Part shown: positions 1 through 64,000 of the stretch, one piece after another
How positions within the stretch are numbered: the first letter of the stretch is position 1
How the letters are laid out: each line of letters begins with the position of its first letter
Program-made: the position numbers and the translations under genes
Assembly (NCBI GenBank): GCA_041651535.1
Contig: JBAZIZ010000001.1
Span: forward strand, 96,368 to 160,367
Direction: 5' to 3'
Source: Patescibacteria group bacterium
GTDB taxonomy: Bacteria > Patescibacteriota > Patescibacteriia > Magasanikbacterales > UBA922
Length of the DNA stretch: 64,000 nt
Notes under the pieces: model-generated
Seen by the model: the letters and a program-made list of their open reading frames with translations, nothing else
Told to the model about the DNA's origin: nothing
Database searches by the model: none

Positions 1-14
1 TTATTAAAAATTTA

Positions 15-635
15 CTAATTAGCGTAAAAATTTAATCTAGCAAGTAATTCTGAAACATTATTTATTTTTTCTATTTTGAAACCTTTTTGTAAATAAATTT
101 CGGCATGTTCGTCATTATCATCAATCAAAATTGCTTCATTATAAAGCAAATTATTTTTTTCAAAGTATTTCGCAAAAAAAACAAGAGAATCATCTTTTAT
201 ATCTTTTTTTAAAGCTTTAATTTCTGGCGATAATAAAAAATCATCAAACATTTTTTCTAAATTCATAGCCGGCATTGTAAATTTTCTAAAAGTATCCATA
301 TTATCTGAAGCTAAAACAACTTTTATTCCTTTATTTCTAATTTTATTAAGCAAAATAGGAATATCTTCAGAAACAAATTTCATGTTTTTGCTACTATATT
401 CTAAATCAGACAAAATATCAGTAAACGAGATAGAAAATTTTTCACTTAGTATTTTTGCGATATCCAAATAAGTATATTCTCCTCGCATCCATGAATCCAA
501 AAGAGGACGATTATTTATAAATAAAAATTCTCTAAATGAAGAAAAATAAATAGAATTATCCCAAAATAAAGAATTTGACAAAGTCTTGTACCAATCAATA
601 AAAATAACTTTTGGCCGAATAATTTGATCGGTCAT
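15..635 (-). CDS. hypothetical protein, possibly HAD-superfamily-like hydrolase
   Basis: 206-aa ORF; paired Asp near the C-terminus (IDDND) and VIFID near the N-terminus are weakly HAD-like; motif I is not canonical. Confidence 0.35.
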   Translation of the reverse strand: MTDQIIRPKVIFIDWYKTLSNSLFWDNSIYFSSFREFLFINNRPLLDSWMRGEYTYLDIAKILSEKFSISFTDILSDLEYSSKNMKFVSEDIPILLNKIRNKGIKVVLASDNMDTFRKFTMPAMNLEKMFDDFLLSPEIKALKKDIKDDSLVFFAKYFEKNNLLYNEAILIDDNDEHAEIYLQKGFKIEKINNVSELLARLNFYAN

Positions 636-736
636 AAATTTAATTTAATTTCTATAAATTAAGTTCCCCCATTCTATCATCTAAATAGATTATTGTAAAT
701 GTTTTCTACCCAAAAAAATTAATCACAAGAAAAATC

Positions 737-765
737 TTGACTTACAAAAAACTATATGTTATACT
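737..765 (+). promoter_or_regulatory. sigma70-like promoter TTGACT-N17-(TG)TTATACT upstream of the tRNA fragment / GIY-YIG / intron-tRNA unit
   Basis: TTGACT at 737-742, 17-nt spacer, extended -10 TGTTATACT ending at 765; the same ATATGTTATAnT motif recurs at 56241-56252, 57531-57543 and ~57594-57603. Confidence 0.4.
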
Positions 766-815
766 GTTTTCGGTTTTGTGTTTTTTATTAAAATACAAAA
801 ATTACAATTTAATAT

Positions 816-883
816 TCGGCGGTAGCTCAGCGGTACCTGCCTGCCGGTTTACATACCGTTAGGTATGCAGGCAGGGAGCAACC
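816..883 (+). other. partial duplicate of tRNA-Asn 5' portion (positions 1-28) interrupted by a 40-nt hairpin element in the D-loop
   Basis: 816-835 identical to 1152-1171 (TCGGCGGTAGCTCAGCGGTA); 876-883 GAGCAACC matches 1172-1179 GAGCAACT; the 40 nt between them is absent from the intact gene. Confidence 0.6.
836..875 (+). repeat. 40-nt GC-rich nested-hairpin element (CCTGCCTGC-CGGTTTA-CATACC-GTTA-GGTATG-CAGGCAGG)
   Basis: perfect 9-bp outer stem and 6-bp inner stem; a second 40-nt copy with compensatory substitutions at 57989-58028; simpler relative at 47899-47918. Confidence 0.6.
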
Positions 884-892
884 AAATAAAAT

Positions 893-1078
893 ATGTATAA
901 AATATATATTATACAAAGTGAGAAAAATAATTTTTTATATGTAGGGCTAACATCGAATTTAGAAATTCGATTAAAATACCACAATCAAGGTAGAGTATTT
1001 TCAACAAAAGGTTATCGATCATGGAAATTAGTTTACACTGAAGAAGTTGAAACCAGACAAGAAGCAAGAAAAAGATAA
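893..1078 (+). CDS. small GIY-YIG nuclease-domain protein (COG2827/YhbQ-like), interrupted by an in-frame TAA; reading frame continues to 1144
   Basis: YIYIIQS...FLYVGLTSNLEIRLKYHNQG...WKLVYTEE is a GIY-YIG signature; after the TAA at 1076-1078 the same frame reads KYFKSGCGKEFIKNFLYKPAI, restoring the typical ~82-aa length. Confidence 0.6.
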   Translation: MYKIYIIQSEKNNFLYVGLTSNLEIRLKYHNQGRVFSTKGYRSWKLVYTEEVETRQEARKR

Positions 1079-1151
1079 AAATACTTTAAAAGTGGTTGTG
1101 GTAAGGAGTTTATTAAAAACTTTTTATACAAACCAGCAATTTAAAATTTAT

Positions 1152-1524
1152 TCGGCGGTAGCTCAGCGGTAGAGCAACTGGCTGTCGAAATGTGGCAGCT
1201 CTTGATAGAAATATCAGGATGAAAAACGAAGTGAATTGACAGGAAACCTTTTCTCGACTTAGTCGGGATGGTAATCTGCAGCCAAGTCTTAAATTATATC
1301 CCGTTGTAAAGGCGGAAAAATATTGTTTAAGAAAGGTTCAGAGACTATCTCATTTTGAGAGTAGTCTTCCGATATATTATCGGAAGCCGAAGCGCTTCGC
1401 ACCCGTAACGCTCTTGGAAATAAACCAGGTAAATGGCGTGGGTGATAAAATAGTCCAGTCTTTTTTGAAAAAAGAAGAAATAACTGTAACCAGTGGGTCG
1501 TGGGTTCGAGCCCCACTCGCCGAG
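1152..1524 (+). tRNA. tRNA-Asn(GUU) split by a 301-nt group I intron in the anticodon loop (exons 1152-1185 and 1487-1524; 73-nt mature tRNA, no encoded CCA)
   Basis: acceptor TCGGCGG/TCGCCGA pairs 7/7; D arm GCTC-AGCGGTA-GAGC; anticodon stem ACTGG/CCAGT; spliced loop CU-GUU-AA; T arm GTGGG-TTCGAGC-CCCAC; discriminator G. Confidence 0.7.
1186..1486 (+). ncRNA. group I self-splicing intron
   Basis: P1: exon GCUGU pairs intron GCAGC (1195-1199) with U.G at the splice site; P/Q/R/S-like elements AATTGACAGGAAA (1234-1246), AATCTGCAGCC (1273-1283), GGTTCAGAGACTAT (1335-1348), AAAATAGTCCAG (1448-1459) with the R/S GACTA/TAGTC P7 pairing; intron ends in G1486. Confidence 0.75.
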
Positions 1525-1561
1525 CAAAATAAAAAAACAGACTTTTCTCAAGCCTGTTTTT

Positions 1562-2977
1562 TTAAATTTTCACTTCAATATTATTTCCTAACTCACTTCT
1601 TTCTTTTATTAATTTAATTTCTCTTTTATATAAATAAAAAGAAACTACAAAGGCAATCACATCCGAGATAGCAAATGCATACCAAATACCGTCTAAATTA
1701 AACAAATAAGATAAAATAAATAAAAATGGAATTAAAACTAAAAATTGTTTGAAAATTGAAATGAAAAAAGCTACTCCAGCTCTTCCCATCGCTTGGTACA
1801 TACCACCACTGACAACTTGTAAACCAATAAAAGGAGCAGATAAAAATATTATTTTTAAAGCATGTTCCCCCATTTCTAATAAATCTTTTTCAGTGGTAAA
1901 AATTGCCACCATAAAACGAGAAAAAAATAAAAATATAAAAAAAGCAAATACCGACAAACAAGTTCCATAAAAAACACTCAGACGAATAGTTTTTAAAACT
2001 CTTTTAACATCACCAGCTCCATAATTAAATCCTACAATTGGTTGCATACCTTGGATTAAACCAAAAATCGGCATCATAACAAAAGATACTAATCTCTGGA
2101 CTATTCCATAGGTCGCAATTGCTAAATCGCCTCCATAAAAACCCAGTAATCTATTGATAATCACAACTACCAAACTAAAAGAAGATTGACGAGCAAAATC
2201 AGAAAGTCCAATACCAAAAATTTCTTTAACAATGTTTTTTTGTAATTTAAAATTTTTAATCTTAATTTTCAATAAACTTTTTCCTAAAAAATAAAAAGAA
2301 AATATATAAAAAAAAGAAAAAACATTTGATAAAACACTAGCCCAAGCTGCTCCAGCTACTGACCAATTATATTTTATAATAAAAATATAATCTAAAATAA
2401 TATTTATTATTGAACCTAAAATCATTGATAACATTGCCATTTTTGCTTCTCCTTCTGCTCTGACTAAACTACTCGCTGCCACGCCAAAAGAAAAAAATAT
2501 TAAACCACCAAAAATTATTTGTCCATATTTTATTGATAAAGGAAGTATTTCTTCACTAGCCCCAAAAATTTTCATGAGCGGTTCAATAAAAACAAGAAGT
2601 AAAATACTGATAATTATACTGGACAAAAAAACTAAAGACAAAACATTTCCTAAAACTGTTTCCGCTTCTTCTTTTTTTCTTTCGCCTAATTTTCTAGAAA
2701 TCAAAGATGCGCCTCCAACTCCAAAAACTTGAGAAAAAGCCATGATTATCATGTAAAGTGGAAAAATAATAGAAATAGCAGTAATCGCAGTCATACCTAC
2801 TCCTCGACCAACAAAAATTGTGTCTACAATATTATACAAAGCAATAACAAACATACCAACAATAGCTGGTACAGATAATTTTATTAATAATTTATTAATT
2901 GGTGCTTCAGCCAATAAATTTTCTCGTGATTGCATAATTATTTTTTTCTTTCTTGACCAGCACGAAGTTGTCCACAA
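1562..2977 (-). CDS. MATE family multidrug/oligosaccharide efflux transporter (true start may be the internal Met at ~2935)
   Basis: 12 predicted TM segments; N-terminal ...LAEAPINKLLIKLSVPAIVGMF..IVDTIFVGRGVG typical of MATE/NorM/DinF. Confidence 0.85.
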   Translation of the reverse strand: MWTTSCWSRKKKIIMQSRENLLAEAPINKLLIKLSVPAIVGMFVIALYNIVDTIFVGRGVGMTAITAISIIFPLYMIIMAFSQVFGVGGASLISRKLGERKKEEAETVLGNVLSLVFLSSIIISILLLVFIEPLMKIFGASEEILPLSIKYGQIIFGGLIFFSFGVAASSLVRAEGEAKMAMLSMILGSIINIILDYIFIIKYNWSVAGAAWASVLSNVFSFFYIFSFYFLGKSLLKIKIKNFKLQKNIVKEIFGIGLSDFARQSSFSLVVVIINRLLGFYGGDLAIATYGIVQRLVSFVMMPIFGLIQGMQPIVGFNYGAGDVKRVLKTIRLSVFYGTCLSVFAFFIFLFFSRFMVAIFTTEKDLLEMGEHALKIIFLSAPFIGLQVVSGGMYQAMGRAGVAFFISIFKQFLVLIPFLFILSYLFNLDGIWYAFAISDVIAFVVSFYLYKREIKLIKERSELGNNIEVKI

Positions 2978-3954
2978 GCTGCTTTTATATCTTGGCCATA
3001 AGCATATCTTTCGGTCACACGAATTCCGGCTTTAAACAAGATATTTTTAAATCTTTGAATTTTTAGTGGATTTGATGGACGATATTTTTCGACTGGATTA
3101 TAACGAATCAAATTAACAACAAAAAGCGGATGGTTGATAATTTGAACCAATTCTCTAGCATCTTTTTCACGATCATTAACTCCATCAATAAGCAAATATT
3201 CAAACATAACTTGACGGTTTGTTTTATCAACATATTTTTCAACTGCTGACATAATTTTTTCAATTGAATATTTATTATTAATAGGCATCAATTCTGAACG
3301 TAATTCATTATTTGGAGCGTGCAAAGAAATAGCTAAATTAATTTGTAATTTTTCTTGGGCAAATTTATTTATTCCTTCCACAATTCCTGCAGTTGAAATT
3401 GAGATATGTCTAGCACCAATATTAAATTTATTTTTATCATTCAAAATTTCAATAGCTTTAAAAACATTTTCATAATTTAAAAATGGCTCCCCCATTCCCA
3501 TAAAAACTATATTTGTAATACGAGAATTTTCTGATTGACTATTTTTCAAAAATCTAGCAAAAAACAAAACTTGTTCAATTATTTCTCCCCAAGATAAATT
3601 TCGACGAAAACCCATTTTACCAGTAGCACAAAATTTACAAGCCAACGCACAACCAACTTGACTAGAAACACAGACAGTATTTCTACCGCTGCTATGTCGC
3701 ATCAAAACAGTTTCAATTTTTTCTCCATCTTCTAATTCCAGCAAAGCTTTAACTGAACTGGATTTTTTTGAACCAAAAATTTCTGTTTTAATTTTTAGAG
3801 GAATTTCAACTTGTAATTTTTCTTTTAAACTTTTCGGTAAATTAGTATTTTGCTCCCAATCATCAATCAAATCTACAAAAATTGCTTTTTCAACTTGAGC
3901 AAAACGATATTTAGCTTCCCCTGACAACACTTCTTTAATTTTTTCTAAATTCAT
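2938..3954 (-). CDS. rlmN: 23S rRNA (adenine2503-C2)-methyltransferase RlmN (radical SAM)
   Basis: CVSSQVGCALACKFCATG radical-SAM CxxxCxxC motif in RlmN/Cfr context; C-terminal catalytic Cys region. Confidence 0.9.
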   Translation of the reverse strand: MNLEKIKEVLSGEAKYRFAQVEKAIFVDLIDDWEQNTNLPKSLKEKLQVEIPLKIKTEIFGSKKSSSVKALLELEDGEKIETVLMRHSSGRNTVCVSSQVGCALACKFCATGKMGFRRNLSWGEIIEQVLFFARFLKNSQSENSRITNIVFMGMGEPFLNYENVFKAIEILNDKNKFNIGARHISISTAGIVEGINKFAQEKLQINLAISLHAPNNELRSELMPINNKYSIEKIMSAVEKYVDKTNRQVMFEYLLIDGVNDREKDARELVQIINHPLFVVNLIRYNPVEKYRPSNPLKIQRFKNILFKAGIRVTERYAYGQDIKAACGQLRAGQERKK

Positions 3955-3959
3955 ATTTT

Positions 3960-4700
3960 CTAAATTAAATTCAAATATTTTTTTAAAGTAAAAATCAAAT
4001 TTTCATTTTGTTCTGATTTATTTTTTGAATTTTCACTATTAAATAACCACTCTAAATAAGGTCGATCATTATTAAAAACTTCTTCAAAAGACAAGCCTTT
4101 GTACTTACCAAAATTTAAATTTTTTACTAAAACTGGAGTTTTACTTAACAAAATCATCCTAGAAATTATTTCTTCATCATTTTGTAAATTATATTTTTCT
4201 TTTAAAATTTGAACTAGATTATCAAACAAAACTTCCAAAACTAAAATATCACTAAATGCATCATGAGGATTTATTTCTTTTTCACCTAAATCTAAATTCA
4301 AAAAATAACGTAAATATTGTAATTTATAACTCGAGGAATCAATCAAATGCTGAGCTACCCGACAAGTATCAATATAACGATCATGATCAACTTTTAAACC
4401 TTCATTTTCCAAAATTTTTATATCATAAAGAGCATTATGAGCAATTAAAACATTATTGTCTAATATTTCTTGAATTTTTTCTTTTAGACCACTAGCTAAA
4501 AAAGTACTTTTATTTTGTACCATTTTATTTGTAATATGATGAACTGACATCGCTTCACAAGAAATTGAAACCTCTGGATTAAAAATTTCATTTAATTCTT
4601 CTATATTTTTTCCATCATCACGAACTTTATAAGCTAATTGAACAAGACGAGCATTATCTGCTAAATCAGTAGTTTCAGTGTCTAAAAAAATTATTTTCAT
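3960..4700 (-). CDS. DnaQ-like (DEDDh) 3'-5' exonuclease domain protein
   Basis: IIFLDTETTDL (Exo I) and AHNALYDIKIL (Exo III HNAxxD) motifs. Confidence 0.7.
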   Translation of the reverse strand: MKIIFLDTETTDLADNARLVQLAYKVRDDGKNIEELNEIFNPEVSISCEAMSVHHITNKMVQNKSTFLASGLKEKIQEILDNNVLIAHNALYDIKILENEGLKVDHDRYIDTCRVAQHLIDSSSYKLQYLRYFLNLDLGEKEINPHDAFSDILVLEVLFDNLVQILKEKYNLQNDEEIISRMILLSKTPVLVKNLNFGKYKGLSFEEVFNNDRPYLEWLFNSENSKNKSEQNENLIFTLKKYLNLI

Positions 4701-4750
4701 ACAAAAGATAAATAATAAGCTATTAGATTATAAAAGAAAAACAAATAAAA

Positions 4751-4775
4751 AACAAGCCCTGAATAGCGGCTTGTT
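4751..4775. terminator. bidirectional rho-independent terminator hairpin AACAAGCC / GGCTTGTT flanked by A- and T-runs
   Basis: 8-bp GC-containing stem followed by TTTTT; lies after the stop of the 4789..5601 (-) gene. Confidence 0.5.
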
Positions 4776-4788
4776 TTTAAAAAAAATT

Positions 4789-5601
4789 TTAGAATAATCT
4801 TTTTAACCAACCGAATAGACTAAAACTATTTTCTTCATTTTGAATTTCCGATTTTATTTCGGTTGTTACCTGTTCCATTTTTTCAATTTGATTTTCTAAC
4901 AAAACTTTATCGTCTCCAGAAACTTCATTTGCAAGAGTTTTTAATTCTTCTATTTTTTGTAAATGATTTTCTAAATTTATTTTTACTCCATCTATTTCAT
5001 TATATTTTGGCCCAATCAAAAATCTGATAAATTTGTTTTGATTTTGAACTTTTTCTAAAGAATTTTCAATATTATTTTGTAATTGATTTTGATTTTGTGC
5101 GATTTCTCTTATTTGTTCTCCGATACCACCATTTCTTTCAGCTACTTGTAACATTTCTTGAACTGCATTTGCCACTTCACTTCTTCTTTCAAGAGAACGC
5201 CCGAATTTTTTTTCTGTACTGCTAACATTATTTTTATTTATTTGCATTTGATTTTGTTCTTGATTCATTTCTTTTAATTCTGGGTTTTCCAAACCTGTTC
5301 CAGTTTCATGAATTTGTCTTTGTTCTTGATTTTCTGCTTGGACTTGCATTCTTACTAAACCATCATTATTTGTTGGTTTAGTTGGATCAATTTGAGTTTT
5401 TTCTATATTTGTCTCTTCTGATTCAGAATTTGTTACAGAATTTTCCGATAAATCCACGACAACCTGTGTTTTTATTTCTGGACTTTCTTTAGCTGAACCC
5501 GTTTGACTTTGTTCCTGATTAGAAACATTAACCATAGCTAAAGCTGTCAAAGGAGCAAACAAAACGACAAACAGAGAAAAAAATGTGATTTTTTTGTTCA
5601 T
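4789..5601 (-). CDS. secreted Q/N/E-rich coiled-coil protein with signal peptide
   Basis: N-terminal MNKKITFFSLFVVLFAPLTALA signal; low-complexity coiled-coil body. Confidence 0.5.
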   Translation of the reverse strand: MNKKITFFSLFVVLFAPLTALAMVNVSNQEQSQTGSAKESPEIKTQVVVDLSENSVTNSESEETNIEKTQIDPTKPTNNDGLVRMQVQAENQEQRQIHETGTGLENPELKEMNQEQNQMQINKNNVSSTEKKFGRSLERRSEVANAVQEMLQVAERNGGIGEQIREIAQNQNQLQNNIENSLEKVQNQNKFIRFLIGPKYNEIDGVKINLENHLQKIEELKTLANEVSGDDKVLLENQIEKMEQVTTEIKSEIQNEENSFSLFGWLKRLF

Positions 5602-5662
5602 ATTTTTAAATTAAAAATAAAAAATCTAACAATTTAACTATAACACATTTTTTAAAAAATTA

Positions 5663-6193
5663 CTAATCAATTTCAATCAATTGTTTATCCACTACTTTTA
5701 AATACTTAGAAACACCAACTGATGGCAAAGCAGTCATAGCTTCATCATCTTTTCTAACTGCAAAATTTACAACAATCTCTCCATCTAAAAAGCTAATCGT
5801 CTGAGGAGCAATACGATCACCTAGAAAAATTGCGTTAGAACCAAAACAAGCTGTTTTACTTCCAAAAGCAACGGCTACATAATAAAATATTCCGCTTCCA
5901 CCCAAATCTTGAGTCAAAATAAAAGCTGAATCAGACAAACCATCTTCATCAAAATCACCTTTTATTTCATTACCAAAATATTTAGTAATAATTTTTGAAT
6001 TGGAATCAATGATATCTTCCTCTGAATAACCGTTTTTAAGCAAAACCATCTTATCATCAATTTTATAAGCGCAATTTTTTTGATCTAAAAATATTTCACT
6101 AGTTTCTTTTGTTTTTTTAGATTCAATATAAAATAAATAACTTACTATAATAATAAAAATAATTATAATAATTAAGATATTTTTTTTATTCAT
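5663..6193 (-). CDS. hypothetical membrane-anchored protein
   Basis: N-terminal hydrophobic segment IIIIIFIIIVSYLF; no recognisable domain. Confidence 0.5.
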   Translation of the reverse strand: MNKKNILIIIIIFIIIVSYLFYIESKKTKETSEIFLDQKNCAYKIDDKMVLLKNGYSEEDIIDSNSKIITKYFGNEIKGDFDEDGLSDSAFILTQDLGGSGIFYYVAVAFGSKTACFGSNAIFLGDRIAPQTISFLDGEIVVNFAVRKDDEAMTALPSVGVSKYLKVVDKQLIEID

Positions 6194-7535
6194 ATTTTTT
6201 AATATCGATTTTATCTTTAATAAAATCTTGGTATTTGCTATTTAGGGCTATATTTTTATCTGCTCTAGAAAAATTTTTATTCATTTTTGTAACAAAAAAT
6301 TTTTTATTGTTAAGTAAAATTTCATCACCAAATTTAAGTTGAAATTCGTCACGTAAAGCAATATTTAGTTGAACATTATTTAAACTAATTTTATCATCAT
6401 AAGTAATATTTTTTAAACTCATCATTTCTTTTTCTTCTTGTTTACTTTTTTCTAAATAAATTGGTATTTTATTATTCATTTTTTCTAAATCTTCTTTAGT
6501 TTGAAAAGTAATACTAAATTGTTTTAATAACTCTTCTAATATTTCTGACATTTTTTCTGTGTAAAATTTTCTTAAATATAGACTGCATTCTAATTGTAAA
6601 CATTGTAGCATCTCACCAAAACCCGTAAAATCAAAAATTCCATCACCATGACGCATTTTCGTCAAAGCAACACTTCCAGAATAAGCACCGAATTTAAAAA
6701 CTGTATTTATAGATGGTGTTTGGTTATCTTTATTTTTTATTTCTTCTTTTTCTAATAATTCTTTTAATTTTTCAGAAAACCAAATAGCAATTCTTGGATC
6801 TAATGGCCCTTTACCGTCTTTTTGTTGTCTAGCACCAATTACTAAATCATCTCCTATTTCTGATTTACCATGAAAATATATTACTAAATGAGGCCTTTCT
6901 GCTTTATTATTTTTATCTAAATTATCCTGACTTTCTAATATTTTTTTTGTCAGATCTCTCTGTGCTTTTACTGCATTTAAATTATCTTCTTTGGTAAATA
7001 CAGTATCTTCTGATTTTATAGATGACTCCACTTCAAAAGGTAAACTATTTATATCTGTAAATAATCTGGATTTTTTGAAAATAACATGATTAGAAACATT
7101 TTTAGCAATGTCTGTTGTTTTTGATTCAAAAGAAGTTACTTTATTTTGTTTACACCAATCAATTATTTTTTTACTAGGTTTTGTCCCATGTGGAACTTCG
7201 ATATGTCCTCTTACATCTTTATTATCAATTTGGAAATCAAAATATTTAGTGATTTGTCTTTCAATAATTTTTTCTTTTTCAGAATCAGGAAGATCAGAAT
7301 CTAAATCATACATTTTATGAGATACAAGACGTCTAATTTCAGCTTCTTCAACATTTTTTTCTATATTTTTTCCTTCAGGAAATTTTTCAAAAGCGTCTTC
7401 TTTATTTTGTCCAAAATCTAATTTTTTAGATAAAATATCAACAGGTAAACTATTTTTTACTTCTTTAACAATTTTTCTAATTGTATTAAAGCGTTCAGAA
7501 CTTATTTTTGGTTCCATATTTTTACTTTTTTTCAA
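6186..7535 (-). CDS. hypothetical protein
   Basis: 449-aa ORF with AT-rich codon usage typical of the window; no recognisable motif. Confidence 0.5.
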   Translation of the reverse strand: MKKSKNMEPKISSERFNTIRKIVKEVKNSLPVDILSKKLDFGQNKEDAFEKFPEGKNIEKNVEEAEIRRLVSHKMYDLDSDLPDSEKEKIIERQITKYFDFQIDNKDVRGHIEVPHGTKPSKKIIDWCKQNKVTSFESKTTDIAKNVSNHVIFKKSRLFTDINSLPFEVESSIKSEDTVFTKEDNLNAVKAQRDLTKKILESQDNLDKNNKAERPHLVIYFHGKSEIGDDLVIGARQQKDGKGPLDPRIAIWFSEKLKELLEKEEIKNKDNQTPSINTVFKFGAYSGSVALTKMRHGDGIFDFTGFGEMLQCLQLECSLYLRKFYTEKMSEILEELLKQFSITFQTKEDLEKMNNKIPIYLEKSKQEEKEMMSLKNITYDDKISLNNVQLNIALRDEFQLKFGDEILLNNKKFFVTKMNKNFSRADKNIALNSKYQDFIKDKIDIKKYE

Positions 7536-7540
7536 AAAAA

Positions 7541-10222
7541 CTAAAATTTATTTAAAATATTTCTTGTTAATGGTCCACAATAACCTAAAGCTGGATTAAT
7601 ACCATTAGCTTTTTGAAATTTTATCAAAGCATTTTGAGTTAAACTTCCAAAATATTCTGTTTCATTTCCTTTAGAACCAATTCCTTCATTTACCAAAATA
7701 AAACCAGAATCATTTAAATATTTTTGTAATTTCTTAACATCTTCATCAATCATTCCAAATGATAAATCTTTTGTAAATTTAACATTATTTTTTACTATTT
7801 CAATATTTTGTCCTTCGACAAAATCAATATCCACAATATATATATCTGAAAAATTAAAATTGTAATAATTAAAAGTTTCTTCATCTACAATCCAACGTTT
7901 TTTATTATTTTCTATTTTATATATTTTTGGTGAATTAGAATATTTAACCAATTTACCTTCATAATTTATATTTGTTGTATCAAAATTTTTATTTTTATAA
8001 TTTTCAATAATATAAACATCACTTACTCCACCATCAATACTTCTAAATTTTATATATATTTTCTCTTGGCTATTTTTAAATTTTTCATCATAAGTTTCCC
8101 AAATAGCATTTGAAAAATCTGGTGAATTTGAGATTGCCATCTGATAAGCATTTCGCACTTCTAAATTTGATTTTGAGCTGGAAGAAAAAGATTGTGAAAC
8201 AAAAATTGATGGTAATGAAGACGCAATAAAACTACTATTAGAATTCAAACTAAAAATAGCATTTACTGAAATATTATTAAAAACATTTGTATCTTTTCTT
8301 GGATTTATTTCACTACCATCTGACCAATTTATAAAAGAATATCCTTGATTTGGGATTGCCTCTACAGTTGAAGAATCATCACCATAATTTACAGTTTGCG
8401 CTGCTAAGCCAGAGATTGTGCCACCTGAACCTGCATTATAATTTACAGAAAAAGTTGTCGTCGCACAATTTGCTGTAACTGAAATATTTTCAGAAACATT
8501 TAAATCAGTTCTATCAGTACTTGTCACACCATCTGACCAACTAGTAAAATAATAACCTGTACTAGGAATAACTGAAACTTCCAAAGCATCTTCACCTAAA
8601 TACACTGCTTGTGTTGAAGAACCAGAAATAGTGCCATTTAAGGCTGAATAACTTAAATTATAAAGAGGAACATTCAAATATTCAATTTCAAAATTATCTA
8701 AAATCGGTGTAAAAATCCCATCATCACTTGAAATTGAAACTTGATATTGAGCATATCTTTGTCTATCAGACACACAATTATTTTCGGAAATATCTTCGTC
8801 AGAAGCTCTTGAATCACATAAACTAAAATCAATCGCATCTGACATGTCTAAATTATCAAAAGTTCTAACTTTTACAAAAATTTCAGTATTAGTGGCATCT
8901 GTATAAAAATAAATAAGATCACCAAATTCAACTGGAACTTCAAAATCAAAAATAGAAGAAGTCAAAGATCCAGATAAAGCATAACGTTTTTCTTCATTTT
9001 GTGGCAAAGAAACACTTGGTTCAGAATTAGTATATTTTCTTACAAAGAAAAAAGAATAAGTCGCATAACCAGTTTTAGAAGTGCTATGTGGAGTCAAAAA
9101 TAAAGAAACATATTGGGTACTAGTCACACCCCAAGGCTCTACAGTAGATCCTCGTTGTGTCCAATCTATTCCATTGGCACTAAAAAAACCAGCAATTTGA
9201 TTGGAATTATTTTTACTTAATTTTAAAAATACTGGTAAACTAGCCGAACCACTATTTATTTGTAAATTTGGAGCAATAATTCCATCTTCACACGATCCAT
9301 AACTACAAAGTTCTCCTGATTGCGATTGATATTGAAAAGCCATACCATTTCCCGGAGTAGCCACGATAAAAACTTGTCCGTTACCTACACCAGAATTGAC
9401 TGAATTTTGTACTGTAATACCTGTTTTTGCCCAAGGATCTGAATTATATTGAGAATTTAATAAAGTTTCAGCAATAAAACCACCATCTATAGCTAAATTA
9501 CGATAAACATGAGTAGCTCCATAAACTTTTTGCCAAACATCTTCTCCGTTTGTGTTAGAAATTGACAAAACTCCGCTACCTACAGAAGCTGAACCAGAAG
9601 TTCCAATGTCTTGTTTTAACCAACCAGATGGTAAAGAAGAACCAGAAGTAAAATCAGCAAAAATCGGAAAAACTTCATTTCCATCACTAACTGTATTTGC
9701 TTCGGAATTTCCATAATAAATATAAATATTATCACCAGCTTCTGGTAAAGAAGATAATTTAACCCAAATTTTTGTATTTGTTCCATCGCAAGAATTTATG
9801 GCTGGAGCTGTACTAACCCAAATTGGTAAAATATTTTTTTCTGAATCAACAACTCTAATATCTGCACAATCACTTTGCATTTTTCCAGCATCAATAAGTT
9901 CAGAAGTGTTCAAAAAAATTGGAATTTGGTAATCAGTTAAAACTGAAGCAGAATTATTTTCAATTTCAATTTTTTGGCGATAAAACCAATCAAGATCAAA
10001 CCAATCTTCATTTTCGGCTAAAAAAATACCACTATTTGTAGATGAAACATTTTCAGAAGATAAAAATTTTGTAGAATCTGACCAAAGAGTTTGTGCTGAA
10101 CCCCCACTCCAATCACTTTGTATCCAAGAAGAAAAAGATGAAGAGGCAAAAACAAAATTAACGGACAAAAATCCTGTAATTATTATAAATAAAAATCCCA
10201 ATAAAAATATTTTTCGCTTCAT
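7541..10222 (-). CDS. large secreted surface protein: DUF2341/LamG-like N-terminal region, two Listeria-Bacteroides-type repeat domains, C-terminal PG_binding_1-like domain
   Basis: signal peptide; repeats GTISGSSTQAVYLGEDALEVSVIPSTGYYFTSWSDG and GTISGLAAQTVNYGDDSSTVEAIPNQGYSFINWSDG; C-terminal LQKYLNDSGF...GSLTQNALIKFQKANGI. Confidence 0.65.
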   Translation of the reverse strand: MKRKIFLLGFLFIIITGFLSVNFVFASSSFSSWIQSDWSGGSAQTLWSDSTKFLSSENVSSTNSGIFLAENEDWFDLDWFYRQKIEIENNSASVLTDYQIPIFLNTSELIDAGKMQSDCADIRVVDSEKNILPIWVSTAPAINSCDGTNTKIWVKLSSLPEAGDNIYIYYGNSEANTVSDGNEVFPIFADFTSGSSLPSGWLKQDIGTSGSASVGSGVLSISNTNGEDVWQKVYGATHVYRNLAIDGGFIAETLLNSQYNSDPWAKTGITVQNSVNSGVGNGQVFIVATPGNGMAFQYQSQSGELCSYGSCEDGIIAPNLQINSGSASLPVFLKLSKNNSNQIAGFFSANGIDWTQRGSTVEPWGVTSTQYVSLFLTPHSTSKTGYATYSFFFVRKYTNSEPSVSLPQNEEKRYALSGSLTSSIFDFEVPVEFGDLIYFYTDATNTEIFVKVRTFDNLDMSDAIDFSLCDSRASDEDISENNCVSDRQRYAQYQVSISSDDGIFTPILDNFEIEYLNVPLYNLSYSALNGTISGSSTQAVYLGEDALEVSVIPSTGYYFTSWSDGVTSTDRTDLNVSENISVTANCATTTFSVNYNAGSGGTISGLAAQTVNYGDDSSTVEAIPNQGYSFINWSDGSEINPRKDTNVFNNISVNAIFSLNSNSSFIASSLPSIFVSQSFSSSSKSNLEVRNAYQMAISNSPDFSNAIWETYDEKFKNSQEKIYIKFRSIDGGVSDVYIIENYKNKNFDTTNINYEGKLVKYSNSPKIYKIENNKKRWIVDEETFNYYNFNFSDIYIVDIDFVEGQNIEIVKNNVKFTKDLSFGMIDEDVKKLQKYLNDSGFILVNEGIGSKGNETEYFGSLTQNALIKFQKANGINPALGYCGPLTRNILNKF

Positions 10223-10488
10223 AACTCAGATTAACTGATTCTAGTTTAGCACAAAAAAGCAACATTCGCAAAATATTGATTAAAAAAATTTTATTTTATA
10301 AATTGGCTTATATATTGACCTAAAAAATAAGGCCAGACTAACAAAGACAAAATTGATTTCCAAAAAGTTAATTTTAAAAAACCAATTGTGAATAGCCAAG
10401 CAGCAAACCAAGAAAATGCTGTAAAGCTGTTATTCTCTATTTTTATTTTATTCATAAATTATTTTGATTAAAAATTATTTATTGAATC

Positions 10489-11571
10489 TTATATCCCCGA
10501 CTTTCTACGATTACACTCTTTACATAACATCTGACAATTTTCAGATATGGTTTTTCCACCTTTACTCCAAGGTTTTATATGATCTGCTTCCATTTCATCT
10601 ATTTCAAAATGTTCTTTACATTTTTTACATATTCCTTTTTGTTTTTCATAAGCTTCCCTTTTTTGATTTGGAGTAAAAGCACGAATGTTTAAATATTTTT
10701 CATCTCCAGTCAAAACATATGAATAAACACCAGACTTTTTTGTCACATCTTCATCTTGTAATAATTTCACAATTTCTTTTTCCAATTTTTTTGAATCAAA
10801 TTTTCCATTTTTAAATTCATTATATAAAAATCCCCAATCAATCCCCTTCATTTCTTTTCTGTATTCAGGAAATACAGCTTTCATCCAATTTATCACGCTT
10901 TGAAAATATAACCACAACTCATTTGCGTTTGGCTCATGCTGATGAGTTCCCATATATTTTTCAATTTTTCCATTACTAATCCAATTTATAATTGTTTCTA
11001 AATACTCTTGACGAATTGCTGAACCAGTCAAATAATCACTGGCTAAACCATAAGCAGCACAACCAGTTTTACTAAAATATCTTTTGGCATCAGTAAGCCA
11101 AGGACCAGTATAAATAGCATTTCGTAGTTCTTGGTCAGTCAATTTTTCTCCAGCTATATTGATAATCTTAAACCAATCCAATTTTTCTTTATCATTACCT
11201 TCGCAAAAATAGATCATAAGCTCATAATCTAAAATTTGTTTTTGGTCTGTGTCTGTAAGATTATGGAAATATAAATTATTTAAAGAAAATTTTCCAGCAA
11301 TATATTCACAAAAACTAATGGTTCTTTGCTGACCATCCAAAACTTCAAAAGTTCCATCTTCATTTTTTACCCAATACATAACATTCAAAGGAAAACCTTT
11401 GTTTATGGTATCAAGTACAGCATTTCTTTTATCATCTTTATAAACAAACTCTCGTTGATATTTCGGGCGGATATTTAATTTTCCACCATAACCAACAACT
11501 CCTTCTTCGTCGTTATTCACATAACCATTCACAACATCTTTTATTTTAATTTGTTTTAGTTGTATTTTCAT
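10489..11571 (-). CDS. DUF262 (ParB-like, DGQQR motif) + C-terminal HNH nuclease; GmrSD-like type IV restriction-family protein
   Basis: VLDGQQRTISF DUF262 signature; C-terminal CKKCKEHF...ADHIKPWSKGGKT...NCQMLCKECNRRK HNH motif with two CxxC pairs. Confidence 0.65.
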   Translation of the reverse strand: MKIQLKQIKIKDVVNGYVNNDEEGVVGYGGKLNIRPKYQREFVYKDDKRNAVLDTINKGFPLNVMYWVKNEDGTFEVLDGQQRTISFCEYIAGKFSLNNLYFHNLTDTDQKQILDYELMIYFCEGNDKEKLDWFKIINIAGEKLTDQELRNAIYTGPWLTDAKRYFSKTGCAAYGLASDYLTGSAIRQEYLETIINWISNGKIEKYMGTHQHEPNANELWLYFQSVINWMKAVFPEYRKEMKGIDWGFLYNEFKNGKFDSKKLEKEIVKLLQDEDVTKKSGVYSYVLTGDEKYLNIRAFTPNQKREAYEKQKGICKKCKEHFEIDEMEADHIKPWSKGGKTISENCQMLCKECNRRKSGI

Positions 11572-11604
11572 AAAAATTAAATTTTATTTTAAATAACTTT
11601 TTTA

Positions 11605-13287
11605 TTAAACCAACTCTCTTTTTATTTTTTCAACAAGATCATCGGTCTTAAATACATAAGGTAAAGAAAATTTAATATTGAGCTTTTTATCATCTTCTAT
11701 AATTTTTTTAATTATATTTATAGCTTCATCATAATAATTAAAAATAATATCACCATTTTTGATGGTCAATGAAATATTATTTTTTTCTGCTATCACTTTT
11801 AAAGTAAATAAAATATAATAATGAGCATAATCTAAAAAACCATAATCATTAAAATATTTTTCTAATTCTTCTTCTTTGTTATTTGCTAATAATGTTTTTA
11901 TTTTTGAACGAAATTCTTTTATTTTTTCTTCAATTTTTTTATATAAAAGATAAGGCAATAATACATAATTTCCATTCATTCTTTGTTCATCAAAAATATC
12001 ATTATAAAAATCACCAAAGATTTCTTGTTTCTTATTTTTTGCTGAACCCGGTTTATCAACATAAAAAGACAGCATAGCCTGACCTATCCTCTCAGCATCA
12101 ATCTTTTTATCTGCATTAACCTCTTTGTCTCTAAATTCATATTTTTTTCTTTCATAAAAAAAACCCATTCTCTCTAATTCTTTTTGAATTTTAATTTGAA
12201 TTAAATCATTAGACATTATATCCCTATTTTTAACAGGATTTTGAGTATTAGTAAATCTAGCAATTTCTTGTCCAATATTTCTATCTTTTTTCACTTCATA
12301 AATCCTTAATAATAAATATATGTCATTTATTTTATCTTTTAAATTATTTTTGAATGCATTATATAAAGAATGTGTAGTTTGTCCACCATTTACTATTTGA
12401 AAATTTTCTAATTCAATCAATGGACTATCAGAATTATTATGTGTAAAACTATCACAAATAGCTGTTATACCATTATTGTAATAAAAAAACTTGTAATTAC
12501 TTTCACTTTTAATTGAATCATAAATTTGTTTGTTAATTTTAGTATTAGCACGTAAATACACTCTTACATTTTCATTAAAAACATTTTCATTTAATTCTTC
12601 CTTTTCATTTAAAATTGACTTAAGAAAATTCAATGCATTAACTTCTGCTATTAAAGCCCTTATATTACCAGTTGATTCTTCAAAATAATTTTTACCTTTC
12701 AATTGCATCTTAATATCTACTTGTGCTATATTTTTTTTAACAATAGAATCAATTATTTCAGGTAAAGAAATAGATATAAATTTTGCTCTAAATTTTTCTT
12801 CTAATATTTTAACCGCGTCTTTTTTATTATTATCATTTATAGTATTACTAAAATTCGAAATAAAATATATATTAGTTTTACTATATCCATTTTCAAAAGC
12901 ATTCCAAATTTCATTAATAGCTTCTTTCATTTTATAATTTGCTTTGTTATAATAATTTTTATCTTTATTCCAAATAGCTTCCAATTTTAAAATAAAATCA
13001 CTAATTTCTTTTTCTTTAATTCCATCTTTACGATTCGCTGTTTCGAAAATATCAGTGTGTTTGAATTGAAATAAGTTAATAGTTTTCTTATTTTCATCAA
13101 TAAAATAAGCATCTATACTTAAATCATTTTGACCATCAGTGATTTGTTCTAAAGGATTATTAATTTCTGGAAAAAATTTTTCTAATATCATAACCATAAA
13201 AGCATATGGTAATGAATCTAGTTTATTTTCTCTTTTAAAAAATTCTGTTTCTTTTCTAATTAAAGAAAAATCTTGATAAGTAATCAT
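11605..13287 (-). CDS. AIPR-like abortive-infection phage-resistance protein
   Basis: N-terminal ...ITDGQNDLSIDAYFID... resembles the AIPR DGxxDxGIDA region; 560 aa; sits in a restriction-modification neighbourhood. Confidence 0.45.
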   Translation of the reverse strand: MITYQDFSLIRKETEFFKRENKLDSLPYAFMVMILEKFFPEINNPLEQITDGQNDLSIDAYFIDENKKTINLFQFKHTDIFETANRKDGIKEKEISDFILKLEAIWNKDKNYYNKANYKMKEAINEIWNAFENGYSKTNIYFISNFSNTINDNNKKDAVKILEEKFRAKFISISLPEIIDSIVKKNIAQVDIKMQLKGKNYFEESTGNIRALIAEVNALNFLKSILNEKEELNENVFNENVRVYLRANTKINKQIYDSIKSESNYKFFYYNNGITAICDSFTHNNSDSPLIELENFQIVNGGQTTHSLYNAFKNNLKDKINDIYLLLRIYEVKKDRNIGQEIARFTNTQNPVKNRDIMSNDLIQIKIQKELERMGFFYERKKYEFRDKEVNADKKIDAERIGQAMLSFYVDKPGSAKNKKQEIFGDFYNDIFDEQRMNGNYVLLPYLLYKKIEEKIKEFRSKIKTLLANNKEEELEKYFNDYGFLDYAHYYILFTLKVIAEKNNISLTIKNGDIIFNYYDEAINIIKKIIEDDKKLNIKFSLPYVFKTDDLVEKIKRELV

Positions 13288-13317
13288 AATTAATAATTAA
13301 AAAATTATTTAATAAAT

Positions 13318-14379
13318 TTATTTAATCTTTTTATTTTTAATCAATATCCTGGCATAAGGAACATTTACAACACCATTTTCAACCATATATAAATCCCCGT
13401 TTACAGCAGCCCTCTTTTGAACTTCTTTTCTATATTTTCGATGATCTTCTTTGTATGGTCTGACCCCAATTTCTATTCCTGAATTAGATATACCTAAACC
13501 TATTATTTCAAACTGCTCCGGGTTATATTTATGTAAAAAAGTAATTGGAACTCCCATCGCTCCTTTATAATCTACCGGAATATCTGCTGTTTTATCTACA
13601 TTTATAGCATCATAATTATCATATTTCGGATAATCTTTTTCATTTCCTTTATAAGTTTTATAAAGAATTAAATCTTCATGTCTTTTTTTATGATCTAAAT
13701 TTGTAAACCAAATTGTACTTGCCACAAAAGCATATTTTACACCATCTTCAATTTTATGATATTTTTCATAAGTATTAGGAACTCTAAACCAAATATTTCT
13801 TCCATCAAGACTATGACCCAACCAAAGTTTATTTTCTTTTATAAATTTAAAAATTTCTTTATAAGTAATTGCATTTTGATTTCCGATAATTATAAACTTT
13901 TTATCATATTCCATCAGTTGAGCCACGTATTCCCTAAAAAGTGAAAAAGGTGGGTTTGTGACAACAATATCGGCTTGCTTAAGCAGATTAATACATTCTT
14001 CACTTCTAAAATCACCATCATTTTTCAAATGTTTAATGCCTATCTCTTTAAGATTTGGAACTTTGTCTCCGTTTTTATCACCTGTATATTCCAAATAAAT
14101 TGCTTTTTCAGAATTATTTTGACTAAAAAGATTTACATCTTGATTTTTATAACAAGTAGTAATTAATTTTTTCAAACCCAAATTTTCAAAATTATAAGAA
14201 AAATAATGAAAAAAATTACTAACTCGCGGATCATCACAATTACAAAAAACAGTTTTTCCTTTGAAATGCTCTTTATAATGACCTAATTCTTTTTCTATAT
14301 CCGAAAGCTGAGTATAAAACTCATCTTTTTTTGCTTTATTTGCTTTACGTAAATTTTGATTTCCTTGTTTTTTAACCAT
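13318..14379 (-). CDS. putative N6-adenine (or N4-cytosine) DNA methyltransferase with NPPF motif
   Basis: IVVTNPPFSLF (motif IV) and N-terminal DEFYTQ (motif X-like); motif I not clearly recognisable. Confidence 0.5.
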   Translation of the reverse strand: MVKKQGNQNLRKANKAKKDEFYTQLSDIEKELGHYKEHFKGKTVFCNCDDPRVSNFFHYFSYNFENLGLKKLITTCYKNQDVNLFSQNNSEKAIYLEYTGDKNGDKVPNLKEIGIKHLKNDGDFRSEECINLLKQADIVVTNPPFSLFREYVAQLMEYDKKFIIIGNQNAITYKEIFKFIKENKLWLGHSLDGRNIWFRVPNTYEKYHKIEDGVKYAFVASTIWFTNLDHKKRHEDLILYKTYKGNEKDYPKYDNYDAINVDKTADIPVDYKGAMGVPITFLHKYNPEQFEIIGLGISNSGIEIGVRPYKEDHRKYRKEVQKRAAVNGDLYMVENGVVNVPYARILIKNKKIK

Positions 14380-14589
14380 ATTTTTTATAAAAACTATATC
14401 TTTATTTTACTCTTTTTTTTAACCCTCGTCAAAAAATAAAAACAAACTTTTTACAGATTGTCTTTTTGTTTGCTTTTTTCTTCGCTCAACATAAAATCAG
14501 CCTTACAGCTGATTTTAGTTTTGCTCCCAACTCGGGTTCAGACCTTTGTAAAACTGTATACCTTAGGGCTTTTTCAAGGGTCAAATTGA

Positions 14590-14700
14590 CTGTCCCACGA
14601 CAGAGTCGGGTCGGGGCTAAAATAAGGGATTTTTAGCGTGGGACAGGACACGTGGGACATTAATGAATATATTTTACTATGTCCCGAAAGTATTATCAAT
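14590..14700. other. GC-rich intergenic segment with inverted/direct GTCCCAC / GTGGGAC repeats (candidate regulator binding site or small RNA)
   Basis: GTCCCACG (14594-14601) and CGTGGGAC (14637-14644) form an 8-bp inverted repeat; a second ACGTGGGAC at ~14650-14658; GTCCCG again near 14680; GC content far above the surrounding AT-rich sequence. Confidence 0.3.
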
Positions 14701-14955
14701 TATAGAACCTTTTAATTAGTAAAAACTTATAAAGAGTTTGTATTGTGTGTATCATCTATTTTTTTCTCCAAAGACCTAAATCCTTTAATATATATGGATT
14801 AATAAAATAAACAAAAGGACCCCAAATAGGAGTAAGGATGGCAGCAATATAATAATTATCGACAAAAAATCAAATTAACAAATCACCAATTGAAAACATA
14901 ATCAACCATGATAATCTACCAATATTTTTTTGTTCTTTACGTGTTAATTTTTTTC

Positions 14956-16152
14956 TCATATTTTTAAAGCCCTTCTTTTATCTTTTTTTGTTATTTTTAA
15001 ATTATTAAATATTATTTTATCTAAACCATCTTTATTATCTATAATGGAATGTTTACGCTTACTATCTTTAATTTTTTTTAATCTATCAAGATTAACACCC
15101 AACATTCTATCCACTATTAATTTGAACTGCATATCAAAAGAAAAAATATAATTAAATTTACCATCATTAGATATAAAAGATGATTGGTAAATATAAAATA
15201 ACGTACCAATAGCCTTTTTACAAAACATTAAATTTTCTAAATTTAATCTTAATTTATCATGAACTATCAAATTTCTAATATGATAAAAATATAAAATATT
15301 ATTTCTTAATATTTTTAAATTTTCTTCTTTATAAGAATAATATTCTTCTCTAATATATTTATCTACTAACCTTCTAAACTTTATATTTTTTTTAAAAATA
15401 TTAAACTTAGAAAGTTTATTATTGCTTTTTAAATTATAATATATAAAATAATTCTCTAATGATGTAATAATTTTTCTTATACATTCATCAGGATTATAAT
15501 AAAAATATTCTGTCATTGCATCTATAAGATCTTTAATATAAGTAACGTTATAATTACCATCGTCATTTGAAGGAGGAAATCCAGGTACTGATAATGGCCA
15601 TAATACTGCGTAAATTCCTCCCAAATCATCCACAACAAACACTTCACTAATATCAAATTGCGAAATAGTTTTTACTATTATATGACCTTCATTATACTTT
15701 CTGTTTAATATTTCCTTATTTATTCTGGGTAATGTTTCACTTATATATCCAACTATAAATTGAGATGGGTTTTTTTTAGTTAATTCTTTAGAAATATAAT
15801 TATTATTTTTAAAATCACAAAAATGTTTTTTAATATCTTCTAATAATTTTTTCGAAATTATCTTATTAAAATTAACATATATTTTATTACCATTTTGAAC
15901 AACATGAAGCGGATAATCGTCAATATTAAAATTATCAACTATAGAAGGCAGTATTATAGTATATTTTATCAAAACTTCTATTTTATCCTCATCATCTATA
16001 TATTCTTGCCCTACTATGTAACTTTCATGTTTTGGTTTTTTTACAACAGACTTATTTTGAGAAATAAAAATTTTTTGTTTTTTATCCATACAACATTTTT
16101 TATATTTTTTACCACTACCACATTGGCAAGGATCGTTTCTACCAATTTTCAT
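14956..16152 (-). CDS. SEC-C zinc-finger motif protein with C-terminal Rx4H (HEPN/Abi_2-like) motif
   Basis: N-terminal RNDPCQCGSGKKYKKCC matches the SecA C-terminal metal-binding motif; C-terminal ...YHIRNLIVHDKLRL... Confidence 0.5.
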   Translation of the reverse strand: MKIGRNDPCQCGSGKKYKKCCMDKKQKIFISQNKSVVKKPKHESYIVGQEYIDDEDKIEVLIKYTIILPSIVDNFNIDDYPLHVVQNGNKIYVNFNKIISKKLLEDIKKHFCDFKNNNYISKELTKKNPSQFIVGYISETLPRINKEILNRKYNEGHIIVKTISQFDISEVFVVDDLGGIYAVLWPLSVPGFPPSNDDGNYNVTYIKDLIDAMTEYFYYNPDECIRKIITSLENYFIYYNLKSNNKLSKFNIFKKNIKFRRLVDKYIREEYYSYKEENLKILRNNILYFYHIRNLIVHDKLRLNLENLMFCKKAIGTLFYIYQSSFISNDGKFNYIFSFDMQFKLIVDRMLGVNLDRLKKIKDSKRKHSIIDNKDGLDKIIFNNLKITKKDKRRALKI

Positions 16153-16196
16153 TTTATATTATTAAAATTTAATTTGTATTATTTATATCTTTTTTA

Positions 16197-16439
16197 TTAA
16201 TATTTCCAAAAATGCAATACATTTCTTAATAAAAATTTAACTCCTACAAATGCTATTATGTGCATTAGACAGAAATAAATTTCATCAAACATTTTCCAAC
16301 CCCATAACTTATATGAAATAATAAAAATTAATAAAAAAATAATAAAATAAGTAATACTACCAATTAATCGATTAAATTTTGGTGAAAATCCGTTTTTATA
16401 TTTATTTTTTTTGTGATAATTATTATTTAATTTGTACAT
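16197..16439 (-). CDS. small hydrophobic protein (the ORF-track 130-aa ORF overlaps the upstream gene by 149 nt; start shortened to an internal Met)
   Basis: two predicted TM helices; the remainder overlaps the HNH gene and is probably not coding. Confidence 0.3.
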   Translation of the reverse strand: MYKLNNNYHKKNKYKNGFSPKFNRLIGSITYFIIFLLIFIISYKLWGWKMFDEIYFCLMHIIAFVGVKFLLRNVLHFWKY

Positions 16440-16440
16440 A

Positions 16441-17235
16441 TTATTTATGTGGTTTACAAAAATCAAACATACACCAAAAAGATATATTTGCCAATTCGCT
16501 ATTATTAAAAGGAAAACTATCTTTATCTTCTTTGAAGCAACACTTTTTTGAACTTTGTGGCCAAAAAAGATTATGAACACCCCCAACAAGAACAGGAAAA
16601 TAGTTACTGTTTTCTTTATCTAAATAAGCAAAGAGTAATATCAAAGAACCAAACTGCATAACAATTTTATAATTTTTATTATAATCTTCTATATTAAAAT
16701 CTTTTTCATCCCAAATTAAAGCTGTCTGACCTTGGATCCAATAAAATTTTTTAGTTGGGTTATGTTGTGTTCCTAATACAAAATAATTATTATTAGGTAT
16801 TTTATTTTTTAAAAATAAAAGATCTTTTTTATTTATTTCTAAAAAGTTATCTATATCACTTGAATAGTTTAACATTGATGCTGTCTTTATAAACCAACGA
16901 GCAATAACTTCTCGTTCTTTTAGGGTGAGAGAACTGATGTCTTTCTTATTTTTTATTAATATCTTTAATAAAGGTTTAACTTCTGTTTCTAAAAGACTCA
17001 TCCAACCATTATTACACTTTTCACACACAGCTTTACATTTTAGATCTTTCAAATAATGTTCTCTTTTTTTTGATTTTATTTTCTTTTTTTTAAGACAAAA
17101 TCTTGTCGGGGATATTAATTCCTTTTCAATATTTAATTCTTTTTGTAACCATTGTGGAAAAACATGTTCATTTGAAAATTTAATATCTTCATCATCTTCT
17201 CTAGATTTTCCACAAAAAATACATTTTTTTATCAT
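16441..17235 (-). CDS. putative HNH-family endonuclease
   Basis: CIFCGK...SNEHVFPQWL...CKAVCEKCNNGW: two Cys pairs flanking a His. Confidence 0.45.
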   Translation of the reverse strand: MIKKCIFCGKSREDDEDIKFSNEHVFPQWLQKELNIEKELISPTRFCLKKKKIKSKKREHYLKDLKCKAVCEKCNNGWMSLLETEVKPLLKILIKNKKDISSLTLKEREVIARWFIKTASMLNYSSDIDNFLEINKKDLLFLKNKIPNNNYFVLGTQHNPTKKFYWIQGQTALIWDEKDFNIEDYNKNYKIVMQFGSLILLFAYLDKENSNYFPVLVGGVHNLFWPQSSKKCCFKEDKDSFPFNNSELANISFWCMFDFCKPHK

Positions 17236-17236
17236 A

Positions 17237-18046
17237 TTACATTAAAATAGACAAAGAGTATTGTGGCCAATTATTATCCTTATTTTCTACAATACACATA
17301 CCTGATGAAATTTTTATTGACAAAGAAAGTAATATAATATTTTTCAAAAAAATAATTATTTCATTTAATAATCTAATTAAAAAATCATTTACATTTTCAA
17401 ATTCTTCACCATTGTGATATATCCGTTGTGAAATTACTTCTTGATTTTTCTGTTTATAAATTATATTACTTACATTTTCTAAACGACCACGATGTATACT
17501 ATCTCTTAAAAAGACTATATAAGAAATCCAAGATATATTATTCTCTATATATTTTTTTAAATTTTGTGCTTTATTATTCAAATCTAAAGATAAATTATTA
17601 TCTATGCTATCTAACACAACTTTTCCACTTTTTTTATTTTTTTTGTGCCACCCATTTAAACTAAACCCTAATAATGGATTGAGGCTTTTTGCTAATGAGT
17701 CTAAAGCAGCTTTTATCTGATTTAACATACCATCAATTTCACTTATTAAATCAATTGGATTTAAAGACATGTCTATTGTGTTAGAACTAGACAAACATTC
17801 TTTTTTAAAATCTTCTAATATTTCTTTTTCTTGCAAATTATATTTTCGTAAATGATTATTAGCTTTTAATAGACTGTGTGCAACACTCTTGATATGATTA
17901 AAATATTCTTCGCTATCTTTTTTTGTTTTAAACGAAAAAATATCTAAATTTAAACACATAACTATATTAAAAGTATTAGACATAATTTTTTTATCTACAT
18001 CATCTTTCATTTCAAAAAGCTTTGTTAAAACAATATCTTCTCCCAT
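17237..18046 (-). CDS. hypothetical protein
   Basis: 269-aa ORF directly upstream of the HNH gene on the same strand; no recognisable motif. Confidence 0.5.
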   Translation of the reverse strand: MGEDIVLTKLFEMKDDVDKKIMSNTFNIVMCLNLDIFSFKTKKDSEEYFNHIKSVAHSLLKANNHLRKYNLQEKEILEDFKKECLSSSNTIDMSLNPIDLISEIDGMLNQIKAALDSLAKSLNPLLGFSLNGWHKKNKKSGKVVLDSIDNNLSLDLNNKAQNLKKYIENNISWISYIVFLRDSIHRGRLENVSNIIYKQKNQEVISQRIYHNGEEFENVNDFLIRLLNEIIIFLKNIILLSLSIKISSGMCIVENKDNNWPQYSLSILM

Positions 18047-18300
18047 AAAATTTTACAAAATTATAATATTAATATTTTATATATATTTAATATAACTCTT
18101 TTAAATACTTGCGTCAATTATGAATTTGAATTTTACTGATGTCGGGGGGTCAAATTTTATACACAAGTAAATTTACCTAAAACTAGCCTAAAAAAAGACT
18201 TCTAAAATTTGTAAATTCGGAAACTATTTTTTTTATATCTATACTTAATTTATAAGAATGTAATCATTTATATTCTTTTTTAAAAATTAATTTATCTAAT

Positions 18301-19638
18301 ATGAAAAAAGATAAACAACTCAAAATTGAGTATATTACTGTCGAGGAATTAAAATCATACGAACAAAACCCTCGTCTTTGGTCTGAAGATGCGACAAAAC
18401 AACTTAAAGAAAGTATTAAACGCTTTGGAGTTGTCGACCCTTTAATTGTAAATTCTGCACCTGACAGAAAAAACATAGTTCTTGGTGGTAATTTTAGATT
18501 ACTTATATTAAAAGAAATGGGTATTAAAATTATACCAATTGTATATATAAATATAACTGATACTAAAAAAGAAAAGGAGCTAGTTATTCGATTAAATAAA
18601 AACATAGGAACATGGGACTATAATCTCTTAAAAGAGTTTGATGAAGGTATTTTGTCTGACATAGGTTTTAATAGTGAAGAATTAGATGAAATATTTGATA
18701 TTGAATCAGAGCCTGAAAAATTTGATCTACAAAAAGAATTAGAGAAATTAAATATAAAAAATATAGAAATGAAAAAAGGACAAATCTGGCAACTTGATAA
18801 ATGTCGAATAATGATTGGAGATTCAACGATCAGAAAAGATATAGAAAAACTTATGAGTGATGAAAAAGCTGATATGTGTTTAACAGATCCACCATATATA
18901 CTTGATTATCTAAAAGGTAAAAAGAAAAATGGTAAACCCACTGAAGGTTTTGGTTACAAAAGAGATCGTAAATATTTAGAAACAGATATTTTACCTGATG
19001 ATTTTACAGAGAAATGGATATCCAATATATCTAAAATACAAAAAGAAAGTTTTAGTATTATATGTTATGAAAATTGGAAGAATTTACGAATCATTTGGAA
19101 TGAAATGGAAAAATACTGGAAAATAAAAAATATGATTGTTTGGCATTTACCTAATAGAACACAAGGATTTGCAGCTAAATATAAATTTTTTAGTAAACAT
19201 GATATTGCAATGGTTGGAGTTTCTAAAAAACACTCTTGTGAATTAAATACGACGAATGAAGAAGAATTACTTGAAGAAGAATATAGAACTGCTCTTTTTG
19301 CTATTTCAGGAAAACCACATTGGGAAGGCTATAAAAAAGGTAAAAAATACACACCAACTGATTTTATCGAATACAAGGCTAGTGATGAAAAAAGTTCAGG
19401 ACAAGGAATAATATTTGGTACAAAACCATTAGAAATATTAATTCCCTACATAAAAGTATTAACCAAAAGAAATGATCTAATTATCGAACCATTTGGTGGA
19501 AGTGGTAGTACACTGATAGCTTCATATAAAATGAAAAGACGTTGTTATTTAATGGAAAAGTCCCCTATCTATGCTGAAGTGATTAGAAATAGATGGGAAA
19601 AATTTTCTGGCAAAAAAGCTAAATTAATTAAAAATTAA
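18301..19638 (+). CDS. ParB-like nuclease domain fused to beta-class DNA methyltransferase (DPPY)
   Basis: N-terminal ParB/Srx-like region (IEYITVEELKSYEQNPR..VDPLIVN); motif IV CLTDPPYILDY followed by C-terminal motif I IIEPFGGSGST (beta-class order). Confidence 0.8.
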   Translation: MKKDKQLKIEYITVEELKSYEQNPRLWSEDATKQLKESIKRFGVVDPLIVNSAPDRKNIVLGGNFRLLILKEMGIKIIPIVYINITDTKKEKELVIRLNKNIGTWDYNLLKEFDEGILSDIGFNSEELDEIFDIESEPEKFDLQKELEKLNIKNIEMKKGQIWQLDKCRIMIGDSTIRKDIEKLMSDEKADMCLTDPPYILDYLKGKKKNGKPTEGFGYKRDRKYLETDILPDDFTEKWISNISKIQKESFSIICYENWKNLRIIWNEMEKYWKIKNMIVWHLPNRTQGFAAKYKFFSKHDIAMVGVSKKHSCELNTTNEEELLEEEYRTALFAISGKPHWEGYKKGKKYTPTDFIEYKASDEKSSGQGIIFGTKPLEILIPYIKVLTKRNDLIIEPFGGSGSTLIASYKMKRRCYLMEKSPIYAEVIRNRWEKFSGKKAKLIKN

Positions 19639-19642
19639 AAAT

Positions 19643-20029
19643 ATGAATCAAAAAAAGAAAAAAGAATTAATTAAATTAGTTCAAGAAAACCCAATTATTG
19701 AACTAGCATGTCGTAAAATTGGTATAGCTAGATCTACTTTTTACAGATGGAAATTTGAAGATAAAAAATTTTCTTTAGATATAGAAAAAGCTAGAGAAGA
19801 AAGTAAAGAAGTAGTTAGTGATCTAGCCGAATCACAGCTTATAACTTTAATTAAAGATGGAAAAATAAGAGCAGTAATGTTTTGGCTTAAAAGTCATCAT
19901 AAAGATTATGCAACAAAAGTAGAACTAAAAGGAAAAGTAAAATTAGCTACTGATGAATTATCAGAAGAACAAAAAATAAATGTTGAAAAAGCACTTCAAT
20001 TATATGGTCTTACTCCTAATAAAAAATAA
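19643..20029 (+). CDS. putative phage terminase small subunit (HTH)
   Basis: 128 aa; HTH ELACRKIGIARSTFYRWK; immediately upstream of and overlapping the large terminase gene. Confidence 0.45.
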   Translation: MNQKKKKELIKLVQENPIIELACRKIGIARSTFYRWKFEDKKFSLDIEKAREESKEVVSDLAESQLITLIKDGKIRAVMFWLKSHHKDYATKVELKGKVKLATDELSEEQKINVEKALQLYGLTPNKK

Positions 20030-20033
20030 TAAT

Positions 20034-21470
20034 ATGGCAATATACAATGAAATAATCAATGATAGAATAACAAGAGTGGCTATATCCAGAACAAGTCATA
20101 AATGGTTTTTTGCTACTTATTTTAATCATTATATAACTTATAAGGCTGCTAAATTTCATCATGAAATGTTTGATATAAGTGAAAATGAAAATATTAATCA
20201 AGTAGCAATGGTGGCTTTTAGAGGTTCTGGCAAATCTACTATTTTTACTTTATCATATCCACTATGGGCAATAACTGGAAAACAAAGAAAAAAGTTTGTA
20301 GTTATTTTAGCCAGAACACAAAGACAAGCAAAACAGTTACTAAATAATATAAAAAAAGAATTAGAGTCTAACGAATTACTACGTAATGATCTTGGCCCTT
20401 TTGAAGATCAATCTGATGAATGGGGTTCTTATGCTTTACTTTTACCTTGGTATAACGCAAAAATAATATCTGTATCAATGGAACAAACAATACGTGGAAT
20501 GAGACATATGCAGTATAGGCCTGATCTAATTATTTGTGATGATGTGGAAGATCTTGATTCTGTAAAAACAAAAGAAGGGAGAGATAAAGTAAAAAAATGG
20601 ATTACTGGTGAAGTTATACCTGCTGGAGATAAAAATACAAGAATTATCTTTATAGGAAATCTTTTACACGAAGACTGCTTATTAATAAATATTATAAATA
20701 AAATAAAAGAAAAAAAAATAGATGGAATATATAAATTTATACCAATTGTTGATAATAATGAAAACATAATGTGGCCAGATAAATTTAAAAACATGGATGA
20801 GATTAAAAAAGAAAAAAATAAACTATCTAATAAAATATCTTGGCTAAGGGAATATATGTTAAAAATTGTACCTGAAGAAAATCAGGTTATTCACAGAGAA
20901 TGGATAAAGTATTATGACGAGTTACCTACTAAAAAAAATATTCATTATAGACAAACGGTAATAGGTGTTGATCTTGCAATATCACAAAAAAATTCAGCTG
21001 ATTATACAGCAATGGTTTGTATGCAAGTTCATGGACGTAATGAAAATTTAAAAATATACATATTACCAAATCCAATTAACAAAAGAATGACTCATCATGA
21101 AACACTAGAAACAATAAAAAAACTCTATGCAACCTTATCAACCAATGGACATCTCTTATCAAATATATATATCGAAGATGTTGGTTATCAAAAATCAGTA
21201 GTACAAGAACTTGATAGGTTTAGAGTCCCAGCAGAAGGAGTTTCTGTTTCTGGTACTGATAAAAGAACAAGACTTACCACAGTAAGTCATCTTATACAAA
21301 ATGGTGCAGTTATATTTCCTAGAAAAGGATGCGAATTACTAATTGACCAATTAGTTCATTTTGGCGTTGAAAAATATGATGATTTAGTTGATGCATTTAC
21401 TATTGCTTTAAATAAAGTAATACAGGATGATAATAGAGGTTATTTAGCTTCTGATTTTCTTTTGTTTTAA
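20034..21470 (+). CDS. phage terminase large subunit (Terminase_6/PBSX-like); ORF-track start 19980 overlaps terS, so the Met at 20034 (MAIYNE...) is the likelier start
   Basis: Walker A-like AFRGSGKST; Walker B LIICDDVEDL; C-terminal RNaseH-like nuclease region with conserved acidic residues. Confidence 0.7.
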   Translation: MAIYNEIINDRITRVAISRTSHKWFFATYFNHYITYKAAKFHHEMFDISENENINQVAMVAFRGSGKSTIFTLSYPLWAITGKQRKKFVVILARTQRQAKQLLNNIKKELESNELLRNDLGPFEDQSDEWGSYALLLPWYNAKIISVSMEQTIRGMRHMQYRPDLIICDDVEDLDSVKTKEGRDKVKKWITGEVIPAGDKNTRIIFIGNLLHEDCLLINIINKIKEKKIDGIYKFIPIVDNNENIMWPDKFKNMDEIKKEKNKLSNKISWLREYMLKIVPEENQVIHREWIKYYDELPTKKNIHYRQTVIGVDLAISQKNSADYTAMVCMQVHGRNENLKIYILPNPINKRMTHHETLETIKKLYATLSTNGHLLSNIYIEDVGYQKSVVQELDRFRVPAEGVSVSGTDKRTRLTTVSHLIQNGAVIFPRKGCELLIDQLVHFGVEKYDDLVDAFTIALNKVIQDDNRGYLASDFLLF

Positions 21471-22585
21471 TCACAATTCGGGTTTAAAGTCCTAGTTGGA
21501 TAAGCTATTAAAAGTTCTTCTAATGAGTTGAAAACTTTTAAATTACTAGGACTTAATTCTTGCCAACTTTCACAAGAAGCTGGGTAATAATATTTAGTTC
21601 TCCAATGTGAAGAAGTATAATATTTATTATCACTTTGTGTTTCTAAAATTGATTCATTTTCTGTTTCATTATTATTTGATTCAACATTAGATGCTTGAGT
21701 TGTGTCACCATCACATGTATCAGATGACCAAAGACCTCTTAGATTATCTCTTGCTTCTTTTTCTGCTGTTTTAAATTCTGCTTGATATTTATAAGGTAAA
21801 TTATATGTATATTCATGAGCAAAACCTTGTTCAATCATATATTTATTATAAAATAAACCGTCTTCACGATAAACATATGCTAATAATCTTCCATAAATAT
21901 CAAATTCACCTTGAGTAGGATCAGTTTCTATACGAACTTTTGTCCCTGATAAAAGTTCTTTAGCTTTATTAGATGCTTCAACTCCAAAACACTGAACAGG
22001 TTTTCTAGGGTCAACTGTTTCAGGAGTATCTAATCCTATAAGACGCAAAGTGATAATATCACCGTCTTTTAAAATTTTAATGGTATCACCATCAGTTACT
22101 TTTTCAACTTGATAATAAATATATTTTGAATCATTTGTTTCTTCTTCTTTTGTATTTTCAACATATTCTTCTGTATTATTTTTTTCTGTAATACCTTCTT
22201 CTGTCTTTAATTCAATTATATTTTCATCATCATTCTGAACAATATTTTCTGAAGTTTCATTTTCTGCTATTTCATTTACTAATTCTTCTCTGTTTTTTTC
22301 TTTCAAATTATTAGCAACAAATACTTCACCTTGATTACTATTTTCAACAGGTGGTGCGGTTATTCCCATTATTATAAAAGTTGCAATAATTAGAAAAGAG
22401 AATAAAAGGAGTATGTTTTTTCTTTTAGGAACCCTTTTTAAGGTATCATAAAAAATATTTGGCTTTATTAAACCTGCTACCAAAAAAAATACTGAAAATA
22501 TAAATAGAAAAAAAGAAAAAATAAACATATTATATATAAAAATAAAAAACCAATTATAATCAGCTGGTTTTTTGTTTTTAAACAC
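21467..22585 (-). CDS. membrane-anchored SNase/thermonuclease-like nuclease
   Basis: N-terminal TM helix; VTDGDTIKIL...RLIGLDTPET...YGRLLAYVY staphylococcal-nuclease motifs. Confidence 0.7.
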   Translation of the reverse strand: MFKNKKPADYNWFFIFIYNMFIFSFFLFIFSVFFLVAGLIKPNIFYDTLKRVPKRKNILLLFSFLIIATFIIMGITAPPVENSNQGEVFVANNLKEKNREELVNEIAENETSENIVQNDDENIIELKTEEGITEKNNTEEYVENTKEEETNDSKYIYYQVEKVTDGDTIKILKDGDIITLRLIGLDTPETVDPRKPVQCFGVEASNKAKELLSGTKVRIETDPTQGEFDIYGRLLAYVYREDGLFYNKYMIEQGFAHEYTYNLPYKYQAEFKTAEKEARDNLRGLWSSDTCDGDTTQASNVESNNNETENESILETQSDNKYYTSSHWRTKYYYPASCESWQELSPSNLKVFNSLEELLIAYPTRTLNPNCD

Positions 22586-22637
22586 AAAACCCCAGACCAG
22601 CCGGACCTTGCGGTCCTATATTTGTTTCCAAATATAA

Positions 22638-22682
22638 CTCGTTGAAAAGTCGCTGATCTTGGGGATCAGTATTTTCAACGAG
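22638..22682. other. nested palindrome CTCGTTGAAAA-[CTGATC ttgggg GATCAG]-TTTTCAACGAG; candidate att core or operator for the adjacent serine recombinase
   Basis: perfect 11-bp outer inverted repeat enclosing a 6-bp inner one; in the divergent intergenic region upstream of the recombinase; further small palindromes nearby (CTCATAAA..TTTATGAG, GACGCGTC). Confidence 0.3.
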
Positions 22683-22913
22683 GTTTCATACCATGCTCAT
22701 AAAAATTTATGAGTTTAGGTATCTGGTATTATCCAGTGTTAATTGTAATTACATTTTAACTTAAAAAAGCTAAAATGTCCAATTTAATAATAGCTTAGAT
22801 ATTGATTTTTGCGAAGTCTAGTTACCAACAGTTTACCTACTTCCCTACTGGACGACAGGAACGGGACGCGTCATTAATGTAAGTAATAAGATAATAATTT
22901 TTAATTTAATATC

Positions 22914-24206
22914 ATGGAACAAGAACAAGACAATCTTCAAGAAAAAGTCCGTTATTGCCTATATGCTAGAAAAAGTACAGAGCAAGATGAACTTCAAGCA
23001 TTATCAATAGATTCTCAAATCAAAGAAATGCTTGATATGGCTAATAAGGAAGGCATGAATATAGTAGAGATAAGAAAAGAAAGCCATTCGGCTAAAGATT
23101 CAGGGCAAAGACCAGTATTCAATCAACTACTCATGGATATAAAGAAAGGAATGTTTAATGGTATTTTATGTTGGGCACCTGATAGATTAAGTAGAAATGC
23201 AGGAGACTTAGGTTCAACAGTAGATTTAATAGATCAAGGTCATTTGTTAGAAATACGAACACACAGTCAAAAATTTACCAATAATCCAAATGAAAAATTT
23301 CTTCTCATGATCTTAGGTAGTCAAGCTAAATTAGAAAATGACCATAAAGGCGAAAATGTAAAACGTGGACTTAGAGCAAAATGTGAACAAGGCTGGCGAC
23401 CTGGCTTACCTCCTCTTGGATATTGGCATGATAAATATGCTAACAAAGGTCAAAAGAAAGTTTTTATAGATACTGAAAGAGCTCCTCATATAAAAAAGAT
23501 GTTTGAGCTAGTGGCTTATGAAAATTATAGTGGTAGAGATTTAGATATATGGCTAAGAAAAAATAATGTAAAAACTAAAAAAGGTAAAAACTTTACTTTA
23601 AGTATGGTTTATAGAATATTAGCTGAACGATTCTATTATGGAGATTTTGAATATCCTGTTGGTAGTGGAAAAATATATAAAGGATCACATGAACCTATAA
23701 TATCAAAAGAGCTTTTTATGAAAACAAGAGAAAACTTAACAGTAGCACCAAGAAGGCATCCTGGAACAATAGATTATGCTTTTACTAGATTATTTTATTG
23801 TGGAAAATGTGGTTCTGGAATATCAGCTGAAGAAAAATTTAAACATCAAAAAAACGGTACAGTTCATAGGTATGTCTATTATCACTGCACCAGAGGTAAG
23901 GACAGAAACTGTAAAGAAAAAGCAATTCGTGAAGAAGATTTGATCAAGCAAATGGTTAACCTGATTGATAAGATCGAAGTGGACCAATTAAAAATTGGCG
24001 AAAAAGTGAAAGCTGAAATGGATAGATTTAGGAAGTTTAGTTCTATGCTAGGACAAACCGCTGAACAGCTCAAAAATGTTAACCTAGATGCGAGAAACTA
24101 TGCCAAGTATATTCTTTTGGAAGGAAGTAAAGAGGAAAAAAGAGAGTTATTGGAGTGTATGAGAGGAAAAGTAGTATTGAAGAATAAGGAATTATTTGTT
24201 AAATAA
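22914..24206 (+). CDS. large serine recombinase (phage-type integrase)
   Basis: N-terminal resolvase domain with catalytic YARKSTEQD; recombinase domain; Cys-rich zinc ribbon CGKCGSG...YYHCTRGKDRNC. Confidence 0.85.
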   Translation: MEQEQDNLQEKVRYCLYARKSTEQDELQALSIDSQIKEMLDMANKEGMNIVEIRKESHSAKDSGQRPVFNQLLMDIKKGMFNGILCWAPDRLSRNAGDLGSTVDLIDQGHLLEIRTHSQKFTNNPNEKFLLMILGSQAKLENDHKGENVKRGLRAKCEQGWRPGLPPLGYWHDKYANKGQKKVFIDTERAPHIKKMFELVAYENYSGRDLDIWLRKNNVKTKKGKNFTLSMVYRILAERFYYGDFEYPVGSGKIYKGSHEPIISKELFMKTRENLTVAPRRHPGTIDYAFTRLFYCGKCGSGISAEEKFKHQKNGTVHRYVYYHCTRGKDRNCKEKAIREEDLIKQMVNLIDKIEVDQLKIGEKVKAEMDRFRKFSSMLGQTAEQLKNVNLDARNYAKYILLEGSKEEKRELLECMRGKVVLKNKELFVK

Positions 24207-24208
24207 TT

Positions 24209-24952
24209 CTATTTTTTAATTTTAGACTTTATAAAATCTAAAAATTTTTGATTAACCTGTAATTTTTGCTTACCATTTTCAAGTGTTAAATTAATTCCAG
24301 AAATATTTTTAAATAAAATTAAGGCGAATCTGATTACTTTTTTTGCATTACCTTTATCTTGCTTATTTCCAATATCGAAAGAATGAATATATTTATTTCT
24401 AATATTTCTAATTTCTTCTAACATTCTCGCGTTGTCTTCATCAATAATTTTAACTAAGTTCAATATTTTTATTCTTCTTTCTTGATCTACTTTACCAAAA
24501 AGAATTTTTTGTTCATTTTTATCAAGTATATTTCCACCCATTGAAAATTTATTCATTTCCCAAACAACATAAGACATCATTTCAGCAGAAAGTCCTGCAA
24601 GTGTAATACATGAAAGATATTCACCTAGAGTAAAATATTTTTTTGCTAAAAGTAAAGGTTGAATGATTCTATTGGTAATATCTTCATAATTTTGACTAGG
24701 AGTAATACCTAAATGAGTTTCGTCATCTGTAATTTCACAATATCGTCTTATTTCATCTTTTTTTATTTTAGAAAAATCTTTACCCAAAAAATCTTCCAGC
24801 ATTGAAATAGAATGATCCTGACGTTGTTTCAAATCTTTCTTTTTTGGTTTTGTTAATAACCAATTTTTATCATCTTCAGAAAAAATAGGACCGAAGCGAT
24901 TTAAATTTAGAAGAATAGTATTTCCTTGTGACATATCAACTACTTTCCTCAA
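24209..24952 (-). CDS. hypothetical protein with HEPN-like Rx4H motif; third gene of the MTase-helicase operon
   Basis: EEIRNIRNKYIHSFD near the C-terminus; start overlaps the MTase stop by 17 nt. Confidence 0.45.
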   Translation of the reverse strand: MRKVVDMSQGNTILLNLNRFGPIFSEDDKNWLLTKPKKKDLKQRQDHSISMLEDFLGKDFSKIKKDEIRRYCEITDDETHLGITPSQNYEDITNRIIQPLLLAKKYFTLGEYLSCITLAGLSAEMMSYVVWEMNKFSMGGNILDKNEQKILFGKVDQERRIKILNLVKIIDEDNARMLEEIRNIRNKYIHSFDIGNKQDKGNAKKVIRFALILFKNISGINLTLENGKQKLQVNQKFLDFIKSKIKK

Positions 24953-27900
24953 TAACTTTTATCTCCTCATCAGTTAAATCATAAAGCTTATAAACTAACT
25001 GATCAATTTCTTCTTCTAATTTAGAAGTGTCAGCATCTGAATTTTCTTTTCTTGTTTTTAGTAATGTGTCAACTAAATTTATAATCGGTCTTTGTTCTTC
25101 TAATGAAATACTAGGAATTGGTAAATTATTTATGGCGGGCATTGTGATTTGCCACCCAACGTAAGTTTTTGTATATAAGAAATTAATAACTTTAGAATTA
25201 AGTACCGCTAATAAATATTTTAATGAAAATTTTTGATTTTTCTGCAAACAAATATAAGCAGTATTTAATAAATAAAACTGATCATTATCAATAGTACAAA
25301 CGAAAGAATTACTTCTACGTGGAAAAATTATTTTCTCTTTTGCCAAAAACAGCCGTTCTTCCCTAGGTCTATGTAATTTTTTTGTATATTTAATATACCT
25401 ATTTTCTTTCTTTTTATCATATTCAATTAGATATTTTTTTATATCTCGTCCATCTAAGACCCTTTTGTAATTTTCATCAACTTTTTCATTAGCAAAAACA
25501 TCTTCCTTTTTTTGACCAGAGTATATAATACCTTGCTGAACCTCAATTATATCTGATAAGGTTGTCGAACTAGAATTAATTTTATTTATTATACAATTTA
25601 TATTGGCTGAATTTTTAGTTAAAATGATGTCATTGATATCTGACTGTTTAATTTCTGTAATTTTTTTATTTAAATCTAATAAAATTTGGATAGAGGAATC
25701 TTTTTTAGATTTATTCTTTAAAACAATCACCGAAGTGTCAACGGCCGCTTCAAAAACACGGGAAGAAAAGTTGGAGATAGTGCAAATTTGTGTTTTTTCT
25801 AATAAATATTTTCTAATATGTCTATATTCAGAATTTGTATATAAAGATTCTGGTAGAATGAAAGTTAGAATTCCATCAGTCTTTAATAATTTTTGACCTT
25901 TTTCTAAAAATAGTGTAAATAAATTAAATCTACCTTTACCTGTATCAAATAAAATAGAAAAACTTTTTTTGTTTTTAGATGTGATTTTTTTAACACTTAC
26001 GTATGGAGGATTGCCAATTACGACATCAAAACCACTTATACCAAACATAAATTTTGGATCAAAAAATTCTGCCACCTGTTCATTATCAAATGGATGATAC
26101 GACTGCAACTGTTCAAGTTTTTTGGATTTACCAAGTAAATTACCTTGATTTTTTGTTAATAAAAGCTTGTTAAACTTTTCTTTTAGGGCTGTCTTAACCT
26201 GCGGACTGCGAGCGTTAAAATATTTATCCCTAATATCCTGCATTTGTTTTTCCAAATCATCCGCTTCATCAAACATCTGTTTTTGTTTAGTATCATCCAA
26301 AGGAATTAGACTATTTGCACAAACAAATTTAAAATCAAGGTTTGGCAATGGTTTAATTTTGTTACTATCAACTTCTTCATCGACAACAATTGACAACCAT
26401 GCTCTAAGTCGTGAAATTTCCACTGCCATTGGCTCTATATCCACCCCATGCAAATTATTTTTGATAATCTCTAGTTTCTTTTTATAAGAATCAAATGTGG
26501 CATCCAATCTTTCATAAGTCTGCAAAAGCAGAGACAGCATACCCATAGGAAAAGCTCCGGATCCGCAAGCAGGATCAAGTATTTTTATTTCATCAAGGGC
26601 TTTTAGTATGTCATATTTATATGGTTTTAATTTATCACGATAATTTCTTTGCTGATCTCTCCAATCATGCTCTTTACTATCCAACAAATTATCTATTAAT
26701 TCAAATGACTTACCTTCATCACCAAGAGTATTTTTCAAATATTGCCTGAGACTCTCGCGAGACATATAATCAACTATTTCGCGAGGAGTATAAAAAGCAC
26801 CTTTGGCTTTTCTTGCCTGTTCTCCGGTTTCTTCTGTTTGTTCAGCTAACAAATTTTCAAAAATACGCCCTAACATCTCTGGGTCAATCGCCACTTGTTG
26901 AAATGTACTAGTACTTTCATCAGTTGTAAAATTGTAATGATGAAGAAAATCAACGAGTCGGTCAAAATAATCAGCAGGAAATGTAAGCTTTGGATCACCA
27001 TGCTTATCTCCAAGTTTTTCTTCAAATAAACCACCGTTCAAAAATGGAGTAATATTATCAATACTTTTCTCTCTATCCTCAATCGGAGTATTAAAAACTT
27101 TAAAAAATAAAGTTTCCAATTTTTCTCTGTAATATTCTGTTGAATTTTTTCCGCTAGTGTTAAAATAATCAATTTTATCATTAATAATACCTTTTTTATC
27201 TAAAAACCAACAAAATACTAATCTACCAATTAAACGATTGACGAAGTAAGAAGCGTGCTTATCGTCAAAAACTTTTTCCTTAATTAAATGTTGTTTTAAT
27301 TCTACAAAGAATGAGCTTACTTCCTTGTAGAATCGTTTGTTGAGAGGTTCAATGTCAAAGCTTTGCCATAAAATTTCATGGACTTGAGCTTTGTTTGTAA
27401 AATCAAATTCTTGTAGCCATTTTGAAAATATTTCTTGTTGCGTAATAGTTAATTCTCCTGAAAGTTCCAAAGTACGAATAACATAATTTTTACTTAATAC
27501 TACTATTACTTTGTCAGATCTTTCTGGAATAACAAAATCAATCCCTACATTTAGATTTCCATAAAAAGGCTCGTCCTCAAAATTCGGAGTAAGAGCCACA
27601 AGCCAACTGATAATTGATTTTTTAGGTTTCTTAACCCAATATACTTTTAAATCTATTTTTTCCAAATTATCATTTGATATTTTGTATGAAGCTCTACGGT
27701 CAGCAAAACCTTCCGCTTCCATAAACCAGCCAGCGTTTGATCTGATTTTACCTTGAGAATCTGTAAATAATTTCCATTCATTTTTGGATTCAATACCAAA
27801 TAATGATACCAAATTATTAATTACATTTTGAGTATTTGAAAAACTCTTTTCCTGTGACAGAATTTTTATTGATTCGTTTAATTCCTGAATTTTTTCTGGT

Positions 27901-27974
27901 AGTTTATTCATTGTCTTTGACATAATACAAAACTTGTTTTGAGCTGGTAGATTGAACAGGTCTATCTTTTCCAT
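24936..27974 (-). CDS. large (~1000 aa) gamma-class N6-adenine DNA methyltransferase (Eco57I / type IIG / PglX-like architecture)
   Basis: FYTPREIVDYM (motif X), ILDPACGSGAFPMG (motif I), VIGNPPYVSVKK (motif IV); ~370-aa N-terminal region and ~350-aa C-terminal putative target-recognition region. Confidence 0.8.
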   Translation of the reverse strand: MEKIDLFNLPAQNKFCIMSKTMNKLPEKIQELNESIKILSQEKSFSNTQNVINNLVSLFGIESKNEWKLFTDSQGKIRSNAGWFMEAEGFADRRASYKISNDNLEKIDLKVYWVKKPKKSIISWLVALTPNFEDEPFYGNLNVGIDFVIPERSDKVIVVLSKNYVIRTLELSGELTITQQEIFSKWLQEFDFTNKAQVHEILWQSFDIEPLNKRFYKEVSSFFVELKQHLIKEKVFDDKHASYFVNRLIGRLVFCWFLDKKGIINDKIDYFNTSGKNSTEYYREKLETLFFKVFNTPIEDREKSIDNITPFLNGGLFEEKLGDKHGDPKLTFPADYFDRLVDFLHHYNFTTDESTSTFQQVAIDPEMLGRIFENLLAEQTEETGEQARKAKGAFYTPREIVDYMSRESLRQYLKNTLGDEGKSFELIDNLLDSKEHDWRDQQRNYRDKLKPYKYDILKALDEIKILDPACGSGAFPMGMLSLLLQTYERLDATFDSYKKKLEIIKNNLHGVDIEPMAVEISRLRAWLSIVVDEEVDSNKIKPLPNLDFKFVCANSLIPLDDTKQKQMFDEADDLEKQMQDIRDKYFNARSPQVKTALKEKFNKLLLTKNQGNLLGKSKKLEQLQSYHPFDNEQVAEFFDPKFMFGISGFDVVIGNPPYVSVKKITSKNKKSFSILFDTGKGRFNLFTLFLEKGQKLLKTDGILTFILPESLYTNSEYRHIRKYLLEKTQICTISNFSSRVFEAAVDTSVIVLKNKSKKDSSIQILLDLNKKITEIKQSDINDIILTKNSANINCIINKINSSSTTLSDIIEVQQGIIYSGQKKEDVFANEKVDENYKRVLDGRDIKKYLIEYDKKKENRYIKYTKKLHRPREERLFLAKEKIIFPRRSNSFVCTIDNDQFYLLNTAYICLQKNQKFSLKYLLAVLNSKVINFLYTKTYVGWQITMPAINNLPIPSISLEEQRPIINLVDTLLKTRKENSDADTSKLEEEIDQLVYKLYDLTDEEIKVIEESS

Positions 27975-30900
27975 CCAAAGTCTTATAAGATAAACTGATC
28001 AATTCTTTTAATTCATCTAGGAAACCTTCGTTTGCTCTTTTTTGTTTCACAATCTTTCTGACTAGTCTTCTTATTATCTGTTGATCTATAATATTTTTTG
28101 TTTGAAAAGCCAGTCTGACTTGTTCAATATCCTCTTCCAATGTTTGACTTTCAAATAAAATTCTTAGTAATTCTGTTTGTTGAGGAAGTGGAGCACCTAT
28201 TTCATCATCCTCTGAATAAGTGGCAATGCTTTGTCTTACCTTTTCATCTATCATTTGTTTGTCCACGCTAATGTTGTCAGAAACTCTTTCATTATTATCA
28301 TCAGTTGTTCTCAACCACTCTAGAGCCTGCAAATTGGTTACAGCCTGAAAATTAGATCCGTCCCTTAACATAGAGACAAAACTATGACCAATTACTTCAT
28401 AATTTTCATCACGTAAATTATTAAAGGATAAAACATCTGGTCTTTGCTCACCGCGATGAACAGTATTTGGCATAATAGCCCATTTACCAAGTGAAATATT
28501 GTATATTTTATCTCTGTACTCTTCGGATAATTTATCATTAAGATGAAAGTTTTTTAGATCTGCTACAAAAATATCTTCTGCCAACAAGAAATCAGCTTCT
28601 CTTTCTAATTTTTCCATTGCTTCAATACGTTTTTGAATATCTTCACTATAAATATCTTTTAGATTATCAGTATATTCAATCGGATTTGCTAGCTCGTCTA
28701 GTACGGGGGAATCGGTACCGATAGTATTTTTAATCAAATTAATTTTGCCTTCTAATCTTTCAACCAGTTGTAGATACTCTTCAAGTTTTGCTTCTGGTGA
28801 AATATTGTAAATATAAACTTTGTCATATGTACTACCTAAACGATTTACACGACCATTTCTTTGAATCATTCGAACAGGGTTCCAATGCAAATCATAGTTA
28901 ACAAGAATTCCACAATCTTGAAGATTTTGACCTTCCGATAGGATGTCGGTTGAAAATAAATAATCTAATTCAGTTTCATCGTCTTTGATTTTATAATTTT
29001 TTGCTTTTGGTGCAAATCTATTTGCCGAGTTTTCGCTATCAACTCTATTTTTAGATGAAATGAATGCGGAATTTTCATTTGTAATAAATTTTGCGTATTC
29101 AGGCAATGCTTCTTTTAAATATTCTACTGTATCAGCATAAAATGAAAAAATTAAAACCTTTTTTCCTGCTGGCTGTTCTTTTTGAAGATTTTTTAATAAT
29201 TCCGCAAAAGATCTAATTTTAGAATCATCTTTACCTAAAATAGAAAGTTGTCTATCAAGAATATCTATCAATATTCTTTCTCTTCGTATATCTTCTCTCA
29301 GTGCTTCTATATTATATTTTTTATCATCAATATCATCCAATTCCATTTCTTCATCAATTTTAATATCTTCAGGATTAAAATCTTCATCACCAATACCCAA
29401 CATTTCTTCAATATTACTGAGATTTTTTAGACTAACGATTTTACCAATATCCAAACCTTTTTCAAAAACATCCAATTTTCTTTTGTAAATGTCTAGAGAA
29501 CTTCTAATCGCACTAACAGATGACTCTAATCTTTTTAAGAACATCGTTCGCAAAATCCCATAGATACTTAATTGAAGAAATAATGATTTACTTTCTCTTT
29601 CATCAAGTTTCATGGCTTTTACTTCACCTCTTGTTTTTCCATAGTATTTTGTTTGATACATCATCCATCTATAAGGAACAAATCCTAACAATAAAATTAT
29701 CTGATAAACAAAAGCGACAGCTGATAAATTTGAAAATTTTTCATCATCTACTTCTGCTTCCAAATTTTCAATTTGATCAAGAGGGTGTAAAAGTGCATTT
29801 GTGTTTTTAACAATCTTATCAATTGGTAATCTGTAAATTTTACCCAGATCCACTTCATTACTTTCTAGATTTTTAACTTCATCAGCTACTTCTTTATTAA
29901 AACCATATTTTTTAACCTCTGGAACAACAGTTGGAAAATGACTTTCTTTACCACCAATATTCAATCCGCCATATTCTTTTTCTATCCCTTGCCTTGTCCT
30001 CCTAACAACAAAAGCTCTAATAATAGGAGCCATTACTTGCTGGACATAATTTTTATCAAAACTTCCATCTCTTTTTAGATCCTGTTTTATTTTCTTTTGT
30101 AAATTTTCAATTGCTTGATAAAAAGACATTTGAACCGTCTGTTTCAACTTTTTATCAACCGATGTCACTTTTAATACATCGGCAACACCTCTAGTACCAA
30201 GTAATATTTGATTTACAATATCACCTAATTGATTGTTAATAGGAGTGGCAGTAAGTAGAAGTACGTGAGCTTTGGGGTTATTTCTTATCCATTCAATAAT
30301 TTGATCAAATCTTTTTCCTCCGCGATTTTTTAAATTATGAGATTCATCAATAACAAATAACGATACACTGGCAATATTATCAAGCTCTTTTTTTCTTTCA
30401 ATTTCATTGGGATTTTGCAATGTAATTGGCGAAAGACCCAAAACTCCTTGTATTGCCATTTCTTTTTCCCATTGAGTTTTTAAGGATTTTGGACAAATAA
30501 TTTCAACACGCTGTTGTCCAGAGTCAGTATTAAGATATTGTTTTATTACTTCAATAGCAGTATATGTTTTCCCCAAACCAACAGAATCTGCCAACATAGC
30601 AACTTTATATTTTTTCAATCTTCTAACAAGGGCATGAACATTTTTGACTTGAAAATCCAAAAGATCATATTTACCTTTGATAGTTTCATCTAAGTTTTCT
30701 TCAATCAATTCATCGCTATACAAATCATAAAGTGTTTTTATATATGTTTCATAAGGACTAAAAAGAGTATCGCCAGCTGGTGAATTTTCTAATAATTCAG
30801 TAAATTGACCATTCCATTCTTCTGTTTGAGGATCATCCCAAAATTTATCAAACCAAAATAAATGACCAACTTCTTGGGTTTTAGATTTTGGTTGAAATGT

Positions 30901-31395
30901 TACAATTCTATGATCAGGTTCAAGAGAATTCAGTTCGGTATTTGAAGTCAATCCATTTTTTGTAAAATTGGATGACCCAATAATTCCAATCGCATTATCT
31001 GAAGAATAATCACCAAATATATAACATTTTGCATGAAGAAAATTCTTTCGATAAACACGAACTTCCAAATTACCATTTTTAATCATTACTTTTATTTCCT
31101 TGACTAATTCTTTTAATTCAGGGGTCGGTTGAATTCTTTCTAGATCATAAAAAAAATCTTTATCAGGATAATCTGGCTCTGGTTCAAGTTTTTTATGTCT
31201 TGGTATAAGGGGCTCTCTACCAATTAGTAGCCTGATTTTTTTATAGTCTTTGATCAAATCAAAGACTTCTTGCATTCCTTTTAGATCCCAATATCCAGTT
31301 GCAATTGAGAGATTTTGATAGTTTGAAGTTATTGATTTTATTGTATCCAATAAAACAACCCTATCATTATCAATGATTTTATGAAGATTTGACAT
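27904..31395 (-). CDS. HKD (PLD-family) nuclease domain fused to SNF2-family helicase
   Basis: single HKD motif FLHAKCYIF...GIIGSSNFTKNG; helicase motif I LADSVGLGKTYTAI, motif II DESHNLKN, motif VI QRNGRVNRLGS. Confidence 0.8.
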   Translation of the reverse strand: MSNLHKIIDNDRVVLLDTIKSITSNYQNLSIATGYWDLKGMQEVFDLIKDYKKIRLLIGREPLIPRHKKLEPEPDYPDKDFFYDLERIQPTPELKELVKEIKVMIKNGNLEVRVYRKNFLHAKCYIFGDYSSDNAIGIIGSSNFTKNGLTSNTELNSLEPDHRIVTFQPKSKTQEVGHLFWFDKFWDDPQTEEWNGQFTELLENSPAGDTLFSPYETYIKTLYDLYSDELIEENLDETIKGKYDLLDFQVKNVHALVRRLKKYKVAMLADSVGLGKTYTAIEVIKQYLNTDSGQQRVEIICPKSLKTQWEKEMAIQGVLGLSPITLQNPNEIERKKELDNIASVSLFVIDESHNLKNRGGKRFDQIIEWIRNNPKAHVLLLTATPINNQLGDIVNQILLGTRGVADVLKVTSVDKKLKQTVQMSFYQAIENLQKKIKQDLKRDGSFDKNYVQQVMAPIIRAFVVRRTRQGIEKEYGGLNIGGKESHFPTVVPEVKKYGFNKEVADEVKNLESNEVDLGKIYRLPIDKIVKNTNALLHPLDQIENLEAEVDDEKFSNLSAVAFVYQIILLLGFVPYRWMMYQTKYYGKTRGEVKAMKLDERESKSLFLQLSIYGILRTMFLKRLESSVSAIRSSLDIYKRKLDVFEKGLDIGKIVSLKNLSNIEEMLGIGDEDFNPEDIKIDEEMELDDIDDKKYNIEALREDIRRERILIDILDRQLSILGKDDSKIRSFAELLKNLQKEQPAGKKVLIFSFYADTVEYLKEALPEYAKFITNENSAFISSKNRVDSENSANRFAPKAKNYKIKDDETELDYLFSTDILSEGQNLQDCGILVNYDLHWNPVRMIQRNGRVNRLGSTYDKVYIYNISPEAKLEEYLQLVERLEGKINLIKNTIGTDSPVLDELANPIEYTDNLKDIYSEDIQKRIEAMEKLEREADFLLAEDIFVADLKNFHLNDKLSEEYRDKIYNISLGKWAIMPNTVHRGEQRPDVLSFNNLRDENYEVIGHSFVSMLRDGSNFQAVTNLQALEWLRTTDDNNERVSDNISVDKQMIDEKVRQSIATYSEDDEIGAPLPQQTELLRILFESQTLEEDIEQVRLAFQTKNIIDQQIIRRLVRKIVKQKRANEGFLDELKELISLSYKTLDGKDRPVQSTSSKQVLYYVKDNE

Positions 31396-31512
31396 GTAAT
31401 TGAATTTTAATAATTATAGATATTGTACTATTTTTGACCACAAAAGTAAAGTTATCAGAAAAACAAAAACCACTCTTTTGTAGAATGGTTCTTTTATTTT
31501 AATGAAATGACC

Positions 31513-31538
31513 TACTCGAGTCGGTTTCACCAAAATTA
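31513..31538. repeat. copy 4 of the ~29-nt direct repeat CGAGTCGGTTTCACCAAAATTAG
   Basis: 21/22 identity with the core of the 33058-33086 copy; overlaps the stop of the 31536..32117 gene. Confidence 0.55.
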
Positions 31539-32117
31539 GTCAACAAGACCAATAGATTCAGGAATGACTCCATGCAGAGGGAAAGAACTTGTGTTAATAA
31601 AAATCATCCAGTACAAAGCATCTTCAATACCAACCATAAAAGGAGCTATTTTTGCCACTACAAATTTAGAAATTTTTCTATATTTAAAATCACTTTTTAA
31701 TCTATCAAAATTAATTGGTTTGTTAATTATTAATTTTCTAAGATAGTTTGAAAACAAATACCATAATTCATCTTCATATAAAAAAACAGCAGGTATGTTA
31801 ATTTTCTTAAACAATATTTTTAATTGATCTTTTAAATGAATAAATGAAGTCAATTCTTCAATGTATTTATTAACCACATGCCGATCCCAAAGAACTTCTC
31901 TTTTATTAAATAATCTATTTAATTCTTCAAAATAATTATACATTTCTTTAATATTATCTTTTTTCTTATGCAATATCCAATCAGAATAAAATTTAATTAC
32001 CCTAAATTGTTCAGTATTTTCATCTTCTAATAAAATTCTGATCGAGGAAAAGAAATAATTTACATCAGCTTCAGATTTAAAACCTTTATCAATTATTTTT
32101 TCTATTGTTTCTTTCAT
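31536..32117 (-). CDS. hypothetical protein (possible paralog of 33164..33778)
   Basis: 193-aa ORF; same position relative to the direct repeat as the 204-aa ORF. Confidence 0.5.
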   Translation of the reverse strand: MKETIEKIIDKGFKSEADVNYFFSSIRILLEDENTEQFRVIKFYSDWILHKKKDNIKEMYNYFEELNRLFNKREVLWDRHVVNKYIEELTSFIHLKDQLKILFKKINIPAVFLYEDELWYLFSNYLRKLIINKPINFDRLKSDFKYRKISKFVVAKIAPFMVGIEDALYWMIFINTSSFPLHGVIPESIGLVD

Positions 32118-32281
32118 AAATTTATATCTAAATTCATAAAAAAATTAATGTTTTTTATCTTTTAAAACATAATAATTTGACATATTTTATGAGTTAAAAT
32201 TAAATATATTTTTATATTATCATTTTTAATTTATATTGTAAAACAAAAAAATAAACTTTTAAAAAAATTTTATTATGTTTT

Positions 32282-32998
32282 TTAATTATCTAAGTTATTT
32301 TCAATAAAAAATAAACACGAATTGATATAATCAAACAACATATTAATTAATTCACCTTGATTCAAGCTTGAACTTTCCACTATTTCTTCATCTGTTTTAG
32401 AACATGCAACTTGTTTTACATTATGTCTCATATCACTCATAAACCATGTACACTGTTTATGTTTCTTTTGATTATGTACAATGTCAACATTTCTATAATT
32501 AACAATAGAATCTATAATTTCTTTAAGCATAGGTAGATTTTTATCTTTAAATTTTTTTACCCTTTCATCATCTCCTGAATATACTTTTAATTTATTATAA
32601 AATTTAGTGATTGACCTATCACCAATGTCTCTCCAATCATAAAGAGATCTAAATAGTTCTGTAAAATCATCTAAAAAGATTTTAATAAATATATATAAAC
32701 ACTTTAAATCTAAAGAATTTTCTCTATTTATAGCTTCACTTTTTTTTCTTAAAATTTGACCTAGTTCATTAATTGTATTATTAATATTATTTTCTTTTTG
32801 AATTTCTCTTTCATTTCTTTCAAATAAAAAAATATTTCTTTCTAATCTTGTAAAAATAGTTTCAATATCATAAAAAGAACGCAAAACAACAGAAATTCTA
32901 CGGTTTAATTTATTACCTTTATTATATTTTTCTTTATTTAAAATATTAGATATATTTGATATTTTATCTCTAATATTTTTAAAATCTATAGTTTCCAT
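32282..32998 (-). CDS. hypothetical protein with HEPN-like Rx5H motif
   Basis: IVNYRNVDIVHNQKKH. Confidence 0.45.
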   Translation of the reverse strand: METIDFKNIRDKISNISNILNKEKYNKGNKLNRRISVVLRSFYDIETIFTRLERNIFLFERNEREIQKENNINNTINELGQILRKKSEAINRENSLDLKCLYIFIKIFLDDFTELFRSLYDWRDIGDRSITKFYNKLKVYSGDDERVKKFKDKNLPMLKEIIDSIVNYRNVDIVHNQKKHKQCTWFMSDMRHNVKQVACSKTDEEIVESSSLNQGELINMLFDYINSCLFFIENNLDN

Positions 32999-33057
32999 AT
33001 ATTTATTATAACAAAAACCGTCCTTTTTTAGAACGGCTTTTTTATTTGGTGATATAA

Positions 33058-33086
33058 CCCAATCGGGTCGGTTTCACCAAAATTAC
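33058..33086. repeat. copy 3 of the direct repeat CCCAATCGGGTCGGTTTCACCAAAATTAC
   Basis: 27/29 identical to 35011-35039. Confidence 0.6.
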
Positions 33087-33163
33087 CTGCTCTAATAAAA
33101 GAAACAAATCAAGGTTCAAAATAAATTTTTATAATTTTAAATAAAATCAATATACTATTTCGT

Positions 33164-33778
33164 TTATTCAAATTTGAAAGGAACAACTAAAACAGTACTA
33201 TCACTATGTAAAATATATAAATTTATAAGCCCTCCCCAAATTGGAACTGTATTTTCTTTAAGTGAAACCTGAGTTACCCAACACCCTAATTTTATAGGAT
33301 TTGCTTTTATATTTTCAATAATAATTTTATCTTTCTTTTTTGTTAAATTCTGTGATAAGTGTATAGGGCAATCTTGTAAAATTTTAATAAGATTAACAGC
33401 AAAATTTTTCCAAAAATAATCGTTGTCAAAAATCGTCACATTAATACTATTTTTTTTTAATAAATACTTTATTTCAGTACGTAAATCTTTAAATGAGATG
33501 GCACCCGAAATAAGTACAGATACTAAGTTTTTATCTTTAAAAGTTTTAATATTTGATATTATTTTATTTAGTTTTTCTATAACATGTAATGCCGCAGTTC
33601 TATCCATATCAATATGAACCGACCAATTACAAAAAAATTCAAGAAGTTCTATATCTTTTTCATTAGTATTATCAATTAATTTTCTCATTAGTACCATCAA
33701 ATGAACTATATGACTCTCACTTAAATTATCAGGTAGCGTAATAATATTAGCTATTTTATTAACAATTTCATTTCTCAT
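33164..33778 (-). CDS. hypothetical protein
   Basis: 204-aa ORF. Confidence 0.5.
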   Translation of the reverse strand: MRNEIVNKIANIITLPDNLSESHIVHLMVLMRKLIDNTNEKDIELLEFFCNWSVHIDMDRTAALHVIEKLNKIISNIKTFKDKNLVSVLISGAISFKDLRTEIKYLLKKNSINVTIFDNDYFWKNFAVNLIKILQDCPIHLSQNLTKKKDKIIIENIKANPIKLGCWVTQVSLKENTVPIWGGLINLYILHSDSTVLVVPFKFE

Positions 33779-33803
33779 AATATAACTACGCTTAGTTTAT
33801 TTT

Positions 33804-34751
33804 TTAAAAAGGTAAATCTTCTATTATGTTAGAATCCTCTTTTAGAACCCAGATTGCATTTTTGTTAATTTTATATTTATTAAGATAATTATTTTTAATA
33901 TTTTCCACTTCTTCCGTTGAAATAAATTTTTCTGGTAAAGATAAAATCACCAACTCTGCAATCGACATACAATTATATGTTACTAATTTATAAAAATTAG
34001 AATTATTTACTGGAATAGTATTTTGATCTGTATGCCTTATGTTACTGATCTGATTCGCTAAATCTTTAGAGTTTTTAACAGCATCGTTAAGTAATTTTGT
34101 TAGCGATAAAACGTTCTTTTCGCTAGTCCACTTTTGAGATACCATTTTGCAAAGATTTTCACTGTAATTCTTTGTATTTTTTTTATCCTTTGGACTACTA
34201 AAAATATTTTGTATTAAATCAGCAGTGATTCTTGATAAAACTTGATAATTAGGATTCTCAATATTTGTTAAGAAAAACTCTTCCAACTTATCTTTTAAAG
34301 ACTTATTTTTTATGAATGGCACAACTGACCTAACACCGGTTATATTTTTATTAAAAAATAAATACTCATGTATCAAAAATGGCGTATCTTCTTCCTCTAA
34401 TATATAATTAATTCTTGTTATAACAATACTCCTCTTTTCTTGTTTACTAAAAATAATTAAAATTTCTAATAAATCAAATATTACTGCATCTTTTTTATTA
34501 GAATAACTTAAACAATTTTTTAAATCAACATAATCCACAATAGAATTTCCTATTTCTCTCATTCCTAACTCTTTAAGAGAATCATGATTTAAACAAAATA
34601 TATTTTTTTCCTCGTTATATACTAAAAGAAAACGTTCAATATATTCATCGCTACTTGATATAAATTTAATCTCTTCAAGAAGACGGTTTCTTATTCTTTC
34701 TTCTAGAAAATTTTTATCTGCTTGTTTATATCTTTTTGAAAATAATTCCAT
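33804..34751 (-). CDS. hypothetical protein
   Basis: 315-aa ORF. Confidence 0.5.
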   Translation of the reverse strand: MELFSKRYKQADKNFLEERIRNRLLEEIKFISSSDEYIERFLLVYNEEKNIFCLNHDSLKELGMREIGNSIVDYVDLKNCLSYSNKKDAVIFDLLEILIIFSKQEKRSIVITRINYILEEEDTPFLIHEYLFFNKNITGVRSVVPFIKNKSLKDKLEEFFLTNIENPNYQVLSRITADLIQNIFSSPKDKKNTKNYSENLCKMVSQKWTSEKNVLSLTKLLNDAVKNSKDLANQISNIRHTDQNTIPVNNSNFYKLVTYNCMSIAELVILSLPEKFISTEEVENIKNNYLNKYKINKNAIWVLKEDSNIIEDLPF

Positions 34752-34806
34752 AATAAAAAACTAAACACAAACGAGAACTACCTCGCTTAAATTAAGACCC
34801 CCAAAA

Positions 34807-34833
34807 ACGGATTGGTTTCATAAAAATTATTTT
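34807..34833. repeat. degenerate copy 2 of the direct repeat (GGATTGGTTTCATAAAAATTAT)
   Basis: about 16/22 identity to the core motif. Confidence 0.35.
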
Positions 34834-35010
34834 TTCAGGGATAAGGCTTCGTCTTTCGTCGGCTTCCACCTCCTTAGACTAGTATAATTTTATACATAAT
34901 AACAGCTTATATTGTACTATCTTTTAACCTAAAAGTAAAGTTAATTAAAAAAACAAAAATCGCCTATAAATGGCGATTTTTGCATATAAAACTTAGGTGA
35001 AGTTTTCTGA

Positions 35011-35039
35011 CCCAATCGGGACGGTTTCACCAAAATTAT
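35011..35039. repeat. copy 1 of the direct repeat CCCAATCGGGACGGTTTCACCAAAATTAT, 4 nt from the tRNA-Gln 3' end
   Basis: abuts the tRNA (35044); the same motif recurs three more times downstream on the tRNA strand. Confidence 0.6.
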
Positions 35040-35043
35040 CTGC

Positions 35044-35114
35044 TCGGGGACAGGGATTCGAACCCCGATAGCCAGGACCAAAACCTGGAGTCCTACCGTT
35101 AGACGATCCCCGAA
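35044..35114 (-). tRNA. tRNA-Gln(UUG)
   Basis: reverse complement TCGGGGA-TC-GTCT-AACGGTA-GGAC-T-CCAGG-TTTTGGT-CCTGG-CTAT-CGGGG-TTCGAAT-CCCTG-TCCCCGA-G; U1:A72 as in many tRNA-Gln; anticodon UUG. Confidence 0.8.
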
Positions 35115-35594
35115 TATTGTATATATTATTAAATTGTAATTTTCACAAAACTCACATGTTTGTTTACATACCGTTAGACCCGTCCGCCATGGCTTCGCCG
35201 TAGGCGTGCCGGGCGGGCGATCCCCGAATATTGTATATATTATTAAATTGTAATTTTCACAAAACTCACATGTTTGTTTACATACCGTTAGACCCGTCCG
35301 CCATGGCTTCGCCGTAGGCGTGCCGGGCGGGCAATCCCCGAATATTGTATATATTATTAAATTGTAATTTTCACAAAACTCACATGTTTGTTTACATACC
35401 GTTAGACCCGTCCGCCATGGCTTCGCCGTAGGCGTGCCGGGCGGGCGATCCCCGAATATTGTATATATTATTAAATTGTAAATTTCACAAAACTCACATG
35501 TTTGTTTACATACCGTTAGACCCGTCCGCCATGGCTTCGCCGTAGGCGTGCCGGGCGGGCGATCCCCGAATATTGTATTTTAACAAAAAATTAT
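35115..35594. repeat. four tandem copies of a 120-bp unit, each ending in the tRNA-Gln 5' end (positions 1-10)
   Basis: units at 35115-35234, 35235-35354, 35355-35474, 35475-35594 are near-identical; on the tRNA strand each reads tRNA[1-10] + 39-nt GC-rich segment + tRNA[11-20] + AT-rich tail; the trailing copy is truncated. Confidence 0.8.
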
Positions 35595-35602
35595 TTTAGC
35601 TT

Positions 35603-36508
35603 TTATTTCCTTAAATATTTACTCATTGCAAAAGAACTTGATAAAGCAGTGAGTAAAAATACTACTAAAAACTGAAAACTTACGAGCTCCATTATATTAG
35701 AATAATAGTATTTTGTCAATAGATCTTGCGCTGAAAAAATTACATTTAAATAATTATCCAAAAAAGAAACAGCAAATAGTATAATCAAAAAAGATAAAAC
35801 TATGCTGAGCATAGAAAATACCAAAGCTTCAATTATATATGGACCTTTTACATACCAATTTGTTGCTCCAACCAATTTTTTTATTCCAATTTCAATTCTC
35901 TGTGTATAAATTGCAACTCTGATAGTATTAAAAATTATTACAAAAGAAATAATAGCAAATAAAGCAGTCAGAAAATAAGTAAATTTTTCCAATTGGTTTG
36001 TTACATTAGTTATTTTTTCGATCGCAATTTCTGTATCATCAAAAGTTTTTGCTTCAATTATTCCACGGTATTCTGGTACATCCAAAGCAGAAATTATTTT
36101 TTTATAATCTCTTGGATCTCTAGTTTTAACAATTAAAGTTGGCCCTAATGGATTTTCTCCAAGTTCAGTCAAAGATAACATAATTTCTTCATTATCAGCA
36201 TAAAGTTTTTTAAAATTTTCCAAAACCTGTTCTTTTGTTAAAAAAGTTTCACTAGTTACTTCTGGAAAAGAACTAATATAACTTCTGATTTCAGAAATTT
36301 CTTCTTCAACAGCTTTAGCATTAAAATAAACACTAACATCAATTTGGTCTTTGACTGTATCAATAGATTTTTGTGTAATTATTCTTACAACAATCAAAGT
36401 ATTTATAGACAGAAGCATCAAAATCAAAATCAAAACTGTCATGAATGACAAACTAAAATTTCTAAAAATATCTTGAAAAGCAAATTTTAAAATTCTAATA
36501 AAACCCAT
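35603..36508 (-). CDS. ftsX: cell-division ABC transporter permease FtsX
   Basis: N-terminal FtsX fold, 4 TM segments, adjacent to ftsE. Confidence 0.8.
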   Translation of the reverse strand: MGFIRILKFAFQDIFRNFSLSFMTVLILILMLLSINTLIVVRIITQKSIDTVKDQIDVSVYFNAKAVEEEISEIRSYISSFPEVTSETFLTKEQVLENFKKLYADNEEIMLSLTELGENPLGPTLIVKTRDPRDYKKIISALDVPEYRGIIEAKTFDDTEIAIEKITNVTNQLEKFTYFLTALFAIISFVIIFNTIRVAIYTQRIEIGIKKLVGATNWYVKGPYIIEALVFSMLSIVLSFLIILFAVSFLDNYLNVIFSAQDLLTKYYYSNIMELVSFQFLVVFLLTALSSSFAMSKYLRK

Positions 36509-36517
36509 AAAAAATAT

Positions 36518-37198
36518 TTATAATCTGTATTTTCCTGACTCTTCGTCAGAAATTATTTTTCCATCATGAATTGTGATAACTCTTTTTTTCAATCTATTAA
36601 CAATATCACGGTTATGAGTAACTAACAAAACAGTAGTTCCAAAATCATTTATTTTTTTTAAAATTTCAATTATTTCTTCGGTATTTATAGTATCCAAATT
36701 TCCTGTTGGTTCATCGGCTACTAAAATTTTTGGAGCGTGTACTAAAGAACGAGCGATTGCTACTCTTTGTTGTTCACCACCAGATAATTCATGTGGATAA
36801 GAAAATTTTTTATGACTTAAACCAACAATATCCATAACTCGTGGTACAACTTTTTCAATTCTTTTACGATTATCACCTGCAACTTCCAAAGCAAAAGAAA
36901 TGTTTTCTTCAACTGTCTTTTTTGCTAATAATTTAAAATCTTGAAAAATAACTCCAATCTGACGACGTAAAAAAGGAATTTCTTTATTTGAAATATTTGT
37001 TATATCCCAACCGCCTATTTCTATTTTTCCATTATCTGGTCTTTCTTCAGCAATAATCAATTTTACTAAAGTTGTTTTTCCTGTACCACTTTGTCCAACC
37101 AAAGACACAAATTCTCCAGCTTTAATTTGTAAATTAATATCTTTTAGACCAAAACTATCTCGGCTATATTGTTTGTGAATATTTTTTAAATTGATCAT
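36518..37198 (-). CDS. ftsE: cell-division ATP-binding protein FtsE
   Basis: Walker A GQSGTGKTT; ABC signature LSGGEQQRVAIARS; Walker B ILVADEPT. Confidence 0.9.
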   Translation of the reverse strand: MINLKNIHKQYSRDSFGLKDINLQIKAGEFVSLVGQSGTGKTTLVKLIIAEERPDNGKIEIGGWDITNISNKEIPFLRRQIGVIFQDFKLLAKKTVEENISFALEVAGDNRKRIEKVVPRVMDIVGLSHKKFSYPHELSGGEQQRVAIARSLVHAPKILVADEPTGNLDTINTEEIIEILKKINDFGTTVLLVTHNRDIVNRLKKRVITIHDGKIISDEESGKYRL

Positions 37199-37280
37199 AC
37201 AAAAACATTATATCATTTTTTAGAAAAAAACACTAAACAAAAAAGAAATATTATACACAATATTTCTTTTTTTATTTTCT

Positions 37281-39575
37281 TTACTTTGTATTTTCAGAAT
37301 TTCCAGCAGTTAAACTTTTTATTTTGTCTATAACTATTTGATTGTCTGGTAATAATTCTTTTAATTTATAATAATTTTCTAAAGCTGAATTTTTATCATT
37401 TTTTCCTTCATATAATAAACCCAAACTATAATAAGCATTAGAATATTTGGAATTTAATTGAATAACATATTGCCAAATTTTTTCAGCATAATCGCGGTCA
37501 TCACCTTTGTTGCGATTATAAAGTACTCGTGCATAATTATACAAAAATTCATATTCCTGATTAGCGTTACTAATAATTCTTTCATAAGTTGCCAGTGATT
37601 TATCATAATCACCTTGCTTTTCATAAACTGATGCTAACCCAATATAAGCTGTATAATAATCATTTTTTAATTCTATTGCTTTTTCATAATTTTTTATTGC
37701 TTCATCATTATTTTCTTTATTTAAATAATAATTACCAATAAAATAAAAGAATGATGGATTTGTTGGTTCAAGTTCTATACATTTTTCATAAGAAATTTTT
37801 TCCCAATCTTTTGCTTCATTTAAAAATAAAGAAGCATTTCCATACATTGAAGCTAAATTTTCCCAAAGTCCAACTGAATTTGGTGCTAAATCAGTTGCTA
37901 ATTTAGCATAATTTACTGCTTGTGCTACTAAAACACTGATTTCTTGAGCATTAGACTCTGTTTTTTGACTAAGTTCAACTGCTCGATTTAAATAAGCTTT
38001 GGCAGCAGCTACGTAATATTTATTTTCAGTTTTTCGATAATTGACAGCTTTGCTCAAATTATTTGCTACTGTCTCAAAATCTTGTGCAGAAATCGCTTTA
38101 GCATAAAAAAATTCAGCTCGATAAAGTTTAATACCCAAAACACTAGCTAAAACTACAAAAACCAAAATTACGATTGAGATAAAAGAAAAAGCTAAAGATT
38201 TTTCTGGAGTATTTTCGATTGTCAAAACTTTTTTAGAAATTATTTTTGAATTAGAAAAAGATAATCCAACAATAATCAAACCTAATAATAAAAACCAAAG
38301 CCACCACAAAACTGTATCTAGAAAAGTAAAAAACATAATTACAGTCAAAGTAAACCAAACTACTGAAACAATAAGCAAATCAATAAAATCCTGGATTTCA
38401 TTAGTAAAATTATCCAATAATTCTTTTATGGTTGATTTACTTTCTTTAATGTTTGAATAGCTTACATTTAAAATAAAACCAAAAACATAAACTATCACAT
38501 AAAGAAAAACAACAAAAAATAAAATTCCAAATTCAGAAACTAATCCCAAAACACTATTGTTTGGTTGTCCAAAACGCAAATACCAAGCGGTAGAATCATA
38601 ATTAAAATCAATACTTCTAAATTTAGAAAATAAAATATCAAAAGTTCCAGGGCCACCGCCAAGTGCAAAATTCTTTATACTCGAAAAACAAGAAGAAAAA
38701 GTTATATCAAAACTTGGTTTATAATTTAAACTCATTTCCATTGGTGTACCAGCTTGTAAAAAACTTGGGGTGCCAAAAACCAAAAAAACCACATTAAACA
38801 CTAAAAACAAAAACAAAACAGTCATGTTACCTACTTTAATATTTTTTGTGAATAAAACTCCGCTTACTATAAGCAAAGTTAAACCCAAAAACATAAACCA
38901 CCAAATCATTTTTAAATTTAAAACCATGATCACTATAAAAGAAAAAATTGCAAATAAAATAAAAATGGTTTTTTTAAAAATATTTTCTTCTTTTTTTAGT
39001 AATTTTCCTAGAGATAACAAAAATATCATTAGATTCCAAATCGCAAATCCACTAACTTTAGGATCAATCATGTTGATAGTATCAAAACCTAAATAAGACA
39101 AAATATTTATTTTAAAAATCAAAGATAAAACACTTACAAAAGAAATCACACCACCAACATAAATAATTCCATTTAAAAGAATTGACCATCTTTTTTTGTT
39201 TTCAGCAACATTAGTAATTAATAAATAAAAAATAACTAAAGATAAGAAAAAAACTAAACTGAAAATAAAATATTCTGTTTTACCTAAAAAACTTATATAT
39301 CTATTAGCTGAAAAAACAGTTGAAAAAAGTACCAAAACTGAAGCAATAGCTAATGGTATATCTAATATTGAATAATTATAAGTTATTTTTTTAGTAAAAA
39401 CTATTTTCAAAATATATAATAATAAACTAGCAAGCACCAACCCGGTAAATAAATATTGTTTAGATATTATATAATAATTAGATAAATTTTTATCAAGAAA
39501 AAACGGAACCAAAACTATAGTTGCCGCAAGTAAAGCAAAAGACAAAATGTCTATTATCTTAACAATTTTTGACAT
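37281..39575 (-). CDS. polytopic membrane protein with C-terminal TPR repeats (O-antigen ligase/Wzy-like region plausible)
   Basis: about 12 TM segments in the N-terminal 470 aa; C-terminal TPR repeats (e.g. AYIGLASVYEKQGDYDKSLATYERII). Confidence 0.55.
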   Translation of the reverse strand: MSKIVKIIDILSFALLAATIVLVPFFLDKNLSNYYIISKQYLFTGLVLASLLLYILKIVFTKKITYNYSILDIPLAIASVLVLFSTVFSANRYISFLGKTEYFIFSLVFFLSLVIFYLLITNVAENKKRWSILLNGIIYVGGVISFVSVLSLIFKINILSYLGFDTINMIDPKVSGFAIWNLMIFLLSLGKLLKKEENIFKKTIFILFAIFSFIVIMVLNLKMIWWFMFLGLTLLIVSGVLFTKNIKVGNMTVLFLFLVFNVVFLVFGTPSFLQAGTPMEMSLNYKPSFDITFSSCFSSIKNFALGGGPGTFDILFSKFRSIDFNYDSTAWYLRFGQPNNSVLGLVSEFGILFFVVFLYVIVYVFGFILNVSYSNIKESKSTIKELLDNFTNEIQDFIDLLIVSVVWFTLTVIMFFTFLDTVLWWLWFLLLGLIIVGLSFSNSKIISKKVLTIENTPEKSLAFSFISIVILVFVVLASVLGIKLYRAEFFYAKAISAQDFETVANNLSKAVNYRKTENKYYVAAAKAYLNRAVELSQKTESNAQEISVLVAQAVNYAKLATDLAPNSVGLWENLASMYGNASLFLNEAKDWEKISYEKCIELEPTNPSFFYFIGNYYLNKENNDEAIKNYEKAIELKNDYYTAYIGLASVYEKQGDYDKSLATYERIISNANQEYEFLYNYARVLYNRNKGDDRDYAEKIWQYVIQLNSKYSNAYYSLGLLYEGKNDKNSALENYYKLKELLPDNQIVIDKIKSLTAGNSENTK

Positions 39576-39647
39576 AGCTTTTTAAAAAAATTTAATAATA
39601 AATATGAAAAAGTAAATAAAAATTTACTTTTCTAATTTATCGTTAAT

Positions 39648-39992
39648 TTATTCTTTGTACGATTTAACATCACGTAAAACAGTTCGATCACGATGAGAAA
39701 CTTTACCTTTAATTTTTTCTAATTCTACCTTTAGATGATCTTTTACTTTATCAATCGCTTTGTATAAATCTTCAGAATCTTTTCTAACAGAAATTTTTTT
39801 ATTTAAAGCTTTAATATTAAATTCAGCAAAATAAACTTTACCTTTTTGATGATGTTTGTTTTCCAAACCTATAATAACATCTACATGTTCAATTTTTTCA
39901 ATAAATTTTCCCAAACTATTAGCTTTTTCTTCGACATAAGTACGAATTGCTTCTGTCAATTCAGTATTTATCGTTTGAATATTGATATTCAT
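39648..39992 (-). CDS. hpf: ribosome hibernation-promoting factor / RaiA family
   Basis: 114 aa; MNINIQ...ELTEAIRTYVEEK...VDVIIG...KGKVYFAEFNIKA pattern of YfiA/HPF. Confidence 0.8.
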   Translation of the reverse strand: MNINIQTINTELTEAIRTYVEEKANSLGKFIEKIEHVDVIIGLENKHHQKGKVYFAEFNIKALNKKISVRKDSEDLYKAIDKVKDHLKVELEKIKGKVSHRDRTVLRDVKSYKE

Positions 39993-40012
39993 ATAAATTA
40001 ATTATGAATAAA

Positions 40013-40969
40013 TTAAAAGTTAATTAGTTGAATTTCTTCTTCCAAAAGAACTTTGTATTTATTATACACTTTTTCTTTTATTTGTTCAATTAAATTTAGA
40101 ATATCAATCGCTTTCGCTGAAGAAAAATTCAAAATAAAATTAGCATGTTTATCACTAACCTTTGCTCCACCAACAGTAAAATCTTTTAAGCCACAACTAT
40201 CAATAAGCCAACCAGCAGGAACTTTTCCACTTTCTACAAAATTTTGTGGAATTAAATCTAAAACTTCTTCTGAAAAAAAATCAATAGAAACATTTTTAAA
40301 AGTACAGCCAGCTGTCGGAAAACCTTGTGGTTGTGAATTTGTTCTTTTAGATAACAAGTCAAAAGTTTTCTTTTGAATGACTGAACCATCTGTTTTTTTT
40401 AATTTTAACCAAGCTTGTAAAATAATTGCTTTATTTTTTTTAAAAATACTGTTTCGATAAGAAAAAACACAAGCAGCTGAATCATATTCTAAAATTTCTC
40501 CGTTTTCATAAACTAAAACTTTTTGCAGACTATCTTTTATTTCTGCTTCTGGTAAACCAGCATTACCTCGAACTGCACCACCGATAGTTCCTGGAACTCC
40601 TATTCCCCATTCAAAACCTGATAAAGAATTTTTCAAAGCAAATTGAGCTATTTCTGAATTTAAACAACCTGATTCAACAATTAAAACTTCTGGATCTTCT
40701 ACAGAAATTTCTTTAGCATTACACGCATTAAAAATCACAACTCCTTCAAAATCATTATCAGAAAAAAGTAAATTCGTGCCTCCACCAATAATAATATATT
40801 TTATTCCTTCCGCATCCAAAAATTTTAATAATTCTTCCAAAAATTTTATATTATTTACTGAAATAAAATATTTAGCAATTCCACCAACTTTAAAACTACA
40901 ATGTTTTGCTAATGATTCATTGGCTTTGACTTTACCGTATTTTTTAATTTCATTATAAATATAGTCCAT
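40013..40969 (-). CDS. murB: UDP-N-acetylenolpyruvoylglucosamine reductase MurB
   Basis: FAD-binding IIIGGGTNLLFSD; MurB C-terminal domain. Confidence 0.85.
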   Translation of the reverse strand: MDYIYNEIKKYGKVKANESLAKHCSFKVGGIAKYFISVNNIKFLEELLKFLDAEGIKYIIIGGGTNLLFSDNDFEGVVIFNACNAKEISVEDPEVLIVESGCLNSEIAQFALKNSLSGFEWGIGVPGTIGGAVRGNAGLPEAEIKDSLQKVLVYENGEILEYDSAACVFSYRNSIFKKNKAIILQAWLKLKKTDGSVIQKKTFDLLSKRTNSQPQGFPTAGCTFKNVSIDFFSEEVLDLIPQNFVESGKVPAGWLIDSCGLKDFTVGGAKVSDKHANFILNFSSAKAIDILNLIEQIKEKVYNKYKVLLEEEIQLINF

Positions 40970-41016
40970 ATTTTTTTCTTGATTTTTTCCTTTATTTTGC
41001 TATAATTGTTTTTATT

Positions 41017-42228
41017 ATGATAGATCTAAAAAACAATAATGTTATTTATGTCAGCCGAGATCTGGAAAGAGCCTTGGCTTTTGATTTGGATAATCCAAAT
41101 TATTATATTATCTCAAATAACAGCGATTTTGCCAAGTCTCTTACACAAAAAAATATTTTACTTATCAACTCAGAAAGACAATTAGACACTTGGGAACTTT
41201 TGGAACACGAGGAAACTAAAAATTTTATTAAAAATATTTCAAATCCACAAATTTTAGTTTTTAAAAATACTCGACAAATTGAACGAATTTGTGAAACAAA
41301 TTCTTGGAAACTTCTAAATCCATCAGCACAATTAGCAACTTTTATTGAAGAAAAAATCAGTCAAACAAAATTTCTTAAAGATTTAACTTCTCTATTGCCA
41401 AAATTTGAAATAAAACTTTGTCGCGACATAAAATGGCAAAATAAAAAATTTATTTTACAATTTAATCGTGCACATACTGGCAGTGGCACTTTTTTTATCA
41501 AAAATAAAAAACAATTAGAAGAAATAACAAAAAATTTTCCTAATCGTGAAGCTAAAATCAGTGAATATATAAAAGGTCCAGTTTTAACTAGTAACAATCC
41601 ATTAGCAGCTGATAAAACTTTAGTTGGTAATATCAGTTATCAAATAACTGGCGTGAAAAAATTTACTGATAATAAATTTTCAACTATTGGTAATGATTGG
41701 TTTTTGGGGAAACAAATTTTATCAGAAAAACAAAAAAAAGAATATGAAGATATAGTTTTTCAAGTCGGAGAAAAAATGCGTGCTAGTGGTTGGCAAGGAC
41801 TTTTTGGGGTTGATGTTATAATGGACGAAAAAACTGGTAAACTTTATTTACTTGAGATCAATGCTCGTCAACCAGCTTCGACAACTTATGAAAGTACTTT
41901 ACAAAGATATTTTCAAAAAGATAGAAATCAAATTACTGTTTTTGAAGCACATTTACTTGCTTTACTTGAAAATAAAATTGATTCTGAATTAATTACCATA
42001 ACAGATGGCGCACAAATTTTACGCCGAATTTTAAAAAATAAAAAAAATAAATTAGTTGAAAAACAATTACAAAAAATAAAGGATAAATTTAATTTAAATG
42101 TGATTTTATATCAAAATGAAAAAGAAAATTCTGAATTAGCTCGTTTTCAAACTAAAACTCATTTTTTAAAAAAACATAATAAAATAAACAGACTGGCAAA
42201 AAAAATAAAAAAAATTAGTGCAATCTAA
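41017..42228 (+). CDS. ATP-grasp domain ligase
   Basis: GLFGVDVIMDEKTGKLYLLEINARQPAS ATP-grasp C-terminal motif. Confidence 0.55.
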   Translation: MIDLKNNNVIYVSRDLERALAFDLDNPNYYIISNNSDFAKSLTQKNILLINSERQLDTWELLEHEETKNFIKNISNPQILVFKNTRQIERICETNSWKLLNPSAQLATFIEEKISQTKFLKDLTSLLPKFEIKLCRDIKWQNKKFILQFNRAHTGSGTFFIKNKKQLEEITKNFPNREAKISEYIKGPVLTSNNPLAADKTLVGNISYQITGVKKFTDNKFSTIGNDWFLGKQILSEKQKKEYEDIVFQVGEKMRASGWQGLFGVDVIMDEKTGKLYLLEINARQPASTTYESTLQRYFQKDRNQITVFEAHLLALLENKIDSELITITDGAQILRRILKNKKNKLVEKQLQKIKDKFNLNVILYQNEKENSELARFQTKTHFLKKHNKINRLAKKIKKISAI

Positions 42229-42231
42229 AAT

Positions 42232-42969
42232 ATGAAAGAAAAAACAATAAAACTTATCAATGATTATTTAAATTTGCCATTAGGAGCACAAAATGTTTCT
42301 TGTCCTTATTATAATAACAAAAAAAAAGGTTCTCGCATCGGTTTACGTGTACTTATTGGTAAAGGGTTGCCTCAAGAAATAATCGACGAAGCTAAAATTT
42401 TTGCAATCAAACAAAAAATCAATTTACAAAATTTAACTAATGATGAACTAAAAAAATTTTTAGTAGAAAATAATTTGGGTATAGATTGTTCTGGATTAGT
42501 TTATCATCTTTTAAACGCTGAGTTTGGTAATTTAAAATTATTTTATCCGCAAGCAAAAAATATTTTTAGAAAAATAATTATAAAAATGCGACCAGTTGAA
42601 AATACTAGTGTTTTAATTTTGCATAATGAAAAAAATTCTATTGAAATTAATTTAAATGAAATTCAGACTGGAAATTTTATTATCAGTTTAAATGGCGGCT
42701 CACAAAAAAACTATAATCATATAATTTTCATAGAAAAAGTTGTTAAAGAAAATAATGTGGTAAAACAAATAGACTATATTCATTCTTTTAAATGGCCGGA
42801 AGATGGACTTTATAATCATGGAGTTAGAAGAGGAAAAATAGAAATTACTGATATAAATAAAAATATTTTAGAACAAAATTGGATAGAAAAAGATAAAACT
42901 GGAGAAAACAATTGGACACTGACTTATTTAAAAACTGCAGAAAAAGTAAAGATTAAAAAATTAAAATAG
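42232..42969 (+). CDS. putative NlpC/P60-like cysteine peptidase / amidase
   Basis: GIDCSGLVYHLL (DCSG catalytic Cys motif) and downstream His (HIIFIE). Confidence 0.4.
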   Translation: MKEKTIKLINDYLNLPLGAQNVSCPYYNNKKKGSRIGLRVLIGKGLPQEIIDEAKIFAIKQKINLQNLTNDELKKFLVENNLGIDCSGLVYHLLNAEFGNLKLFYPQAKNIFRKIIIKMRPVENTSVLILHNEKNSIEINLNEIQTGNFIISLNGGSQKNYNHIIFIEKVVKENNVVKQIDYIHSFKWPEDGLYNHGVRRGKIEITDINKNILEQNWIEKDKTGENNWTLTYLKTAEKVKIKKLK

Positions 42970-43124
42970 AAGTTAAAAACTGAAAGTCTTTGACTAAAAA
43001 GTTATAAAACCTTGTTTAATTTAAAAAAACAAATTCAGACTTTTTTTCTTCTTGTTTGACGGCAGACAGATTGACCTTTGGCTATTTTATGCTATAATAA
43101 ACAAATAAATTTTGTTTAAAAAAT

Positions 43125-44255
43125 ATGGTAATTACAGCGGAAACTTCAGAAATTTTAAAACAATCAATTGGTTTTGGACTTGCTTCTTTTTTTATTGCTT
43201 TTATTTGGGCTCCATTTTTAATAAAATTTTTATACAAAAAAAATTTAACTCGTCGCAACGAATATGATGCAACCTTAGCTATGGGTGCTCGACAAAATAA
43301 AATCGGTGTTCCAGTAATGGGTGGACTTTTGGTCATTATTACAGTTGCAATTATTACTTTTATTTTTAATTGGAATCGGAGTTTTACTTGGGTTCCAATT
43401 GGTGTCATGCTTTTAGCTTCACTGCTTGGTGGAATTGATGACTTTTTAAATATTTATGGTAAAAAAAGACGTAGCCGAAAATTAACTCAAGTTTTCCGTT
43501 TAATTTATGTCCATAAAGATTGGAAAATGAGATTATGGTATTTTATAACATTACCTTGGACTATTTTTGAAAGATCCTCAGTTTGGCTTAGTCGCGAACA
43601 AAGTAAAGGTGTTCATATTCATGAAAAACTTTTATTACAATTTTTAGCTGGTGCAATTACTGCTTGGTGGATTTATTTTAAACTCGGCGAACATTGGCGA
43701 AGTATCAATCTTCCTTTTGATGGAGCTATTGACATCGGTTGGTTTATTATTCCGCTTATTATTTTTTTTGTGATGTTTACTGCCAATGCTGTTAATGTTG
43801 CAGATGGTATGGATGGTTTAGCTGGTGGTGCGTTAATTATAACTTTTTTAGCTTTAACTTTAATCAGCTGTTTGGAAGGTTATCCAGAAATGGCAATTTT
43901 AAATTCTACCACGGCTGGAGCTTTAGCTGCTTACACCTATTTCAATATAAAACCAGCTAGATTTCAAATGGGAGATGTCGGTTCTCTTGGATTAGGAGCT
44001 TTATTGGCAATTAACGCAATTGTTATAAATAAAATGTTATTTTTACCATTTTTTGCTTTTATATTTTTTATAGAACTGTTAAGTGTAATTTTACAAGTTT
44101 TTGGTAGAATTTTTTTAGGAAAGAGAATATTCAAAATGGCTCCACTCCATTATCATTTTGCTTTGCGAGGTTGGAGTGAAGAAAAAACCGTTATGCGTTT
44201 TTGGCTATTACATTTGATGGTTGTTTTATTTGGAATTTGGTCAGTACTTTTTTAA
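43125..44255 (+). CDS. mraY: phospho-N-acetylmuramoyl-pentapeptide transferase MraY
   Basis: NAVNVADGMDGLAGG and APLHYHFALRGWSE motifs; 10 TM segments. Confidence 0.85.
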   Translation: MVITAETSEILKQSIGFGLASFFIAFIWAPFLIKFLYKKNLTRRNEYDATLAMGARQNKIGVPVMGGLLVIITVAIITFIFNWNRSFTWVPIGVMLLASLLGGIDDFLNIYGKKRRSRKLTQVFRLIYVHKDWKMRLWYFITLPWTIFERSSVWLSREQSKGVHIHEKLLLQFLAGAITAWWIYFKLGEHWRSINLPFDGAIDIGWFIIPLIIFFVMFTANAVNVADGMDGLAGGALIITFLALTLISCLEGYPEMAILNSTTAGALAAYTYFNIKPARFQMGDVGSLGLGALLAINAIVINKMLFLPFFAFIFFIELLSVILQVFGRIFLGKRIFKMAPLHYHFALRGWSEEKTVMRFWLLHLMVVLFGIWSVLF

Positions 44256-44258
44256 AAT

Positions 44259-44918
44259 ATGTATTTAAAATGGGATGAAACAAAAATTGAAGATTTTTCA
44301 GAAAAAAATATTAGCAAGCTTTATAATCAAGGCTTTGTTTTTACTAGAATAGATCATGGTATTTTAAATCAAACAAGAAGTTTAAGAATAGATTTAAAAA
44401 ATTTTGAATTTACTAGTGAAAATAAACGAATTTTAAGAAAAACCGAAAAAATAAAATTAGAAAATACTTCCCTACCTTATTCAAATTATAATTGGTCAAT
44501 TGCTAAATTAGCAAAAGATTTTTATGAAAAAAAATTTGGAAAAAATATTTTTTCAGCTAACAAAATCAAAGAAATTTTAACTACAAATAAAAACAATTTT
44601 AACCAGCTTTTGATATATAAAGAAAATGATGAAAATATTGGTTTTGCAATTTGCTACGAAAATGAAGAGATTTTACATTATTCATATCCTTTTTATAATC
44701 TGAAAAATGAAAACAAAAATATTGGTATGGGTATGATGCTCAAAGCAATCGAATACGCAAAAAAAAATAACAAAAAATATGTTTACCTTGGTTCAGCTCA
44801 AAGACCAAGTGATGTTTATAAATTTCAATTCAAAAATATGGAATTTTTTTCTGGGGAAAATTGGAGCAAAAATTTTGACGATTTAAAGGAAGCTCTTAAA
44901 TATGGAGACAACAAATAA
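44259..44918 (+). CDS. hypothetical protein, possibly FemAB/aminoacyl-transferase-fold acyltransferase
   Basis: weak GNAT/FemAB-like pattern (IGFAICYEN...YVYLGSAQ); context of cell-wall genes. Confidence 0.25.
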   Translation: MYLKWDETKIEDFSEKNISKLYNQGFVFTRIDHGILNQTRSLRIDLKNFEFTSENKRILRKTEKIKLENTSLPYSNYNWSIAKLAKDFYEKKFGKNIFSANKIKEILTTNKNNFNQLLIYKENDENIGFAICYENEEILHYSYPFYNLKNENKNIGMGMMLKAIEYAKKNNKKYVYLGSAQRPSDVYKFQFKNMEFFSGENWSKNFDDLKEALKYGDNK

Positions 44919-45816
44919 AAATCTCAAAAAACTTGAAAAATATTTTATTGCGGGAATAGATTTTATGGTTGATAAAAATGGAAAAGTTTATTTTATTGAA
45001 GCAAACAGTGTCCCTGGTTTATTTAGATCTTTAGAAAAAAAATATAAAAATGATAAAATTTTTTTAGAAATCAAAAAAGAAATTGGCCAAAATAAATATC
45101 TTTTTATCTATAATGAAAAAAATTATAATGAAGTTGAGTCCAGATATAAAATAAAAAAATTTAAAAAATATTTTGGTAAAAATAATTGTGCAGTAAAAAT
45201 TATAACTGATTTAAAAACAGATAGTATCAAAAACTGTGTTTCTGAAATAACCAAAGCAGATACCAAAGCTATCATTTATACTCCTTTTTTAAAAATAAAA
45301 AAAGAATTAACAAAAAAAAATTATTCCTACGTTTTCAACCCTTATCCCCTAGCCAAATTAACAATAGATAAAACAATTTTATATTCTAAATTACATTCAA
45401 CAAAAAACTTTCAAATTCCTTTGTCTTATCATTTTAAAACTAAAACAGAACTCCTAAAAATTATTAAAAATAAAAAATTAAATAACTGTGTTATCAAACC
45501 AAGATTTGGACAAAAAGGAAAAAATATATTTATAATTGACGAACCAAAACAAATAAAAAATATTAAATTAAAAAAAGACAATTGGATTCTTCAAGAAAAA
45601 ATTGAAATAAATAAAATAAAAAATAAATTTTATGATATTCGTGCTTTAGCCATCAATGGAACTTTTTTTAACTGCGTTGGTAGAATGTCAAAAAATCCTG
45701 TGGTTAATGTTTCTCTTGGTGGTAAAACTTTTGTTATAGACAAAAATACAAAGAAAAAAATTAAATTAGCTACTGAAGACGTAATCAAACAAATAAACAA
45801 ACTAATCAAAAAATAA
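44902..45816 (+). CDS. ATP-grasp family protein (RimK/glutathione-synthetase-like)
   Basis: CVIKPRFGQKGKNIFII and C-terminal ATP-grasp motifs. Confidence 0.45.
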   Translation: METTNKNLKKLEKYFIAGIDFMVDKNGKVYFIEANSVPGLFRSLEKKYKNDKIFLEIKKEIGQNKYLFIYNEKNYNEVESRYKIKKFKKYFGKNNCAVKIITDLKTDSIKNCVSEITKADTKAIIYTPFLKIKKELTKKNYSYVFNPYPLAKLTIDKTILYSKLHSTKNFQIPLSYHFKTKTELLKIIKNKKLNNCVIKPRFGQKGKNIFIIDEPKQIKNIKLKKDNWILQEKIEINKIKNKFYDIRALAINGTFFNCVGRMSKNPVVNVSLGGKTFVIDKNTKKKIKLATEDVIKQINKLIKK

Positions 45817-45821
45817 TAATT

Positions 45822-47228
45822 ATGAAAATTCATTTTATAGGAATTTGTGGAGTAGCAATGGGCTCATTAGCACTTGCTATGAAAAATCAAGGACATGATA
45901 TATCTGGTAGCGATGTTGGTTTTTTTCCACCGCTTTCAACTTTTTTAAATGAACACCAAATAAATTATTATCCTGGTTGGCATGTAGAAAAAATGATTAA
46001 AAATGGAAATCCTGATTTAGTTGTTGTTGGCAATGTAGCTGCTAGCTCAAATCCTGAATGGCTTTATGTTCAAGAAAAAAAACTTGATTATGTTTCTTAT
46101 CCAGAACTCATAGAAAAATTTTTTATAACAAAAAATAATATTGTTTGTGCAGGAACTTATGGAAAAACAAGTACTACAGCTTTATTAGCATTTATTTTAA
46201 AAGAAAATGATTTAAACCCAAATTATATGTTTGGCGGTTTGAGTCAAGAAAAAAAATTTTTAGCAGCTGAAATTAATGGTGGTAATTTTTCTGTTCTTGA
46301 AGGCGACGAATATAAAAGTTCTCGTTGGGATGAAAAAGCCAAATTTTTTCACTATCATCCAACTCACTTATTATTAACTGCTTTAAAATGGGATCATGCA
46401 GATATTTACAAAACTGAAAAAGATTATTTTGCTGCTTTCCAAAGTTTAGTTAATAATTTAAAAAAAGATTCTTTATTAATTTTATCAGAAGACTTAAAAT
46501 CTGGTCCGCTCAAATTTTCAAATTTAAAAATCAAAACTTACGGAAAAAATTTAACTGCTGATTATTTTTATTCTGATTTAAAACAAACTACAGATGGAAT
46601 AGAATTTCAAATAAATTTTACAGAAAAAAATAATAAACAAAAAATTAAAATAAATTCTCCACTTCTTGGGGACTATATGGCTGAAAATATCACAGCTTGT
46701 TTTTCTCTAGCTCATGAAATCGGTCTGGATACAAAAAAAATAATTGCTTCTATCAAAAAATTTTCTGGATTAAAAAGAAGAATGGAAAAAATTTTAGACA
46801 AAGATGTTGTTATTATTGATGATATCGCCCACTCCCCAATCAAAGCAAATTCAGTTCTAAAAAATTTAAAAAAAACATACCAAGGAAAAATATATGCGAT
46901 TTTTGAACCAAATACCGGTAATCGCAAAAACGCAGCGACTTCAGCTTACCAAAATTCTTTTATTGATGCTGACGAAGTTATAATTCCTAAATTAACCCAA
47001 ATTAAAATTGATCCAAATGATTTAGAACCACCTTTTGATGGAAAAAAATTGAAAGAAATTATAGCCAAAAGTCATAAAAATTGTTTATATATTGAAGATG
47101 ATGAAAAATTAGTTTCTTATTTAATAAAAAAATTAAGAAAAAATGATGTAATTGTTTTTCTCGGTTCACATGGTTTTCGGGGCATGATAGATAATTTAAA
47201 AAATAAATTAGATAAAAAATTAATTTAA
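45822..47228 (+). CDS. Mur ligase, MurC/Mpl family
   Basis: N-terminal MKIHFIGICGVAMGSLALAMKNQGHDISGSD (MurC/Mpl Rossmann); AGTYGKTSTTALLAFIL P-loop. Confidence 0.8.
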   Translation: MKIHFIGICGVAMGSLALAMKNQGHDISGSDVGFFPPLSTFLNEHQINYYPGWHVEKMIKNGNPDLVVVGNVAASSNPEWLYVQEKKLDYVSYPELIEKFFITKNNIVCAGTYGKTSTTALLAFILKENDLNPNYMFGGLSQEKKFLAAEINGGNFSVLEGDEYKSSRWDEKAKFFHYHPTHLLLTALKWDHADIYKTEKDYFAAFQSLVNNLKKDSLLILSEDLKSGPLKFSNLKIKTYGKNLTADYFYSDLKQTTDGIEFQINFTEKNNKQKIKINSPLLGDYMAENITACFSLAHEIGLDTKKIIASIKKFSGLKRRMEKILDKDVVIIDDIAHSPIKANSVLKNLKKTYQGKIYAIFEPNTGNRKNAATSAYQNSFIDADEVIIPKLTQIKIDPNDLEPPFDGKKLKEIIAKSHKNCLYIEDDEKLVSYLIKKLRKNDVIVFLGSHGFRGMIDNLKNKLDKKLI

Positions 47229-47231
47229 AAT

Positions 47232-47789
47232 ATGAAAATTCCTAAACAAGCAAAAAAAGTTTATCAAGGAGTTTTATTTTCAGTTTATGAATGGCCACAA
47301 AAAATGTTTGACGGGACTATAAAAAAATTTGAAATGATCGCTCGCCAATCTTCAGTTGATGTCATTGCTCTTACTCCAGACAAAAAAATAATTACAATTT
47401 ATCAAACTCAACCAGGAAGAAAATGGTATCCTGGTTTACCGGGTGGACTTATTGAAAAAAATGAAAAACCACGAGCAGCAGCTATTCGTGAACTTTTAGA
47501 AGAAACTGGTTATAAAGCAAAAAAAATAAAACAAATTTGTCATTATGAAGGTTTTAGTAAATTTTATTTTCCTGAATATCAATTTGTGGCTAATGATTGT
47601 GTAAAAATTAGTAAACAAAAATTAGATGCTGGTGAAAAAATAAAAATTAGAATAAAAACTTTTGCTGAATTTTTAAATTTAGTTCGCAATCCTCTTTTTG
47701 CTGTTCCTCTCGGATTAAAACTCAAGATGTACGAAGCGCTTGTAGACAAAAATAAATATAATGAATTTAAAAAAAATTTAGGAATCTAG
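47232..47789 (+). CDS. NUDIX hydrolase
   Basis: Nudix box GGLIEKNEKPRAAAIRELLEETGY. Confidence 0.75.
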   Translation: MKIPKQAKKVYQGVLFSVYEWPQKMFDGTIKKFEMIARQSSVDVIALTPDKKIITIYQTQPGRKWYPGLPGGLIEKNEKPRAAAIRELLEETGYKAKKIKQICHYEGFSKFYFPEYQFVANDCVKISKQKLDAGEKIKIRIKTFAEFLNLVRNPLFAVPLGLKLKMYEALVDKNKYNEFKKNLGI

Positions 47790-47898
47790 ATTTCTGATTT
47801 TAGAATTAAAAAATAAAATTCTTGAAAAGTAAAAATAATTTAATATTAAAAAACTCCCTTATCAGGAGTTTTAACTTTTTAATTTTGCATTTTCAATT

Positions 47899-47918
47899 CC
47901 TGCCTACCGGCAGGCAGG
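47899..47918. terminator. GC-rich hairpin CCTGCCT-ACCGGC-AGGCAGG between convergent genes (bidirectional terminator); related to the outer stem of the 40-nt hairpin elements
   Basis: 7-bp GC stem extended by TTCAA/TTGAA, followed by TTTTT. Confidence 0.5.
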
Positions 47919-47935
47919 TTGAATTTTTAATTTGT

Positions 47936-48100
47936 TTATTTCCCTTCATCAACAATTTCTGTTTCTACATTTCCATCTTCAGTAATTTTTGTCACTAAAA
48001 GTGTAATTCCACAAATATCACATTCAATAACCTGATTTTCAGTTAAATTAGGGTAATTTTCTAAATTAATTTCGTTTTTACATTCTGGACAAATAAGTTT
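47936..48100 (-). CDS. small zinc-ribbon protein (LysW-like fold)
   Basis: MKLICPECKNEINLEN...VIECDICGITLLV: two CxxC pairs; ORF-track start at 48286 overlaps the divergent gene, so the Met at 48100 was chosen. Confidence 0.35.
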   Translation of the reverse strand, partial: KLICPECKNEINLENYPNLTENQVIECDICGITLLVTKITEDGNVETEIVDEGK

Positions 48101-48177
48101 CATAATGATAAAATATTTAAAAATGACTTTTATATTATATAAAAATATTACTAAACAGTCAAACCACCTAAAATTAT

Positions 48178-49095
48178 ATGAAAACACCGCAAGAATCCTA
48201 CAAAAAACTAAACGACTTTTTAAAAATAGATATTTATTTAAAAAGAGAAGATTTGCATCATTATGGTTCTCACAAAGGCCGTTCAATTCCGCTCATGATC
48301 AAAAAATATTTTAAAGAAGAAAAAATAAAAAAATTTATTATCAGTTCTTCTGGTAATGCGGCTTTAGCGGCTATTTTTGCTGTACAAAATCATAATTCAA
48401 ACAACGAAGAAAAAATTCAACTTTCAATTTTTGTCGGCAAAAATATTAATACTGAAAAATTAAAAAGATTAAATGTTTTGATAGAAAATGACAAAAATAT
48501 AATTCTCAAACAAGTAAATAATCCTAAACAAGAGGCTTTCAAAACAGAAAAACAAAATTTTCAAAATGAAAAAACAAAATTTTTACGTCAATCAACTGAC
48601 GAAAACGCACTGATTGGTTACCAGGAACTAGCCGAAGAATTAATAAATATCCCAAATTTAAAAGCAATTTTTATTCCAACCTCTTCTGGAACTACAGCTG
48701 AAGCATTAGGAAATTCTTTTGAAGAAATGAAAAAACATGAAAAAATAAAAGAAATTCCTGAAATTCATATTGTTCAAACAACAAGTTGTTTTCCGATTGC
48801 TCAGGAAATTTTTAAACAAAAAATCACAAAAGAAAAATCTTTAGCTGATGCTATTGTTGATAAAATCGCCCACCGCAAAAACAAAGTTTTAGAAAAAATA
48901 AAAAACAGTCAAGGTTCAGCTTGGATTATAAATAATGAAGAAATAAAAAAAGCACAGGAGTTAATTGCTGAAAATTGTGATTTAGCAATTTCAAATAATA
49001 GTGCTTTGTCTTTTGCAGGACTTTTGAAAGCTTTAGAAAATAATTGGAAATTCAATTCAAAAGATGCTGTGGTTTGTTTAATTACTGGTTTATAA
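48178..49095 (+). CDS. PLP-dependent enzyme of the tryptophan-synthase-beta/threonine-synthase (PALP) fold
   Basis: YGSHKGRS (PLP-lysine region); SSGNAALAAIFAV glycine-rich loop. Confidence 0.55.
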   Translation: MKTPQESYKKLNDFLKIDIYLKREDLHHYGSHKGRSIPLMIKKYFKEEKIKKFIISSSGNAALAAIFAVQNHNSNNEEKIQLSIFVGKNINTEKLKRLNVLIENDKNIILKQVNNPKQEAFKTEKQNFQNEKTKFLRQSTDENALIGYQELAEELINIPNLKAIFIPTSSGTTAEALGNSFEEMKKHEKIKEIPEIHIVQTTSCFPIAQEIFKQKITKEKSLADAIVDKIAHRKNKVLEKIKNSQGSAWIINNEEIKKAQELIAENCDLAISNNSALSFAGLLKALENNWKFNSKDAVVCLITGL

Positions 49096-50571
49096 TTTTT
49101 TATTAAAAATTCTATAAATAATTGTAACAATTTCTTCGTATAAAGTTATTGGTTTCATAATAAATACAATCGCTAAACTTAAATAAAATATTCCTAAAGC
49201 ATGGAATAAAACTGGCGTTGTTATATTAATAATTAGTAAACTACAAAGTCCAGCTAATAAACCGATATAAGCATCATGATAATCGCTCACCAAGCGAATT
49301 TTTTTTATCAATTCAAAAATTAAATAAAAATAAAAAACAATAAATAAAAAAGTTGTAATTGAACCAAGTTCGGCTATCATTTCTAAATATCCCCAATCAA
49401 AATGTTTTTCATTAACCATTAAAAAAGTATAAGGATTTAGATAACTTATTTCAGCTCCTAAACCAACTCCGAACACTGGATTATTTTGAATTAAATTTAA
49501 AATTGGATCAAGTTTAACCATTCTAGTATTTGTACTTGTTTCAATTTCAGGTGTAAACATACTTTCAAATCTAAAACCAAGCAATTCTAAACCAAAACTT
49601 TTTCCAAAACTGGAAATAAATAGAATAGACACAAACAATATAATAGTTATTAAAACCGACCAAAGTGAAACTTTTAACCAACGAGATAATTTATGTTTAT
49701 ATTTTAAAATTAAAAAACCACAACAAATTCCCAAAAAATAAGCACGAGAAAAATTTAAAATCAAAATAAGTGCAGCTGCTATAAAAAAAACTCGCCACAT
49801 CTTATTATGTTTTTCATTACGCATCAAAAGCGAAGAAATAAATAAAAGTGCTGGTGGTACAAGCAGATGTTCTGGTAAAACTATTCGATAAAAATAATAA
49901 GTTAAAAAAGTTATTTTTCCAGTCAAGACATCGCGAAACCATTTATAATATTCATCATGAATTTCAAAAATACCAAGTCTAAACATAATAAAATTGAATA
50001 GCGAGAAAATTGCGCTTCCTAATAAAAAAATCAATAACAATCTTACAAAAAAATATTTAAATTTCTTATCTTCAAAAAGATGGAAAAAAGCTAAGACAAA
50101 AGCAAAAATTGTATAAGGAATAAAGTCAGCAATTACAGATTCAAGACCATGATTATTTTTTAAACCAATAATTCCAGAAATTCCTACCAAAACTAATAAT
50201 ATTGCCAAAAAATAAAATAATTTATCATTAATATTTAAAATAAAAATTTGTTTTTTATCAGAAAATGAATAAGCTAACCATAAAAACATAAACACGAAAG
50301 TCAAAACAGTTCTGATAGATAAACCAAAAAATTCTAGATAATGTCCAGAACCACCAAATAAAAATTCAATGGAAACTAAGGCTAAAGCATGATAAGGATT
50401 TTTAAAAAATAAAATTCCTAAAAAAATTACTAAACAAAAAACCAAAAAAGCTTGGGCAAAAGGAAACGGATTAAGACAAAAAGAAGAAATTTTTAATAAA
50501 AAAAACAAAAAAAATAAATAAAAAGTTTGTTTATCAAAAAAAATTGATTTCATTTCCAAACGATCTAGCAT
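49090..50571 (-). CDS. polytopic membrane protein, O-antigen ligase/polymerase-like
   Basis: more than 10 TM segments; adjacent GT2 glycosyltransferase. Confidence 0.4.
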   Translation of the reverse strand: MLDRLEMKSIFFDKQTFYLFFLFFLLKISSFCLNPFPFAQAFLVFCLVIFLGILFFKNPYHALALVSIEFLFGGSGHYLEFFGLSIRTVLTFVFMFLWLAYSFSDKKQIFILNINDKLFYFLAILLVLVGISGIIGLKNNHGLESVIADFIPYTIFAFVLAFFHLFEDKKFKYFFVRLLLIFLLGSAIFSLFNFIMFRLGIFEIHDEYYKWFRDVLTGKITFLTYYFYRIVLPEHLLVPPALLFISSLLMRNEKHNKMWRVFFIAAALILILNFSRAYFLGICCGFLILKYKHKLSRWLKVSLWSVLITIILFVSILFISSFGKSFGLELLGFRFESMFTPEIETSTNTRMVKLDPILNLIQNNPVFGVGLGAEISYLNPYTFLMVNEKHFDWGYLEMIAELGSITTFLFIVFYFYLIFELIKKIRLVSDYHDAYIGLLAGLCSLLIINITTPVLFHALGIFYLSLAIVFIMKPITLYEEIVTIIYRIFNKKL

Positions 50572-51263
50572 AAATTATGTTTTTTAAAAATTATCTGACG
50601 AGCTAATTCGTATTTTTTAATTTTTTGGTAAAAAAAAGGTAAAAATCTAAACGGAATTTTATAAGCAAAACTTGGTAACCAAAAACTCATAGAACCACCA
50701 CCAATTATTCTATACAATGTTTTTGCTAAATAAAAACCTAAACAATTTTTTTCACTTAAAGTCAAAAAATAATCCCAATCTTGAAATTTCTTTAAATTTT
50801 CATCCCACGAAATAACTTTCTCTCGTCTAATCAGTGCTGAAGTGTGAATATAATTATTTTTTTGTAATTTATTTTTATCAAAATTTTTAGCTGTCATTTT
50901 TTTGTTGGCAAAAAAGTAATCAGAGTAAACAAAATCTATTTTACTTTCATTGTCCAAAACTTTTTTCATTTCTAAAAACATTTTAGGTTGAGCAATAATA
51001 TCAGCATCAAAAAAAATAATATAATTACCACTAGATTTTTTAAAACCAAAATTTCTGGCACTCGGTGCTCCACCATTTTCCTTTTGGAAATATTTAATAT
51101 TTAATTTATTTTGAAACTGGGTAAAAATTTCTAATATATTTTCACTACTACCATCATTAACTAAAATAACTTCAAAATCAGTATATTTTTGTTTAGTTAA
51201 AGAATCCAAACTTTTTTTTAAAATTTGTGCTCGATTATAAACAGGTATTATTACAGAAATCAT
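50565..51263 (-). CDS. family 2 glycosyltransferase
   Basis: MISVIIPVYNRAQILKKSLDSL...DGSSEN...FFDADI (DxD). Confidence 0.75.
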   Translation of the reverse strand: MISVIIPVYNRAQILKKSLDSLTKQKYTDFEVILVNDGSSENILEIFTQFQNKLNIKYFQKENGGAPSARNFGFKKSSGNYIIFFDADIIAQPKMFLEMKKVLDNESKIDFVYSDYFFANKKMTAKNFDKNKLQKNNYIHTSALIRREKVISWDENLKKFQDWDYFLTLSEKNCLGFYLAKTLYRIIGGGSMSFWLPSFAYKIPFRFLPFFYQKIKKYELARQIIFKKHNLC

Positions 51264-51267
51264 AAAT

Positions 51268-52545
51268 TTATTTTTGTTTTAACAATTCCCTAACAACTTC
51301 TCGATCATCATGTGGAATCATTTTACCATTTTTTACACAAATCATTTTTTCACTGCCTTTGCCTGTAATTAAAATCAAATCCCCTTTTTCAGCTTTTTTT
51401 ATTGCAAAAGCAATGGCTTTTTTACGATCTAAAATTTTAAAATAATTTTGATCTAAAATTTTTCCAGAATCTACCACACCTTTTTCTACATCAGCTATAA
51501 TTTTTTCTGGATCTTCATCATAAGGGTCTTCGTCTGTCAAAATACAGATATCAGCCTTTTTACCGGCTAAAAAGCCAATTTTTGGCCTTCTAGCCCTATC
51601 TCTACCGCCACCAGTGCCACCAAAAACTTGAATTAATCGATTTTTAATAAATAAATCCACAACTTTATATAATTCAGACAAAGCTACTGGTTCAAAAGCA
51701 TAATCAACAATCACTGCAAAACCATATTTTTCCGCTTCTGAAATAAATTCTATTCTGCCTGGAACTGATTTAATTTTGCTTATAGCTTCAATAATTTTTT
51801 CTTTGTCTATTTTTAAATTTTCTAAAATTTTTATAATTCCAAGTAAATTAGCAACATTATATTCTCCAAAAATATTTGCTTGATATTTTTTATTTTCATA
51901 GACAAATTCCATTCCATTTTTAATAATTTTAGTTTCTACATTTTTAGAAGAAAACTCAATTTTATTTTCAAAATTAAAATTTAAAAATTCTTCAAAATAT
52001 TTAAAATCAGAATTAACAATTGCGATTTTATTTATTTTTTTACCATTTAATATTTTTCTTTTTGAATTAGCAACATCTTTAAAAAATTTAATTTTAGCAT
52101 TTTTATAATTTTCAAATCCACCATGAGCTTCTAAATGTTCTGGATATAAATTAGTTAATAAAATTGTATCAAAATTTATAAATTTATGACGATTTTGGAC
52201 AACCCCTTCAGAACTGACTTCAATAATTGCAAAATCACATTTTTTCTTAACCATTTCTTTTAAATATTTTTGTATTTGTGTTTTACCAAGCATGGTCATT
52301 TTTTGATCATTATCTTTTTGTACACCATCAATATAAAATTCTATTGTCGAAAGAGCACCAACTTTAAAACCTAAATTTTCTAAAATTAAACGCAAAAAAT
52401 AAACTGAACTCGATTTACCACTAGTGCCAGTTACTCCAATAACAAAAATATCTTTTGCTGGATTTCTATAAATAAAAAAACCAAACCAGGCCCACAAAAA
52501 ATGATAAAAATTTTTTATTTTTTTTGGAATCATTTTTTTTATCAT
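51268..52545 (-). CDS. Mur ligase family protein
   Basis: IGVTGTSGKSSSVYFL P-loop; Mur ligase middle and C-terminal domains. Confidence 0.65.
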   Translation of the reverse strand: MIKKMIPKKIKNFYHFLWAWFGFFIYRNPAKDIFVIGVTGTSGKSSSVYFLRLILENLGFKVGALSTIEFYIDGVQKDNDQKMTMLGKTQIQKYLKEMVKKKCDFAIIEVSSEGVVQNRHKFINFDTILLTNLYPEHLEAHGGFENYKNAKIKFFKDVANSKRKILNGKKINKIAIVNSDFKYFEEFLNFNFENKIEFSSKNVETKIIKNGMEFVYENKKYQANIFGEYNVANLLGIIKILENLKIDKEKIIEAISKIKSVPGRIEFISEAEKYGFAVIVDYAFEPVALSELYKVVDLFIKNRLIQVFGGTGGGRDRARRPKIGFLAGKKADICILTDEDPYDEDPEKIIADVEKGVVDSGKILDQNYFKILDRKKAIAFAIKKAEKGDLILITGKGSEKMICVKNGKMIPHDDREVVRELLKQK

Positions 52546-52547
52546 AT

Positions 52548-53165
52548 CTATTCTCGTATACTTAATTCATAAACTATATATTCTATTTTTTTACCAGCTG
52601 TTTTTGCTTGATCAAATTTATTACGCAAATAACTTGTCAAATTAAATTCAGTCAAATCACCGATAATTTCACTCGCAATTTTTTCTGCATATTTAACTCT
52701 GCGCAAATCTTTTTTTGTAGCCATTTTTATGGCATAACGATAAATTTCTCCAGGTACATCACAAAGTCCAGCCACATAAACCTCAGCAGGAATTTTAATT
52801 TCTTTAATTTCACCTATTTTTTGATTATCTAAAAATTGAGCAAAAATTTTTGCTTCTGCATATTCTTCTAAAGCAGCTTTATAAGAACCTTCCTCCCAAA
52901 AACGACAATCATTTTTATATTTTTTTTCTAAATCTAAAATAATTTTTTCACAAGCTTTAAATTTTTCTTGTGCTTCTACAAAATCTTCTCGATGTAAAGC
53001 AAAAATTGCTCTTTTAGCAAAATGAAGAGCGTCACCACTCGCTTTGATAATTTCTCTTCTGATTTCAGAATAATTTAATAAATCTTTTTTTATTTTTTGG
53101 ATATATTGCATAAATTTGATTAAAAAATATACTTTTATGATAGCATTGTTCTGTCTTTTTTTCAA
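52548..53165 (-). CDS. hypothetical protein, possibly Translin-family
   Basis: EEYAEAKIFAQFL ... VYVAGLCDVPGEIYRYAIKMA resembles Translin conserved helices (EYxEAxxFxxF ... YxxGxxDxxGExxRxxI). Confidence 0.35.
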   Translation of the reverse strand: MKKRQNNAIIKVYFLIKFMQYIQKIKKDLLNYSEIRREIIKASGDALHFAKRAIFALHREDFVEAQEKFKACEKIILDLEKKYKNDCRFWEEGSYKAALEEYAEAKIFAQFLDNQKIGEIKEIKIPAEVYVAGLCDVPGEIYRYAIKMATKKDLRRVKYAEKIASEIIGDLTEFNLTSYLRNKFDQAKTAGKKIEYIVYELSIRE

Positions 53166-53167
53166 AT

Positions 53168-53198
53168 AAAAAAGACCTCAGGGCAAAAAGGTCTTTTT
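53168..53198. terminator. rho-independent terminator hairpin AAAGACCT / AGGTCTTT with flanking T- and A-runs
   Basis: 8-bp stem, 9-nt loop, T-run; downstream of the pspC-like gene on the minus strand. Confidence 0.5.
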
Positions 53199-53215
53199 TA
53201 TAAATTTTTCTTTGT

Positions 53216-55129
53216 CTAAAAAGACATAAATTCATATTTTATTTGCGAATAATCATCAGTATCTTTTTCTTCAGTAAAATAATATTTTTTTCCATTAACA
53301 TACATATATTTATCTGAATTTTCATCTAAAGAATAATCATCTGTACTAACTTCATAAATTTCTTCATCTTCATTAGTTCCGTTTATTTTCACTAATTTTA
53401 AATTTTTATCTTCAGTCCATTCTGCAAAAGGAATGGTTTTTGCTTCTTCAAAAATTTTTACACTATTTTCTAATATTTCTCCCATATAAAATAATTGGGA
53501 ATTATTATGCAAATCAATCTGCCAATCAGTTTTTTCGTCAGATATTATTGAAACTTTTGCTTTACTATTATCACTTAATTTCAAAATATTTTTTTTCATT
53601 TTTAAATCAAAAATATTCAAAATTGTATTATCTTGTAATTCGGCATCAAATTCTTGAACTTCGCCGATAATTTCAGCTGAGGAATAATTTTTTAAATTTA
53701 AAATTATTTTTTGTAATTTATTAACGCCAGAAAAATATAAATTACTATTATCATTTAATTCAAGATTCAAAACATTGTTTTGTTGAATGTTATCAAGAAA
53801 AACTAAAGCATGACCATTTATTTTTAAAGAATCTAATTTTGGTAAAGAGATATTTACTTTTACTGCTTCATGATAACAAGCCAAACAATAATTATTTTTT
53901 GCAATTTCTTTTTTTTGTACAAATAAAGTTTTGTCTTCAATTTTATATGTAAAATTTTCTAAATCCACATTTCTACCTATAGCTTTTATTCCAAAATTAT
54001 CTGCGCTAGTTATAGTAACCAGCATTTCGTTTTGTTCGTTATCTGTAACTACTATATTATTAAAATCTGTTTCAGGTATTGATAATTCATTTTGGGCAAA
54101 AATCGTATTATTTTTAACTTCACTAACAACTTTTGGTGCTGAACTAACACATAAAGAAAGAAACACTACAACAGCTACAACCCAAATCGATGCTAAACTT
54201 ATCCAAGTTGATAAAGCAAATAAATTTTTCTTTTTAAATAAAGACAAACTGAATATTATTGCAGCGATGACTGGTAATAAAACAGAAAAATAAACAGCTA
54301 ACAAAGTTGGATAAAAAGGTAATAAATCAGCAAATTCTTTGATTGGTATATAACTAATTAAGTATGGTTCTTTTATATTTAATAAAGCTAGTAAACTAAA
54401 AAAAGTAATCCCAGCAAAAATAATCAAAGAAAAAATTAATAAAAACAAAGCCAAACAAATTCGACAAATTGGCAGAAATAAATTAAAAATTTTTTGTAAA
54501 AAAGTAAAAAAAGTTTTGATAATTTCTATTGGAAAAAATAAAATTTTTTTTATCACATCATTTTTTTTTATTTTTTCATAACTTTCTTTAGCTTTTTTTT
54601 GAATATTAGAAATAGTTACTGATTCACCACGCATTTCTAATTTTTGCAAATTTGTTTTTGCTTCCGGAACTATTAACCAAAAAATTACATAAATAAGTAT
54701 TCCACTACCACCAAAAATTGTTAAAAGTACAAATAAAAGTCTGATAAAAACTGGATCAATTCCAAAGTAGGCTGCAATACCTGAACAAACACCTGCGACA
54801 ATAGCATCATCTGGGTTACGATAAAGTCTATGAATTTCTTCTCCTTTTTCTTCTATTTTATTTTCAAAATCATTTTCACCATAATCTATAACTTCACCCA
54901 TAATTTCTATGATATTTTCCACATCAATCAAATTTATTATTAAATGATTGTTTTTTTCAGAAAATTTTTCCGCAATTCTAGATTCAATATCATACATGAC
55001 TTCATCATGATCTGTACTTTCATCAAGCTGTGAACGCACTTTATCTAAATAATTTTTCATTTTTTCATAAGCATCTTCTTCTATGTTAAAAATTATTCCT
55101 CCTAAATTAACACTGGTTGTTTTTTTCAT
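53216..55129 (-). CDS. PspC-domain membrane protein with large extracytoplasmic C-terminal region
   Basis: DAIVAGVCSGIAAYFGIDPVFIRLLFVLLTIFGG PspC domain; several TM helices. Confidence 0.7.
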   Translation of the reverse strand: MKKTTSVNLGGIIFNIEEDAYEKMKNYLDKVRSQLDESTDHDEVMYDIESRIAEKFSEKNNHLIINLIDVENIIEIMGEVIDYGENDFENKIEEKGEEIHRLYRNPDDAIVAGVCSGIAAYFGIDPVFIRLLFVLLTIFGGSGILIYVIFWLIVPEAKTNLQKLEMRGESVTISNIQKKAKESYEKIKKNDVIKKILFFPIEIIKTFFTFLQKIFNLFLPICRICLALFLLIFSLIIFAGITFFSLLALLNIKEPYLISYIPIKEFADLLPFYPTLLAVYFSVLLPVIAAIIFSLSLFKKKNLFALSTWISLASIWVVAVVVFLSLCVSSAPKVVSEVKNNTIFAQNELSIPETDFNNIVVTDNEQNEMLVTITSADNFGIKAIGRNVDLENFTYKIEDKTLFVQKKEIAKNNYCLACYHEAVKVNISLPKLDSLKINGHALVFLDNIQQNNVLNLELNDNSNLYFSGVNKLQKIILNLKNYSSAEIIGEVQEFDAELQDNTILNIFDLKMKKNILKLSDNSKAKVSIISDEKTDWQIDLHNNSQLFYMGEILENSVKIFEEAKTIPFAEWTEDKNLKLVKINGTNEDEEIYEVSTDDYSLDENSDKYMYVNGKKYYFTEEKDTDDYSQIKYEFMSF

Positions 55130-55147
55130 ATTTTTTAAATTATTTTT

Positions 55148-55477
55148 TTATTTTTGTAAAGAATTTACTGTATTTACTAAATCTTCCCAATTATTTTTTT
55201 GCTCACGCAAAATTTCTAAACCTTTGACAGTTATAATGTAATATTTTCGTGGTGGTCCAAATTTTGATTCTTCCCAAGTATATTCAACTAAGCCAGAATT
55301 TTTTAATCGAGACAAGATTGGATAAACAGTTCCTTCAACAGCGATTAAATTTGCTTCTTTCAATTTTTTTAAAATATCACTCGCATAAATTTTTTCTTTA
55401 GAAATTACCAAAAGAATACAAAATTCCAAAATTCCTTTACGCATTTGTGACTGAATTTTTTCTGTATTTTTTAACAT
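55148..55477 (-). CDS. PadR-family transcriptional regulator
   Basis: winged HTH ...ASDILKKLKEANLIAVEGTVYPILSRLKNSGLVEY. Confidence 0.8.
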   Translation of the reverse strand: MLKNTEKIQSQMRKGILEFCILLVISKEKIYASDILKKLKEANLIAVEGTVYPILSRLKNSGLVEYTWEESKFGPPRKYYIITVKGLEILREQKNNWEDLVNTVNSLQK

Positions 55478-55570
55478 ATTTTATTAATTTTATTTTTCTA
55501 TTTGTATTATACATTTTAGTATTATGTATTACAAGGTAGTTGGTGTGGATAAGTTTTTTTAAAAGACTTC

Positions 55571-55599
55571 TTGACCGATAATAGAAAAAAGTGTAAAAT
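55571..55599 (+). promoter_or_regulatory. promoter TTGACC-N17-(TG)TAAAAT followed by a consensus AGGAGG RBS
   Basis: -35 at 55571-55576, extended -10 ending at 55599, RBS 55623-55628, ATG 55634. Confidence 0.4.
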
Positions 55600-55633
55600 A
55601 ATCCTCGGCCCTTTTTAAAAACAGGAGGAAAAA

Positions 55634-56110
55634 ATGGAACTTACAAAAAAATGGAATGTCATTGCGGAAGTCAAAGATCAGATAAAAAAAACTGATCTGT
55701 TGTTTTTTGAAAATATGATCCAGTCAGGAGGACTGGAAATATTTTCTAGGGATGAAAAAGAATTTTTTTATTTTACAAAAGATAAGAGAGTTCTTTCGGA
55801 CGATCCTCAGTGGCAGACAGATCCACAGAGGAAAATTAAAGAACTTGTTGGGTCTTTTTTTAAGCCCAACATAAAATTATTTTCTGTGCCTGATGATGAT
55901 AGAGATATCATCATCGAGCATTTTTACAAGAGTGAATTTGACCGCTATGGTCAATTCATGCCTTTGAGTGAAAAGATACGGAGCTTAATAAAATTGAGCT
56001 CTAAAAATTTTTCAGAGAAAAAAGTTTCTCTGATCATCAAGATCGGAGAAAAATCTTTCAAAGTCAACAGAGAAAAGATTGAGGTTATTCAGCCAGGTTT
56101 CACCTGGTAG
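55634..56110 (+). CDS. hypothetical protein with atypical (higher GC) composition
   Basis: 158-aa ORF; GC and codon usage visibly richer than neighbours; strong promoter, RBS and terminator. Confidence 0.5.
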   Translation: MELTKKWNVIAEVKDQIKKTDLLFFENMIQSGGLEIFSRDEKEFFYFTKDKRVLSDDPQWQTDPQRKIKELVGSFFKPNIKLFSVPDDDRDIIIEHFYKSEFDRYGQFMPLSEKIRSLIKLSSKNFSEKKVSLIIKIGEKSFKVNREKIEVIQPGFTW

Positions 56111-56139
56111 AATATTTTTTTCTTGTTAACTCCCACCCC

Positions 56140-56167
56140 CCGGCTGCAATGTCAGCCGGTTTTTTTA
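56140..56167 (+). terminator. rho-independent terminator CCGGCTG-caatgt-CAGCCGG + T8
   Basis: 7-bp GC stem and U-tract. Confidence 0.6.
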
Positions 56168-56223
56168 TTTGCCCAAAAATCAACTTTTTGCTACAATAAA
56201 CTATATATCAAAGTTTTTTTATC

Positions 56224-56252
56224 TTGACAAAGACAAAAAAATATGTTATATT
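56224..56252 (+). promoter_or_regulatory. promoter TTGACA-N17-(TG)TTATATT inside the ORF-track ORF 56169..57242
   Basis: consensus -35, 17-nt spacer, extended -10. Confidence 0.4.
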
Positions 56253-56273
56253 ACTACGTTTAATAAATTAAAT

Positions 56274-57242
56274 ATGGAAAATCCAACTAACGAAAAAATT
56301 TTAAAAAAAATAAATAAATTAGATGCAGAAATTTCTAATTCTTCTTCTAATTCTGATAATTCAAAAACAAATAAAAAGAAAGAACCTGATGCAATTGAAT
56401 TAGCAAAAAATAAAGAGCAAATCAAAGATGGAAAAACTTTTGAAACGCAATATAATGAAAAAAACCATGAACTAGATCCTTATTTAACTGATTTAGAAAA
56501 AGATTTTTTCAAACCAGAATCTACAAAAGTACAAACACAGATGATGAGTAAAATCGATAAAAATTTTTCGGATTTAGAAAAAAATATTTTATCTTTGTCA
56601 ATTAAAAATTTTGATCAAAAAATAAATTTTAGCAAAGAACAACAAAAGGATATCAAAAAAAAACTTGATGAGATTTATAATGATTTGTTAGAAGAACTAG
56701 ATTTGACAACAGAATTAAATGAAAAAAATAGAAATGTCTTAAAATACTTTTTGCAAGTAAAAAAACAAGAAATTCTTGATAAAGTTAATGATATTATTGA
56801 AAATAAAACAATTGAAAAAACTATAGAAACAGTTGATTTTGAAGCGGAAAAAGCTGAAGCAGAATTACAACAAAAACAAGAACAAAATTTAGATGTGGAA
56901 CAAATTGAAGAAAAACTAGAAAAAACAGCCGAAGAAATAAAAAAACTAGCTGAACAGTATGCAGTGACACAAAAAAATAATGATATAAAAGAAAATAGTG
57001 ATGATTCTTTCAAAAAAGCTATAAAATTAATTACTGATTTTGCCAAAACTACAAATACACAACCAAATATTTTCGTCCGTGATTTATTAAAAATTTTTGA
57101 TGCTGAAAATAATAAAAAAACTGAAAACTTTTTAAATAAATTAATTGACTTATTTGAATATAAAGAGGAAATAGATAATGAAGGAAAATTAGATTCAGAA
57201 GATATCACACACTTACAAGGGCCGGCTTTAAATATAAATTAA
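56274..57242 (+). CDS. K/E/N-rich coiled-coil protein (start moved downstream of the promoter to MENPTNEK)
   Basis: 322 aa, heptad-like low-complexity sequence; the upstream part of the ORF-track ORF contains the promoter. Confidence 0.45.
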   Translation: MENPTNEKILKKINKLDAEISNSSSNSDNSKTNKKKEPDAIELAKNKEQIKDGKTFETQYNEKNHELDPYLTDLEKDFFKPESTKVQTQMMSKIDKNFSDLEKNILSLSIKNFDQKINFSKEQQKDIKKKLDEIYNDLLEELDLTTELNEKNRNVLKYFLQVKKQEILDKVNDIIENKTIEKTIETVDFEAEKAEAELQQKQEQNLDVEQIEEKLEKTAEEIKKLAEQYAVTQKNNDIKENSDDSFKKAIKLITDFAKTTNTQPNIFVRDLLKIFDAENNKKTENFLNKLIDLFEYKEEIDNEGKLDSEDITHLQGPALNIN

Positions 57243-57311
57243 AACTATTTAATATAAACTAATAAAAACAGTCTCGCAAAGACTGTTTTGTATTTTAGAA
57301 AATAAAAAAAG

Positions 57312-57390
57312 CCGTCTTCTCTTTTCTCTCCATTTTTTTATATTAAGGAGGGAAAAAATGTCTCTTCGTAGAGGAAAAGAGAAAGACGGC
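57312..57390 (+). other. ~18-bp inverted repeat (GCCGTCTTCTCTTTTC / GAAAAGAGAAAGACGGC) enclosing an AAGGAGGG RBS and the start of a 27-codon mini-ORF (MSLRRGKEKDGCVWCGWLKYLKNGEFTK)
   Basis: arms at 57312-57332 and 57372-57390; ATG at 57358; candidate regulatory hairpin or small-protein gene. Confidence 0.25.
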
Positions 57391-57700
57391 TGTGTCTGGT
57401 GTGGTTGGCTTAAATATTTAAAGAACGGAGAGTTCACAAAATGACAAGCCACCACAACCAAACATAACTTATAATGACACACTTCTCTTTTTTTGTCAAG
57501 AGCTTACAATTATATTTTATTTTAAAACTAAATATGTTATAATATATTCTGTTAATTTAATTAAAGAAAAACTTGACTTATTTATTATTTTGTTATATTA
57601 TATTAGCGTTATTATTTTAATAATTGACTGAAAGCTCAGTTGTAAACGTCTCGACGATACGTCGGAAAAGGTCCTGATTAATTATAAAAAATTTTAAAAT

Positions 57701-57773
57701 GGTCTGGTAGCTCAGTCGGTAGAGCAGCTGCCTTTTAAGCAGAAGGTCCTGGGTTCGAATCCCAGCCGGATCA
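57701..57773 (+). tRNA. tRNA-Lys(UUU)
   Basis: GGTCTGG-TA-GCTC-AGTCGGTA-GAGC-A-GCTGC-CTTTTAA-GCAGA-AGGTC-CTGGG-TTCGAAT-CCCAG-CCGGATC-A. Confidence 0.85.
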
Positions 57774-57781
57774 CAAGATAA

Positions 57782-57813
57782 AAATCACTTATTTAAAGTG
57801 ATTTTGTTTTTTT
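57782..57813 (+). terminator. AT-rich hairpin AAATCACTT / AAGTGATTT + T-run (tRNA-Lys terminator; repeated in each 115-bp unit)
   Basis: 9-bp stem followed by TTTTGTTTTTTT. Confidence 0.45.
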
Positions 57814-57988
57814 AATAAAGATTTTCAATTTAGAGCAGTCCCGACGATACGTCGGGAAAGGTCCTGGGTTCGAATCCCAGCCGGATCACAAGACAAAAAT
57901 CACTTATTTAAAGTGATTTTGTTTTTTTAATAAAGATTTTCAATTTAGAGCAGTCCCGACGATACGTCGGAAAAGGTCCTGTGGTTCG

Positions 57989-58028
57989 CCTGCCTGTCGG
58001 TTTATATGCCGTTAGGCATGTAGGCAGG
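57989..58028 (+). repeat. second 40-nt nested-hairpin element CCTGCCTG-TCGGTTTAT-ATGCC-GTTA-GGCAT-GTAGGCAGG
   Basis: same length and architecture as 836-875; inner stem changed CATACC/GGTATG to ATGCC/GGCAT (compensatory); inserted between TTCG and AATCC of the T-loop. Confidence 0.6.
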
Positions 58029-58127
58029 AATCCCAGCCGGATCACAAGACAAAAATCACTTATTTAAAGTGATTTTGTTTTTTTAAATAAAATTACAAAA
58101 ATAAAAAAATCGTTTTTAAACGATTTT

Positions 58128-59924
58128 TTAATCTTTGTTTTTAACACGACCAGCTTTGACTCGGTCATTTTCTGTTAAATATTTTTTTCTTATTCTGACA
58201 TTTTTTGGAGTAATTTCTAAATATTCATCTTCAGCTATTATTTCCAAACCAAGTTCTAAAGTTAATTCAATTGGTGGGGTAAGTTGAATAGCGATGTCTG
58301 CAGTTGAAGAACGAGTATTTGTTAAATGTTTACCTTTGATAGGATTAACTGTCATATCCATTCCTTTTGAAGTTATTCCAATAACTTGGCCTTCATAAAC
58401 GTCAACATTTGGTCCAACAAAAAGTGAACCTCGATCTTGTAAATTAGCTAAAGAATAAGCTAAAACTTTTCCAGTTTCTCCTGAGATCATAGCTCCAAAA
58501 TCATGTTTATCTATTTCTCCAACATAAGGTTTAAAACCTATCATTTCACTACATAAAATTCCTTCGCCTCTAGTATCAATAATAAATTCATTACGATAAC
58601 CGAGTATTCCTCTGGTTGGAATTTGGAAAACAAGACGAACATGATTGTTTTCTGGATGCATTGAAATCATTTGTCCTTTTCTTTTAGATATTTTTTCTAT
58701 GATAGCTCCTGAACATTCCTGTGGAATATCAATAGTTAATTCTTCAAAAGGTTCACACTTTATTCCATCAATTTCTTTGATAATAACTTGTGGTTGAGAT
58801 ACTTGTAATTCAAAACCTTCACGTCGCATATTTTCAAGTAAGATGGCAATATGCAATTCTCCCCTACCAAAAACTTTATAATACTCAGTTTCTGAAAAAT
58901 CTATTTTTAAACCTACATTTACTTCTAATTCTTTTTCCAATCTTTCTTTTATTTGGCGACTGGTCACAAATTTTCCTTCTCTACCAGCAAAAGTAGAATT
59001 GTTTACTAAAAAATTTAAAGATATTGTTGGATCATCAATTTTGATTGCAGGTAAAAGTGTTTGTTCTTTATCAACACAAACAGTATCGCCAATATAAATA
59101 TCAGATAAACCAGAAATCATTACTATATCACCAGCACTTACTTCTGAAACTTCTTTGCGAGTCATACCTTCAAAAGTAAATAATTTTGTTATTGTACCTG
59201 AAGAAATTTCTTCGTTTTGTTTTTTAGCAAAAATTTTTTCACCTGTTTTTATTTTTCCTTGATAAACTCTGCCAATACCCATACGTCCAAGATAATTATC
59301 ATAAGCCAAATTAAAAGGTTGGAAAATAAATGGTAATTCAACATCAGCTTTTACTGGTGGCACAACTCGTAAAATAGTATCAAGCAAAGGATCTAAATTA
59401 TTTGATTCATCATTTAAATTCATTTTTGCTATTCCTTGTTTAGCAATAGCATAAACAGTTGTAAAATTTAATTGTTCGTCATTTGCTCCTAAATCCATAA
59501 ATAATTCTAAAATTTTTTCATGAGTCCATTCAGGACGAGCAGCTGGTTTATCAATTTTATTTATAACAACAATTGGTTTTAAACCAAGTTCCAAAGATTT
59601 TCGTAAAACAAATTTTGTTTGTGGCATTGGTCCTTCTTGAGCGTCAACAACTAACAAAACTGAATCAATCGAACGTAAAACACGTTCGACTTCAGAACCA
59701 AAATCAGCGTGTCCAGGAGTGTCAACTATATTTATTTTTGTGTCTTTGTAAAACACTGAAGTATTTTTTGAATAAATTGTGATACCACGTTCTTTTTCTA
59801 AATCATTTGAATCCATGCTTACATCTTCATCTTTTATCATACCAGTTTGACGCATAAGAGCATCAGTAAGTTTTGTCTTGCCATGATCAACGTGGGCAAT
59901 TATAGCTATATTTCTAATCTCCAT
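58128..59924 (-). CDS. typA: translational GTPase TypA/BipA
   Basis: [15 protein letters not shown]1 motif, DTPGHADF G3, NKIDK G4; BipA C-terminal domain. Confidence 0.9.
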
Positions 59925-60092
59925 ATTTTATATAAAAAAATCGCTTATTGAAAGCGTCCCGCTTTGATTGCGCGAGATACCCGACATTATATACTGTTTT
60001 TTCTTTTTTGTCAATAATAAATAATAAATATTATTTTCTTAGTATTAATATTTATTTTATTTACAGTTTAAAAAACCGCCATTGGCGGAATT

Positions 60093-60509
60093 TTAATTTA
60101 ATTTTTTATATTTTTTTCCTAAACGTATACGATTCATTTCTCTTTCTATTATTGCTTGTAATTTAGCAAATTCAATATCATCTATCTTATTTTCTTCTTT
60201 GAGTAATTTTTCAGCTCTTTGTCTAGCTTGTTCTGCTCTTTCTAAATCAATATCTTCAGCTCTTTCTGCGCTATCTGCCATAATGTAAACTTTACTATCT
60301 GGTCTTATTTCTAAAATTCCTCCTGAAACAGCAAGATCAACTTCAAAATCTTTTTTATGTATAGTAATAACACCAGTAGATAAAACAGAAACTAATGGTA
60401 AATGTTCGGGCAAAACAGTTATTTCTCCGTCCATAGTTGGAATAGTGACTTTCTCTATTAAATCTTCATAAACTATTCCCTCTGGCTTTACGATTTTAAA
60501 ATCAATCAT
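60093..60509 (-). CDS. atpC: F0F1 ATP synthase epsilon subunit
   Basis: 138 aa; beta-sandwich + helical hairpin pattern; immediately downstream of atpD. Confidence 0.85.
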   Translation of the reverse strand: MIDFKIVKPEGIVYEDLIEKVTIPTMDGEITVLPEHLPLVSVLSTGVITIHKKDFEVDLAVSGGILEIRPDSKVYIMADSAERAEDIDLERAEQARQRAEKLLKEENKIDDIEFAKLQAIIEREMNRIRLGKKYKKLN

Positions 60510-60522
60510 ATAAAATTATAAT

Positions 60523-61938
<1,416 letters not shown>

Positions 61939-61943
61939 TTATT

Positions 61944-62924
61944 TTATTCTAAAGCAGCTGCACCACCAGAAATTTCAGAAATTTCTTGAGTAATTCCAGC
62001 TTGTCTAGCTTTATTAAAACTTAAATTTAATTCTTTAATCATCTCATCTGCTGATTCACTGGCATTTTTCATAGCCATCATTCTAGAACTGTGTTCACTA
62101 GCTACTGATTCTAAAACAGCTTGATACAATTGAATTTCTACTAGACGAGGGAAAACATTTTCAATTACCACATCCAAACTTGGTTCAAAAATACAATTAA
62201 CCATATCAACTTTGTCTTTTTTTAAATCATCAATTTCTTCACTAACTTTTTTTTGATTTTTTTCATCACCCAAAGAACTTATCATTTTTTCTAAATCAGT
62301 ACTTGAAAATGGTAATAATTGTCTTACTTTTGCCTCTTGCTTCATACTAGATTTAAAATCAGTATAAACAACAATCACTTTATCATATTTTTTTTCTTTA
62401 AATAAAGTTACAGCTTGTCTAGCAACTGGCACAACTTCATCCATATCAGGTCTATCAGTTAATTTTTCATAAATAGCAAGTAAATTATACCCATATTTTT
62501 TAGCAAAATTTGCTCCTTTTTTTCCAATACCAATCATATCCACATTTATTTTATCAGCTGGTAGTATTTCATTTGTATTAGAAATACGATGTCTAGCAAC
62601 ATTTTTTACATCGTCTAAGATCATTTTTGCTTTACGTAAAATATTAGAATTGAAACTACCGCACAAACCTTTATTTGAACTGACCAAAATAACCAACATG
62701 TTTTTTACTGGTCTAACTTCTAATAAATCAACATTTGGTTCTTCTATTTTAGAAACATGTTCAATGAGTTCTTGTGCTAATCGAGCATAAAGTCTAGTAT
62801 TTATAGCATTATTTATTGCTTTTCGCATCTTAACAGCTGACATCATTTCCATGGCCTTAGTAATTTTTTTCGTATTTTTAACCGAACGAATTCTGTTTTT
62901 AATTGCTTTGGTATTTACTGCCAT
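61944..62924 (-). CDS. atpG: F0F1 ATP synthase gamma subunit
   Basis: MAVNTKAIKNRIRSVKNTKKITKAMEMMSA N-terminus and C-terminal helix typical of gamma. Confidence 0.85.
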   Translation of the reverse strand: MAVNTKAIKNRIRSVKNTKKITKAMEMMSAVKMRKAINNAINTRLYARLAQELIEHVSKIEEPNVDLLEVRPVKNMLVILVSSNKGLCGSFNSNILRKAKMILDDVKNVARHRISNTNEILPADKINVDMIGIGKKGANFAKKYGYNLLAIYEKLTDRPDMDEVVPVARQAVTLFKEKKYDKVIVVYTDFKSSMKQEAKVRQLLPFSSTDLEKMISSLGDEKNQKKVSEEIDDLKKDKVDMVNCIFEPSLDVVIENVFPRLVEIQLYQAVLESVASEHSSRMMAMKNASESADEMIKELNLSFNKARQAGITQEISEISGGAAALE

Positions 62925-62931
62925 AAATCAA

Positions 62932-64000
62932 TTATTGTTTTTTAAATTCTTCGCAAGCATCTTTAAGTTGATTTTCAAATTCTGAATCCCAAACTCCTTT
63001 TTTAATTTTTTCAAGAATATCTTGTTTACTAGAATTAAAAAATCTTAAAAATTCTTTTTCAATTTTTTGAATTTCTTTAACTTCAATATCATCAAAATAT
63101 CCATGATCAACTGCAAAAATAACAGCAACTTGGTCTTCAACTTTCATTGGAGAATATTGTGCCTGTTTCATAAGTTCGACTACTCTTTCTCCTCTGGCTA
63201 ATTGTCTTTTTGTATCTTCATCCAAATCACCAGCAAATTGTGCAAAAGCTTCTAATTCTCTATATTGTGCTAAAGCTAATTTAATACTTCCAGCAACTTT
63301 TTTCATTGGTTTGATTTGTGCGTCACCACCAACACGAGATACTGATAAACCAACATTAAGAGCAGGTCTTATACCTCTAAAAAATAAATCTGTTTCCAAA
63401 AATATCTGTCCGTCAGTAATAGAAATAACATTAGTTGGAATATAGGCTGAAATATCTCCAGCTTGAGTTTCAATAATTGGCAAAGCTGTAATACTACCCC
63501 CACCGTTTTCTTTATTTAAATTGCAAGCTCTTTCAAGTAATCTAGAATGTAAATAAAATACATCTCCAGGATAAGCTTCTCTTCCAGGTGGACGACGTAA
63601 TAACAAAGAAATTTCACGATAAGCCCAAGCTTGTTTAGTTAAATCATCATAAATAATCAAAACATCTTCTCCTTTATCAGCAAAATATTCGGCTATTGCA
63701 ACTCCAGCATAAGGTGCTAAATAAGCCATTGGAGCTGGTTCACTAGCCCCAGCAACTACTACAGTTGTATAATTCATTGCTCCAGCTTCTTCTAATTTAG
63801 CAACTATACGAGCTACTTTTGATTCTTTTTGCCCAACCGCAACATAAATACATTTCATGTTTTGACCTTTTTGGTTGATAATAGCGTCAATAGCCAAGGC
63901 TGTTTTTCCAGTTTGTCTATCACCAATTATAAGTTCTCTTTGACCACGTCCAACTGGAATAAGTGCATCAACTACTTTTATACCTGTTTGCACTGGTCTA
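62932..64000 (-). CDS. atpA: F0F1 ATP synthase alpha subunit; N-terminus lies beyond the window end
   Basis: [10 protein letters not shown]-loop near the window edge; C-terminal alpha-subunit domain; the ORF-track Met at 63993 is internal. Confidence 0.9.

What the first reader, a model, noticed from the sequence alone, without database searches (positions are those of the whole stretch)
816..1524. tRNA-Asn(GUU) interrupted by a 301-nt group I intron, preceded by a stop-interrupted GIY-YIG gene and a duplicated, insertion-bearing 5' tRNA fragment
The exons 1152-1185 and 1487-1524 assemble into a canonical 73-nt tRNA with anticodon loop CU-GUU-AA. The intervening 301 nt has group I hallmarks: a P1 pairing with U.G at the 5' splice site, P/Q/R/S-like elements with the GACTA/TAGTC P7 pairing, and a terminal G. 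Here the intron sits between anticodon positions 35 and 36. In the tRNA group I introns I know of (tRNA-Leu UAA, tRNA-fMet, tRNA-Ile, tRNA-Arg) it sits between positions 34/35 or 36/37. About 336 bp upstream the first 28 nt of the same tRNA are duplicated, with a 40-nt hairpin inserted in the D-loop. Between the duplicate and the real gene lies a COG2827-type GIY-YIG nuclease ORF whose frame reads through one in-frame TAA to reach the family-typical ~82 aa. A single promoter (737-765) would transcribe all of this. Free-standing GIY-YIG homing-type nucleases next to group I introns are a classic mobility arrangement.
Basis: partly seen in the sequence, partly recalled or inferred. Interest (0 to 1): 0.6.

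Follow-up and report, generated by a model that had tools for sequence, protein, structure and literature searches.

The report
Split tRNA-Asn plus tRNA-invading nuclease cassette
A Patescibacteria tRNA-Asn gene is split by a self-splicing group I intron of an already published kind; the broken nuclease gene and hairpin-marked tRNA stump upstream belong to a widespread small selfish element that invades the front half of tRNA genes, which I could not find described.

Summary
Exons 1152-1185 and 1487-1524 join into tRNA-Asn(GUU). The 301-nt insert scores 78.8 bits on Rfam RF00028. The GIY-YIG ORF carries a genuine TAA, and a hairpin-interrupted copy of the tRNA 5' part lies upstream.

The headline is not new. 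Group I introns at position 35/36 of tRNA-Asn in Patescibacteria are published, with in vitro splicing (Nakagawa 2026; Williams 2020). My own scan found at least 109 more.

The same Slx1/UPF0213-like 80-aa GIY-YIG ORF sits in the same way in front of intronless tRNA-Asn, Phe, Lys, Arg, Thr and Leu genes.

In 80 metagenomic loci the layout is the same:
- the native promoter;
- the original tRNA nt 1-21;
- a near-invariant 20-nt palindrome, CCTGCCTGCCGGCAGGCAGG, exactly at D-loop 21/22;
- tRNA nt 22 to about 27-42;
- the ORF, which usually stops at the real tRNA's U8-A9-G10;
- the intact tRNA.

Filled and empty sites, tandem and ORF-less remnants, mirror-image 3'-side versions and the window's fresh pseudogene all point to a selfish element. 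The palindrome also occurs alone in tRNA and hairpin loops and in phage contigs. I found no description of this cassette. Its mechanism is inferred only.

The parts
737..765 (+). Sigma-70-type promoter, TTGACT (737-742), 17-nt spacer, TATACT (760-765), with TG before the -10 hexamer. This is the native tRNA promoter and now drives the whole unit.
   Evidence: 10 of 12 consensus matches. By analogy with the L021/L050 filled/empty comparison, the hairpin-bearing copy sits behind the native promoter.
813..835 (+). Displaced original 5' part of tRNA-Asn: TAT plus tRNA nt 1-20 (standard positions 1-21). It is direct-repeat copy 1.
   Evidence: Exact 23-nt repeat with 1149-1171.
836..875 (+). GC-rich palindromic hairpin inserted at D-loop position 21/22. 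It is the family palindrome CCTGCCTGCCGG/CAGGCAGG with a 20-nt secondary hairpin nested in its centre.
   Evidence: The same palindrome sits at the same tRNA position in 73 of 80 related loci.
876..882 (+). GAGCAAC, the continuation of the displaced tRNA copy (standard positions 22-28). Homology to the real tRNA ends here. GGGAG at 873-877 is a possible ribosome-binding site.
   Evidence: alignment.
893..1144 (+). Slx1/UPF0213-type GIY-YIG nuclease ORF, 83 codons. It is a pseudogene: TAA at 1076-1078 replaces the conserved catalytic Glu62, and T1019 gives P43S.
   Evidence: AF2 model pLDDT 93; nearest folds are UPF0213 BH0048 and the Slx1 nuclease domain.
1149..1171 (+). Direct-repeat copy 2: TAT plus nt 1-20 of the functional tRNA.
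1152..1185 (+). tRNA-Asn(GUU) 5' exon, standard positions 1-35, ending in U35.
1186..1486 (+). Group I intron, 301 nt, with no ORF. The internal guide GCAGCU lies at 1195-1200, P7 at 1343-1347/1451-1455, a P7.1/P7.2-like insert at 1348-1390, and the terminal G at 1486.
   Evidence: RF00028, 78.8 bits. About 79% identical to parts of the introns in Magasanikbacteria loci L039 and L046, which have identical exons.
1487..1524 (+). tRNA-Asn(GUU) 3' exon, positions 36-73, with discriminator G.
1530..1564 (.). Hairpin flanked by A and T runs, a bidirectional intrinsic terminator. It ends the tRNA unit and the convergent MATE gene.
   Evidence: sequence.

Best explanation
Window 737-1564 is one transcription unit made of two unrelated genetic elements attached to one tRNA-Asn(GUU) gene of a Patescibacteria bacterium.

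(A) The intron. The tRNA is interrupted between U35 and U36 by an ORF-less group I intron with IA-like architecture. It belongs to the published Patescibacteria 35/36 class. After transcription it should remove itself by the usual two guanosine-initiated transesterifications. The 5' splice site is set by the U35.G wobble in P1 and the 3' splice site follows the terminal G1486. The product is a normal tRNA-Asn.

(B) The cassette. The first 330 nt of the unit are a decaying copy of a miniature selfish cassette that targets the 5' half of tRNA genes whether or not they carry an intron.
- The cassette placed a minimal Slx1/UPF0213-like GIY-YIG nuclease gene, plus a fresh copy of about -12 to +28 of the tRNA, in front of the rest of the gene. 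The tRNA therefore stays intact.
- The original 5' part stays behind the native promoter as a stump, and a conserved GC-rich palindrome sits exactly at D-loop position 21/22 of that stump.
- In this strain the nuclease has just been inactivated by GAA>TAA at the catalytic Glu.

What is shown: the architecture and its recurrence in more than 80 loci, filled and empty sites, independence from the intron, degenerate and tandem forms, and Slx1-like fold.

What is inferred:
- The nuclease nicks or cuts cassette-free tRNA genes, probably by recognising DNA structure rather than a long sequence.
- The element is copied in by recombination, using the tRNA itself as homology on both sides.
- The palindrome is a required cis element. 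It could be the nuclease's recognition site, or an interruption that stops re-cleavage or repeat-mediated deletion.
- The exact role of the palindrome is unknown.
For: Intron:
- RF00028 scores 78.8 bits against a gathering score of 50, with U.G in P1 and a P7 pairing.
- The spliced product is a canonical tRNA-Asn. Its anticodon arm, AACTGGCTGTTAACCAGT, is identical to intronless tRNA-Asn genes of relatives such as L181.
- 109 of 120 further genomic loci rebuild as tRNA-Asn split at 35/36.
- Homologues self-splice precisely at 35/36 in vitro (PMC13011429).

Cassette:
- 283 tblastn-confirmed relatives exist in metagenomes. All 80 loci that were fetched carry the ORF directly 5' of a tRNA on the same strand. 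73 of the 80 have the palindrome within 160 nt upstream of the ORF, and it lies between tRNA nt 21 and 22 in the copies inspected.
- Hosts are intronless Asn (26 unique ORFs), Asn with intron (14), Arg-CCU (11), Phe (7), Lys (3), Leu (3), Arg-ACG (2) and Thr (1). Intron-bearing and intronless hosts interleave in the ORF tree.
- In 38 non-redundant cassettes, the 21 nt before the palindrome are identical to the real tRNA in 24. The copy then runs a further 0-20 nt (median 11). The stop codon is the tRNA's own U8-A9-G10 in 23.
- Filled versus empty site: L021 compared with L050 and L116 shares the promoter and leader, and the hairpin copy is in the native position.
- Degeneration is seen as ORF-less remnants and tandem arrays (L133, L144, L159, L167, L124). 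The window itself has TAA plus P43S where 99.5%-identical strains have an intact allele.
- Mirror-image 3'-side cassettes occur in L091, L007 and L019.
- The AF2 model (pLDDT 93) is closest to UPF0213 and to the Slx1 nuclease domain (TM 0.65-0.69), ahead of I-TevI at 0.53.
- The palindrome is nearly invariant while the ORFs are only 46-73% identical.
- It also occurs alone in hairpin or tRNA loops (window 47899 and 57989; L139; L199). It is found in 47 phage-like contigs, against 1 and 0 for two control palindromes.
Against: - No experiment is available for this locus. Splicing and nuclease activity are both inferred.
- ARAGORN with introns allowed prefers tRNA-Thr(UGU) with the boundary at 33/34.
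- The functional tRNA downstream of the cassette is itself an intact potential target. A simple 'insertion destroys the homing site' logic therefore does not explain immunity.
- The duplicated segment varies in length, roughly -3 to -12 at one end and +27 to +42 at the other. This fits neither a fixed target-site duplication nor simple homing.
- Most phage contigs that carry the palindrome have no such GIY-YIG gene nearby. The nuclease-palindrome link is therefore only correlative.
- The ORF tree is a rough neighbour-joining tree of 80-aa proteins.
- The literature search covers only the held library.
Confidence: 0.78

Rival explanations
1. The free-standing GIY-YIG nuclease cuts intronless tRNA-Asn alleles at or near the intron insertion site, and the intron and nuclease gene spread together.
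For: The nuclease gene and the intron are adjacent on one transcript. 7 of 110 intron-bearing tRNA-Asn loci have such an ORF directly upstream. In L056 and L019 the displaced copy runs exactly to GGCTG(T), the 5' splice site, before the ORF starts.
Against: - The same cassette sits at intronless tRNA-Asn (26 unique ORFs) and at Phe, Lys, Arg, Thr and Leu genes.
- In the unbiased metagenome set, 7 of about 43 Asn hosts carry the intron. That is about the 16% background reported for Patescibacteria genomes.
- Intron-bearing and intronless hosts interleave in the ORF tree.
- Homing genes inside this intron class are HNH (L077).
- The protein has no DNA-binding domain. It scores 20 bits against a 56-bit cut-off for the intron-endonuclease family TIGR01453.
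Confidence: 0.06
2. Host function. The small GIY-YIG protein is a cellular tRNA or DNA processing or repair factor co-transcribed with tRNAs, and the hairpin-bearing tRNA-like leader is a regulatory or decoy RNA for it.
For: - The ORF is co-transcribed and tightly overlaps the tRNA 5' end.
- The palindrome is conserved at the nucleotide level.
- The two 40-nt versions in the window differ by one compensatory pair and two G.U-type changes on the sense strand.
- A natural fusion of an Slx1-like GIY-YIG domain to TrmH, the D-loop Gm18 methylase, is on record (PMC1564403).
Against: - Presence is patchy between close relatives.
- Fresh pseudogenes occur.
- There are ORF-less remnants and tandem arrays.
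- Many isotypes are involved, with several switches between them.
- Only one copy, and a dead one, lies in this 64-kb window.
Confidence: 0.12
3. Artefact or trivial local duplication. The upstream fragment and hairpin are an assembly error or a one-off tandem duplication, and the TAA is a sequencing error or a recoded codon.
For: The source is a metagenome assembly, and palindromes can arise from chimeric reads.
Against: - The same structure appears in three independent assemblies: SRR8542065, SRR13208907 and GCA_030154545.1.
- The architecture recurs in more than 80 loci from many projects.
- The TAA is reproduced in a second assembly, while sister strains have GAA.
- Other long ORFs in the window are intact under the standard code.
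Confidence: 0.02
4. The gene is tRNA-Thr(UGU) with the intron at 33/34, as ARAGORN calls it, and not tRNA-Asn.
For: ARAGORN -i gives tRNA-Thr(tgt) with a 301-nt intron at position 33.
Against: - That intron would end in C1484 instead of G.
- The Rfam alignment puts the conserved splice-site U at U1185, paired to G1195.
- The discriminator is G, and the anticodon arm equals that of intronless tRNA-Asn genes of relatives.
- The same two-base miscall is documented, and was resolved by sequencing spliced products, in PMC13011429.
Confidence: 0.03

Closest known systems
[quoted passage not shown]
   Same: Same host tRNA, same insertion site, same phylum. Mostly ORF-less introns of 200-350 nt with an IA-like extra P7.1/P7.2 region. 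The same ARAGORN/tFind miscall as tRNA-Thr(UGU).
   Different: Nothing essential. This is one more member. The papers do not mention flanking GIY-YIG genes or duplicated 5' fragments.
Free-standing GIY-YIG homing endonuclease genes, e.g. phage T4 SegB in the tRNA gene cluster (PMC2330249), and intron/free-standing-HEG 'collaborative homing' in phages (own knowledge: Zeng, Bonocora and Shub 2009)
   Same: A GIY-YIG nuclease gene outside any intron, next to or within tRNA genes. Presence/absence polymorphism and cycles of invasion and decay.
   Different: - The protein is 80 aa, a nuclease domain only, of the Slx1/UPF0213 lineage and not I-TevI/Seg-like. It has no DNA-binding domain.
- The insertion rebuilds the target by duplicating its 5' part.
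- A conserved palindrome marks the displaced copy.
- There is no dependence on an intron.
Slx1 and bacterial UPF0213/COG2827 (YhbQ-type) stand-alone GIY-YIG proteins (PDB 1ZG2, 1YWL, 4XM5, 7CQ3; PMC1564403)
   Same: The best sequence and fold matches. Conserved Tyr, Tyr, Arg, His and Glu residues. A minimal domain.
   Different: Slx1 is a cellular structure-specific nuclease that works with Slx4. The bacterial UPF0213 proteins have no assigned role. Here the gene behaves as part of a mobile cassette tied to tRNA genes.
Mobile mitochondrial GIY-YIG ORFs that carry a replacement piece of the invaded gene, e.g. Allomyces atp6 (own knowledge: Paquin, Laforest and Lang 1994), and mitochondrial GC-cluster or double-hairpin palindromes
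   Same: The invading ORF brings or creates a duplicate of the target's end, so the gene stays functional and a displaced fragment remains. GC-rich palindromes populate AT-rich genomes.
   Different: Those cases involve organellar protein genes and duplication of the 3' end. No invariant palindrome sits at a fixed structural position there.
REP elements with their RAYT transposases, and other bacterial palindromic MITE-like repeats (own knowledge)
   Same: A short conserved palindrome is scattered in a genome, sometimes nested, possibly paired with a dedicated small nuclease.
   Different: RAYTs are HUH/Y1 enzymes, not GIY-YIG. REPs are intergenic and are not placed in tRNA loops. The link between this palindrome and the nuclease is unproven.
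GIY-YIG ORFs in non-intron insertions within CPR rRNA genes (PMC11270868)
   Same: Same phylum. GIY-YIG ORFs in insertions that are not introns, located at stem-loops of a structured-RNA gene.
   Different: The host is rRNA, and the insertion stays inside the gene. No partial duplication and no palindrome are reported there.

Membership tests
Group I intron (Rfam RF00028) | Covariance-model score at or above the curated gathering score over the catalytic core (P3-P9) | tested here: met
   78.8 bits against 50, E = 3.6e-20, model positions 1-253 of 253. The hit was missed by the filtered whole-window scan.
Group I intron (Rfam RF00028) | 5' splice site after a U that forms a U.G wobble in P1 with the internal guide sequence; the intron ends in G | tested here: met
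   U1185.G1195, with exon GGCUGU pairing to GCAGCU at 1195-1200; G1486 is the last intron base. GCAGC(C/U) lies within 90 nt of the intron start in 67 of 110 homologues. The terminal G in the homologues was imposed by my search pattern.
Group I intron (Rfam RF00028) | Self-splicing with guanosine | not testable with these tools
   Shown in vitro for two members of the same 35/36 class, including a terminal-G-to-C control (PMC13011429). Not tested for this sequence.
Patescibacteria tRNA-Asn 35/36 intron class | Host is tRNA-Asn(GUU), insertion lies between nt 35 and 36, and the spliced product is canonical | tested here: met
   The joined exons are called tRNA-Asn(gtt). The exons are identical to those of Magasanikbacteria loci L039 and L046, which carry homologous introns. 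The window protein is annotated 'Patescibacteria group bacterium'.
Patescibacteria tRNA-Asn 35/36 intron class | Subgroup IA architecture | tested here: inconclusive
   A 43-nt insert with two hairpins between P7 and P3' (1348-1390) fits P7.1/P7.2 of IA introns. No subgroup models were available to test this.
GIY-YIG nuclease superfamily, Slx1/UPF0213 (COG2827) branch | Pfam PF01541 above cut-off and the alpha/beta GIY-YIG fold | tested here: met
   62.8 bits against 22.6. AF2 pLDDT is 93. Top fold hits are UPF0213 BH0048 and the Slx1 nuclease domain (TM 0.65-0.69), ahead of I-TevI at 0.53. phmmer hits to 1YWL and 1ZG2.
GIY-YIG nuclease superfamily, Slx1/UPF0213 (COG2827) branch | Intact catalytic residues (Tyr5, Tyr16, Arg26, His30, Glu62) | tested here: not met
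   In the window Glu62 is replaced by TAA at 1076-1078, so the copy is a pseudogene. The residues are invariant in 27 relatives, and the sister allele P0001 is intact.
Intron-associated homing endonuclease (I-TevI-like, TIGR01453; collaborative homing) | Family score, a DNA-binding domain, and consistent association with the intron or its insertion site | tested here: not met
   TIGR01453 scores 20.1 bits against a cut-off of 56; the protein is 83 aa against a 215-position profile. The cassette is found at intronless Asn and at five other isotypes.
Selfish homing-type element (generic) | Presence/absence at the same site in related genomes, with degenerate and ORF-less derivatives | tested here: met
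   L021 is filled while L050 and L116 are empty. L008 is filled while L063 is empty downstream of the same upstream gene. Remnants and tandem arrays exist. The window copy is a pseudogene.
Selfish homing-type element (generic) | The nuclease cleaves the empty target site | not testable with these tools
   No biochemical data are available. This step is inferred.
tRNA-targeting integrative elements (integrase plus att duplication) | A tyrosine or serine integrase and duplication of the tRNA 3' end as attL/attR | tested here: not met
   No integrase is present. The element is about 300 nt, and the duplicated part is the 5' end.

The most novel reading that the evidence does not exclude
The region upstream of the tRNA is a member of an undescribed class of miniature selfish elements.
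- A minimal Slx1-like GIY-YIG nuclease of about 80 aa invades tRNA genes of many isotypes, from the 5' side and, in mirror image, from the 3' side.
- It keeps the tRNA alive by partial duplication.
- It is functionally coupled to a near-invariant 20-nt palindrome, CCTGCCTGCCGGCAGGCAGG, which lands at structure-defined loop positions: D-loop 21/22, T-loop, variable loop, terminator loops and its own centre.
- The palindrome is itself mobile across phyla and phages.

If true, target choice would be by DNA or RNA shape rather than by a long sequence. It would also give the orphan UPF0213/COG2827 family its first biological role.
Probability: 0.35. Interest if true: 0.8.

Novelty: new variant of a known kind. 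Interest (0 to 1): 0.55.

Why it matters
The intron itself adds nothing new. It does confirm that standard pipelines still miss or mislabel this essential tRNA: the Rfam gathering scan was silent and ARAGORN called Ser or Thr. That affects completeness estimates for Patescibacteria genomes.

The cassette is the valuable part.
- It shows that the intron and the neighbouring nuclease gene are two independent parasites of one tRNA gene.
- It gives a testable biological context for the stand-alone bacterial Slx1-like GIY-YIG proteins (UPF0213/COG2827). These have had solved structures since 2005 but no known function.
- It points to a short, exactly conserved palindrome that sits at structure-defined positions in tRNA genes and also turns up in unrelated phage contigs.
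- If the nuclease recognises DNA shape and the palindrome is its partner, this would be a new way for a selfish element to pick targets, and a compact system that can be reconstituted in vitro.

Tried and rejected
- The whole-window Rfam gathering scan found no intron. Only the local E-value scan did.
- ARAGORN without introns gave a false tRNA-Ser. With introns allowed it gave tRNA-Thr at 33/34. I rejected this on the terminal-G rule, the P1 alignment, tRNA identity and the published experiments.
- I tried to test P1 covariation across 110 homologues. The test was uninformative because my search pattern fixed exon nt 30-31 as GG.
- I looked for a nuclease or other shared gene next to the palindrome in 47 phage-like contigs. 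None was found.
- I checked whether deleting the palindrome in silico restores tRNAs in phage contigs. Only L234 (tRNA-Met) did.
- Flank analysis of solitary palindromes gave only a modest excess of short direct repeats (11 of 56 against 6 of 235) and no excess of inverted flanks. This is not enough to define a target-site duplication.
- There was no synteny between the window and the closest cassette-free relatives L039 and L046, so no empty site exists for this exact locus.
The narrower alignment A3 worked.
- PHROGs gave no hit for the protein.
- Six literature searches found neither the cassette nor the palindrome sequence. Absence from the held library is not proof of novelty.
- I considered TAA recoding and sequencing error and rejected both.
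Full report
**1. What is in the sequence**

The window is 27% G+C. Its GIY-YIG fragment is annotated in public records as coming from a 'Patescibacteria group bacterium', on a 206,592-bp contig.

Exons 1152-1185 and 1487-1524 join to TCGGCGGTAGCTCAGCGGTAGAGCAACTGGCTGT|TAACCAGTGGGTCGTGGGTTCGAGCCCCACTCGCCGAG. ARAGORN folds this as tRNA-Asn(GUU).

The 301 nt between the exons match Rfam RF00028 end to end at 78.8 bits (gathering score 50), E = 3.6e-20.
- The conserved splice-site U aligns to U1185, which pairs with G1195.
- GACUA 1343-1347 and UAGUC 1451-1455 form P7.
- Two extra hairpins between P7 and P3' fit subgroup IA.
- G1486 is the last intron base.

Routine detection failed. The whole-window gathering scan returned no intron. 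ARAGORN returned a false tRNA-Ser. With introns allowed it returned tRNA-Thr(UGU) with the boundary two bases early.

**2. The intron is already known**

Nakagawa et al. (mSystems 2026, PMC13011429) describe exactly this case.
- They report group I introns at 35/36 of tRNA-Asn(GUU), in 15 genes across 95 complete Patescibacteria genomes, and of tRNA-Asp.
- These are missed or miscalled as tRNA-Thr(UGU) at 33/34 by ARAGORN and tFind.
- They are classified IA.
- They self-splice precisely at 35/36 in vitro, with a terminal-G-to-C control.
- The few intron-encoded homing genes are HNH.

Williams (bioRxiv 2020) had already listed the type as Asn.4Ug.

I scanned one genome per GTDB species with the P7 3' strand plus the 3' exon as pattern. 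Of these, 109 rebuild as tRNA-Asn split at 35/36 by introns of 190-710 nt. They come from Patescibacteria, Omnitrophota, Nitrospira, cyanobacteria and MAGs labelled delta- and gammaproteobacteria.

Two Magasanikbacteria loci (L039, L046) have exons identical to the window and homologous introns of 400-407 nt. One relative (L077) carries an HNH ORF inside the intron.

**3. The nuclease gene**

ORF 893-1078 continues in frame to 1144. The 83-aa read-through product is a GIY-YIG domain (PF01541, 62.8 bits).

The TAA at 1076-1078 replaces the invariant Glu62 of the family. It is not a sequencing error. A second assembly, SRR8542065, is 100% identical over 3490 nt.

Two assemblies of a 99.4-99.5% identical strain (SRR13208907 and GCA_030154545.1) share the same architecture. 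Within 700-1600 they differ from the window at only two positions common to both assemblies, both inside the ORF:
- 1076, T against G (TAA against GAA);
- 1019, T against C (Ser43 against the conserved Pro).

One of the two, L123, also has a T for C at 831 in the displaced copy, near its contig end. Both encode an intact 83-aa protein, P0001. The window copy is therefore a very recent pseudogene.

An AlphaFold model (pLDDT 93) is closest to UPF0213 BH0048 and to the nuclease domain of Slx1 (TM 0.65-0.69). I-TevI (0.53) and UvrC (0.48) are more distant. The intron-endonuclease family TIGR01453 is far below its cut-off.

This is a minimal nuclease of the Slx1 type, a family of structure-specific enzymes, with no DNA-binding domain.

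**4. The nuclease is tied to the tRNA 5' half, not to the intron**

Seven of the 110 intron-bearing tRNA-Asn loci (the 109 plus the window) have such an ORF immediately upstream.

Searching metagenomes with close relatives of the protein gave 283 confirmed loci. In the 80 that were fetched, the layout is essentially constant whatever the tRNA:
- tRNA nt 1-21;
- the palindrome CCTGCCTGCCGG(C/T)AGGCAGG, exactly between nt 21 and 22;
- tRNA nt 22 onwards;
- a short spacer;
- the ORF;
- the complete tRNA.

The palindrome is present in 73 of the 80 loci. The others carry different hairpins, a nested version, or a contig end.

Counting unique ORFs, and including the seven loci from the intron-selected genome scan, the hosts are intronless tRNA-Asn (26), tRNA-Asn with the 35/36 intron (14), Arg-CCU (11), Phe (7), Lys (3), Leu (3), Arg-ACG (2) and Thr (1).

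In the unbiased metagenome set, 7 of about 43 Asn hosts carry the intron. That is about the 16% background of the phylum.

In a neighbour-joining tree, intron-bearing and intronless hosts interleave, and Phe hosts appear in at least four places.

In 38 non-redundant cassettes:
- the 21 nt before the palindrome are identical to the real tRNA in 24, with a mean of 94%;
- the copy continues 0-20 nt after the palindrome (median 11);
- the ORF's stop codon is the tRNA's own U8-A9-G10 in 23.

**5. Direction of the event and signs of selfish behaviour**

L021 carries the cassette. L050 and L116 do not, and they are 93% and 90% identical to L021 across tRNA and intron. All three share the promoter and leader up to ...acaatttaatat|TCCCGGGTAGCGC.

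In L021 the hairpin-bearing copy occupies this native position. The block 'spacer-ORF-aatttaatacat-tRNA nt 1-26' lies between it and the rest of the gene. The 'duplicate' is therefore the original 5' part, and the working tRNA uses the new copy.

L008 (filled) and L063 (empty) lie downstream of the same conserved upstream gene.

Degenerate forms are common.
- ORF-less stumps lie between an intact cassette and the tRNA in L133, L144, L159 and L167.
- L124 holds an array of three stumps in front of an intron-bearing tRNA-Asn. It is the closest metagenomic relative of the window ORF.

Mirror-image cassettes exist on the 3' side: tRNA, then ORF, then a hairpin-interrupted copy of the 3' end with the native terminator (L091, L007, L019). 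ORF-less 3' duplicates also occur (L004, L083, L094, L035).

This is the invasion, decay and loss pattern expected of a homing-type selfish element.

**6. The palindrome**

The window version (836-875) is the family palindrome with a 20-nt secondary hairpin nested in its centre.

A second copy of this 40-nt version lies at 57989-58028, in the T-loop of a partial tRNA-Lys copy. The two differ at five positions. One is a compensatory A-T to G-C pair and two are G.U-type changes on the + strand.

A plain 20-nt copy at 47899-47918 sits in the loop of an intergenic stem between convergent genes.

Across 1.2 Mb of fetched loci there are 95 hits with at most two mismatches. All lie in loci that carry this cassette clade, and none lies in the other 111 or so intron-scan loci. 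About ten are solitary, several of them in T-loop-like contexts (L139, L199).

Nested copies inside the palindrome's own centre occur in L202, L163, L178 and L138.

The palindrome is nearly invariant while the ORFs are only 46-73% identical. It is therefore either under sequence-specific constraint or repeatedly re-inserted.

In IMG/VR it occurs in 47 stretches, mostly 55-70% G+C contigs without the ORF. Two control palindromes of the same composition gave 1 and 0 hits. In one contig (L234) it forms a long variable arm in an otherwise complete tRNA-Met. No shared neighbouring gene was found.

Other ORF clades use different GC-rich hairpins at similar places (L021, L056, L019, L113).

**7. Most likely mechanism and its weak points**

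Shown: the architecture, its recurrence, its independence from the intron, polymorphism and decay.

Inferred: the Slx1-like nuclease nicks or cuts cassette-free tRNA genes, probably by recognising a DNA structure, since the common denominator of all hosts is a structural position rather than a sequence. The element is then copied in by recombination, with the tRNA itself as homology on both sides. The displaced stump supplies a portable left arm.

The palindrome could be any of three things:
- the nuclease's recognition site;
- an interruption that prevents re-cleavage, or prevents deletion between the direct repeats;
- an independent loop-seeking palindromic element that survives only in non-functional tRNA copies.

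Unsolved points:
- The intact tRNA downstream remains a potential target.
- The duplicated segment varies in length.
- Phage contigs carry the palindrome without the ORF.

One side inference follows from the layout. RNase P cleavage at tRNA +1 would remove the stop codon of most cassette ORFs. In the window, however, the stop (1142-1144) lies 7 nt upstream of the tRNA.

**8. Literature and verdict**

I found no paper in the held library that describes this cassette or the palindrome.

Related notes exist. GIY-YIG ORFs occur in non-intron insertions at stem-loops of CPR rRNA genes (PMC11270868). T4 SegB lies in a tRNA cluster (PMC2330249). An Slx1-like domain is found fused to the D-loop methylase TrmH (PMC1564403).

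Verdict:
- The intron is an ordinary new member of a known, experimentally validated class.
- The proposed intron-nuclease partnership is not supported.
- The upstream half of the finding belongs to a widespread and apparently undescribed tRNA-invading GIY-YIG/palindrome cassette, whose mechanism remains to be tested.

Noticed in passing
window 57630-58100 (tRNA-Lys 57701-57773): tRNA-Lys(UUU) is followed by two tandem partial copies of about 115-117 nt (TRF: 57743-57988, period 115, 2.1 copies, 97% matches). Each consists of TAGAGCAG, then the hairpin TCCCGACGATACGTCGGGA in place of the anticodon arm, then the variable loop, T-arm, acceptor 3' strand and terminator. A further degenerate copy with the same hairpin lies upstream (about 57630-57690). 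There is no ORF between them. They look like ORF-less remnants of a 3'-side cassette.
   Followed up: partly
window 57989-58028: A second copy of the 40-nt nested palindrome (CCTGCCTGTCGGTTTATATGCCGTTAGGCATGTAGGCAGG) is inserted in the T-loop (GGTTCG|..|AATCC) of the last partial tRNA-Lys copy. It has five differences from 836-875, including one compensatory pair.
   Followed up: partly
window 47899-47918: A solitary 20-nt palindrome, CCTGCCTACCGGCAGGCAGG, sits in the loop of an intergenic stem (TTCAAtt..gTTGAA) between convergent genes, far from any tRNA or GIY-YIG gene.
   Followed up: partly
IMG/VR loci L204-L250: The exact palindrome occurs in 47 stretches of phage-like contigs, mostly 55-70% G+C, against 1 and 0 for two control palindromes. 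Several contigs carry 3-6 copies (e.g. IMGVR_UViG_3300037242_000417). Short direct-repeat flanks are enriched (11 of 56 against 6 of 235). Only L245 has the canonical tRNA/GIY-YIG cassette.
   Followed up: partly
L234:2239-2330 (also L206:8616): In a 64-68% G+C phage-like contig the palindrome forms a long variable arm in an otherwise complete tRNA-Met(CAT). ARAGORN calls the tRNA with or without it.
   Followed up: partly
L091, L007, L019 (downstream of tRNA-Asn); L195 intron: Mirror-image 3'-side cassettes: tRNA, then GIY-YIG ORF, then a hairpin-interrupted copy of the tRNA 3' end. A second hairpin family, (A)CCCTGAGCGAAGTCGAAGGG(T), appears in L007 and inside the P1/P2 region of the L195 intron. 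L091 carries a similar but not identical GC-rich hairpin at the same place.
   Followed up: partly
L124:2850-3980: This is the closest metagenomic relative of the window ORF (71% aa). It has an array of one ORF-bearing and two ORF-less stump units, each with about 90 nt of duplicated leader, in front of an intron-split tRNA-Asn. ARAGORN -i again calls that tRNA as tRNA-Thr(tgt).
   Followed up: partly
L004, L006, L063, L083, L068: Intron-split tRNA-Asn genes occur on contigs labelled Pacearchaeota, Woesearchaeota or Methanosarcinales. L004, L006 and L083 have an archaeal-looking GUC...GAC acceptor stem. This is either mis-binning, as Williams 2020 suspected, or group I introns in DPANN tRNA genes.
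   Followed up: no
L077 intron (630 nt): The tRNA-Asn 35/36 intron here carries an HNH-type ORF (…CQICGYDKCNEALDFHH…CANCHREIH…). This matches the published statement that homing genes in this intron class are HNH.
   Followed up: no
window 22603-22721 (- strand): A LOOT RNA (RF03000) matches at 92.8 bits, well above the gathering score of 46.4.
   Followed up: no
window 1176-1477: The Rfam gathering-threshold scan of the whole 64-kb window did not report the group I intron, although it scores 78.8 bits in a local scan. The speed filters lose it in this AT-rich context.
   Followed up: yes

Follow-up and report, generated by a model that had tools for sequence, protein, structure and literature searches.

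The window analyzed here, a 64-kb stretch of DNA from a Patescibacteria (CPR) genome, carries a GC-rich nested hairpin within sequences derived from tRNA genes, and the question is what the hairpin is and how it came to lie in tRNA loops. The pattern CCTGCCT-N-AGGCAGG matched the window exactly twice, each time on the forward strand and each time over 40 nt (copies 1 and 2; see the table), and had no match in 100 dinucleotide shuffles of the window. Folded as either RNA or DNA, both copies form an 8-bp outer stem, an 8-nt 5′ bulge with the sequence C/T-CGGTTTA, a 6-bp inner stem, and a GTTA loop, with folding z scores of about −3.6 to −4.7. The copies differ at five positions, comprising one compensatory pair (A20/T29 in copy 1 and G20/C29 in copy 2) and three C-to-T changes, of which one falls in the bulge and two give G·T wobbles. 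The family covariance model detected only three sites in the window, the two copies and a shorter form. Pattern matching, folding, and comparison therefore confirm two copies of one architecture related by a compensatory change, as an earlier note on this DNA had described.

Copy 1 interrupts a duplicated 5′ fragment of tRNA-Asn. Its left flank, TCGGCGGTAGCTCAGCGGTA (816-835), is identical to the first 20 nucleotides of the intact tRNA-Asn downstream, its right flank continues the same tRNA, and tRNA similarity stops at 882; flank identity thus bears out the proposal that the element splits the D-loop at GGTA|GAGC. An open reading frame (ORF) for a GIY-YIG nuclease follows, the 3′ end of which falls 7 nt short of the tRNA-Asn 5′ end. 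The ORF has a potential length of 83 amino acids, but an in-frame TAA at 1076-1078 shortens the product to 61 amino acids, and the same codon is GAA in assembly L003. A promoter-like sequence is the sole forward-strand site of its kind upstream of the tRNA-Asn unit. A tRNA-Ser call at 1439-1525 is false and exemplifies the miscalling of tRNAs. Two Logan assemblies and one from ENA, all independent, contain the copy 1 locus, with two substitutions that are both confined to a single assembly; because the locus is nearly base-for-base identical in all three, it is not an assembly artifact. More than 170 related copies, with compensatory variation, occur across unrelated projects. Set beside the absence of matches in shuffled sequence, these results leave chance similarity, or an assembly or library artifact, with negligible probability as an explanation, and for copy 1 the artifact reading is refuted. 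A sequencing adaptor or linker was likewise ruled out by compensatory variation, nesting, and fixed genomic contexts.

Copy 2 lies at a tRNA-Lys locus that comprises an intact gene, an old remnant upstream, and 3′ fragments downstream. The flanks of copy 2 read GGTTCG on the left and AATCCCAGCCGGATCACAAG on the right, and a paralogous repeat (57831-57892) matches this sequence but lacks the element. The paralogous repeat therefore represents an empty site, indicating precise insertion without target duplication, and both the flanks and the empty site agree with the earlier claim that copy 2 splits the T-loop of a tRNA-Lys 3′ fragment at TTCG|AATCC. In the empty repeat TCCCGACGATACGTCGGGA stands in place of the anticodon arm, and in the upstream remnant the hairpin TCTCGACGATACGTCGGAA does so. 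We conclude that the hairpin is a discrete miniature element that inserted precisely, in support of what the earlier note had proposed.

Related sequences occur at two further places in the window. Next to an intact tRNA-Gln gene is a tandem array, each unit of which contains a promoter region, tRNA-Gln positions 1 to 9 or 10, a 39-nt nested hairpin, tRNA positions 10 or 11 to 21, and, last, TGTAAAC, which is left over from a 40-nt element in reverse orientation. The 39-nt GC-rich hairpin lies at tRNA-Gln position 9|10 or 10|11, a single G making the junction ambiguous, and by inspection its layout of outer stem, 5′ bulge, and inner stem matches that of the 40-mer. The repeats, the core of 16 nt that they share with copy 1, and the 39-nt insert were all present as first reported, but the period measured 114 bp rather than the 120 bp given then. 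The short relative reported at the second place is also real, as it was found by the family covariance model; it is one base off a perfect palindrome and is alone among the window sites in fitting a simple terminator pattern. Copies 1 and 2 were not flagged as intrinsic terminators and are followed by GAGCAAC and AATCCC with no T run, and that class was rejected for them.

Table. Features of the 64-kb window that bear on the hairpin element
Feature	Position	Strand	Evidence or remarks
Promoter-like site, TTGACT-17-TATACT, TG-extended	737-765	+	Consensus match only
tRNA-Asn 5′ fragment, tRNA positions 1-21 (acceptor 5′ strand, D-stem 5′ strand, D-loop to A21)	816-835	+	Identity with 1152-1171
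Copy 1, 40-nt element	836-875	+	56.8 bits (covariance model), pattern match, fold
Parts of copy 1: palindrome arms CCTGCCTG/CAGGCAGG, bulge CCGGTTTA, inner hairpin CATACC-GTTA-GGTATG	836-875
tRNA-Asn fragment continued, tRNA positions 22-28, GAGCAAC	876-882	+	Identical to 1172-1178
GIY-YIG nuclease ORF	893-1144	+	PF01541, 65.3 bits (cutoff, 22.6)
Intact tRNA-Asn(GUU) with group I intron	1152-1524	+	Intron RF00028, 78.8 bits, 1176-1477
tRNA-Asn exon 1; intron; exon 2	1152-1185; 1186-1486; 1487-1524	+	Borders read from sequence
Intact tRNA-Gln(UUG)	35043-35113	-
Tandem array, 4.2 units of 114 bp	35104-35578	-
16-mer GTTTACATACCGTTAG	35162-35177; again at 35276, 35390, 35504	+	Identical to 847-862 of copy 1
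39-nt paralogous nested hairpin CCCGTCCG...CGGGCGGG, inner CGCC-GTA-GGCG	35179-35217; again at 35293, 35407, 35521	+
Short 20-nt form CCTGCCTACCGGCAGGCAGG	47899-47918	.	26.4 bits; between convergent genes
Old tRNA-Lys remnant upstream of gene: AGCTCAGT + TGTAAAC (element remnant) + hairpin TCTCGACGATACGTCGGAA + AAGGTCCTG	57633-57676	+
Intact tRNA-Lys(UUU)	57701-57773	+
tRNA-Lys 3′ fragment, repeat 2 (empty site)	57831-57892	+	T-loop TTCG|AATCC unbroken
tRNA-Lys 3′ fragment, repeat 3 (filled site)	57946-58048	+
Copy 2, 40-nt element, between T-loop G57 and A58	57989-58028	+	47.6 bits, pattern match, fold

The core of the family is a 20-bp perfect palindrome, CCTGCCTGCCGGCAGGCAGG, composed of CCTGCCTGCC|GGCAGGCAGG, and the 39- to 41-nt form is the same palindrome carrying, at the 3′ edge of the loop, TTTA plus a small hairpin whose sequence is free (CCTGCCTGCCGG^CAGGCAGG). 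That the 40-mer is a perfect palindrome holding a nested second hairpin is absent from the earlier note. A scan of genomes and metagenomes yielded 139 copies in 132 contexts (metagenomes and CPR MAGs), distributed over Patescibacteria/CPR and some other uncultivated lineages. When the outer arms were left mostly free in the scan, 12 of 13 new matches still had complete or near-complete arms, two of them differing by one base. No Rfam 15 family covered the element at the gathering score or at permissive E values, and BLAST of a family-typical 39-nt variant (not the copy in the window) against cultivated plasmids and phages gave only chance-level matches (E of 2 or more). The 40-mer pattern had no match in IMG/VR, in which the 20-bp core is present in high-GC contigs without tRNA or GIY-YIG context. 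Moreover, we found no description of the element in the literature on CPR palindromic repeats, tRNA pseudogenes, and GIY-YIG proteins with tRNA. We conclude that the 40-nt hairpin is a member of a large, apparently undescribed family of palindromic DNA elements in ultrasmall (CPR) bacteria.

Conservation on this scale could indicate a functional structured element that is kept by selection rather than by mobility, either as an RNA hairpin in the leaders of tRNA operons and nuclease mRNAs (a stabilizer, processing block, or insulator) or as the site of a dimeric protein. Consistent with function, arms and bulge are conserved in genomes of 27 to 61% GC, G·T pairs exceed A·C pairs on the given strand by 19 to 7, the palindrome is found consistently between the promoter of the tRNA and the nuclease ORF, and a perfectly palindromic core is what a dimer would be expected to bind. 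Moreover, the inner stem is free in sequence yet covaries, with double-sided changes at four of its six pairs family-wide and a covariation score reached by none of 500 shuffles, which supports the selection for hairpin structure that had been proposed from the two copies. Against function, orientation showed no preference relative to tRNA fragments (6:6) or flanking genes (31:18; P = 0.085, not significant), whereas a bias would have pointed to an RNA function; neighboring genes are not conserved; and even permissive Rfam searches were negative. Many copies are located at the ends of contigs, where dispersed repeats are expected, and nested (L119, L032, L097, and L141), truncated, and decayed copies all occur. 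A kink-turn or protein-binding RNA was ruled out, as the 3′ strand has no unpaired bases. Maintenance by function alone thus seems improbable to us.

If the element is mobile, its flanks should reflect how it inserts. Intergenic positions account for 118 of the 132 copies. No flank repeat of any kind was found for 70 of the 132, and only 6 had a repeat of 5 nt or more, such that the reported absence of a target-site duplication holds both for the empty and filled pair in the window and for the family. Flank profiles of the 132 copies revealed neither a target motif nor a GTAG-like tetranucleotide beside the hairpin, the sole signal being a shortage of T at −1 (3%) and of A at +1 (9%). About 90% of copies are in ordinary intergenic sequence that has no similarity to tRNA, and about 8 to 9% (10 to 12 of 124 to 132) lie in loops of truncated tRNA copies beside the intact cognate tRNA. 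When the element was removed in silico, the flanks joined into a continuous tRNA-like stretch for 10 of 124 copies versus 8 of 470 controls (Fisher P = 0.001), and all 8 control matches were neighboring intact tRNAs. Moreover, some 23 hairpin insertions in tRNA-derived DNA were all in loops or helix junctions and never inside a stem strand, an outcome with a chance expectation of about 1e-6 if the events were independent. Insertion into any hairpin loop was dropped as a general rule, as junctions fell in a predicted loop for 20% of copies versus 19% of shifted controls; the tRNA-specific pattern still stands. We conclude that the preference for tRNA loops proposed earlier holds as an excess but not as specificity for tRNA: with its predominantly intergenic copies the family comes close to the generic dispersed family that the earlier note had set against its own proposal, and the tRNA bias is nonetheless real.

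The earlier note offered, as an alternative, an intron-like sequence, which would be cut out of tRNA transcripts. The 20-bp core does occur in the D-loop of two full-length tRNAs (the second copy in L136 and that in L140) and in the variable loop of one intact tRNA-Met (L170), as an intron might; the L170 case needs no removal, however, because ARAGORN accepts the palindrome as a long variable arm. The 40-mer was never found inside an otherwise intact tRNA, and all of its tRNA hosts are truncated, ending at tRNA positions 28 to 43, beside an intact cognate gene. Removal of 173 CCTGCC...GGCAGG hairpins from about 0.84 Mb of loci left the tRNA count at 50, as before, and restored no tRNA in the window or the 131 other loci. 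Because the hosts are pseudogene fragments, the elements are not removed from them as introns. Moreover, the element has no catalytic core or bulge-helix-bulge, its two ends pair together and leave no 3-nt bulges, and both orientations occur at the same tRNA position. No Rfam intron match covered the element, and the group I intron of the window is that of the intact tRNA-Asn. Archaeal bulge-helix-bulge introns are similar in being short insertions in the D-loop, T-loop, and other tRNA loops; their hosts are functional tRNAs, and the splicing endonuclease cleaves the motif that flanks each intron, whereas the hosts of the CPR element are fragments, the motif is lacking, and insertion occurs in both orientations. 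We conclude that the intron reading is already contradicted for the window, and we regard it as very improbable in general.

The GIY-YIG ORF beside copy 1, a link absent from the earlier note, has counterparts elsewhere. Homologues chosen by protein sequence alone (35 to 82% identity) gave, together with the window, ten distinct loci (window, L039, L136, L139, L140, L141, L142, L144, L145, and L177), and in all ten the palindrome or a 40- to 45-nt derivative lay exactly between A21 and the 3′ strand of the D-stem. In nine of the ten, the palindrome is in a 5′ tRNA fragment 19 to 29 nt upstream of the ATG (about 40 nt in L141, in which the palindrome is nested), and in L136 it is within a second full-length tRNA copy. 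Insertion at 21|22 spans five tRNA identities, namely, Asn, Phe, Leu, Arg, and, with a different hairpin, Pro (L027). Counted from the tRNA start, the nuclease ORF stops at −8 to +22, and its stop codon is often the TAG of the tRNA itself, spanning tRNA positions 20 to 22 in L141 and L145. The order of the cassette is tRNA 1 to 21, palindrome, tRNA 22 to about 30, GIY-YIG ORF, and tRNA. By inspection, the upstream fragment in L144 is closer to the tRNA-Asn allele of L142 than to the resident allele, a donor-like sequence which suggests that the cassette may move as a unit. As local tRNA from position 22 to about 30 separates palindrome and ORF, joint arrival of the two is not required.

We lean toward the explanation that the hairpin is a selfish miniature palindromic DNA element tied to a tRNA-targeting GIY-YIG cassette, and we infer that the mobilizing enzyme is the GIY-YIG nuclease. 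The elements act at the DNA level, in either orientation, mostly in intergenic DNA, without target duplication, and with insertion into one another, and favor unpaired positions of the cloverleaf, above all the junction of D-loop A21 and the D-stem 3′ strand. A putative nuclease of 80 amino acids may cut tRNA-gene DNA at or near the favored positions, after which repair would copy the cassette and duplicate the 5′ part of the tRNA in a homing-like manner. The palindrome would then land in the cut site of the displaced copy and destroy the site. Copy 1 would be the cassette palindrome of a tRNA-Asn/GIY-YIG unit, the nuclease gene of which later gained a stop codon; copy 2 and the tRNA-Gln and tRNA-Lys remnants would be older scars in dead tRNA copies; and solo palindromes elsewhere may be nonautonomous copies or relics. 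The intact tRNA downstream keeps an unbroken D-arm, and thus the palindrome alone cannot make the locus immune to cutting. Moreover, the protein of about 80 amino acids is no more than the catalytic domain, and among solved structures its closest relatives are UPF0213 proteins of 96 to 107 amino acids. Of the features of a free-standing GIY-YIG homing endonuclease, the ORF at 893-1144 has the catalytic domain, and no separate DNA-binding domain was found in its 83-amino-acid product, which makes sequence-specific homing doubtful.

The palindrome could instead be an independent MITE- or REP-like element spread by another enzyme, such as an HUH/RAYT-type transposase, or by recombination, with the GIY-YIG cassette merely making dead tRNA copies in which hairpins pile up since such copies are neutral, heavily transcribed, and prone to single-stranded folding. 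A GIY-YIG ORF was nearby in only 3 to 5 of about 131 loci chosen by the 40-mer, so most palindrome copies are solo; no nuclease gene is near copy 2 or the tRNA-Gln array; the intact tRNA-Met of L170 has no GIY-YIG gene within 4 kb; and several unrelated hairpin families gather in the dead tRNA copies of L086, L077, and L073, all of which independent spread would explain. Such spread fits poorly, however, with the protein-coding neighborhood: all-against-all clustering of ORFs around 131 loci gave no family in more than 5 loci, no transposase or other protein family recurred in the 0.78 Mb around the copies, and no Y1 transposase gene was seen near any copy there. Nor does it fit the lack of a conserved IS200/REP-type flanking tetranucleotide, and the constancy of 21|22 across ten nuclease loci and five tRNA identities is hard to obtain from untargeted accumulation. 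Moreover, most of the tRNA fragments still match the intact gene at 100% identity, and therefore insertion was either fast or coincident with duplication. We consider independent spread possible but rather unlikely, and retain as our preference the element tied to the nuclease cassette.

The family was also compared with several kinds of known bacterial element. The arms are inverted repeats as in a MITE, but neither the flanks nor the paralogous empty site shows a target-site duplication. Palindromic elements derived from IS200/IS605 (PATE) insert 3′ of a fixed target of 4 to 5 nt on one strand, and that class was rejected because the flanks contain no target motif and a single tRNA position can hold the element in both orientations. 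Integron attC sites have R″/R′ core sites (RYYYAAC/GTTRRRY) at the stem base, are 57 to 141 bp long, and form cassette arrays; the arms of the element are CCTGCCTG/CAGGCAGG, its length is 20 to 45 nt, arrays are lacking, and by inspection GTTAGGY is in the loop of one subfamily only. The copies resemble REPs and BIMEs: they are short, imperfectly palindromic, and able to act as single-stranded hairpins, they lie mostly outside genes in either orientation, and they show no target duplication. Unlike REPs with RAYT (TnpA-REP), they have no GTAG-type tetranucleotide, no Y1 gene was seen in the 0.78 Mb around them, and their density in the window is low (3 copies in 64 kb). REPs are species specific, whereas the sequence of the CPR element is common to many phylum-level CPR lineages. 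Rickettsia palindromic elements and Neisseria Correia elements are nonautonomous palindromic repeats that can sit in genes or RNA genes and fold into hairpins, but such MITEs are 100 to 150 bp long and lineage specific, with terminal inverted repeats and usually a target duplication, whereas the CPR element is 20 to 45 nt long with no duplication.

Parallels also exist in mitochondria and phage. Proposals for what mobilizes the GC clusters of yeast mitochondrial DNA (e.g., GC42) and the repetitive hairpin elements in mitochondria of sponges and fungi involve an endonuclease, either intronic or free-standing, with the mechanism unsettled (PMC4478555; PMC2800124). Like the CPR element, they are GC-rich palindromes of 30 to 45 nt scattered in an AT-rich genome (PMC4478555, PMC2800124). 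Their structure is likewise more constrained than their sequence, their units merge or nest, and they occupy intergenic DNA and tolerant parts of RNA genes; unlike the CPR element, they are organellar and unrelated in sequence, and GC clusters have putative AG or TAG target duplications, of which the CPR element shows none. To our knowledge, the mitochondrial elements neither mark a fixed tRNA position nor belong to a nuclease-plus-tRNA cassette. The phage T4 protein SegB is a free-standing GIY-YIG homing endonuclease encoded in a tRNA cluster that recognizes a conserved tRNA (T-psi-C) DNA motif and drives coinheritance of itself and flanking tRNA sequence (PMC2330249). The CPR ORF is similarly a GIY-YIG gene among tRNA genes, and it abuts a tRNA with a duplicated 5′ part; unlike SegB, its predicted product is a bare catalytic domain (UPF0213-like) of about 80 amino acids. 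SegB has an additional DNA-binding region, and we know of no palindrome that accompanies Seg genes.

A bolder reading, which we regard as doubtful, is that the 20-bp palindrome and the GIY-YIG protein of about 80 amino acids together constitute a minimal mobile element of an undescribed kind. Such an element would enter tRNA genes exactly between D-loop A21 and the D-stem, rebuild the 5′ end of the tRNA from the 3′ end of its own ORF, and leave the palindrome behind as a mark of the cut site; solo palindromes, nested ones such as the 40-mer, and hairpin-riddled dead tRNAs would be its footprints. A corollary is that certain bacterial tRNAs may be functional while still containing a palindrome; in L170 it would form a long variable arm, and the D-loop of L140 is a possible second case.

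The genomes of CPR/Patescibacteria are very small, and the usual description is that they contain few repeats and little mobile DNA. One palindrome common to many CPR lineages would be a new marker of gene flow, and the element accounts for the clutter of tRNA fragments around CPR tRNA genes, fragments that also cause tRNAs to be miscalled. The nuclease is a tractable candidate for a structure- or site-specific enzyme of only 80 residues. If the nuclease link is true, the cassettes would be among the smallest self-propagating gene cassettes known and would provide a natural example of selfish DNA that rebuilds tRNA genes.

The pattern CCTGCCT...AGGCAGG has exactly two matches in the window, which has a G+C content of 27%, and none in 100 shuffles of the window. 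Folded as RNA or DNA, each 40-nt copy adopts the same structure, in which an 8-bp outer stem encloses a 6-bp inner stem capped by a GTTA loop, with a bulge of 8 nt on the 5′ side (CCGGTTTA or TCGGTTTA). Five positions differ between the copies, comprising one compensatory pair and three C-to-T changes, two of which produce G.T wobbles and one of which lies in the bulge, consistent with the earlier note's description of two 40-nt copies with a paired, compensatory inner stem. A covariance model of the family detected only these copies and one 20-nt form in the whole window. Aligned to the 20-mer, the 40-mer reads CCTGCCTGCCGG + (TTTA + small hairpin) + CAGGCAGG, a palindrome whose loop holds an additional hairpin at its 3′ edge.

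Features of the window by position
Feature	Position	Strand	Remarks
Promoter-like site	737-765	+	consensus match; upstream of tRNA-Asn fragment
tRNA-Asn fragment	816-835 and 876-882
Copy 1	836-875
GIY-YIG ORF	893-1144		83 codons; between tRNA-Asn fragment and real gene
In-frame TAA of the ORF	1076-1078
tRNA-Asn(GUU) with group I intron	1152-1524	+	RF00028, 78.8 bits
False ARAGORN "tRNA-Ser"	1439-1525
LOOT RNA (RF03000)	22603-22721	-	92.8 bits; gathering score 46.4
20-nt form	47899-47918
Long imperfect inverted repeat, then GT-rich stretch	about 57296-57480
D-arm piece with TGTAAAC	57633-57647		upstream of tRNA-Lys
Hairpin in place of the anticodon arm in old tRNA-Lys pieces	57649-57667, 57839-57857, 57954-57972
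First tRNA-Lys 3′ fragment	57831-57892		no element
Copy 2	57989-58028

A scan limited to one genome for each species, in which only the bulge, the loop region and five arm bases were specified, gave 13 new matches at 12 loci, nearly all in Patescibacteria-labelled MAGs, and the arms were complete or near-complete in 12 of the 13 (two with a one-base difference). A metagenome scan gave matches on at least 119 contigs; its pattern required the arms, so arm conservation is read from the genome scan only. Combined, the scans yielded at least 139 copies in at least 132 distinct contexts, with at least 104 distinct sequences. The inner stem takes many forms (CATACC/GGTATG, CATGCC/GGCATG, CCCGCC/GGCGGG, CCTACC/GGTAGG, CCAGCC/GGCTGG, CCAACC/GGTTGG, ACTGCC/GGCAGT and others), and in 53 gap-free 39-mers among the matches listed, double-sided changes occurred at four of six pairs (50 cells). 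The inner-stem covariation score was reached by 0 of 500 shuffles, and slid controls were near zero. Also among the matches listed, 118 of 132 copies lay outside ORFs of at least 100 aa, orientation relative to flanking co-directional genes was opposite in 31 and the same in 18 (p = 0.085), the flanks contained no target duplication or target motif, and no protein family recurred beside the copies. Flanking bases were biased across retrieved loci L004-L134 and L146-L180, with T at −1 in 3% and A at +1 in 9%; by eye, the 20-mers in IMG/VR apparently follow the same trend. Many copies lie at contig ends, as for dispersed repeats, and copies are nested in one another at four loci (L119, L032, L097 and L141).

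Short forms comprise the 20-bp perfect palindrome CCTGCCTGCCGGCAGGCAGG and, at locus L012, a 23-nt sequence lacking the inner hairpin. The 20-mer occurred 42 times in IMG/VR, on contigs mostly of 54-68% G+C, so the core extends beyond the ultra-small bacteria of the Patescibacteria type (CPR). Neither the 40-mer nor the 20-mer was found in cultivated plasmids and phages, in Rfam or in the searchable literature. Some IMG/VR 20-mers (L148, L154 and L164) lie between 7-14-nt direct repeats, for example with CACAGAGA on either side; these regions are rich in short tandem repeats, and the direct repeats are candidate target duplications only. Small "four-helix-bundle" ORFs (117-129 aa) lie 0.15-5 kb from copies at L013, L052, L120 and L129, and presumably resemble 23S rRNA intervening-sequence proteins.

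Two tandem tRNA-Lys 3′ fragments are present, and copy 2 sits in the T-loop of the second, between G57 and A58. The first fragment is the same sequence minus the element and therefore represents a paralogous empty site; insertion was precise and without target duplication, as the earlier note had proposed. Ahead of the third tRNA of the window, tRNA-Gln, a repeat unit occurs 4.2 times; it contains positions 1-21 of tRNA-Gln, a nested GC-rich hairpin of 39 nt and, directly after A21, TGTAAAC. These repeats and their insert had been reported from the sequence and are present, with a period of 114 bp, not 120, and a junction at position 9/10 or 10/11. TGTAAAC and the D-loop of the units form a 16-mer identical to part of copy 1 on the opposite strand, and TGTAAAC is also present upstream of tRNA-Lys, again just after a D-arm piece. 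Because tRNA-Asn, tRNA-Lys and tRNA-Gln all have the element or TGTAAAC remnants, all three tRNA loci of the window are scarred. We conclude that this is a discrete palindromic DNA element under structural constraint, and that it is widely dispersed, orientation-independent, precisely inserted and able to nest.

Other hairpins occur at the same loci. The three old tRNA-Lys pieces all have another hairpin, TCCCGACGATACGTCGGGA, instead of the anticodon arm, and arms are similarly replaced by GC-rich hairpins at L086 and at L027, where the arm concerned is the D-arm of a full-length tRNA-Pro. The inverted repeat aaagccgtcttctcttttctctcc ... ggaaaagagaaagacggct sits in the interval that separates a gene end from the tRNA-Lys promoter and had no Rfam match.

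After removal of the element, the flanks joined into a continuous tRNA match for 10 of 124 copies versus 8 of 470 shifted controls, and all eight control matches were neighbouring intact tRNAs. Two further tRNA-hosted copies (L041 and L073) were evident by eye. The hosts were always fragments of 27-63 nt with an intact cognate tRNA 30-300 nt away, and the element had the same orientation as the fragment in six cases and the opposite in six. Excision of all 173 CCTGCC...GGCAGG hairpins from all loci restored no tRNA; the earlier suggestion of an intron-like sequence thus fails the defining test of an intron in the window, where element removal likewise restored no tRNA. With other hairpin families included (L077, L086, L073 and L027), about 23 hairpin insertions, not all of them independent events, were found in tRNA-derived DNA. 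Each falls in a loop or at a helix junction, no stem strand is interrupted, and nine are at the junction of A21 and the D-stem 3′ strand. For non-tRNA copies, a general test for junctions in hairpin loops was negative. We conclude that unpaired tRNA positions are a hot spot for the element and that the tRNA bias is genuine, yet the preference first proposed holds for a minority of copies and always in dead tRNA copies.

We note that L086 contains (about 200-430, minus strand) a tRNA-Met copy with five separate GC-rich hairpin insertions, at 9/10, in the D-loop, in the variable loop and, as an adjacent pair, at 26/27. The pieces derived from the tRNA have nevertheless kept 100% identity to the intact neighbour, with no point mutation.

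Copy 1 separates TCGGCGGTAGCTCAGCGGTA from GAGCAAC, which when joined are identical to the real tRNA-Asn over positions 1-28. That gene is split between anticodon positions 35 and 36 by a 301-nt group I intron, and because the intron interrupts the anticodon, the 3′ part was mis-called as tRNA-Ser. One codon of the intervening GIY-YIG ORF is an in-frame TAA in the window and two assemblies and GAA in a third (L003), so the population is polymorphic for a nonsense mutation in the nuclease gene. The shortened product is 98% identical to P0004, a protein assigned by NCBI to a Patescibacteria MAG. The locus is near-identical in three independent assemblies (two substitutions, both in one assembly). 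As the only plus-strand promoter-like site ahead of tRNA-Asn in the window precedes the fragment, the fragment, palindrome, ORF and tRNA-Asn are probably a single transcription unit, judging by the consensus match. L177, an IMG/VR contig, likewise combines a GIY-YIG cassette with a tRNA-Asn that has its interruption at this same position.

Of the loci selected by the 40-mer, only L039 and L118 had an adjacent GIY-YIG ORF; in L027/L063 the ORF was at a distance of 1.4 kb. In the reverse test, homologues of the window ORF were chosen by protein similarity alone, giving 94 matches, mostly from Patescibacteria, of which eight were fetched. Every homologue locus with DNA had a common design: tRNA 1-21, the 20-bp palindrome, tRNA 22 to 28-39, 5-19 nt, the GIY-YIG ORF starting at ATG, and the tRNA. 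Counting the window, L039 and L177, there are ten distinct nuclease loci, at tRNAs for Asn, Phe, Arg and Leu, with proteins of 34-82% identity. The end of the ORF ranges from 8 nt ahead of the tRNA to 22 nt inside it, and its stop is often the tRNA's own TAG, as U8-A9-G10 or U20-A21-G22. The reverse test gives a much clearer link than the 40-mer-selected loci, and we conclude that the place of the palindrome in the GIY-YIG/tRNA cassette is constant.

Individual loci vary on this design. The palindrome lies in the D-loop of a second, full-length tRNA-Phe in L136 (1867-1886) and in both the fragment and the full-length tRNA-Asn in L140 (1519-1538, D-loop), where no uninterrupted tRNA-Asn copy was seen within 3 kb. 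The entire cassette unit is tandemly doubled in L142. By inspection, the upstream fragment of L144 is closer to the L142 allele than to the resident tRNA, a pattern that co-conversion during cassette transfer would leave. In L170, an IMG/VR contig of 64% G+C, the palindrome lies in the variable loop of an otherwise intact tRNA-Met (2239-2330), thereby giving a class-II-like long arm, and ARAGORN accepts the tRNA with (92 nt) or without (72 nt) the palindrome. The related L147 has the same tRNA-Met gene in a more decayed state.

In our preferred reading of how the palindrome and the nuclease are connected, the nuclease would cut tRNA-gene DNA near the unpaired hot-spot positions. Repair would then copy the cassette and duplicate the 5′ part of the tRNA, the palindrome may mark or block the cut site in the displaced tRNA copy, and solo palindromes would be derivatives of the cassette palindrome. 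Precedent for such a tRNA-targeting nuclease is T4 SegB (PMC2330249), a GIY-YIG homing endonuclease whose gene lies among tRNA genes and whose recognition sequence is a tRNA motif. Against this mechanism, the GIY-YIG protein is a bare catalytic domain, the majority of copies are solo, the intact downstream tRNA retains its D-arm, and local tRNA sequence separates the palindrome from the ORF. The main rival, which we rate as less likely but plausible, is that an independent MITE/REP-like element merely piles up in dead tRNA copies made by the cassette.

In behaviour, the element is closest to yeast mitochondrial GC clusters, sponge and fungal mitochondrial hairpin elements (PMC4478555, PMC2800124) and REP elements. 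It lacks the flanking tetranucleotide of REP/RAYT systems, the target duplication of a MITE and the target motif of an IS200/IS605 derivative, and it fails the defining tests of an attC site, a terminator and an intron. We file the element as a kind of miniature palindromic mobile DNA, which is a known sort. What is undescribed is the partnership of the element with a minimal GIY-YIG gene at one fixed position of the tRNA.

Follow-up and report, generated by a model that had tools for sequence, protein, structure and literature searches.

A conserved ParB-MTase, terminase and serine recombinase element of CPR bacteria with a cargo slot often headed by LOOT RNA

The region at 18.1-24.2 kb of a 64,000-nucleotide stretch of Patescibacteria DNA (the window) is an intact member of a conserved CPR element with a fixed core of ParB-MTase, small terminase (TerS), large terminase (TerL) and large serine recombinase (LSR). 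CPR/Patescibacteria account for much of bacterial diversity; to our knowledge, very few of their phages, mobile elements and defence systems have been described, and we found no description of an MTase-TerS-TerL-LSR element in the literature.

The four core genes are encoded on the plus strand. The first is a ParB_N and N6_N4_Mtase fusion (18301-19638; phrog_498), followed by a TerS-like HTH protein of 128 aa (19643-20029; PF13022; phrog_309, 4102, 24579, 4044 and 1482) and by TerL of 478 aa (20034-21470; phrog_38, 2.6e-87; Terminase_6C, PF17289). The TerL reading frame opens at 19980, and the start was placed at 20034 as the most likely one because the database protein has 478 aa. The fourth gene, LSR (22914-24206), codes for 430 aa with Resolvase (PF00239), Recombinase (PF07508) and Zn_ribbon_recom (PF13408) domains, the domain set of a large serine recombinase. 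Between terL and LSR, the minus strand carries a cargo gene for an SNase of 353 aa with an N-terminal membrane anchor (21467-22528; PADLOC 'SNc+LTD'); its reading frame extends to 22585, and alignment with the homologue in locus L064 makes the ATG at 22528 the most likely start. ORF calls and Pfam, PHROG and PADLOC matches thus verified the five genes, their coordinates and their domains as the initial annotation had given them. TerL, with terS directly upstream, has the Walker A/B ATPase and RNaseH-like nuclease of a terminase, and the Walker A (GSAKST), Walker B (CDDVED) and acidic nuclease residues were invariant among 21 homologues. The catalytic serine S21 of LSR, in 'YxRKST', was also invariant. 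LSR shares its resolvase, recombinase and zinc ribbon architecture with its relatives, the integrases of SPbeta (SprA/YokA), TP901-1 and A118, and with those of conjugative transposons, and its best PDB sequence matches were 9dxh, 3g13, 3bvp and 6dnw; it differs from these integrases in being shorter (430 aa) and distant (E about 1e-9), and neither att sites nor a directionality factor were found. The whole 64-kb window contains no portal, capsid or tail homologue, in agreement with the earlier remark that structural genes are missing.

The element is widespread. The window TerL is 100% identical to a protein of a Patescibacteria MAG, and 4056 TerL homologues were found at E <= 0.001 among 8000 scored candidates, many of them on contigs of 100-900 kb. 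An alignment-based contig scan yielded 557 TerL relatives in species-representative genomes of many CPR lineages; a scan with the single TerL protein gave none. Almost every one of the approximately 110 element loci examined showed the order MTase-terS-terL-(0-9 kb cargo)-LSR. The ParB-MTase was present in 108 of 109 loci at a fixed position, TerS in 99 and a co-oriented LSR in 88 of them. Strong purifying selection acts on each of the four core genes, with dN/dS values of 0.01-0.14 in six close pairs. The surroundings are always defence-rich. In the window, the embedding among defence genes that had been pointed out before is borne out, with GmrSD-HNH (10489-11571), AIPR/Abi (11605-13287) and an EcoRI-type MTase (13318-14379) on one side, and a type IIG restriction-modification enzyme (24936-27974) and a PLD-SNF2 helicase (27904-31395) on the other. 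The core proteins themselves do not correspond to a known defence system: TerS, TerL and LSR matched no PADLOC model and the MTase matched generic type II MTase models only.

The leader of the MTase operon contains a weak hairpin followed by a T-run (18255-18281, plus strand; -6.2 kcal/mol), 24 nt before the ATG. It is not the terminator of the upstream gene because that gene is divergent. Terminator-like leaders were found upstream of the MTase in 38 of 93 element loci as compared to 4 of 93 shuffled controls, and in 12 of the 23 loci with a divergent upstream gene. The operon is accompanied by a divergent S24 LexA/CI-like gene in 26 loci and by a divergent XRE gene in 19; no S24 or XRE repressor was recognised in this window.

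The organization resembles that of PICIs/SaPIs and cf-PICIs, which are small islands of less than about 20 kb with an integrase, a repressor, terS for packaging redirection and accessory or defence cargo. Moreover, cf-PICIs also carry terL, and PICIs have no or few structural genes. The element has LSR at the 3′ end of a core of about 6 kb devoid of structural genes, and repressors in relatives only. The integrase of PICIs is, however, a tyrosine recombinase, whereas the element encodes a large serine recombinase; a pri-rep module, an alpA/stl-type regulator and the capsid, portal and protease genes of capsid-forming PICIs were not found in the element, which has both TerS and TerL together with a ParB-MTase, and whose hosts are CPR bacteria. 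All functional steps of the element are predicted from its sequence, and its helper dependence, att sites and excision are putative. We tentatively favour a satellite-like integrative element that would gain entry to helper-phage capsids by means of its own terminase and may take adjacent defence genes along. The suggestion of the initial annotation, a satellite that may mobilise adjacent cargo, stays the best functional guess.

According to this proposal, the element would be a helper-dependent island held quiescent by the leader terminator and, in many relatives, also by a LexA/CI-type or XRE repressor. The late phase of a related helper phage, or SOS induction, would lead to read-through of the MTase-TerS-TerL operon. 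TerS and TerL would then recognise and cut the element DNA and pump it into helper procapsids, and headful packaging would bring neighbouring defence genes into the procapsids as well. The MTase would pre-methylate the packaged DNA, LSR would integrate or excise the element in the recipient, and the LOOT RNA described below would act as an RNA (sRNA or leader) heading the cargo transcription unit and not as a DNA site. Mobilisation of adjacent defence islands by lateral transduction has been described for prophages and PICIs (PMC12829572). A wider reading, to be held with more reserve, combines three propositions: that these loci are an undescribed CPR-wide satellite family or chromosomal 'packaging engines' whose own complete terminase hijacks CPR siphophage capsids, that the module spreads itself together with adjacent defence islands, and that LOOT is a dedicated regulatory RNA of cargo cassettes, which likewise heads cassettes in related recombinase islands. 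If present as a conserved, selected terminase island in many CPR species, the element would constitute a major route of gene flow in reduced genomes, and it could also serve as a marker for CPR defence islands.

Signs of mobility were sought at several levels. A repeat search in 17.9-24.4 kb gave no direct or inverted repeats convincing as att sites; the att sites of serine integrases are not expected as long repeats. Since terL and LSR are adjacent on chromosomal contigs, any att site does not simply lie between them. No attL/attR or excision junction was found, and comparisons of relatives revealed none of the excised or empty-site configurations that had been anticipated in related genomes; a free form is hinted at only by the 17.3-kb contig L023, which has a 44-bp terminal repeat and is possibly circular. 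Known satellites usually possess a replication module. No such module (pri-rep, primase-helicase and ori) was recognised with Pfam in L023 or among the recurrent neighbours, many of which have no assigned function.

That neither att sites nor replication genes were found would suit a domesticated, non-mobile host module, an explanation that we consider rather unlikely. CPR bacteria would keep the phage-derived MTase-TerS-TerL-LSR set for their own use, either to interfere with phages (competing for their concatemers, mis-cutting these or occupying portals) or as a chromosomal packaging engine donating flanking DNA to the capsids of any infecting phage; in either case LSR would serve local rearrangement rather than integration. 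The strong purifying selection on the four genes, the ancient single clade spanning CPR lineages and the constantly defence-rich surroundings agree with such a role, and so does the inversion of the MTase-terS-terL block relative to LSR in L048, L298 and L332. The related pairs L072/L077 and L056/L060 carry the module at the same chromosomal locus with variable neighbours, which fits vertical inheritance plus hotspot turnover as well as mobility. However, two genomes contain two divergent copies each (L014/L084 in JBAZYY01 and L017/L023 in JAFGMD01), and the similarity among relatives is mosaic and module-wise, as is typical of mobile elements. The S24/XRE repressors, typical of temperate elements, and the lack of a PADLOC model match for TerS and TerL also argue against domestication.

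The junction between terL and LSR is a cargo hotspot, often with defence genes. Distances between the terL stop and the LSR start have a bimodal distribution: they do not exceed 216 bp in 40 loci and amount to 936 bp or more in 42 loci. Among the cargo are restriction-modification systems of types I and III, DRT-like reverse transcriptases, SNase, DUF4352 and tRNA_anti-like proteins. Locus L077 corresponds to L072 with an additional 1.19-kb SNase+LOOT block exactly at this junction. The difference is a replacement without a duplicated site at the terL-proximal end, and looks like homologous exchange between conserved flanks. A fixed slot between conserved genes, filled with variable anti-phage cargo exchanged among relatives, is also found in P4-like satellites and P2 hotspots; their core genes are, however, unrelated, and in the element the slot is bounded by terL and the recombinase promoter, often with LOOT at its head. 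In the window the junction holds one cassette, composed of a promoter-like site, LOOT, a hairpin with a U-run and the membrane-anchored SNase; it is one of four LOOT-linked SNase cassettes, the others being in L045, L064 and L077.

The LOOT RNA (Rfam RF03000) was detected in full length on the minus strand at 22603-22721. The match spans model positions 1-121 with 92.8 bits, above the Rfam gathering score of 46.4 (E = 2e-16), and the copy possesses all six helices and the GNRA tetraloops (fold z = -7.0), as well as an extra 3′ hairpin with a GGGCUUUUUGU loop. Homologues were aligned with a model built from the window copy and the Rfam structure and then iterated; a three-copy MAFFT alignment was not structure-consistent. 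Among 30 homologues, 91.3% of the cells were paired, versus 31-38% if the partners were slid, and compensatory (double) changes occurred at 37 of 43 pairs, as expected for a conserved RNA structure. G-U pairs were present in helices 1, 2, 5 and 6, while helix 3 is almost devoid of them. A promoter-like site, TGGACA-17-TAAAAT (22753-22781, minus strand), precedes LOOT and is conserved at this position in other loci. The hairpin AAAAAACCA/UGGUUUUUU with its U-run (22538-22580, minus strand), situated between LOOT and the start codon of the SNase gene, probably forms the end (3′) of the LOOT transcript or else acts as an attenuator.

LOOT occurs in about one third of the element loci, always co-oriented with and 5′ of variable cargo, and either border of the packaging block can carry a LOOT unit (types A, B and C). 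In metagenomes it is also present in other recombinase-bearing islands. An unbiased metagenome sample showed LOOT mainly alongside LSR genes (16 of the 20 loci whose two flanks each reach 3 kb or more). An exclusive linkage of LOOT to the terminase was rejected: among 120 LOOT-bearing metagenome contigs, 48 had a core-like gene, mostly an LSR, and TerL, TerS or MTase were found in about 18. LOOT was reported as the Rfam RF03000 motif (Weinberg et al. 2017, PMC5737381) and described as a metagenome-based RNA (PMC7779021); the literature text consulted gives neither its function nor its context. To this description the present analysis adds the promoter-like site, the extra 3′ hairpin and the fixed position 5′ of cargo in LSR-bearing CPR islands. 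This first genomic context of an orphan RNA, 5′ of swappable cargo in serine-recombinase islands, makes its function testable.

Upstream of LSR, a DNA motif was identified at 22809-22878 on the plus strand. It comprises TTGCGAAG, two tandem GTTAYCWAC boxes (22820-22829 and 22832-22840) with a 12-nt period, CTGGAC (22848-22853) and GCGTCATTAAT (22868-22878). The motif is about 85-90% identical to that of the closest relative, L089, and the LOOT sequence has diverged between the same two loci. The 7-mer GCGTCAT was found in 27 of 81 SerRec upstream regions and GTTAYCWAC boxes in many subfamilies; nhmmer with 22800-22890 retrieved the closest relative only, and the motif is thus conserved as a pattern and not as a sequence. 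It resembles a regulated promoter or operator of LSR.

The GTTAYCWAC boxes travel with LOOT, and this raises the question of a cassette-capture platform with an integron-like logic. LSR and the conserved upstream site would capture promoter-LOOT-gene cassettes, with LOOT or the adjacent boxes as the cassette-borne recombination determinant. The bimodal terL-LSR gap, the discrete LOOT+gene block that distinguishes L077 from L072, the LOOT units at both packaging-block borders, the preference of metagenomic LOOT for LSR genes and the scarcity of G-U pairs in helix 3 are compatible with this idea, which we nevertheless regard as improbable. Indeed, the L072/L077 difference is a replacement resembling homologous exchange, and the co-orientation of LOOT 5′ of cargo, its own promoter and the G-U pairs in four helices are features of an RNA. 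The sites used by serine recombinases are duplexes with dyad symmetry and not direct repeats. Furthermore, the integron IntI is a tyrosine recombinase and the element enzyme is of the serine type; integron cassettes are promoterless and end in attC, whereas those of the element have their own promoter and a 5′ RNA.

The initial annotation had described 22638-22682 as a perfect nested palindrome and as an att-like or recombinase-binding site. The inverted repeats are real and far beyond chance: the outer arms (22638-22648 and 22672-22682) are complementary at 11 of 11 positions, and CTGATC at 22653-22658 faces GATCAG at 22664-22669 as the inner pair. Since the two arm pairs are separated by 4 nt on one side and by 2 nt on the other, the structure is a stem with an internal loop rather than one perfect palindrome. 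Judged by its position in the Rfam match, it is the central stem-loop of LOOT (helix 3/4) on the minus strand, and the smaller palindromes, also proposed as recombinase or regulator sites, are other helices of the same RNA. It is very improbable that 22638-22682 is a DNA site for attachment or for binding of a recombinase or regulator. Its location in the divergent intergenic region adjoining the LSR gene would be appropriate, and helix 3, almost without G-U pairs, is therefore formable by both strands. However, the stem belongs to a full-length LOOT match and covaries at 10 of 11 pairs, hence its sequence is not conserved. Among the other loci, this helix also occurs downstream of LSR or 5′ of the MTase gene, in every case on the cargo-gene strand, and L089 differs in the stem yet keeps the conserved DNA motif at 22809-22878.

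The phage derivation claimed for the module is supported. In siphophages that infect CPR bacteria, the late operon begins with the counterparts of the first three core genes. Temperate CPR siphophages such as the one in CP064977.1 share the ParB_N-N6_N4 MTase, terS, terL order, with TerL 29-49% identical. These phages go on to portal(+Mu_F), protease, HK97 capsid, tail tube and tape measure genes, whereas the element has no structural genes within ±10 kb and its TerL falls in a separate clade. Two complete prophages, in Ca. Campbellbacteria CP064977.1 and on a 729-kb scaffold, contain replication genes, ParB-MTase, terS, terL, portal, capsid, tail tube and tape measure in order, and in IMG/VR relatives whose TerL is 35-46% identical, terL is followed by portal, protease, major head and tail genes. 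Such phages are candidate helpers of the element. The element lacks portal, capsid, tail and lysis genes, and LSR comes next with its own conserved promoter-like motif. Homologues of 201 phage late/structural proteins were found neither in the window nor within ±10 kb of any element locus, and the portal, capsid, tail and lysis genes that accompany the terminase in a complete or defective prophage are missing there. The TerLs of the element group into a single portal-free clade (112 leaves), with a median identity of 0.50 within the clade versus 0.37 to phage TerLs. Among GenBank phages, the nearest isolate-phage TerL is Mu-like and 26.6% identical, and a DNA search with the 6.3-kb module gave only a 93-bp match at chance level. 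In 55 IMG/VR loci the LSR family adjoins MTase/terS/terL and never structural genes. A split GTA with structural genes elsewhere received no support from the contigs examined: portal homologues were fewer (807 at E <= 1e-10) and lay mostly on contigs no larger than roughly a phage genome, or within complete prophages.

An ordinary degraded prophage remnant, also envisaged in the initial annotation, in which random deletion left terminase genes beside an integrase, has a gene content that is a subset of a CPR prophage, but this reading is effectively refuted by the recurrence of the same breakpoint and gene order in about 110 loci of a single TerL clade, by the intact ORFs under strong purifying selection, where decay would predict relaxed selection, pseudogenes and idiosyncratic deletion end-points, and by an LSR family never found beside structural genes. 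Contigs of the element have entered IMG/VR as viral because of the terminase alone, and the element thus contaminates virus catalogues.

Domain and profile matches, together with comparison of related loci, showed a conserved, selected, phage-derived packaging module coupled to a large serine recombinase (LSR) and bearing a cargo hotspot; at the level of the genes this finding is solid. All five open reading frames of the initial annotation carry the domains claimed for them: a ParB_N domain fused to an N6_N4 methyltransferase (MTase; 18301-19638, plus strand), a small HTH protein that matched five terS PHROGs (19643-20029, plus strand), TerL (ORF 19980-21470, plus strand; phrog_38 at 2.6e-87, Terminase_6C), an SNase-family protein (ORF 21467-22585, minus strand) and the LSR (22914-24206, plus strand), which has Resolvase, Recombinase and Zn-ribbon domains. 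The start of TerL probably lies at 20034, because the database protein has 478 aa. That of SNase was probably the ATG at 22528, which gives an N-terminal membrane anchor as in its homologues.

The defence-gene surroundings and the absence of phage structural genes within the 64-kb window were likewise borne out. The left flank contains a GmrSD_N-HNH protein (10489-11571), an AIPR/Abi-alpha protein (11605-13287), an EcoRI-type adenine MTase (13318-14379), for which no EcoRI endonuclease partner was recognisable in this flank, and a SEC-C-motif protein (14956-16152). Between these defence genes and the module, two proteins without assigned function (16441-18046) had no homologue in any related locus. 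A DUF4145/HEPN-like protein (24209-24952, minus strand) directly follows the recombinase, and then a type IIG MmeI/Eco57I-like restriction-modification enzyme of 1012 aa (24936-27974, minus strand) and a PLD-nuclease/SNF2 helicase fusion of 1163 aa (27904-31395, minus strand), the ORFs of which overlap. The latter pair resembles a two-gene system with DISARM/BREX-like parts, and PglX and DrmMI models matched it weakly.

The TerL of the window is 100% identical to a MAG protein labelled 'Patescibacteria group bacterium', and 4056 homologues passed E <= 0.001 among 8000 scored candidates. The 120 best share 51-78% identity, their named sources being Patescibacteria, Parcubacteria or Kuenenbacteria, and many of the homologues are borne by contigs of 100-900 kb. 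Scanning a single genome per species by an alignment-based method gave at least 557 TerL relatives, and the best 80 of them belong to Paceibacterota/Parcubacteria, Woese-, Shapiro-, Levyi-, Dojka-, Falkow-, Kuenen-, Morani-, Portnoy-, Doudna-, Peri- and Gracilibacteria and Saccharimonadia. The element is present twice in each of the MAGs JBAZYY01 and JAFGMD01. The few non-CPR labels (Pacearchaeota archaeon, Bacillota, Nitrospirota, 'uncultured Gammaproteobacteria'), for instance at related loci L067 (DAKN01000002.1), L045 and L040 and in many TPA records, probably reflect mis-binning or mislabelling. Literature searches found no published description of the element.

Both the gene neighbourhoods and a separate survey by ORF prediction and phmmer revealed an invariant order on one strand, namely ParB-MTase, terS, terL, an interval of 0 to ~9 kb, and LSR; in element loci, that is, those without structural genes, a second MTase often lies behind the first. 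All of 109 element loci have terL, 108 have the MTase, 99 terS and 88 the LSR; many of these loci are truncated by contig ends. Distances between the stop of terL and the start of the LSR are bimodal, with 40 loci at <=216 bp, 42 at >=936 bp and none between. This junction holds varied, defence-rich cargo: restriction-modification systems of types I and III, reverse transcriptases/DRT, nucleases (SNase, NucS-like, HSDR_N), and membrane-anchored DUF4352 and tRNA_anti-like proteins. A 1.19-kb block of SNase, the small RNA LOOT and a promoter, which sits precisely between the stop codon of terL and the promoter of the LSR, distinguishes L072 and L077, two elements with 92% identity. The window and its closest relative (L089) are 78% identical over MTase-terL and have LOOT and LSR in common, with different cargo genes. 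In 26 loci a gene for a LexA/CI-type S24 peptidase points away from the operon (divergent), and a 73-aa XRE protein lies just 3′ of terL in 19.

Several loci depart from this plan or extend it. In two distant ones, L001 (17014-20163) and L008 (13194-16277), a cluster of ArsR-type HTH, thioredoxin, ArsP permease and DsbD_2 adjoins the recombinase in opposite orientations, and in 12 loci copper P-type ATPases are found ~4.7 kb downstream; these genes may be cargo or may mark a favoured neighbourhood. One element-bearing contig (L023; JAFGMD010000010.1, 17,334 bp in whole) may be circular since it has a 44-bp terminal direct repeat. It encodes two tandem large serine recombinases of 576 and 582 aa, which recall ccrAB pairs, and no replication gene was recognised in it. 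In L048, L298, L332 and L316/L317 the MTase-terS-terL block has the opposite orientation with respect to the recombinase, and in L048 it is also inverted with respect to the flank common with L056, a hint that recombination sites may lie to either side of the block.

The inverted repeats at 22638-22682, initially read as a perfect nested palindrome and an att-like or recombinase-binding site, are real (outer arms 11/11 and inner arms 6/6 complementary) but not perfect: their spacers are unequal, and they therefore form a stem with an internal loop. An Rfam scan identified minus-strand positions 22603-22721 as a full-length LOOT RNA (RF03000), which scored 92.8 bits (gathering score 46.4; E = 2e-16). 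The palindrome is the long central stem-loop of this RNA, and the smaller palindromes noted around it are the other helices, two of them with GNRA tetraloops. Using a covariance model seeded with the window copy and then iterated, 30 homologues were assessed: pairing was kept in 91% of cells versus 31-38% with the partners slid, and compensatory double changes occurred at 37 of the 43 pairs. G-U pairs in four helices identify the functional RNA as the one read from the minus strand. Across 29 sequences, helix 3 (22638-22682), unlike the others, was nearly free of G-U pairs, and it showed covariation at 10 of its 11 pairs. The sequence of the palindrome is unconserved, differing even in the closest relative, and it covaries; it is therefore an RNA stem and not a recombinase or att site.

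LOOT has a conserved sigma-70-like promoter (TGGACW-17-TAAAAT, then AACAATT) and an extra conserved 3′ hairpin, the loop of which is GGGCUUUUUGU, also given as GGGCUUUUUGU(G)U. This hairpin is absent from the Rfam model and was seen in the window (22540-22602) and in L004, L033, L061, L086 and L097; its stems covary between loci, and the Rfam family may stop short of the true 3′ end. In the window, a hairpin and U-run immediately precede the SNase start codon, and the ~200-nt LOOT unit folds with -69 kcal/mol (z = -7.0). The accessible portions of the literature present LOOT only as a metagenome-derived RNA without assigned function.

LOOT was found in 30 of the 86 genome loci, in six element-type loci of IMG/VR and in none of the phage-type loci. 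It always lies directly 5′ of the variable genes and on their strand, in one of three positions: antisense 90-280 bp upstream of the LSR, which is the arrangement of the window, sense 35-85 bp past the LSR stop, or antisense just upstream of the MTase. The reverse association was evaluated by scanning JGI metagenome contigs with a LOOT-specific pattern that matches 8 of 36 known copies and gave no false positives in the related loci checked. A core-like gene was present on 48 of 120 LOOT-bearing stretches, on 28 of the 38 of at least 8 kb, and on 16 of the 20 that extend at least 3 kb to either side. This gene was mostly an LSR, often a larger one (510-560 aa); TerL, TerS or MTase occurred on about 18 of the 120. 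The predominance of LSR indicates that LOOT marks CPR serine-recombinase islands generally, heading cargo operons, and that the terminase module hosts it frequently but not exclusively. Long co-directional operons headed by LOOT were seen in metagenomes (L231, L178, L172, L197, L267, L235, L199, L181, L283). They often end in a larger serine recombinase of 510-560 aa, are without terminase, and resemble further CPR mobile elements that are as yet uncharacterised.

When 150 TerLs were arranged in a neighbour-joining tree, the LSR-linked elements all grouped in one portal-free clade of 112 leaves, with a median TerL identity of 0.50 inside the clade versus 0.37 to phage TerLs. The Walker A, Walker B and acidic nuclease residues of TerL are invariant, and six close pairs gave dN/dS values of 0.01-0.14 for MTase, terS, terL and LSR. 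The LSR family has a mean column identity of 61% and an invariant catalytic serine. In IMG/VR it adjoins MTase, terS or terL, with a recognisable terL in 36 of 55 loci and structural genes beside it in none of the 55. Homologues of 201 late/structural proteins of related phages were absent from the window and from the element loci (±10 kb).

IMG/VR contigs with a TerL 35-46% identical are real phages, in which a portal-Mu-F fusion, a protease, the major head protein and tail genes come after terL. Complete prophages in CPR chromosomes (Ca. Campbellbacteria CP064977.1, 811 kb; a 729-kb Patescibacteria scaffold) have the order replication genes, ParB_N-N6_N4 MTase, terS, terL, portal, HK97 capsid, tail tube, tape measure. 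The element therefore retains the front end of a CPR siphophage late operon, in which the LSR with its own promoter takes the place of all genes from the portal on. Related CPR phages could be capsid suppliers. The IMG/VR loci L089-L116 are terminase-recombinase islands of 4-10 kb listed as viral genomes without structural genes; such islands are a systematic false-positive class in virus catalogues.

The initial suggestion of a satellite mobilising adjacent cargo is retained as the best, if tentative, reading: the element may package its own DNA and adjacent defence genes in helper capsids. We infer that helper infection or SOS would switch on the late-operon-type MTase-terS-terL unit, that the terminase would cut a pac site of the element and fill helper procapsids with its DNA, and that headful packaging would carry the adjacent defence genes along; lateral transduction of defence islands is established for prophages and PICIs (PMC12829572). 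The MTase would shield the transferred DNA and the LSR would integrate it. Comparison of the window's element with related loci revealed neither att sites nor empty sites. These absences, that of recognised replication genes among recurrent neighbours and in L023, and the occupation of the same locus by close relatives fit the main rival, a domesticated, immobile host module acting in phage-packaging interference or as a chromosomal donor engine, which we consider rather unlikely. An integron-like cassette platform, a quite improbable explanation, would fit the bimodal terL-LSR gap, the LOOT-LSR linkage and the occasional inversions (L048, L298, L332), but LOOT has RNA-type features and the L072/L077 junction is of the replacement type. 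A decaying prophage, the other initial option, was rejected given the single portal-free TerL clade, the purifying dN/dS, the invariant motifs, the recurrent gene order and an LSR never found beside structural genes.

A satellite-like element of this kind would work much as PICIs or P4-type satellites do, with a hotspot for defence genes and a predicted dependence on a helper. It differs from these by its serine integrase, where they have a tyrosine integrase, by the lack of a recognised replication module, and by bearing both terminase subunits and the ParB-MTase.

Just upstream of the LSR gene, the segment 22809-22878 differs less between the window and L089 than LOOT does. The pattern, shared across subfamilies, consists of TTGCGAAG, a tandem pair of GTTAYCWAC boxes at a 12-nt period, and CTGGAC followed after 12-15 nt by TTGCGTCATTAAT. 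The 7-mer GCGTCAT is present in 27 of 81 LSR upstream regions. Judged from these motifs, the segment looks like a regulated promoter; the dyad symmetry that a site for a serine integrase should have is lacking, and the GTTAYCWAC boxes accompany LOOT where LOOT sits elsewhere. In the 120 nt ahead of the MTase start, 38 of 93 loci have a hairpin with a T-run, weak in the window itself, versus 4 of 93 shuffled controls; among them are 12 of the 23 loci with a divergent upstream gene. This suggests a terminator in the MTase leader, as in phage late operons.
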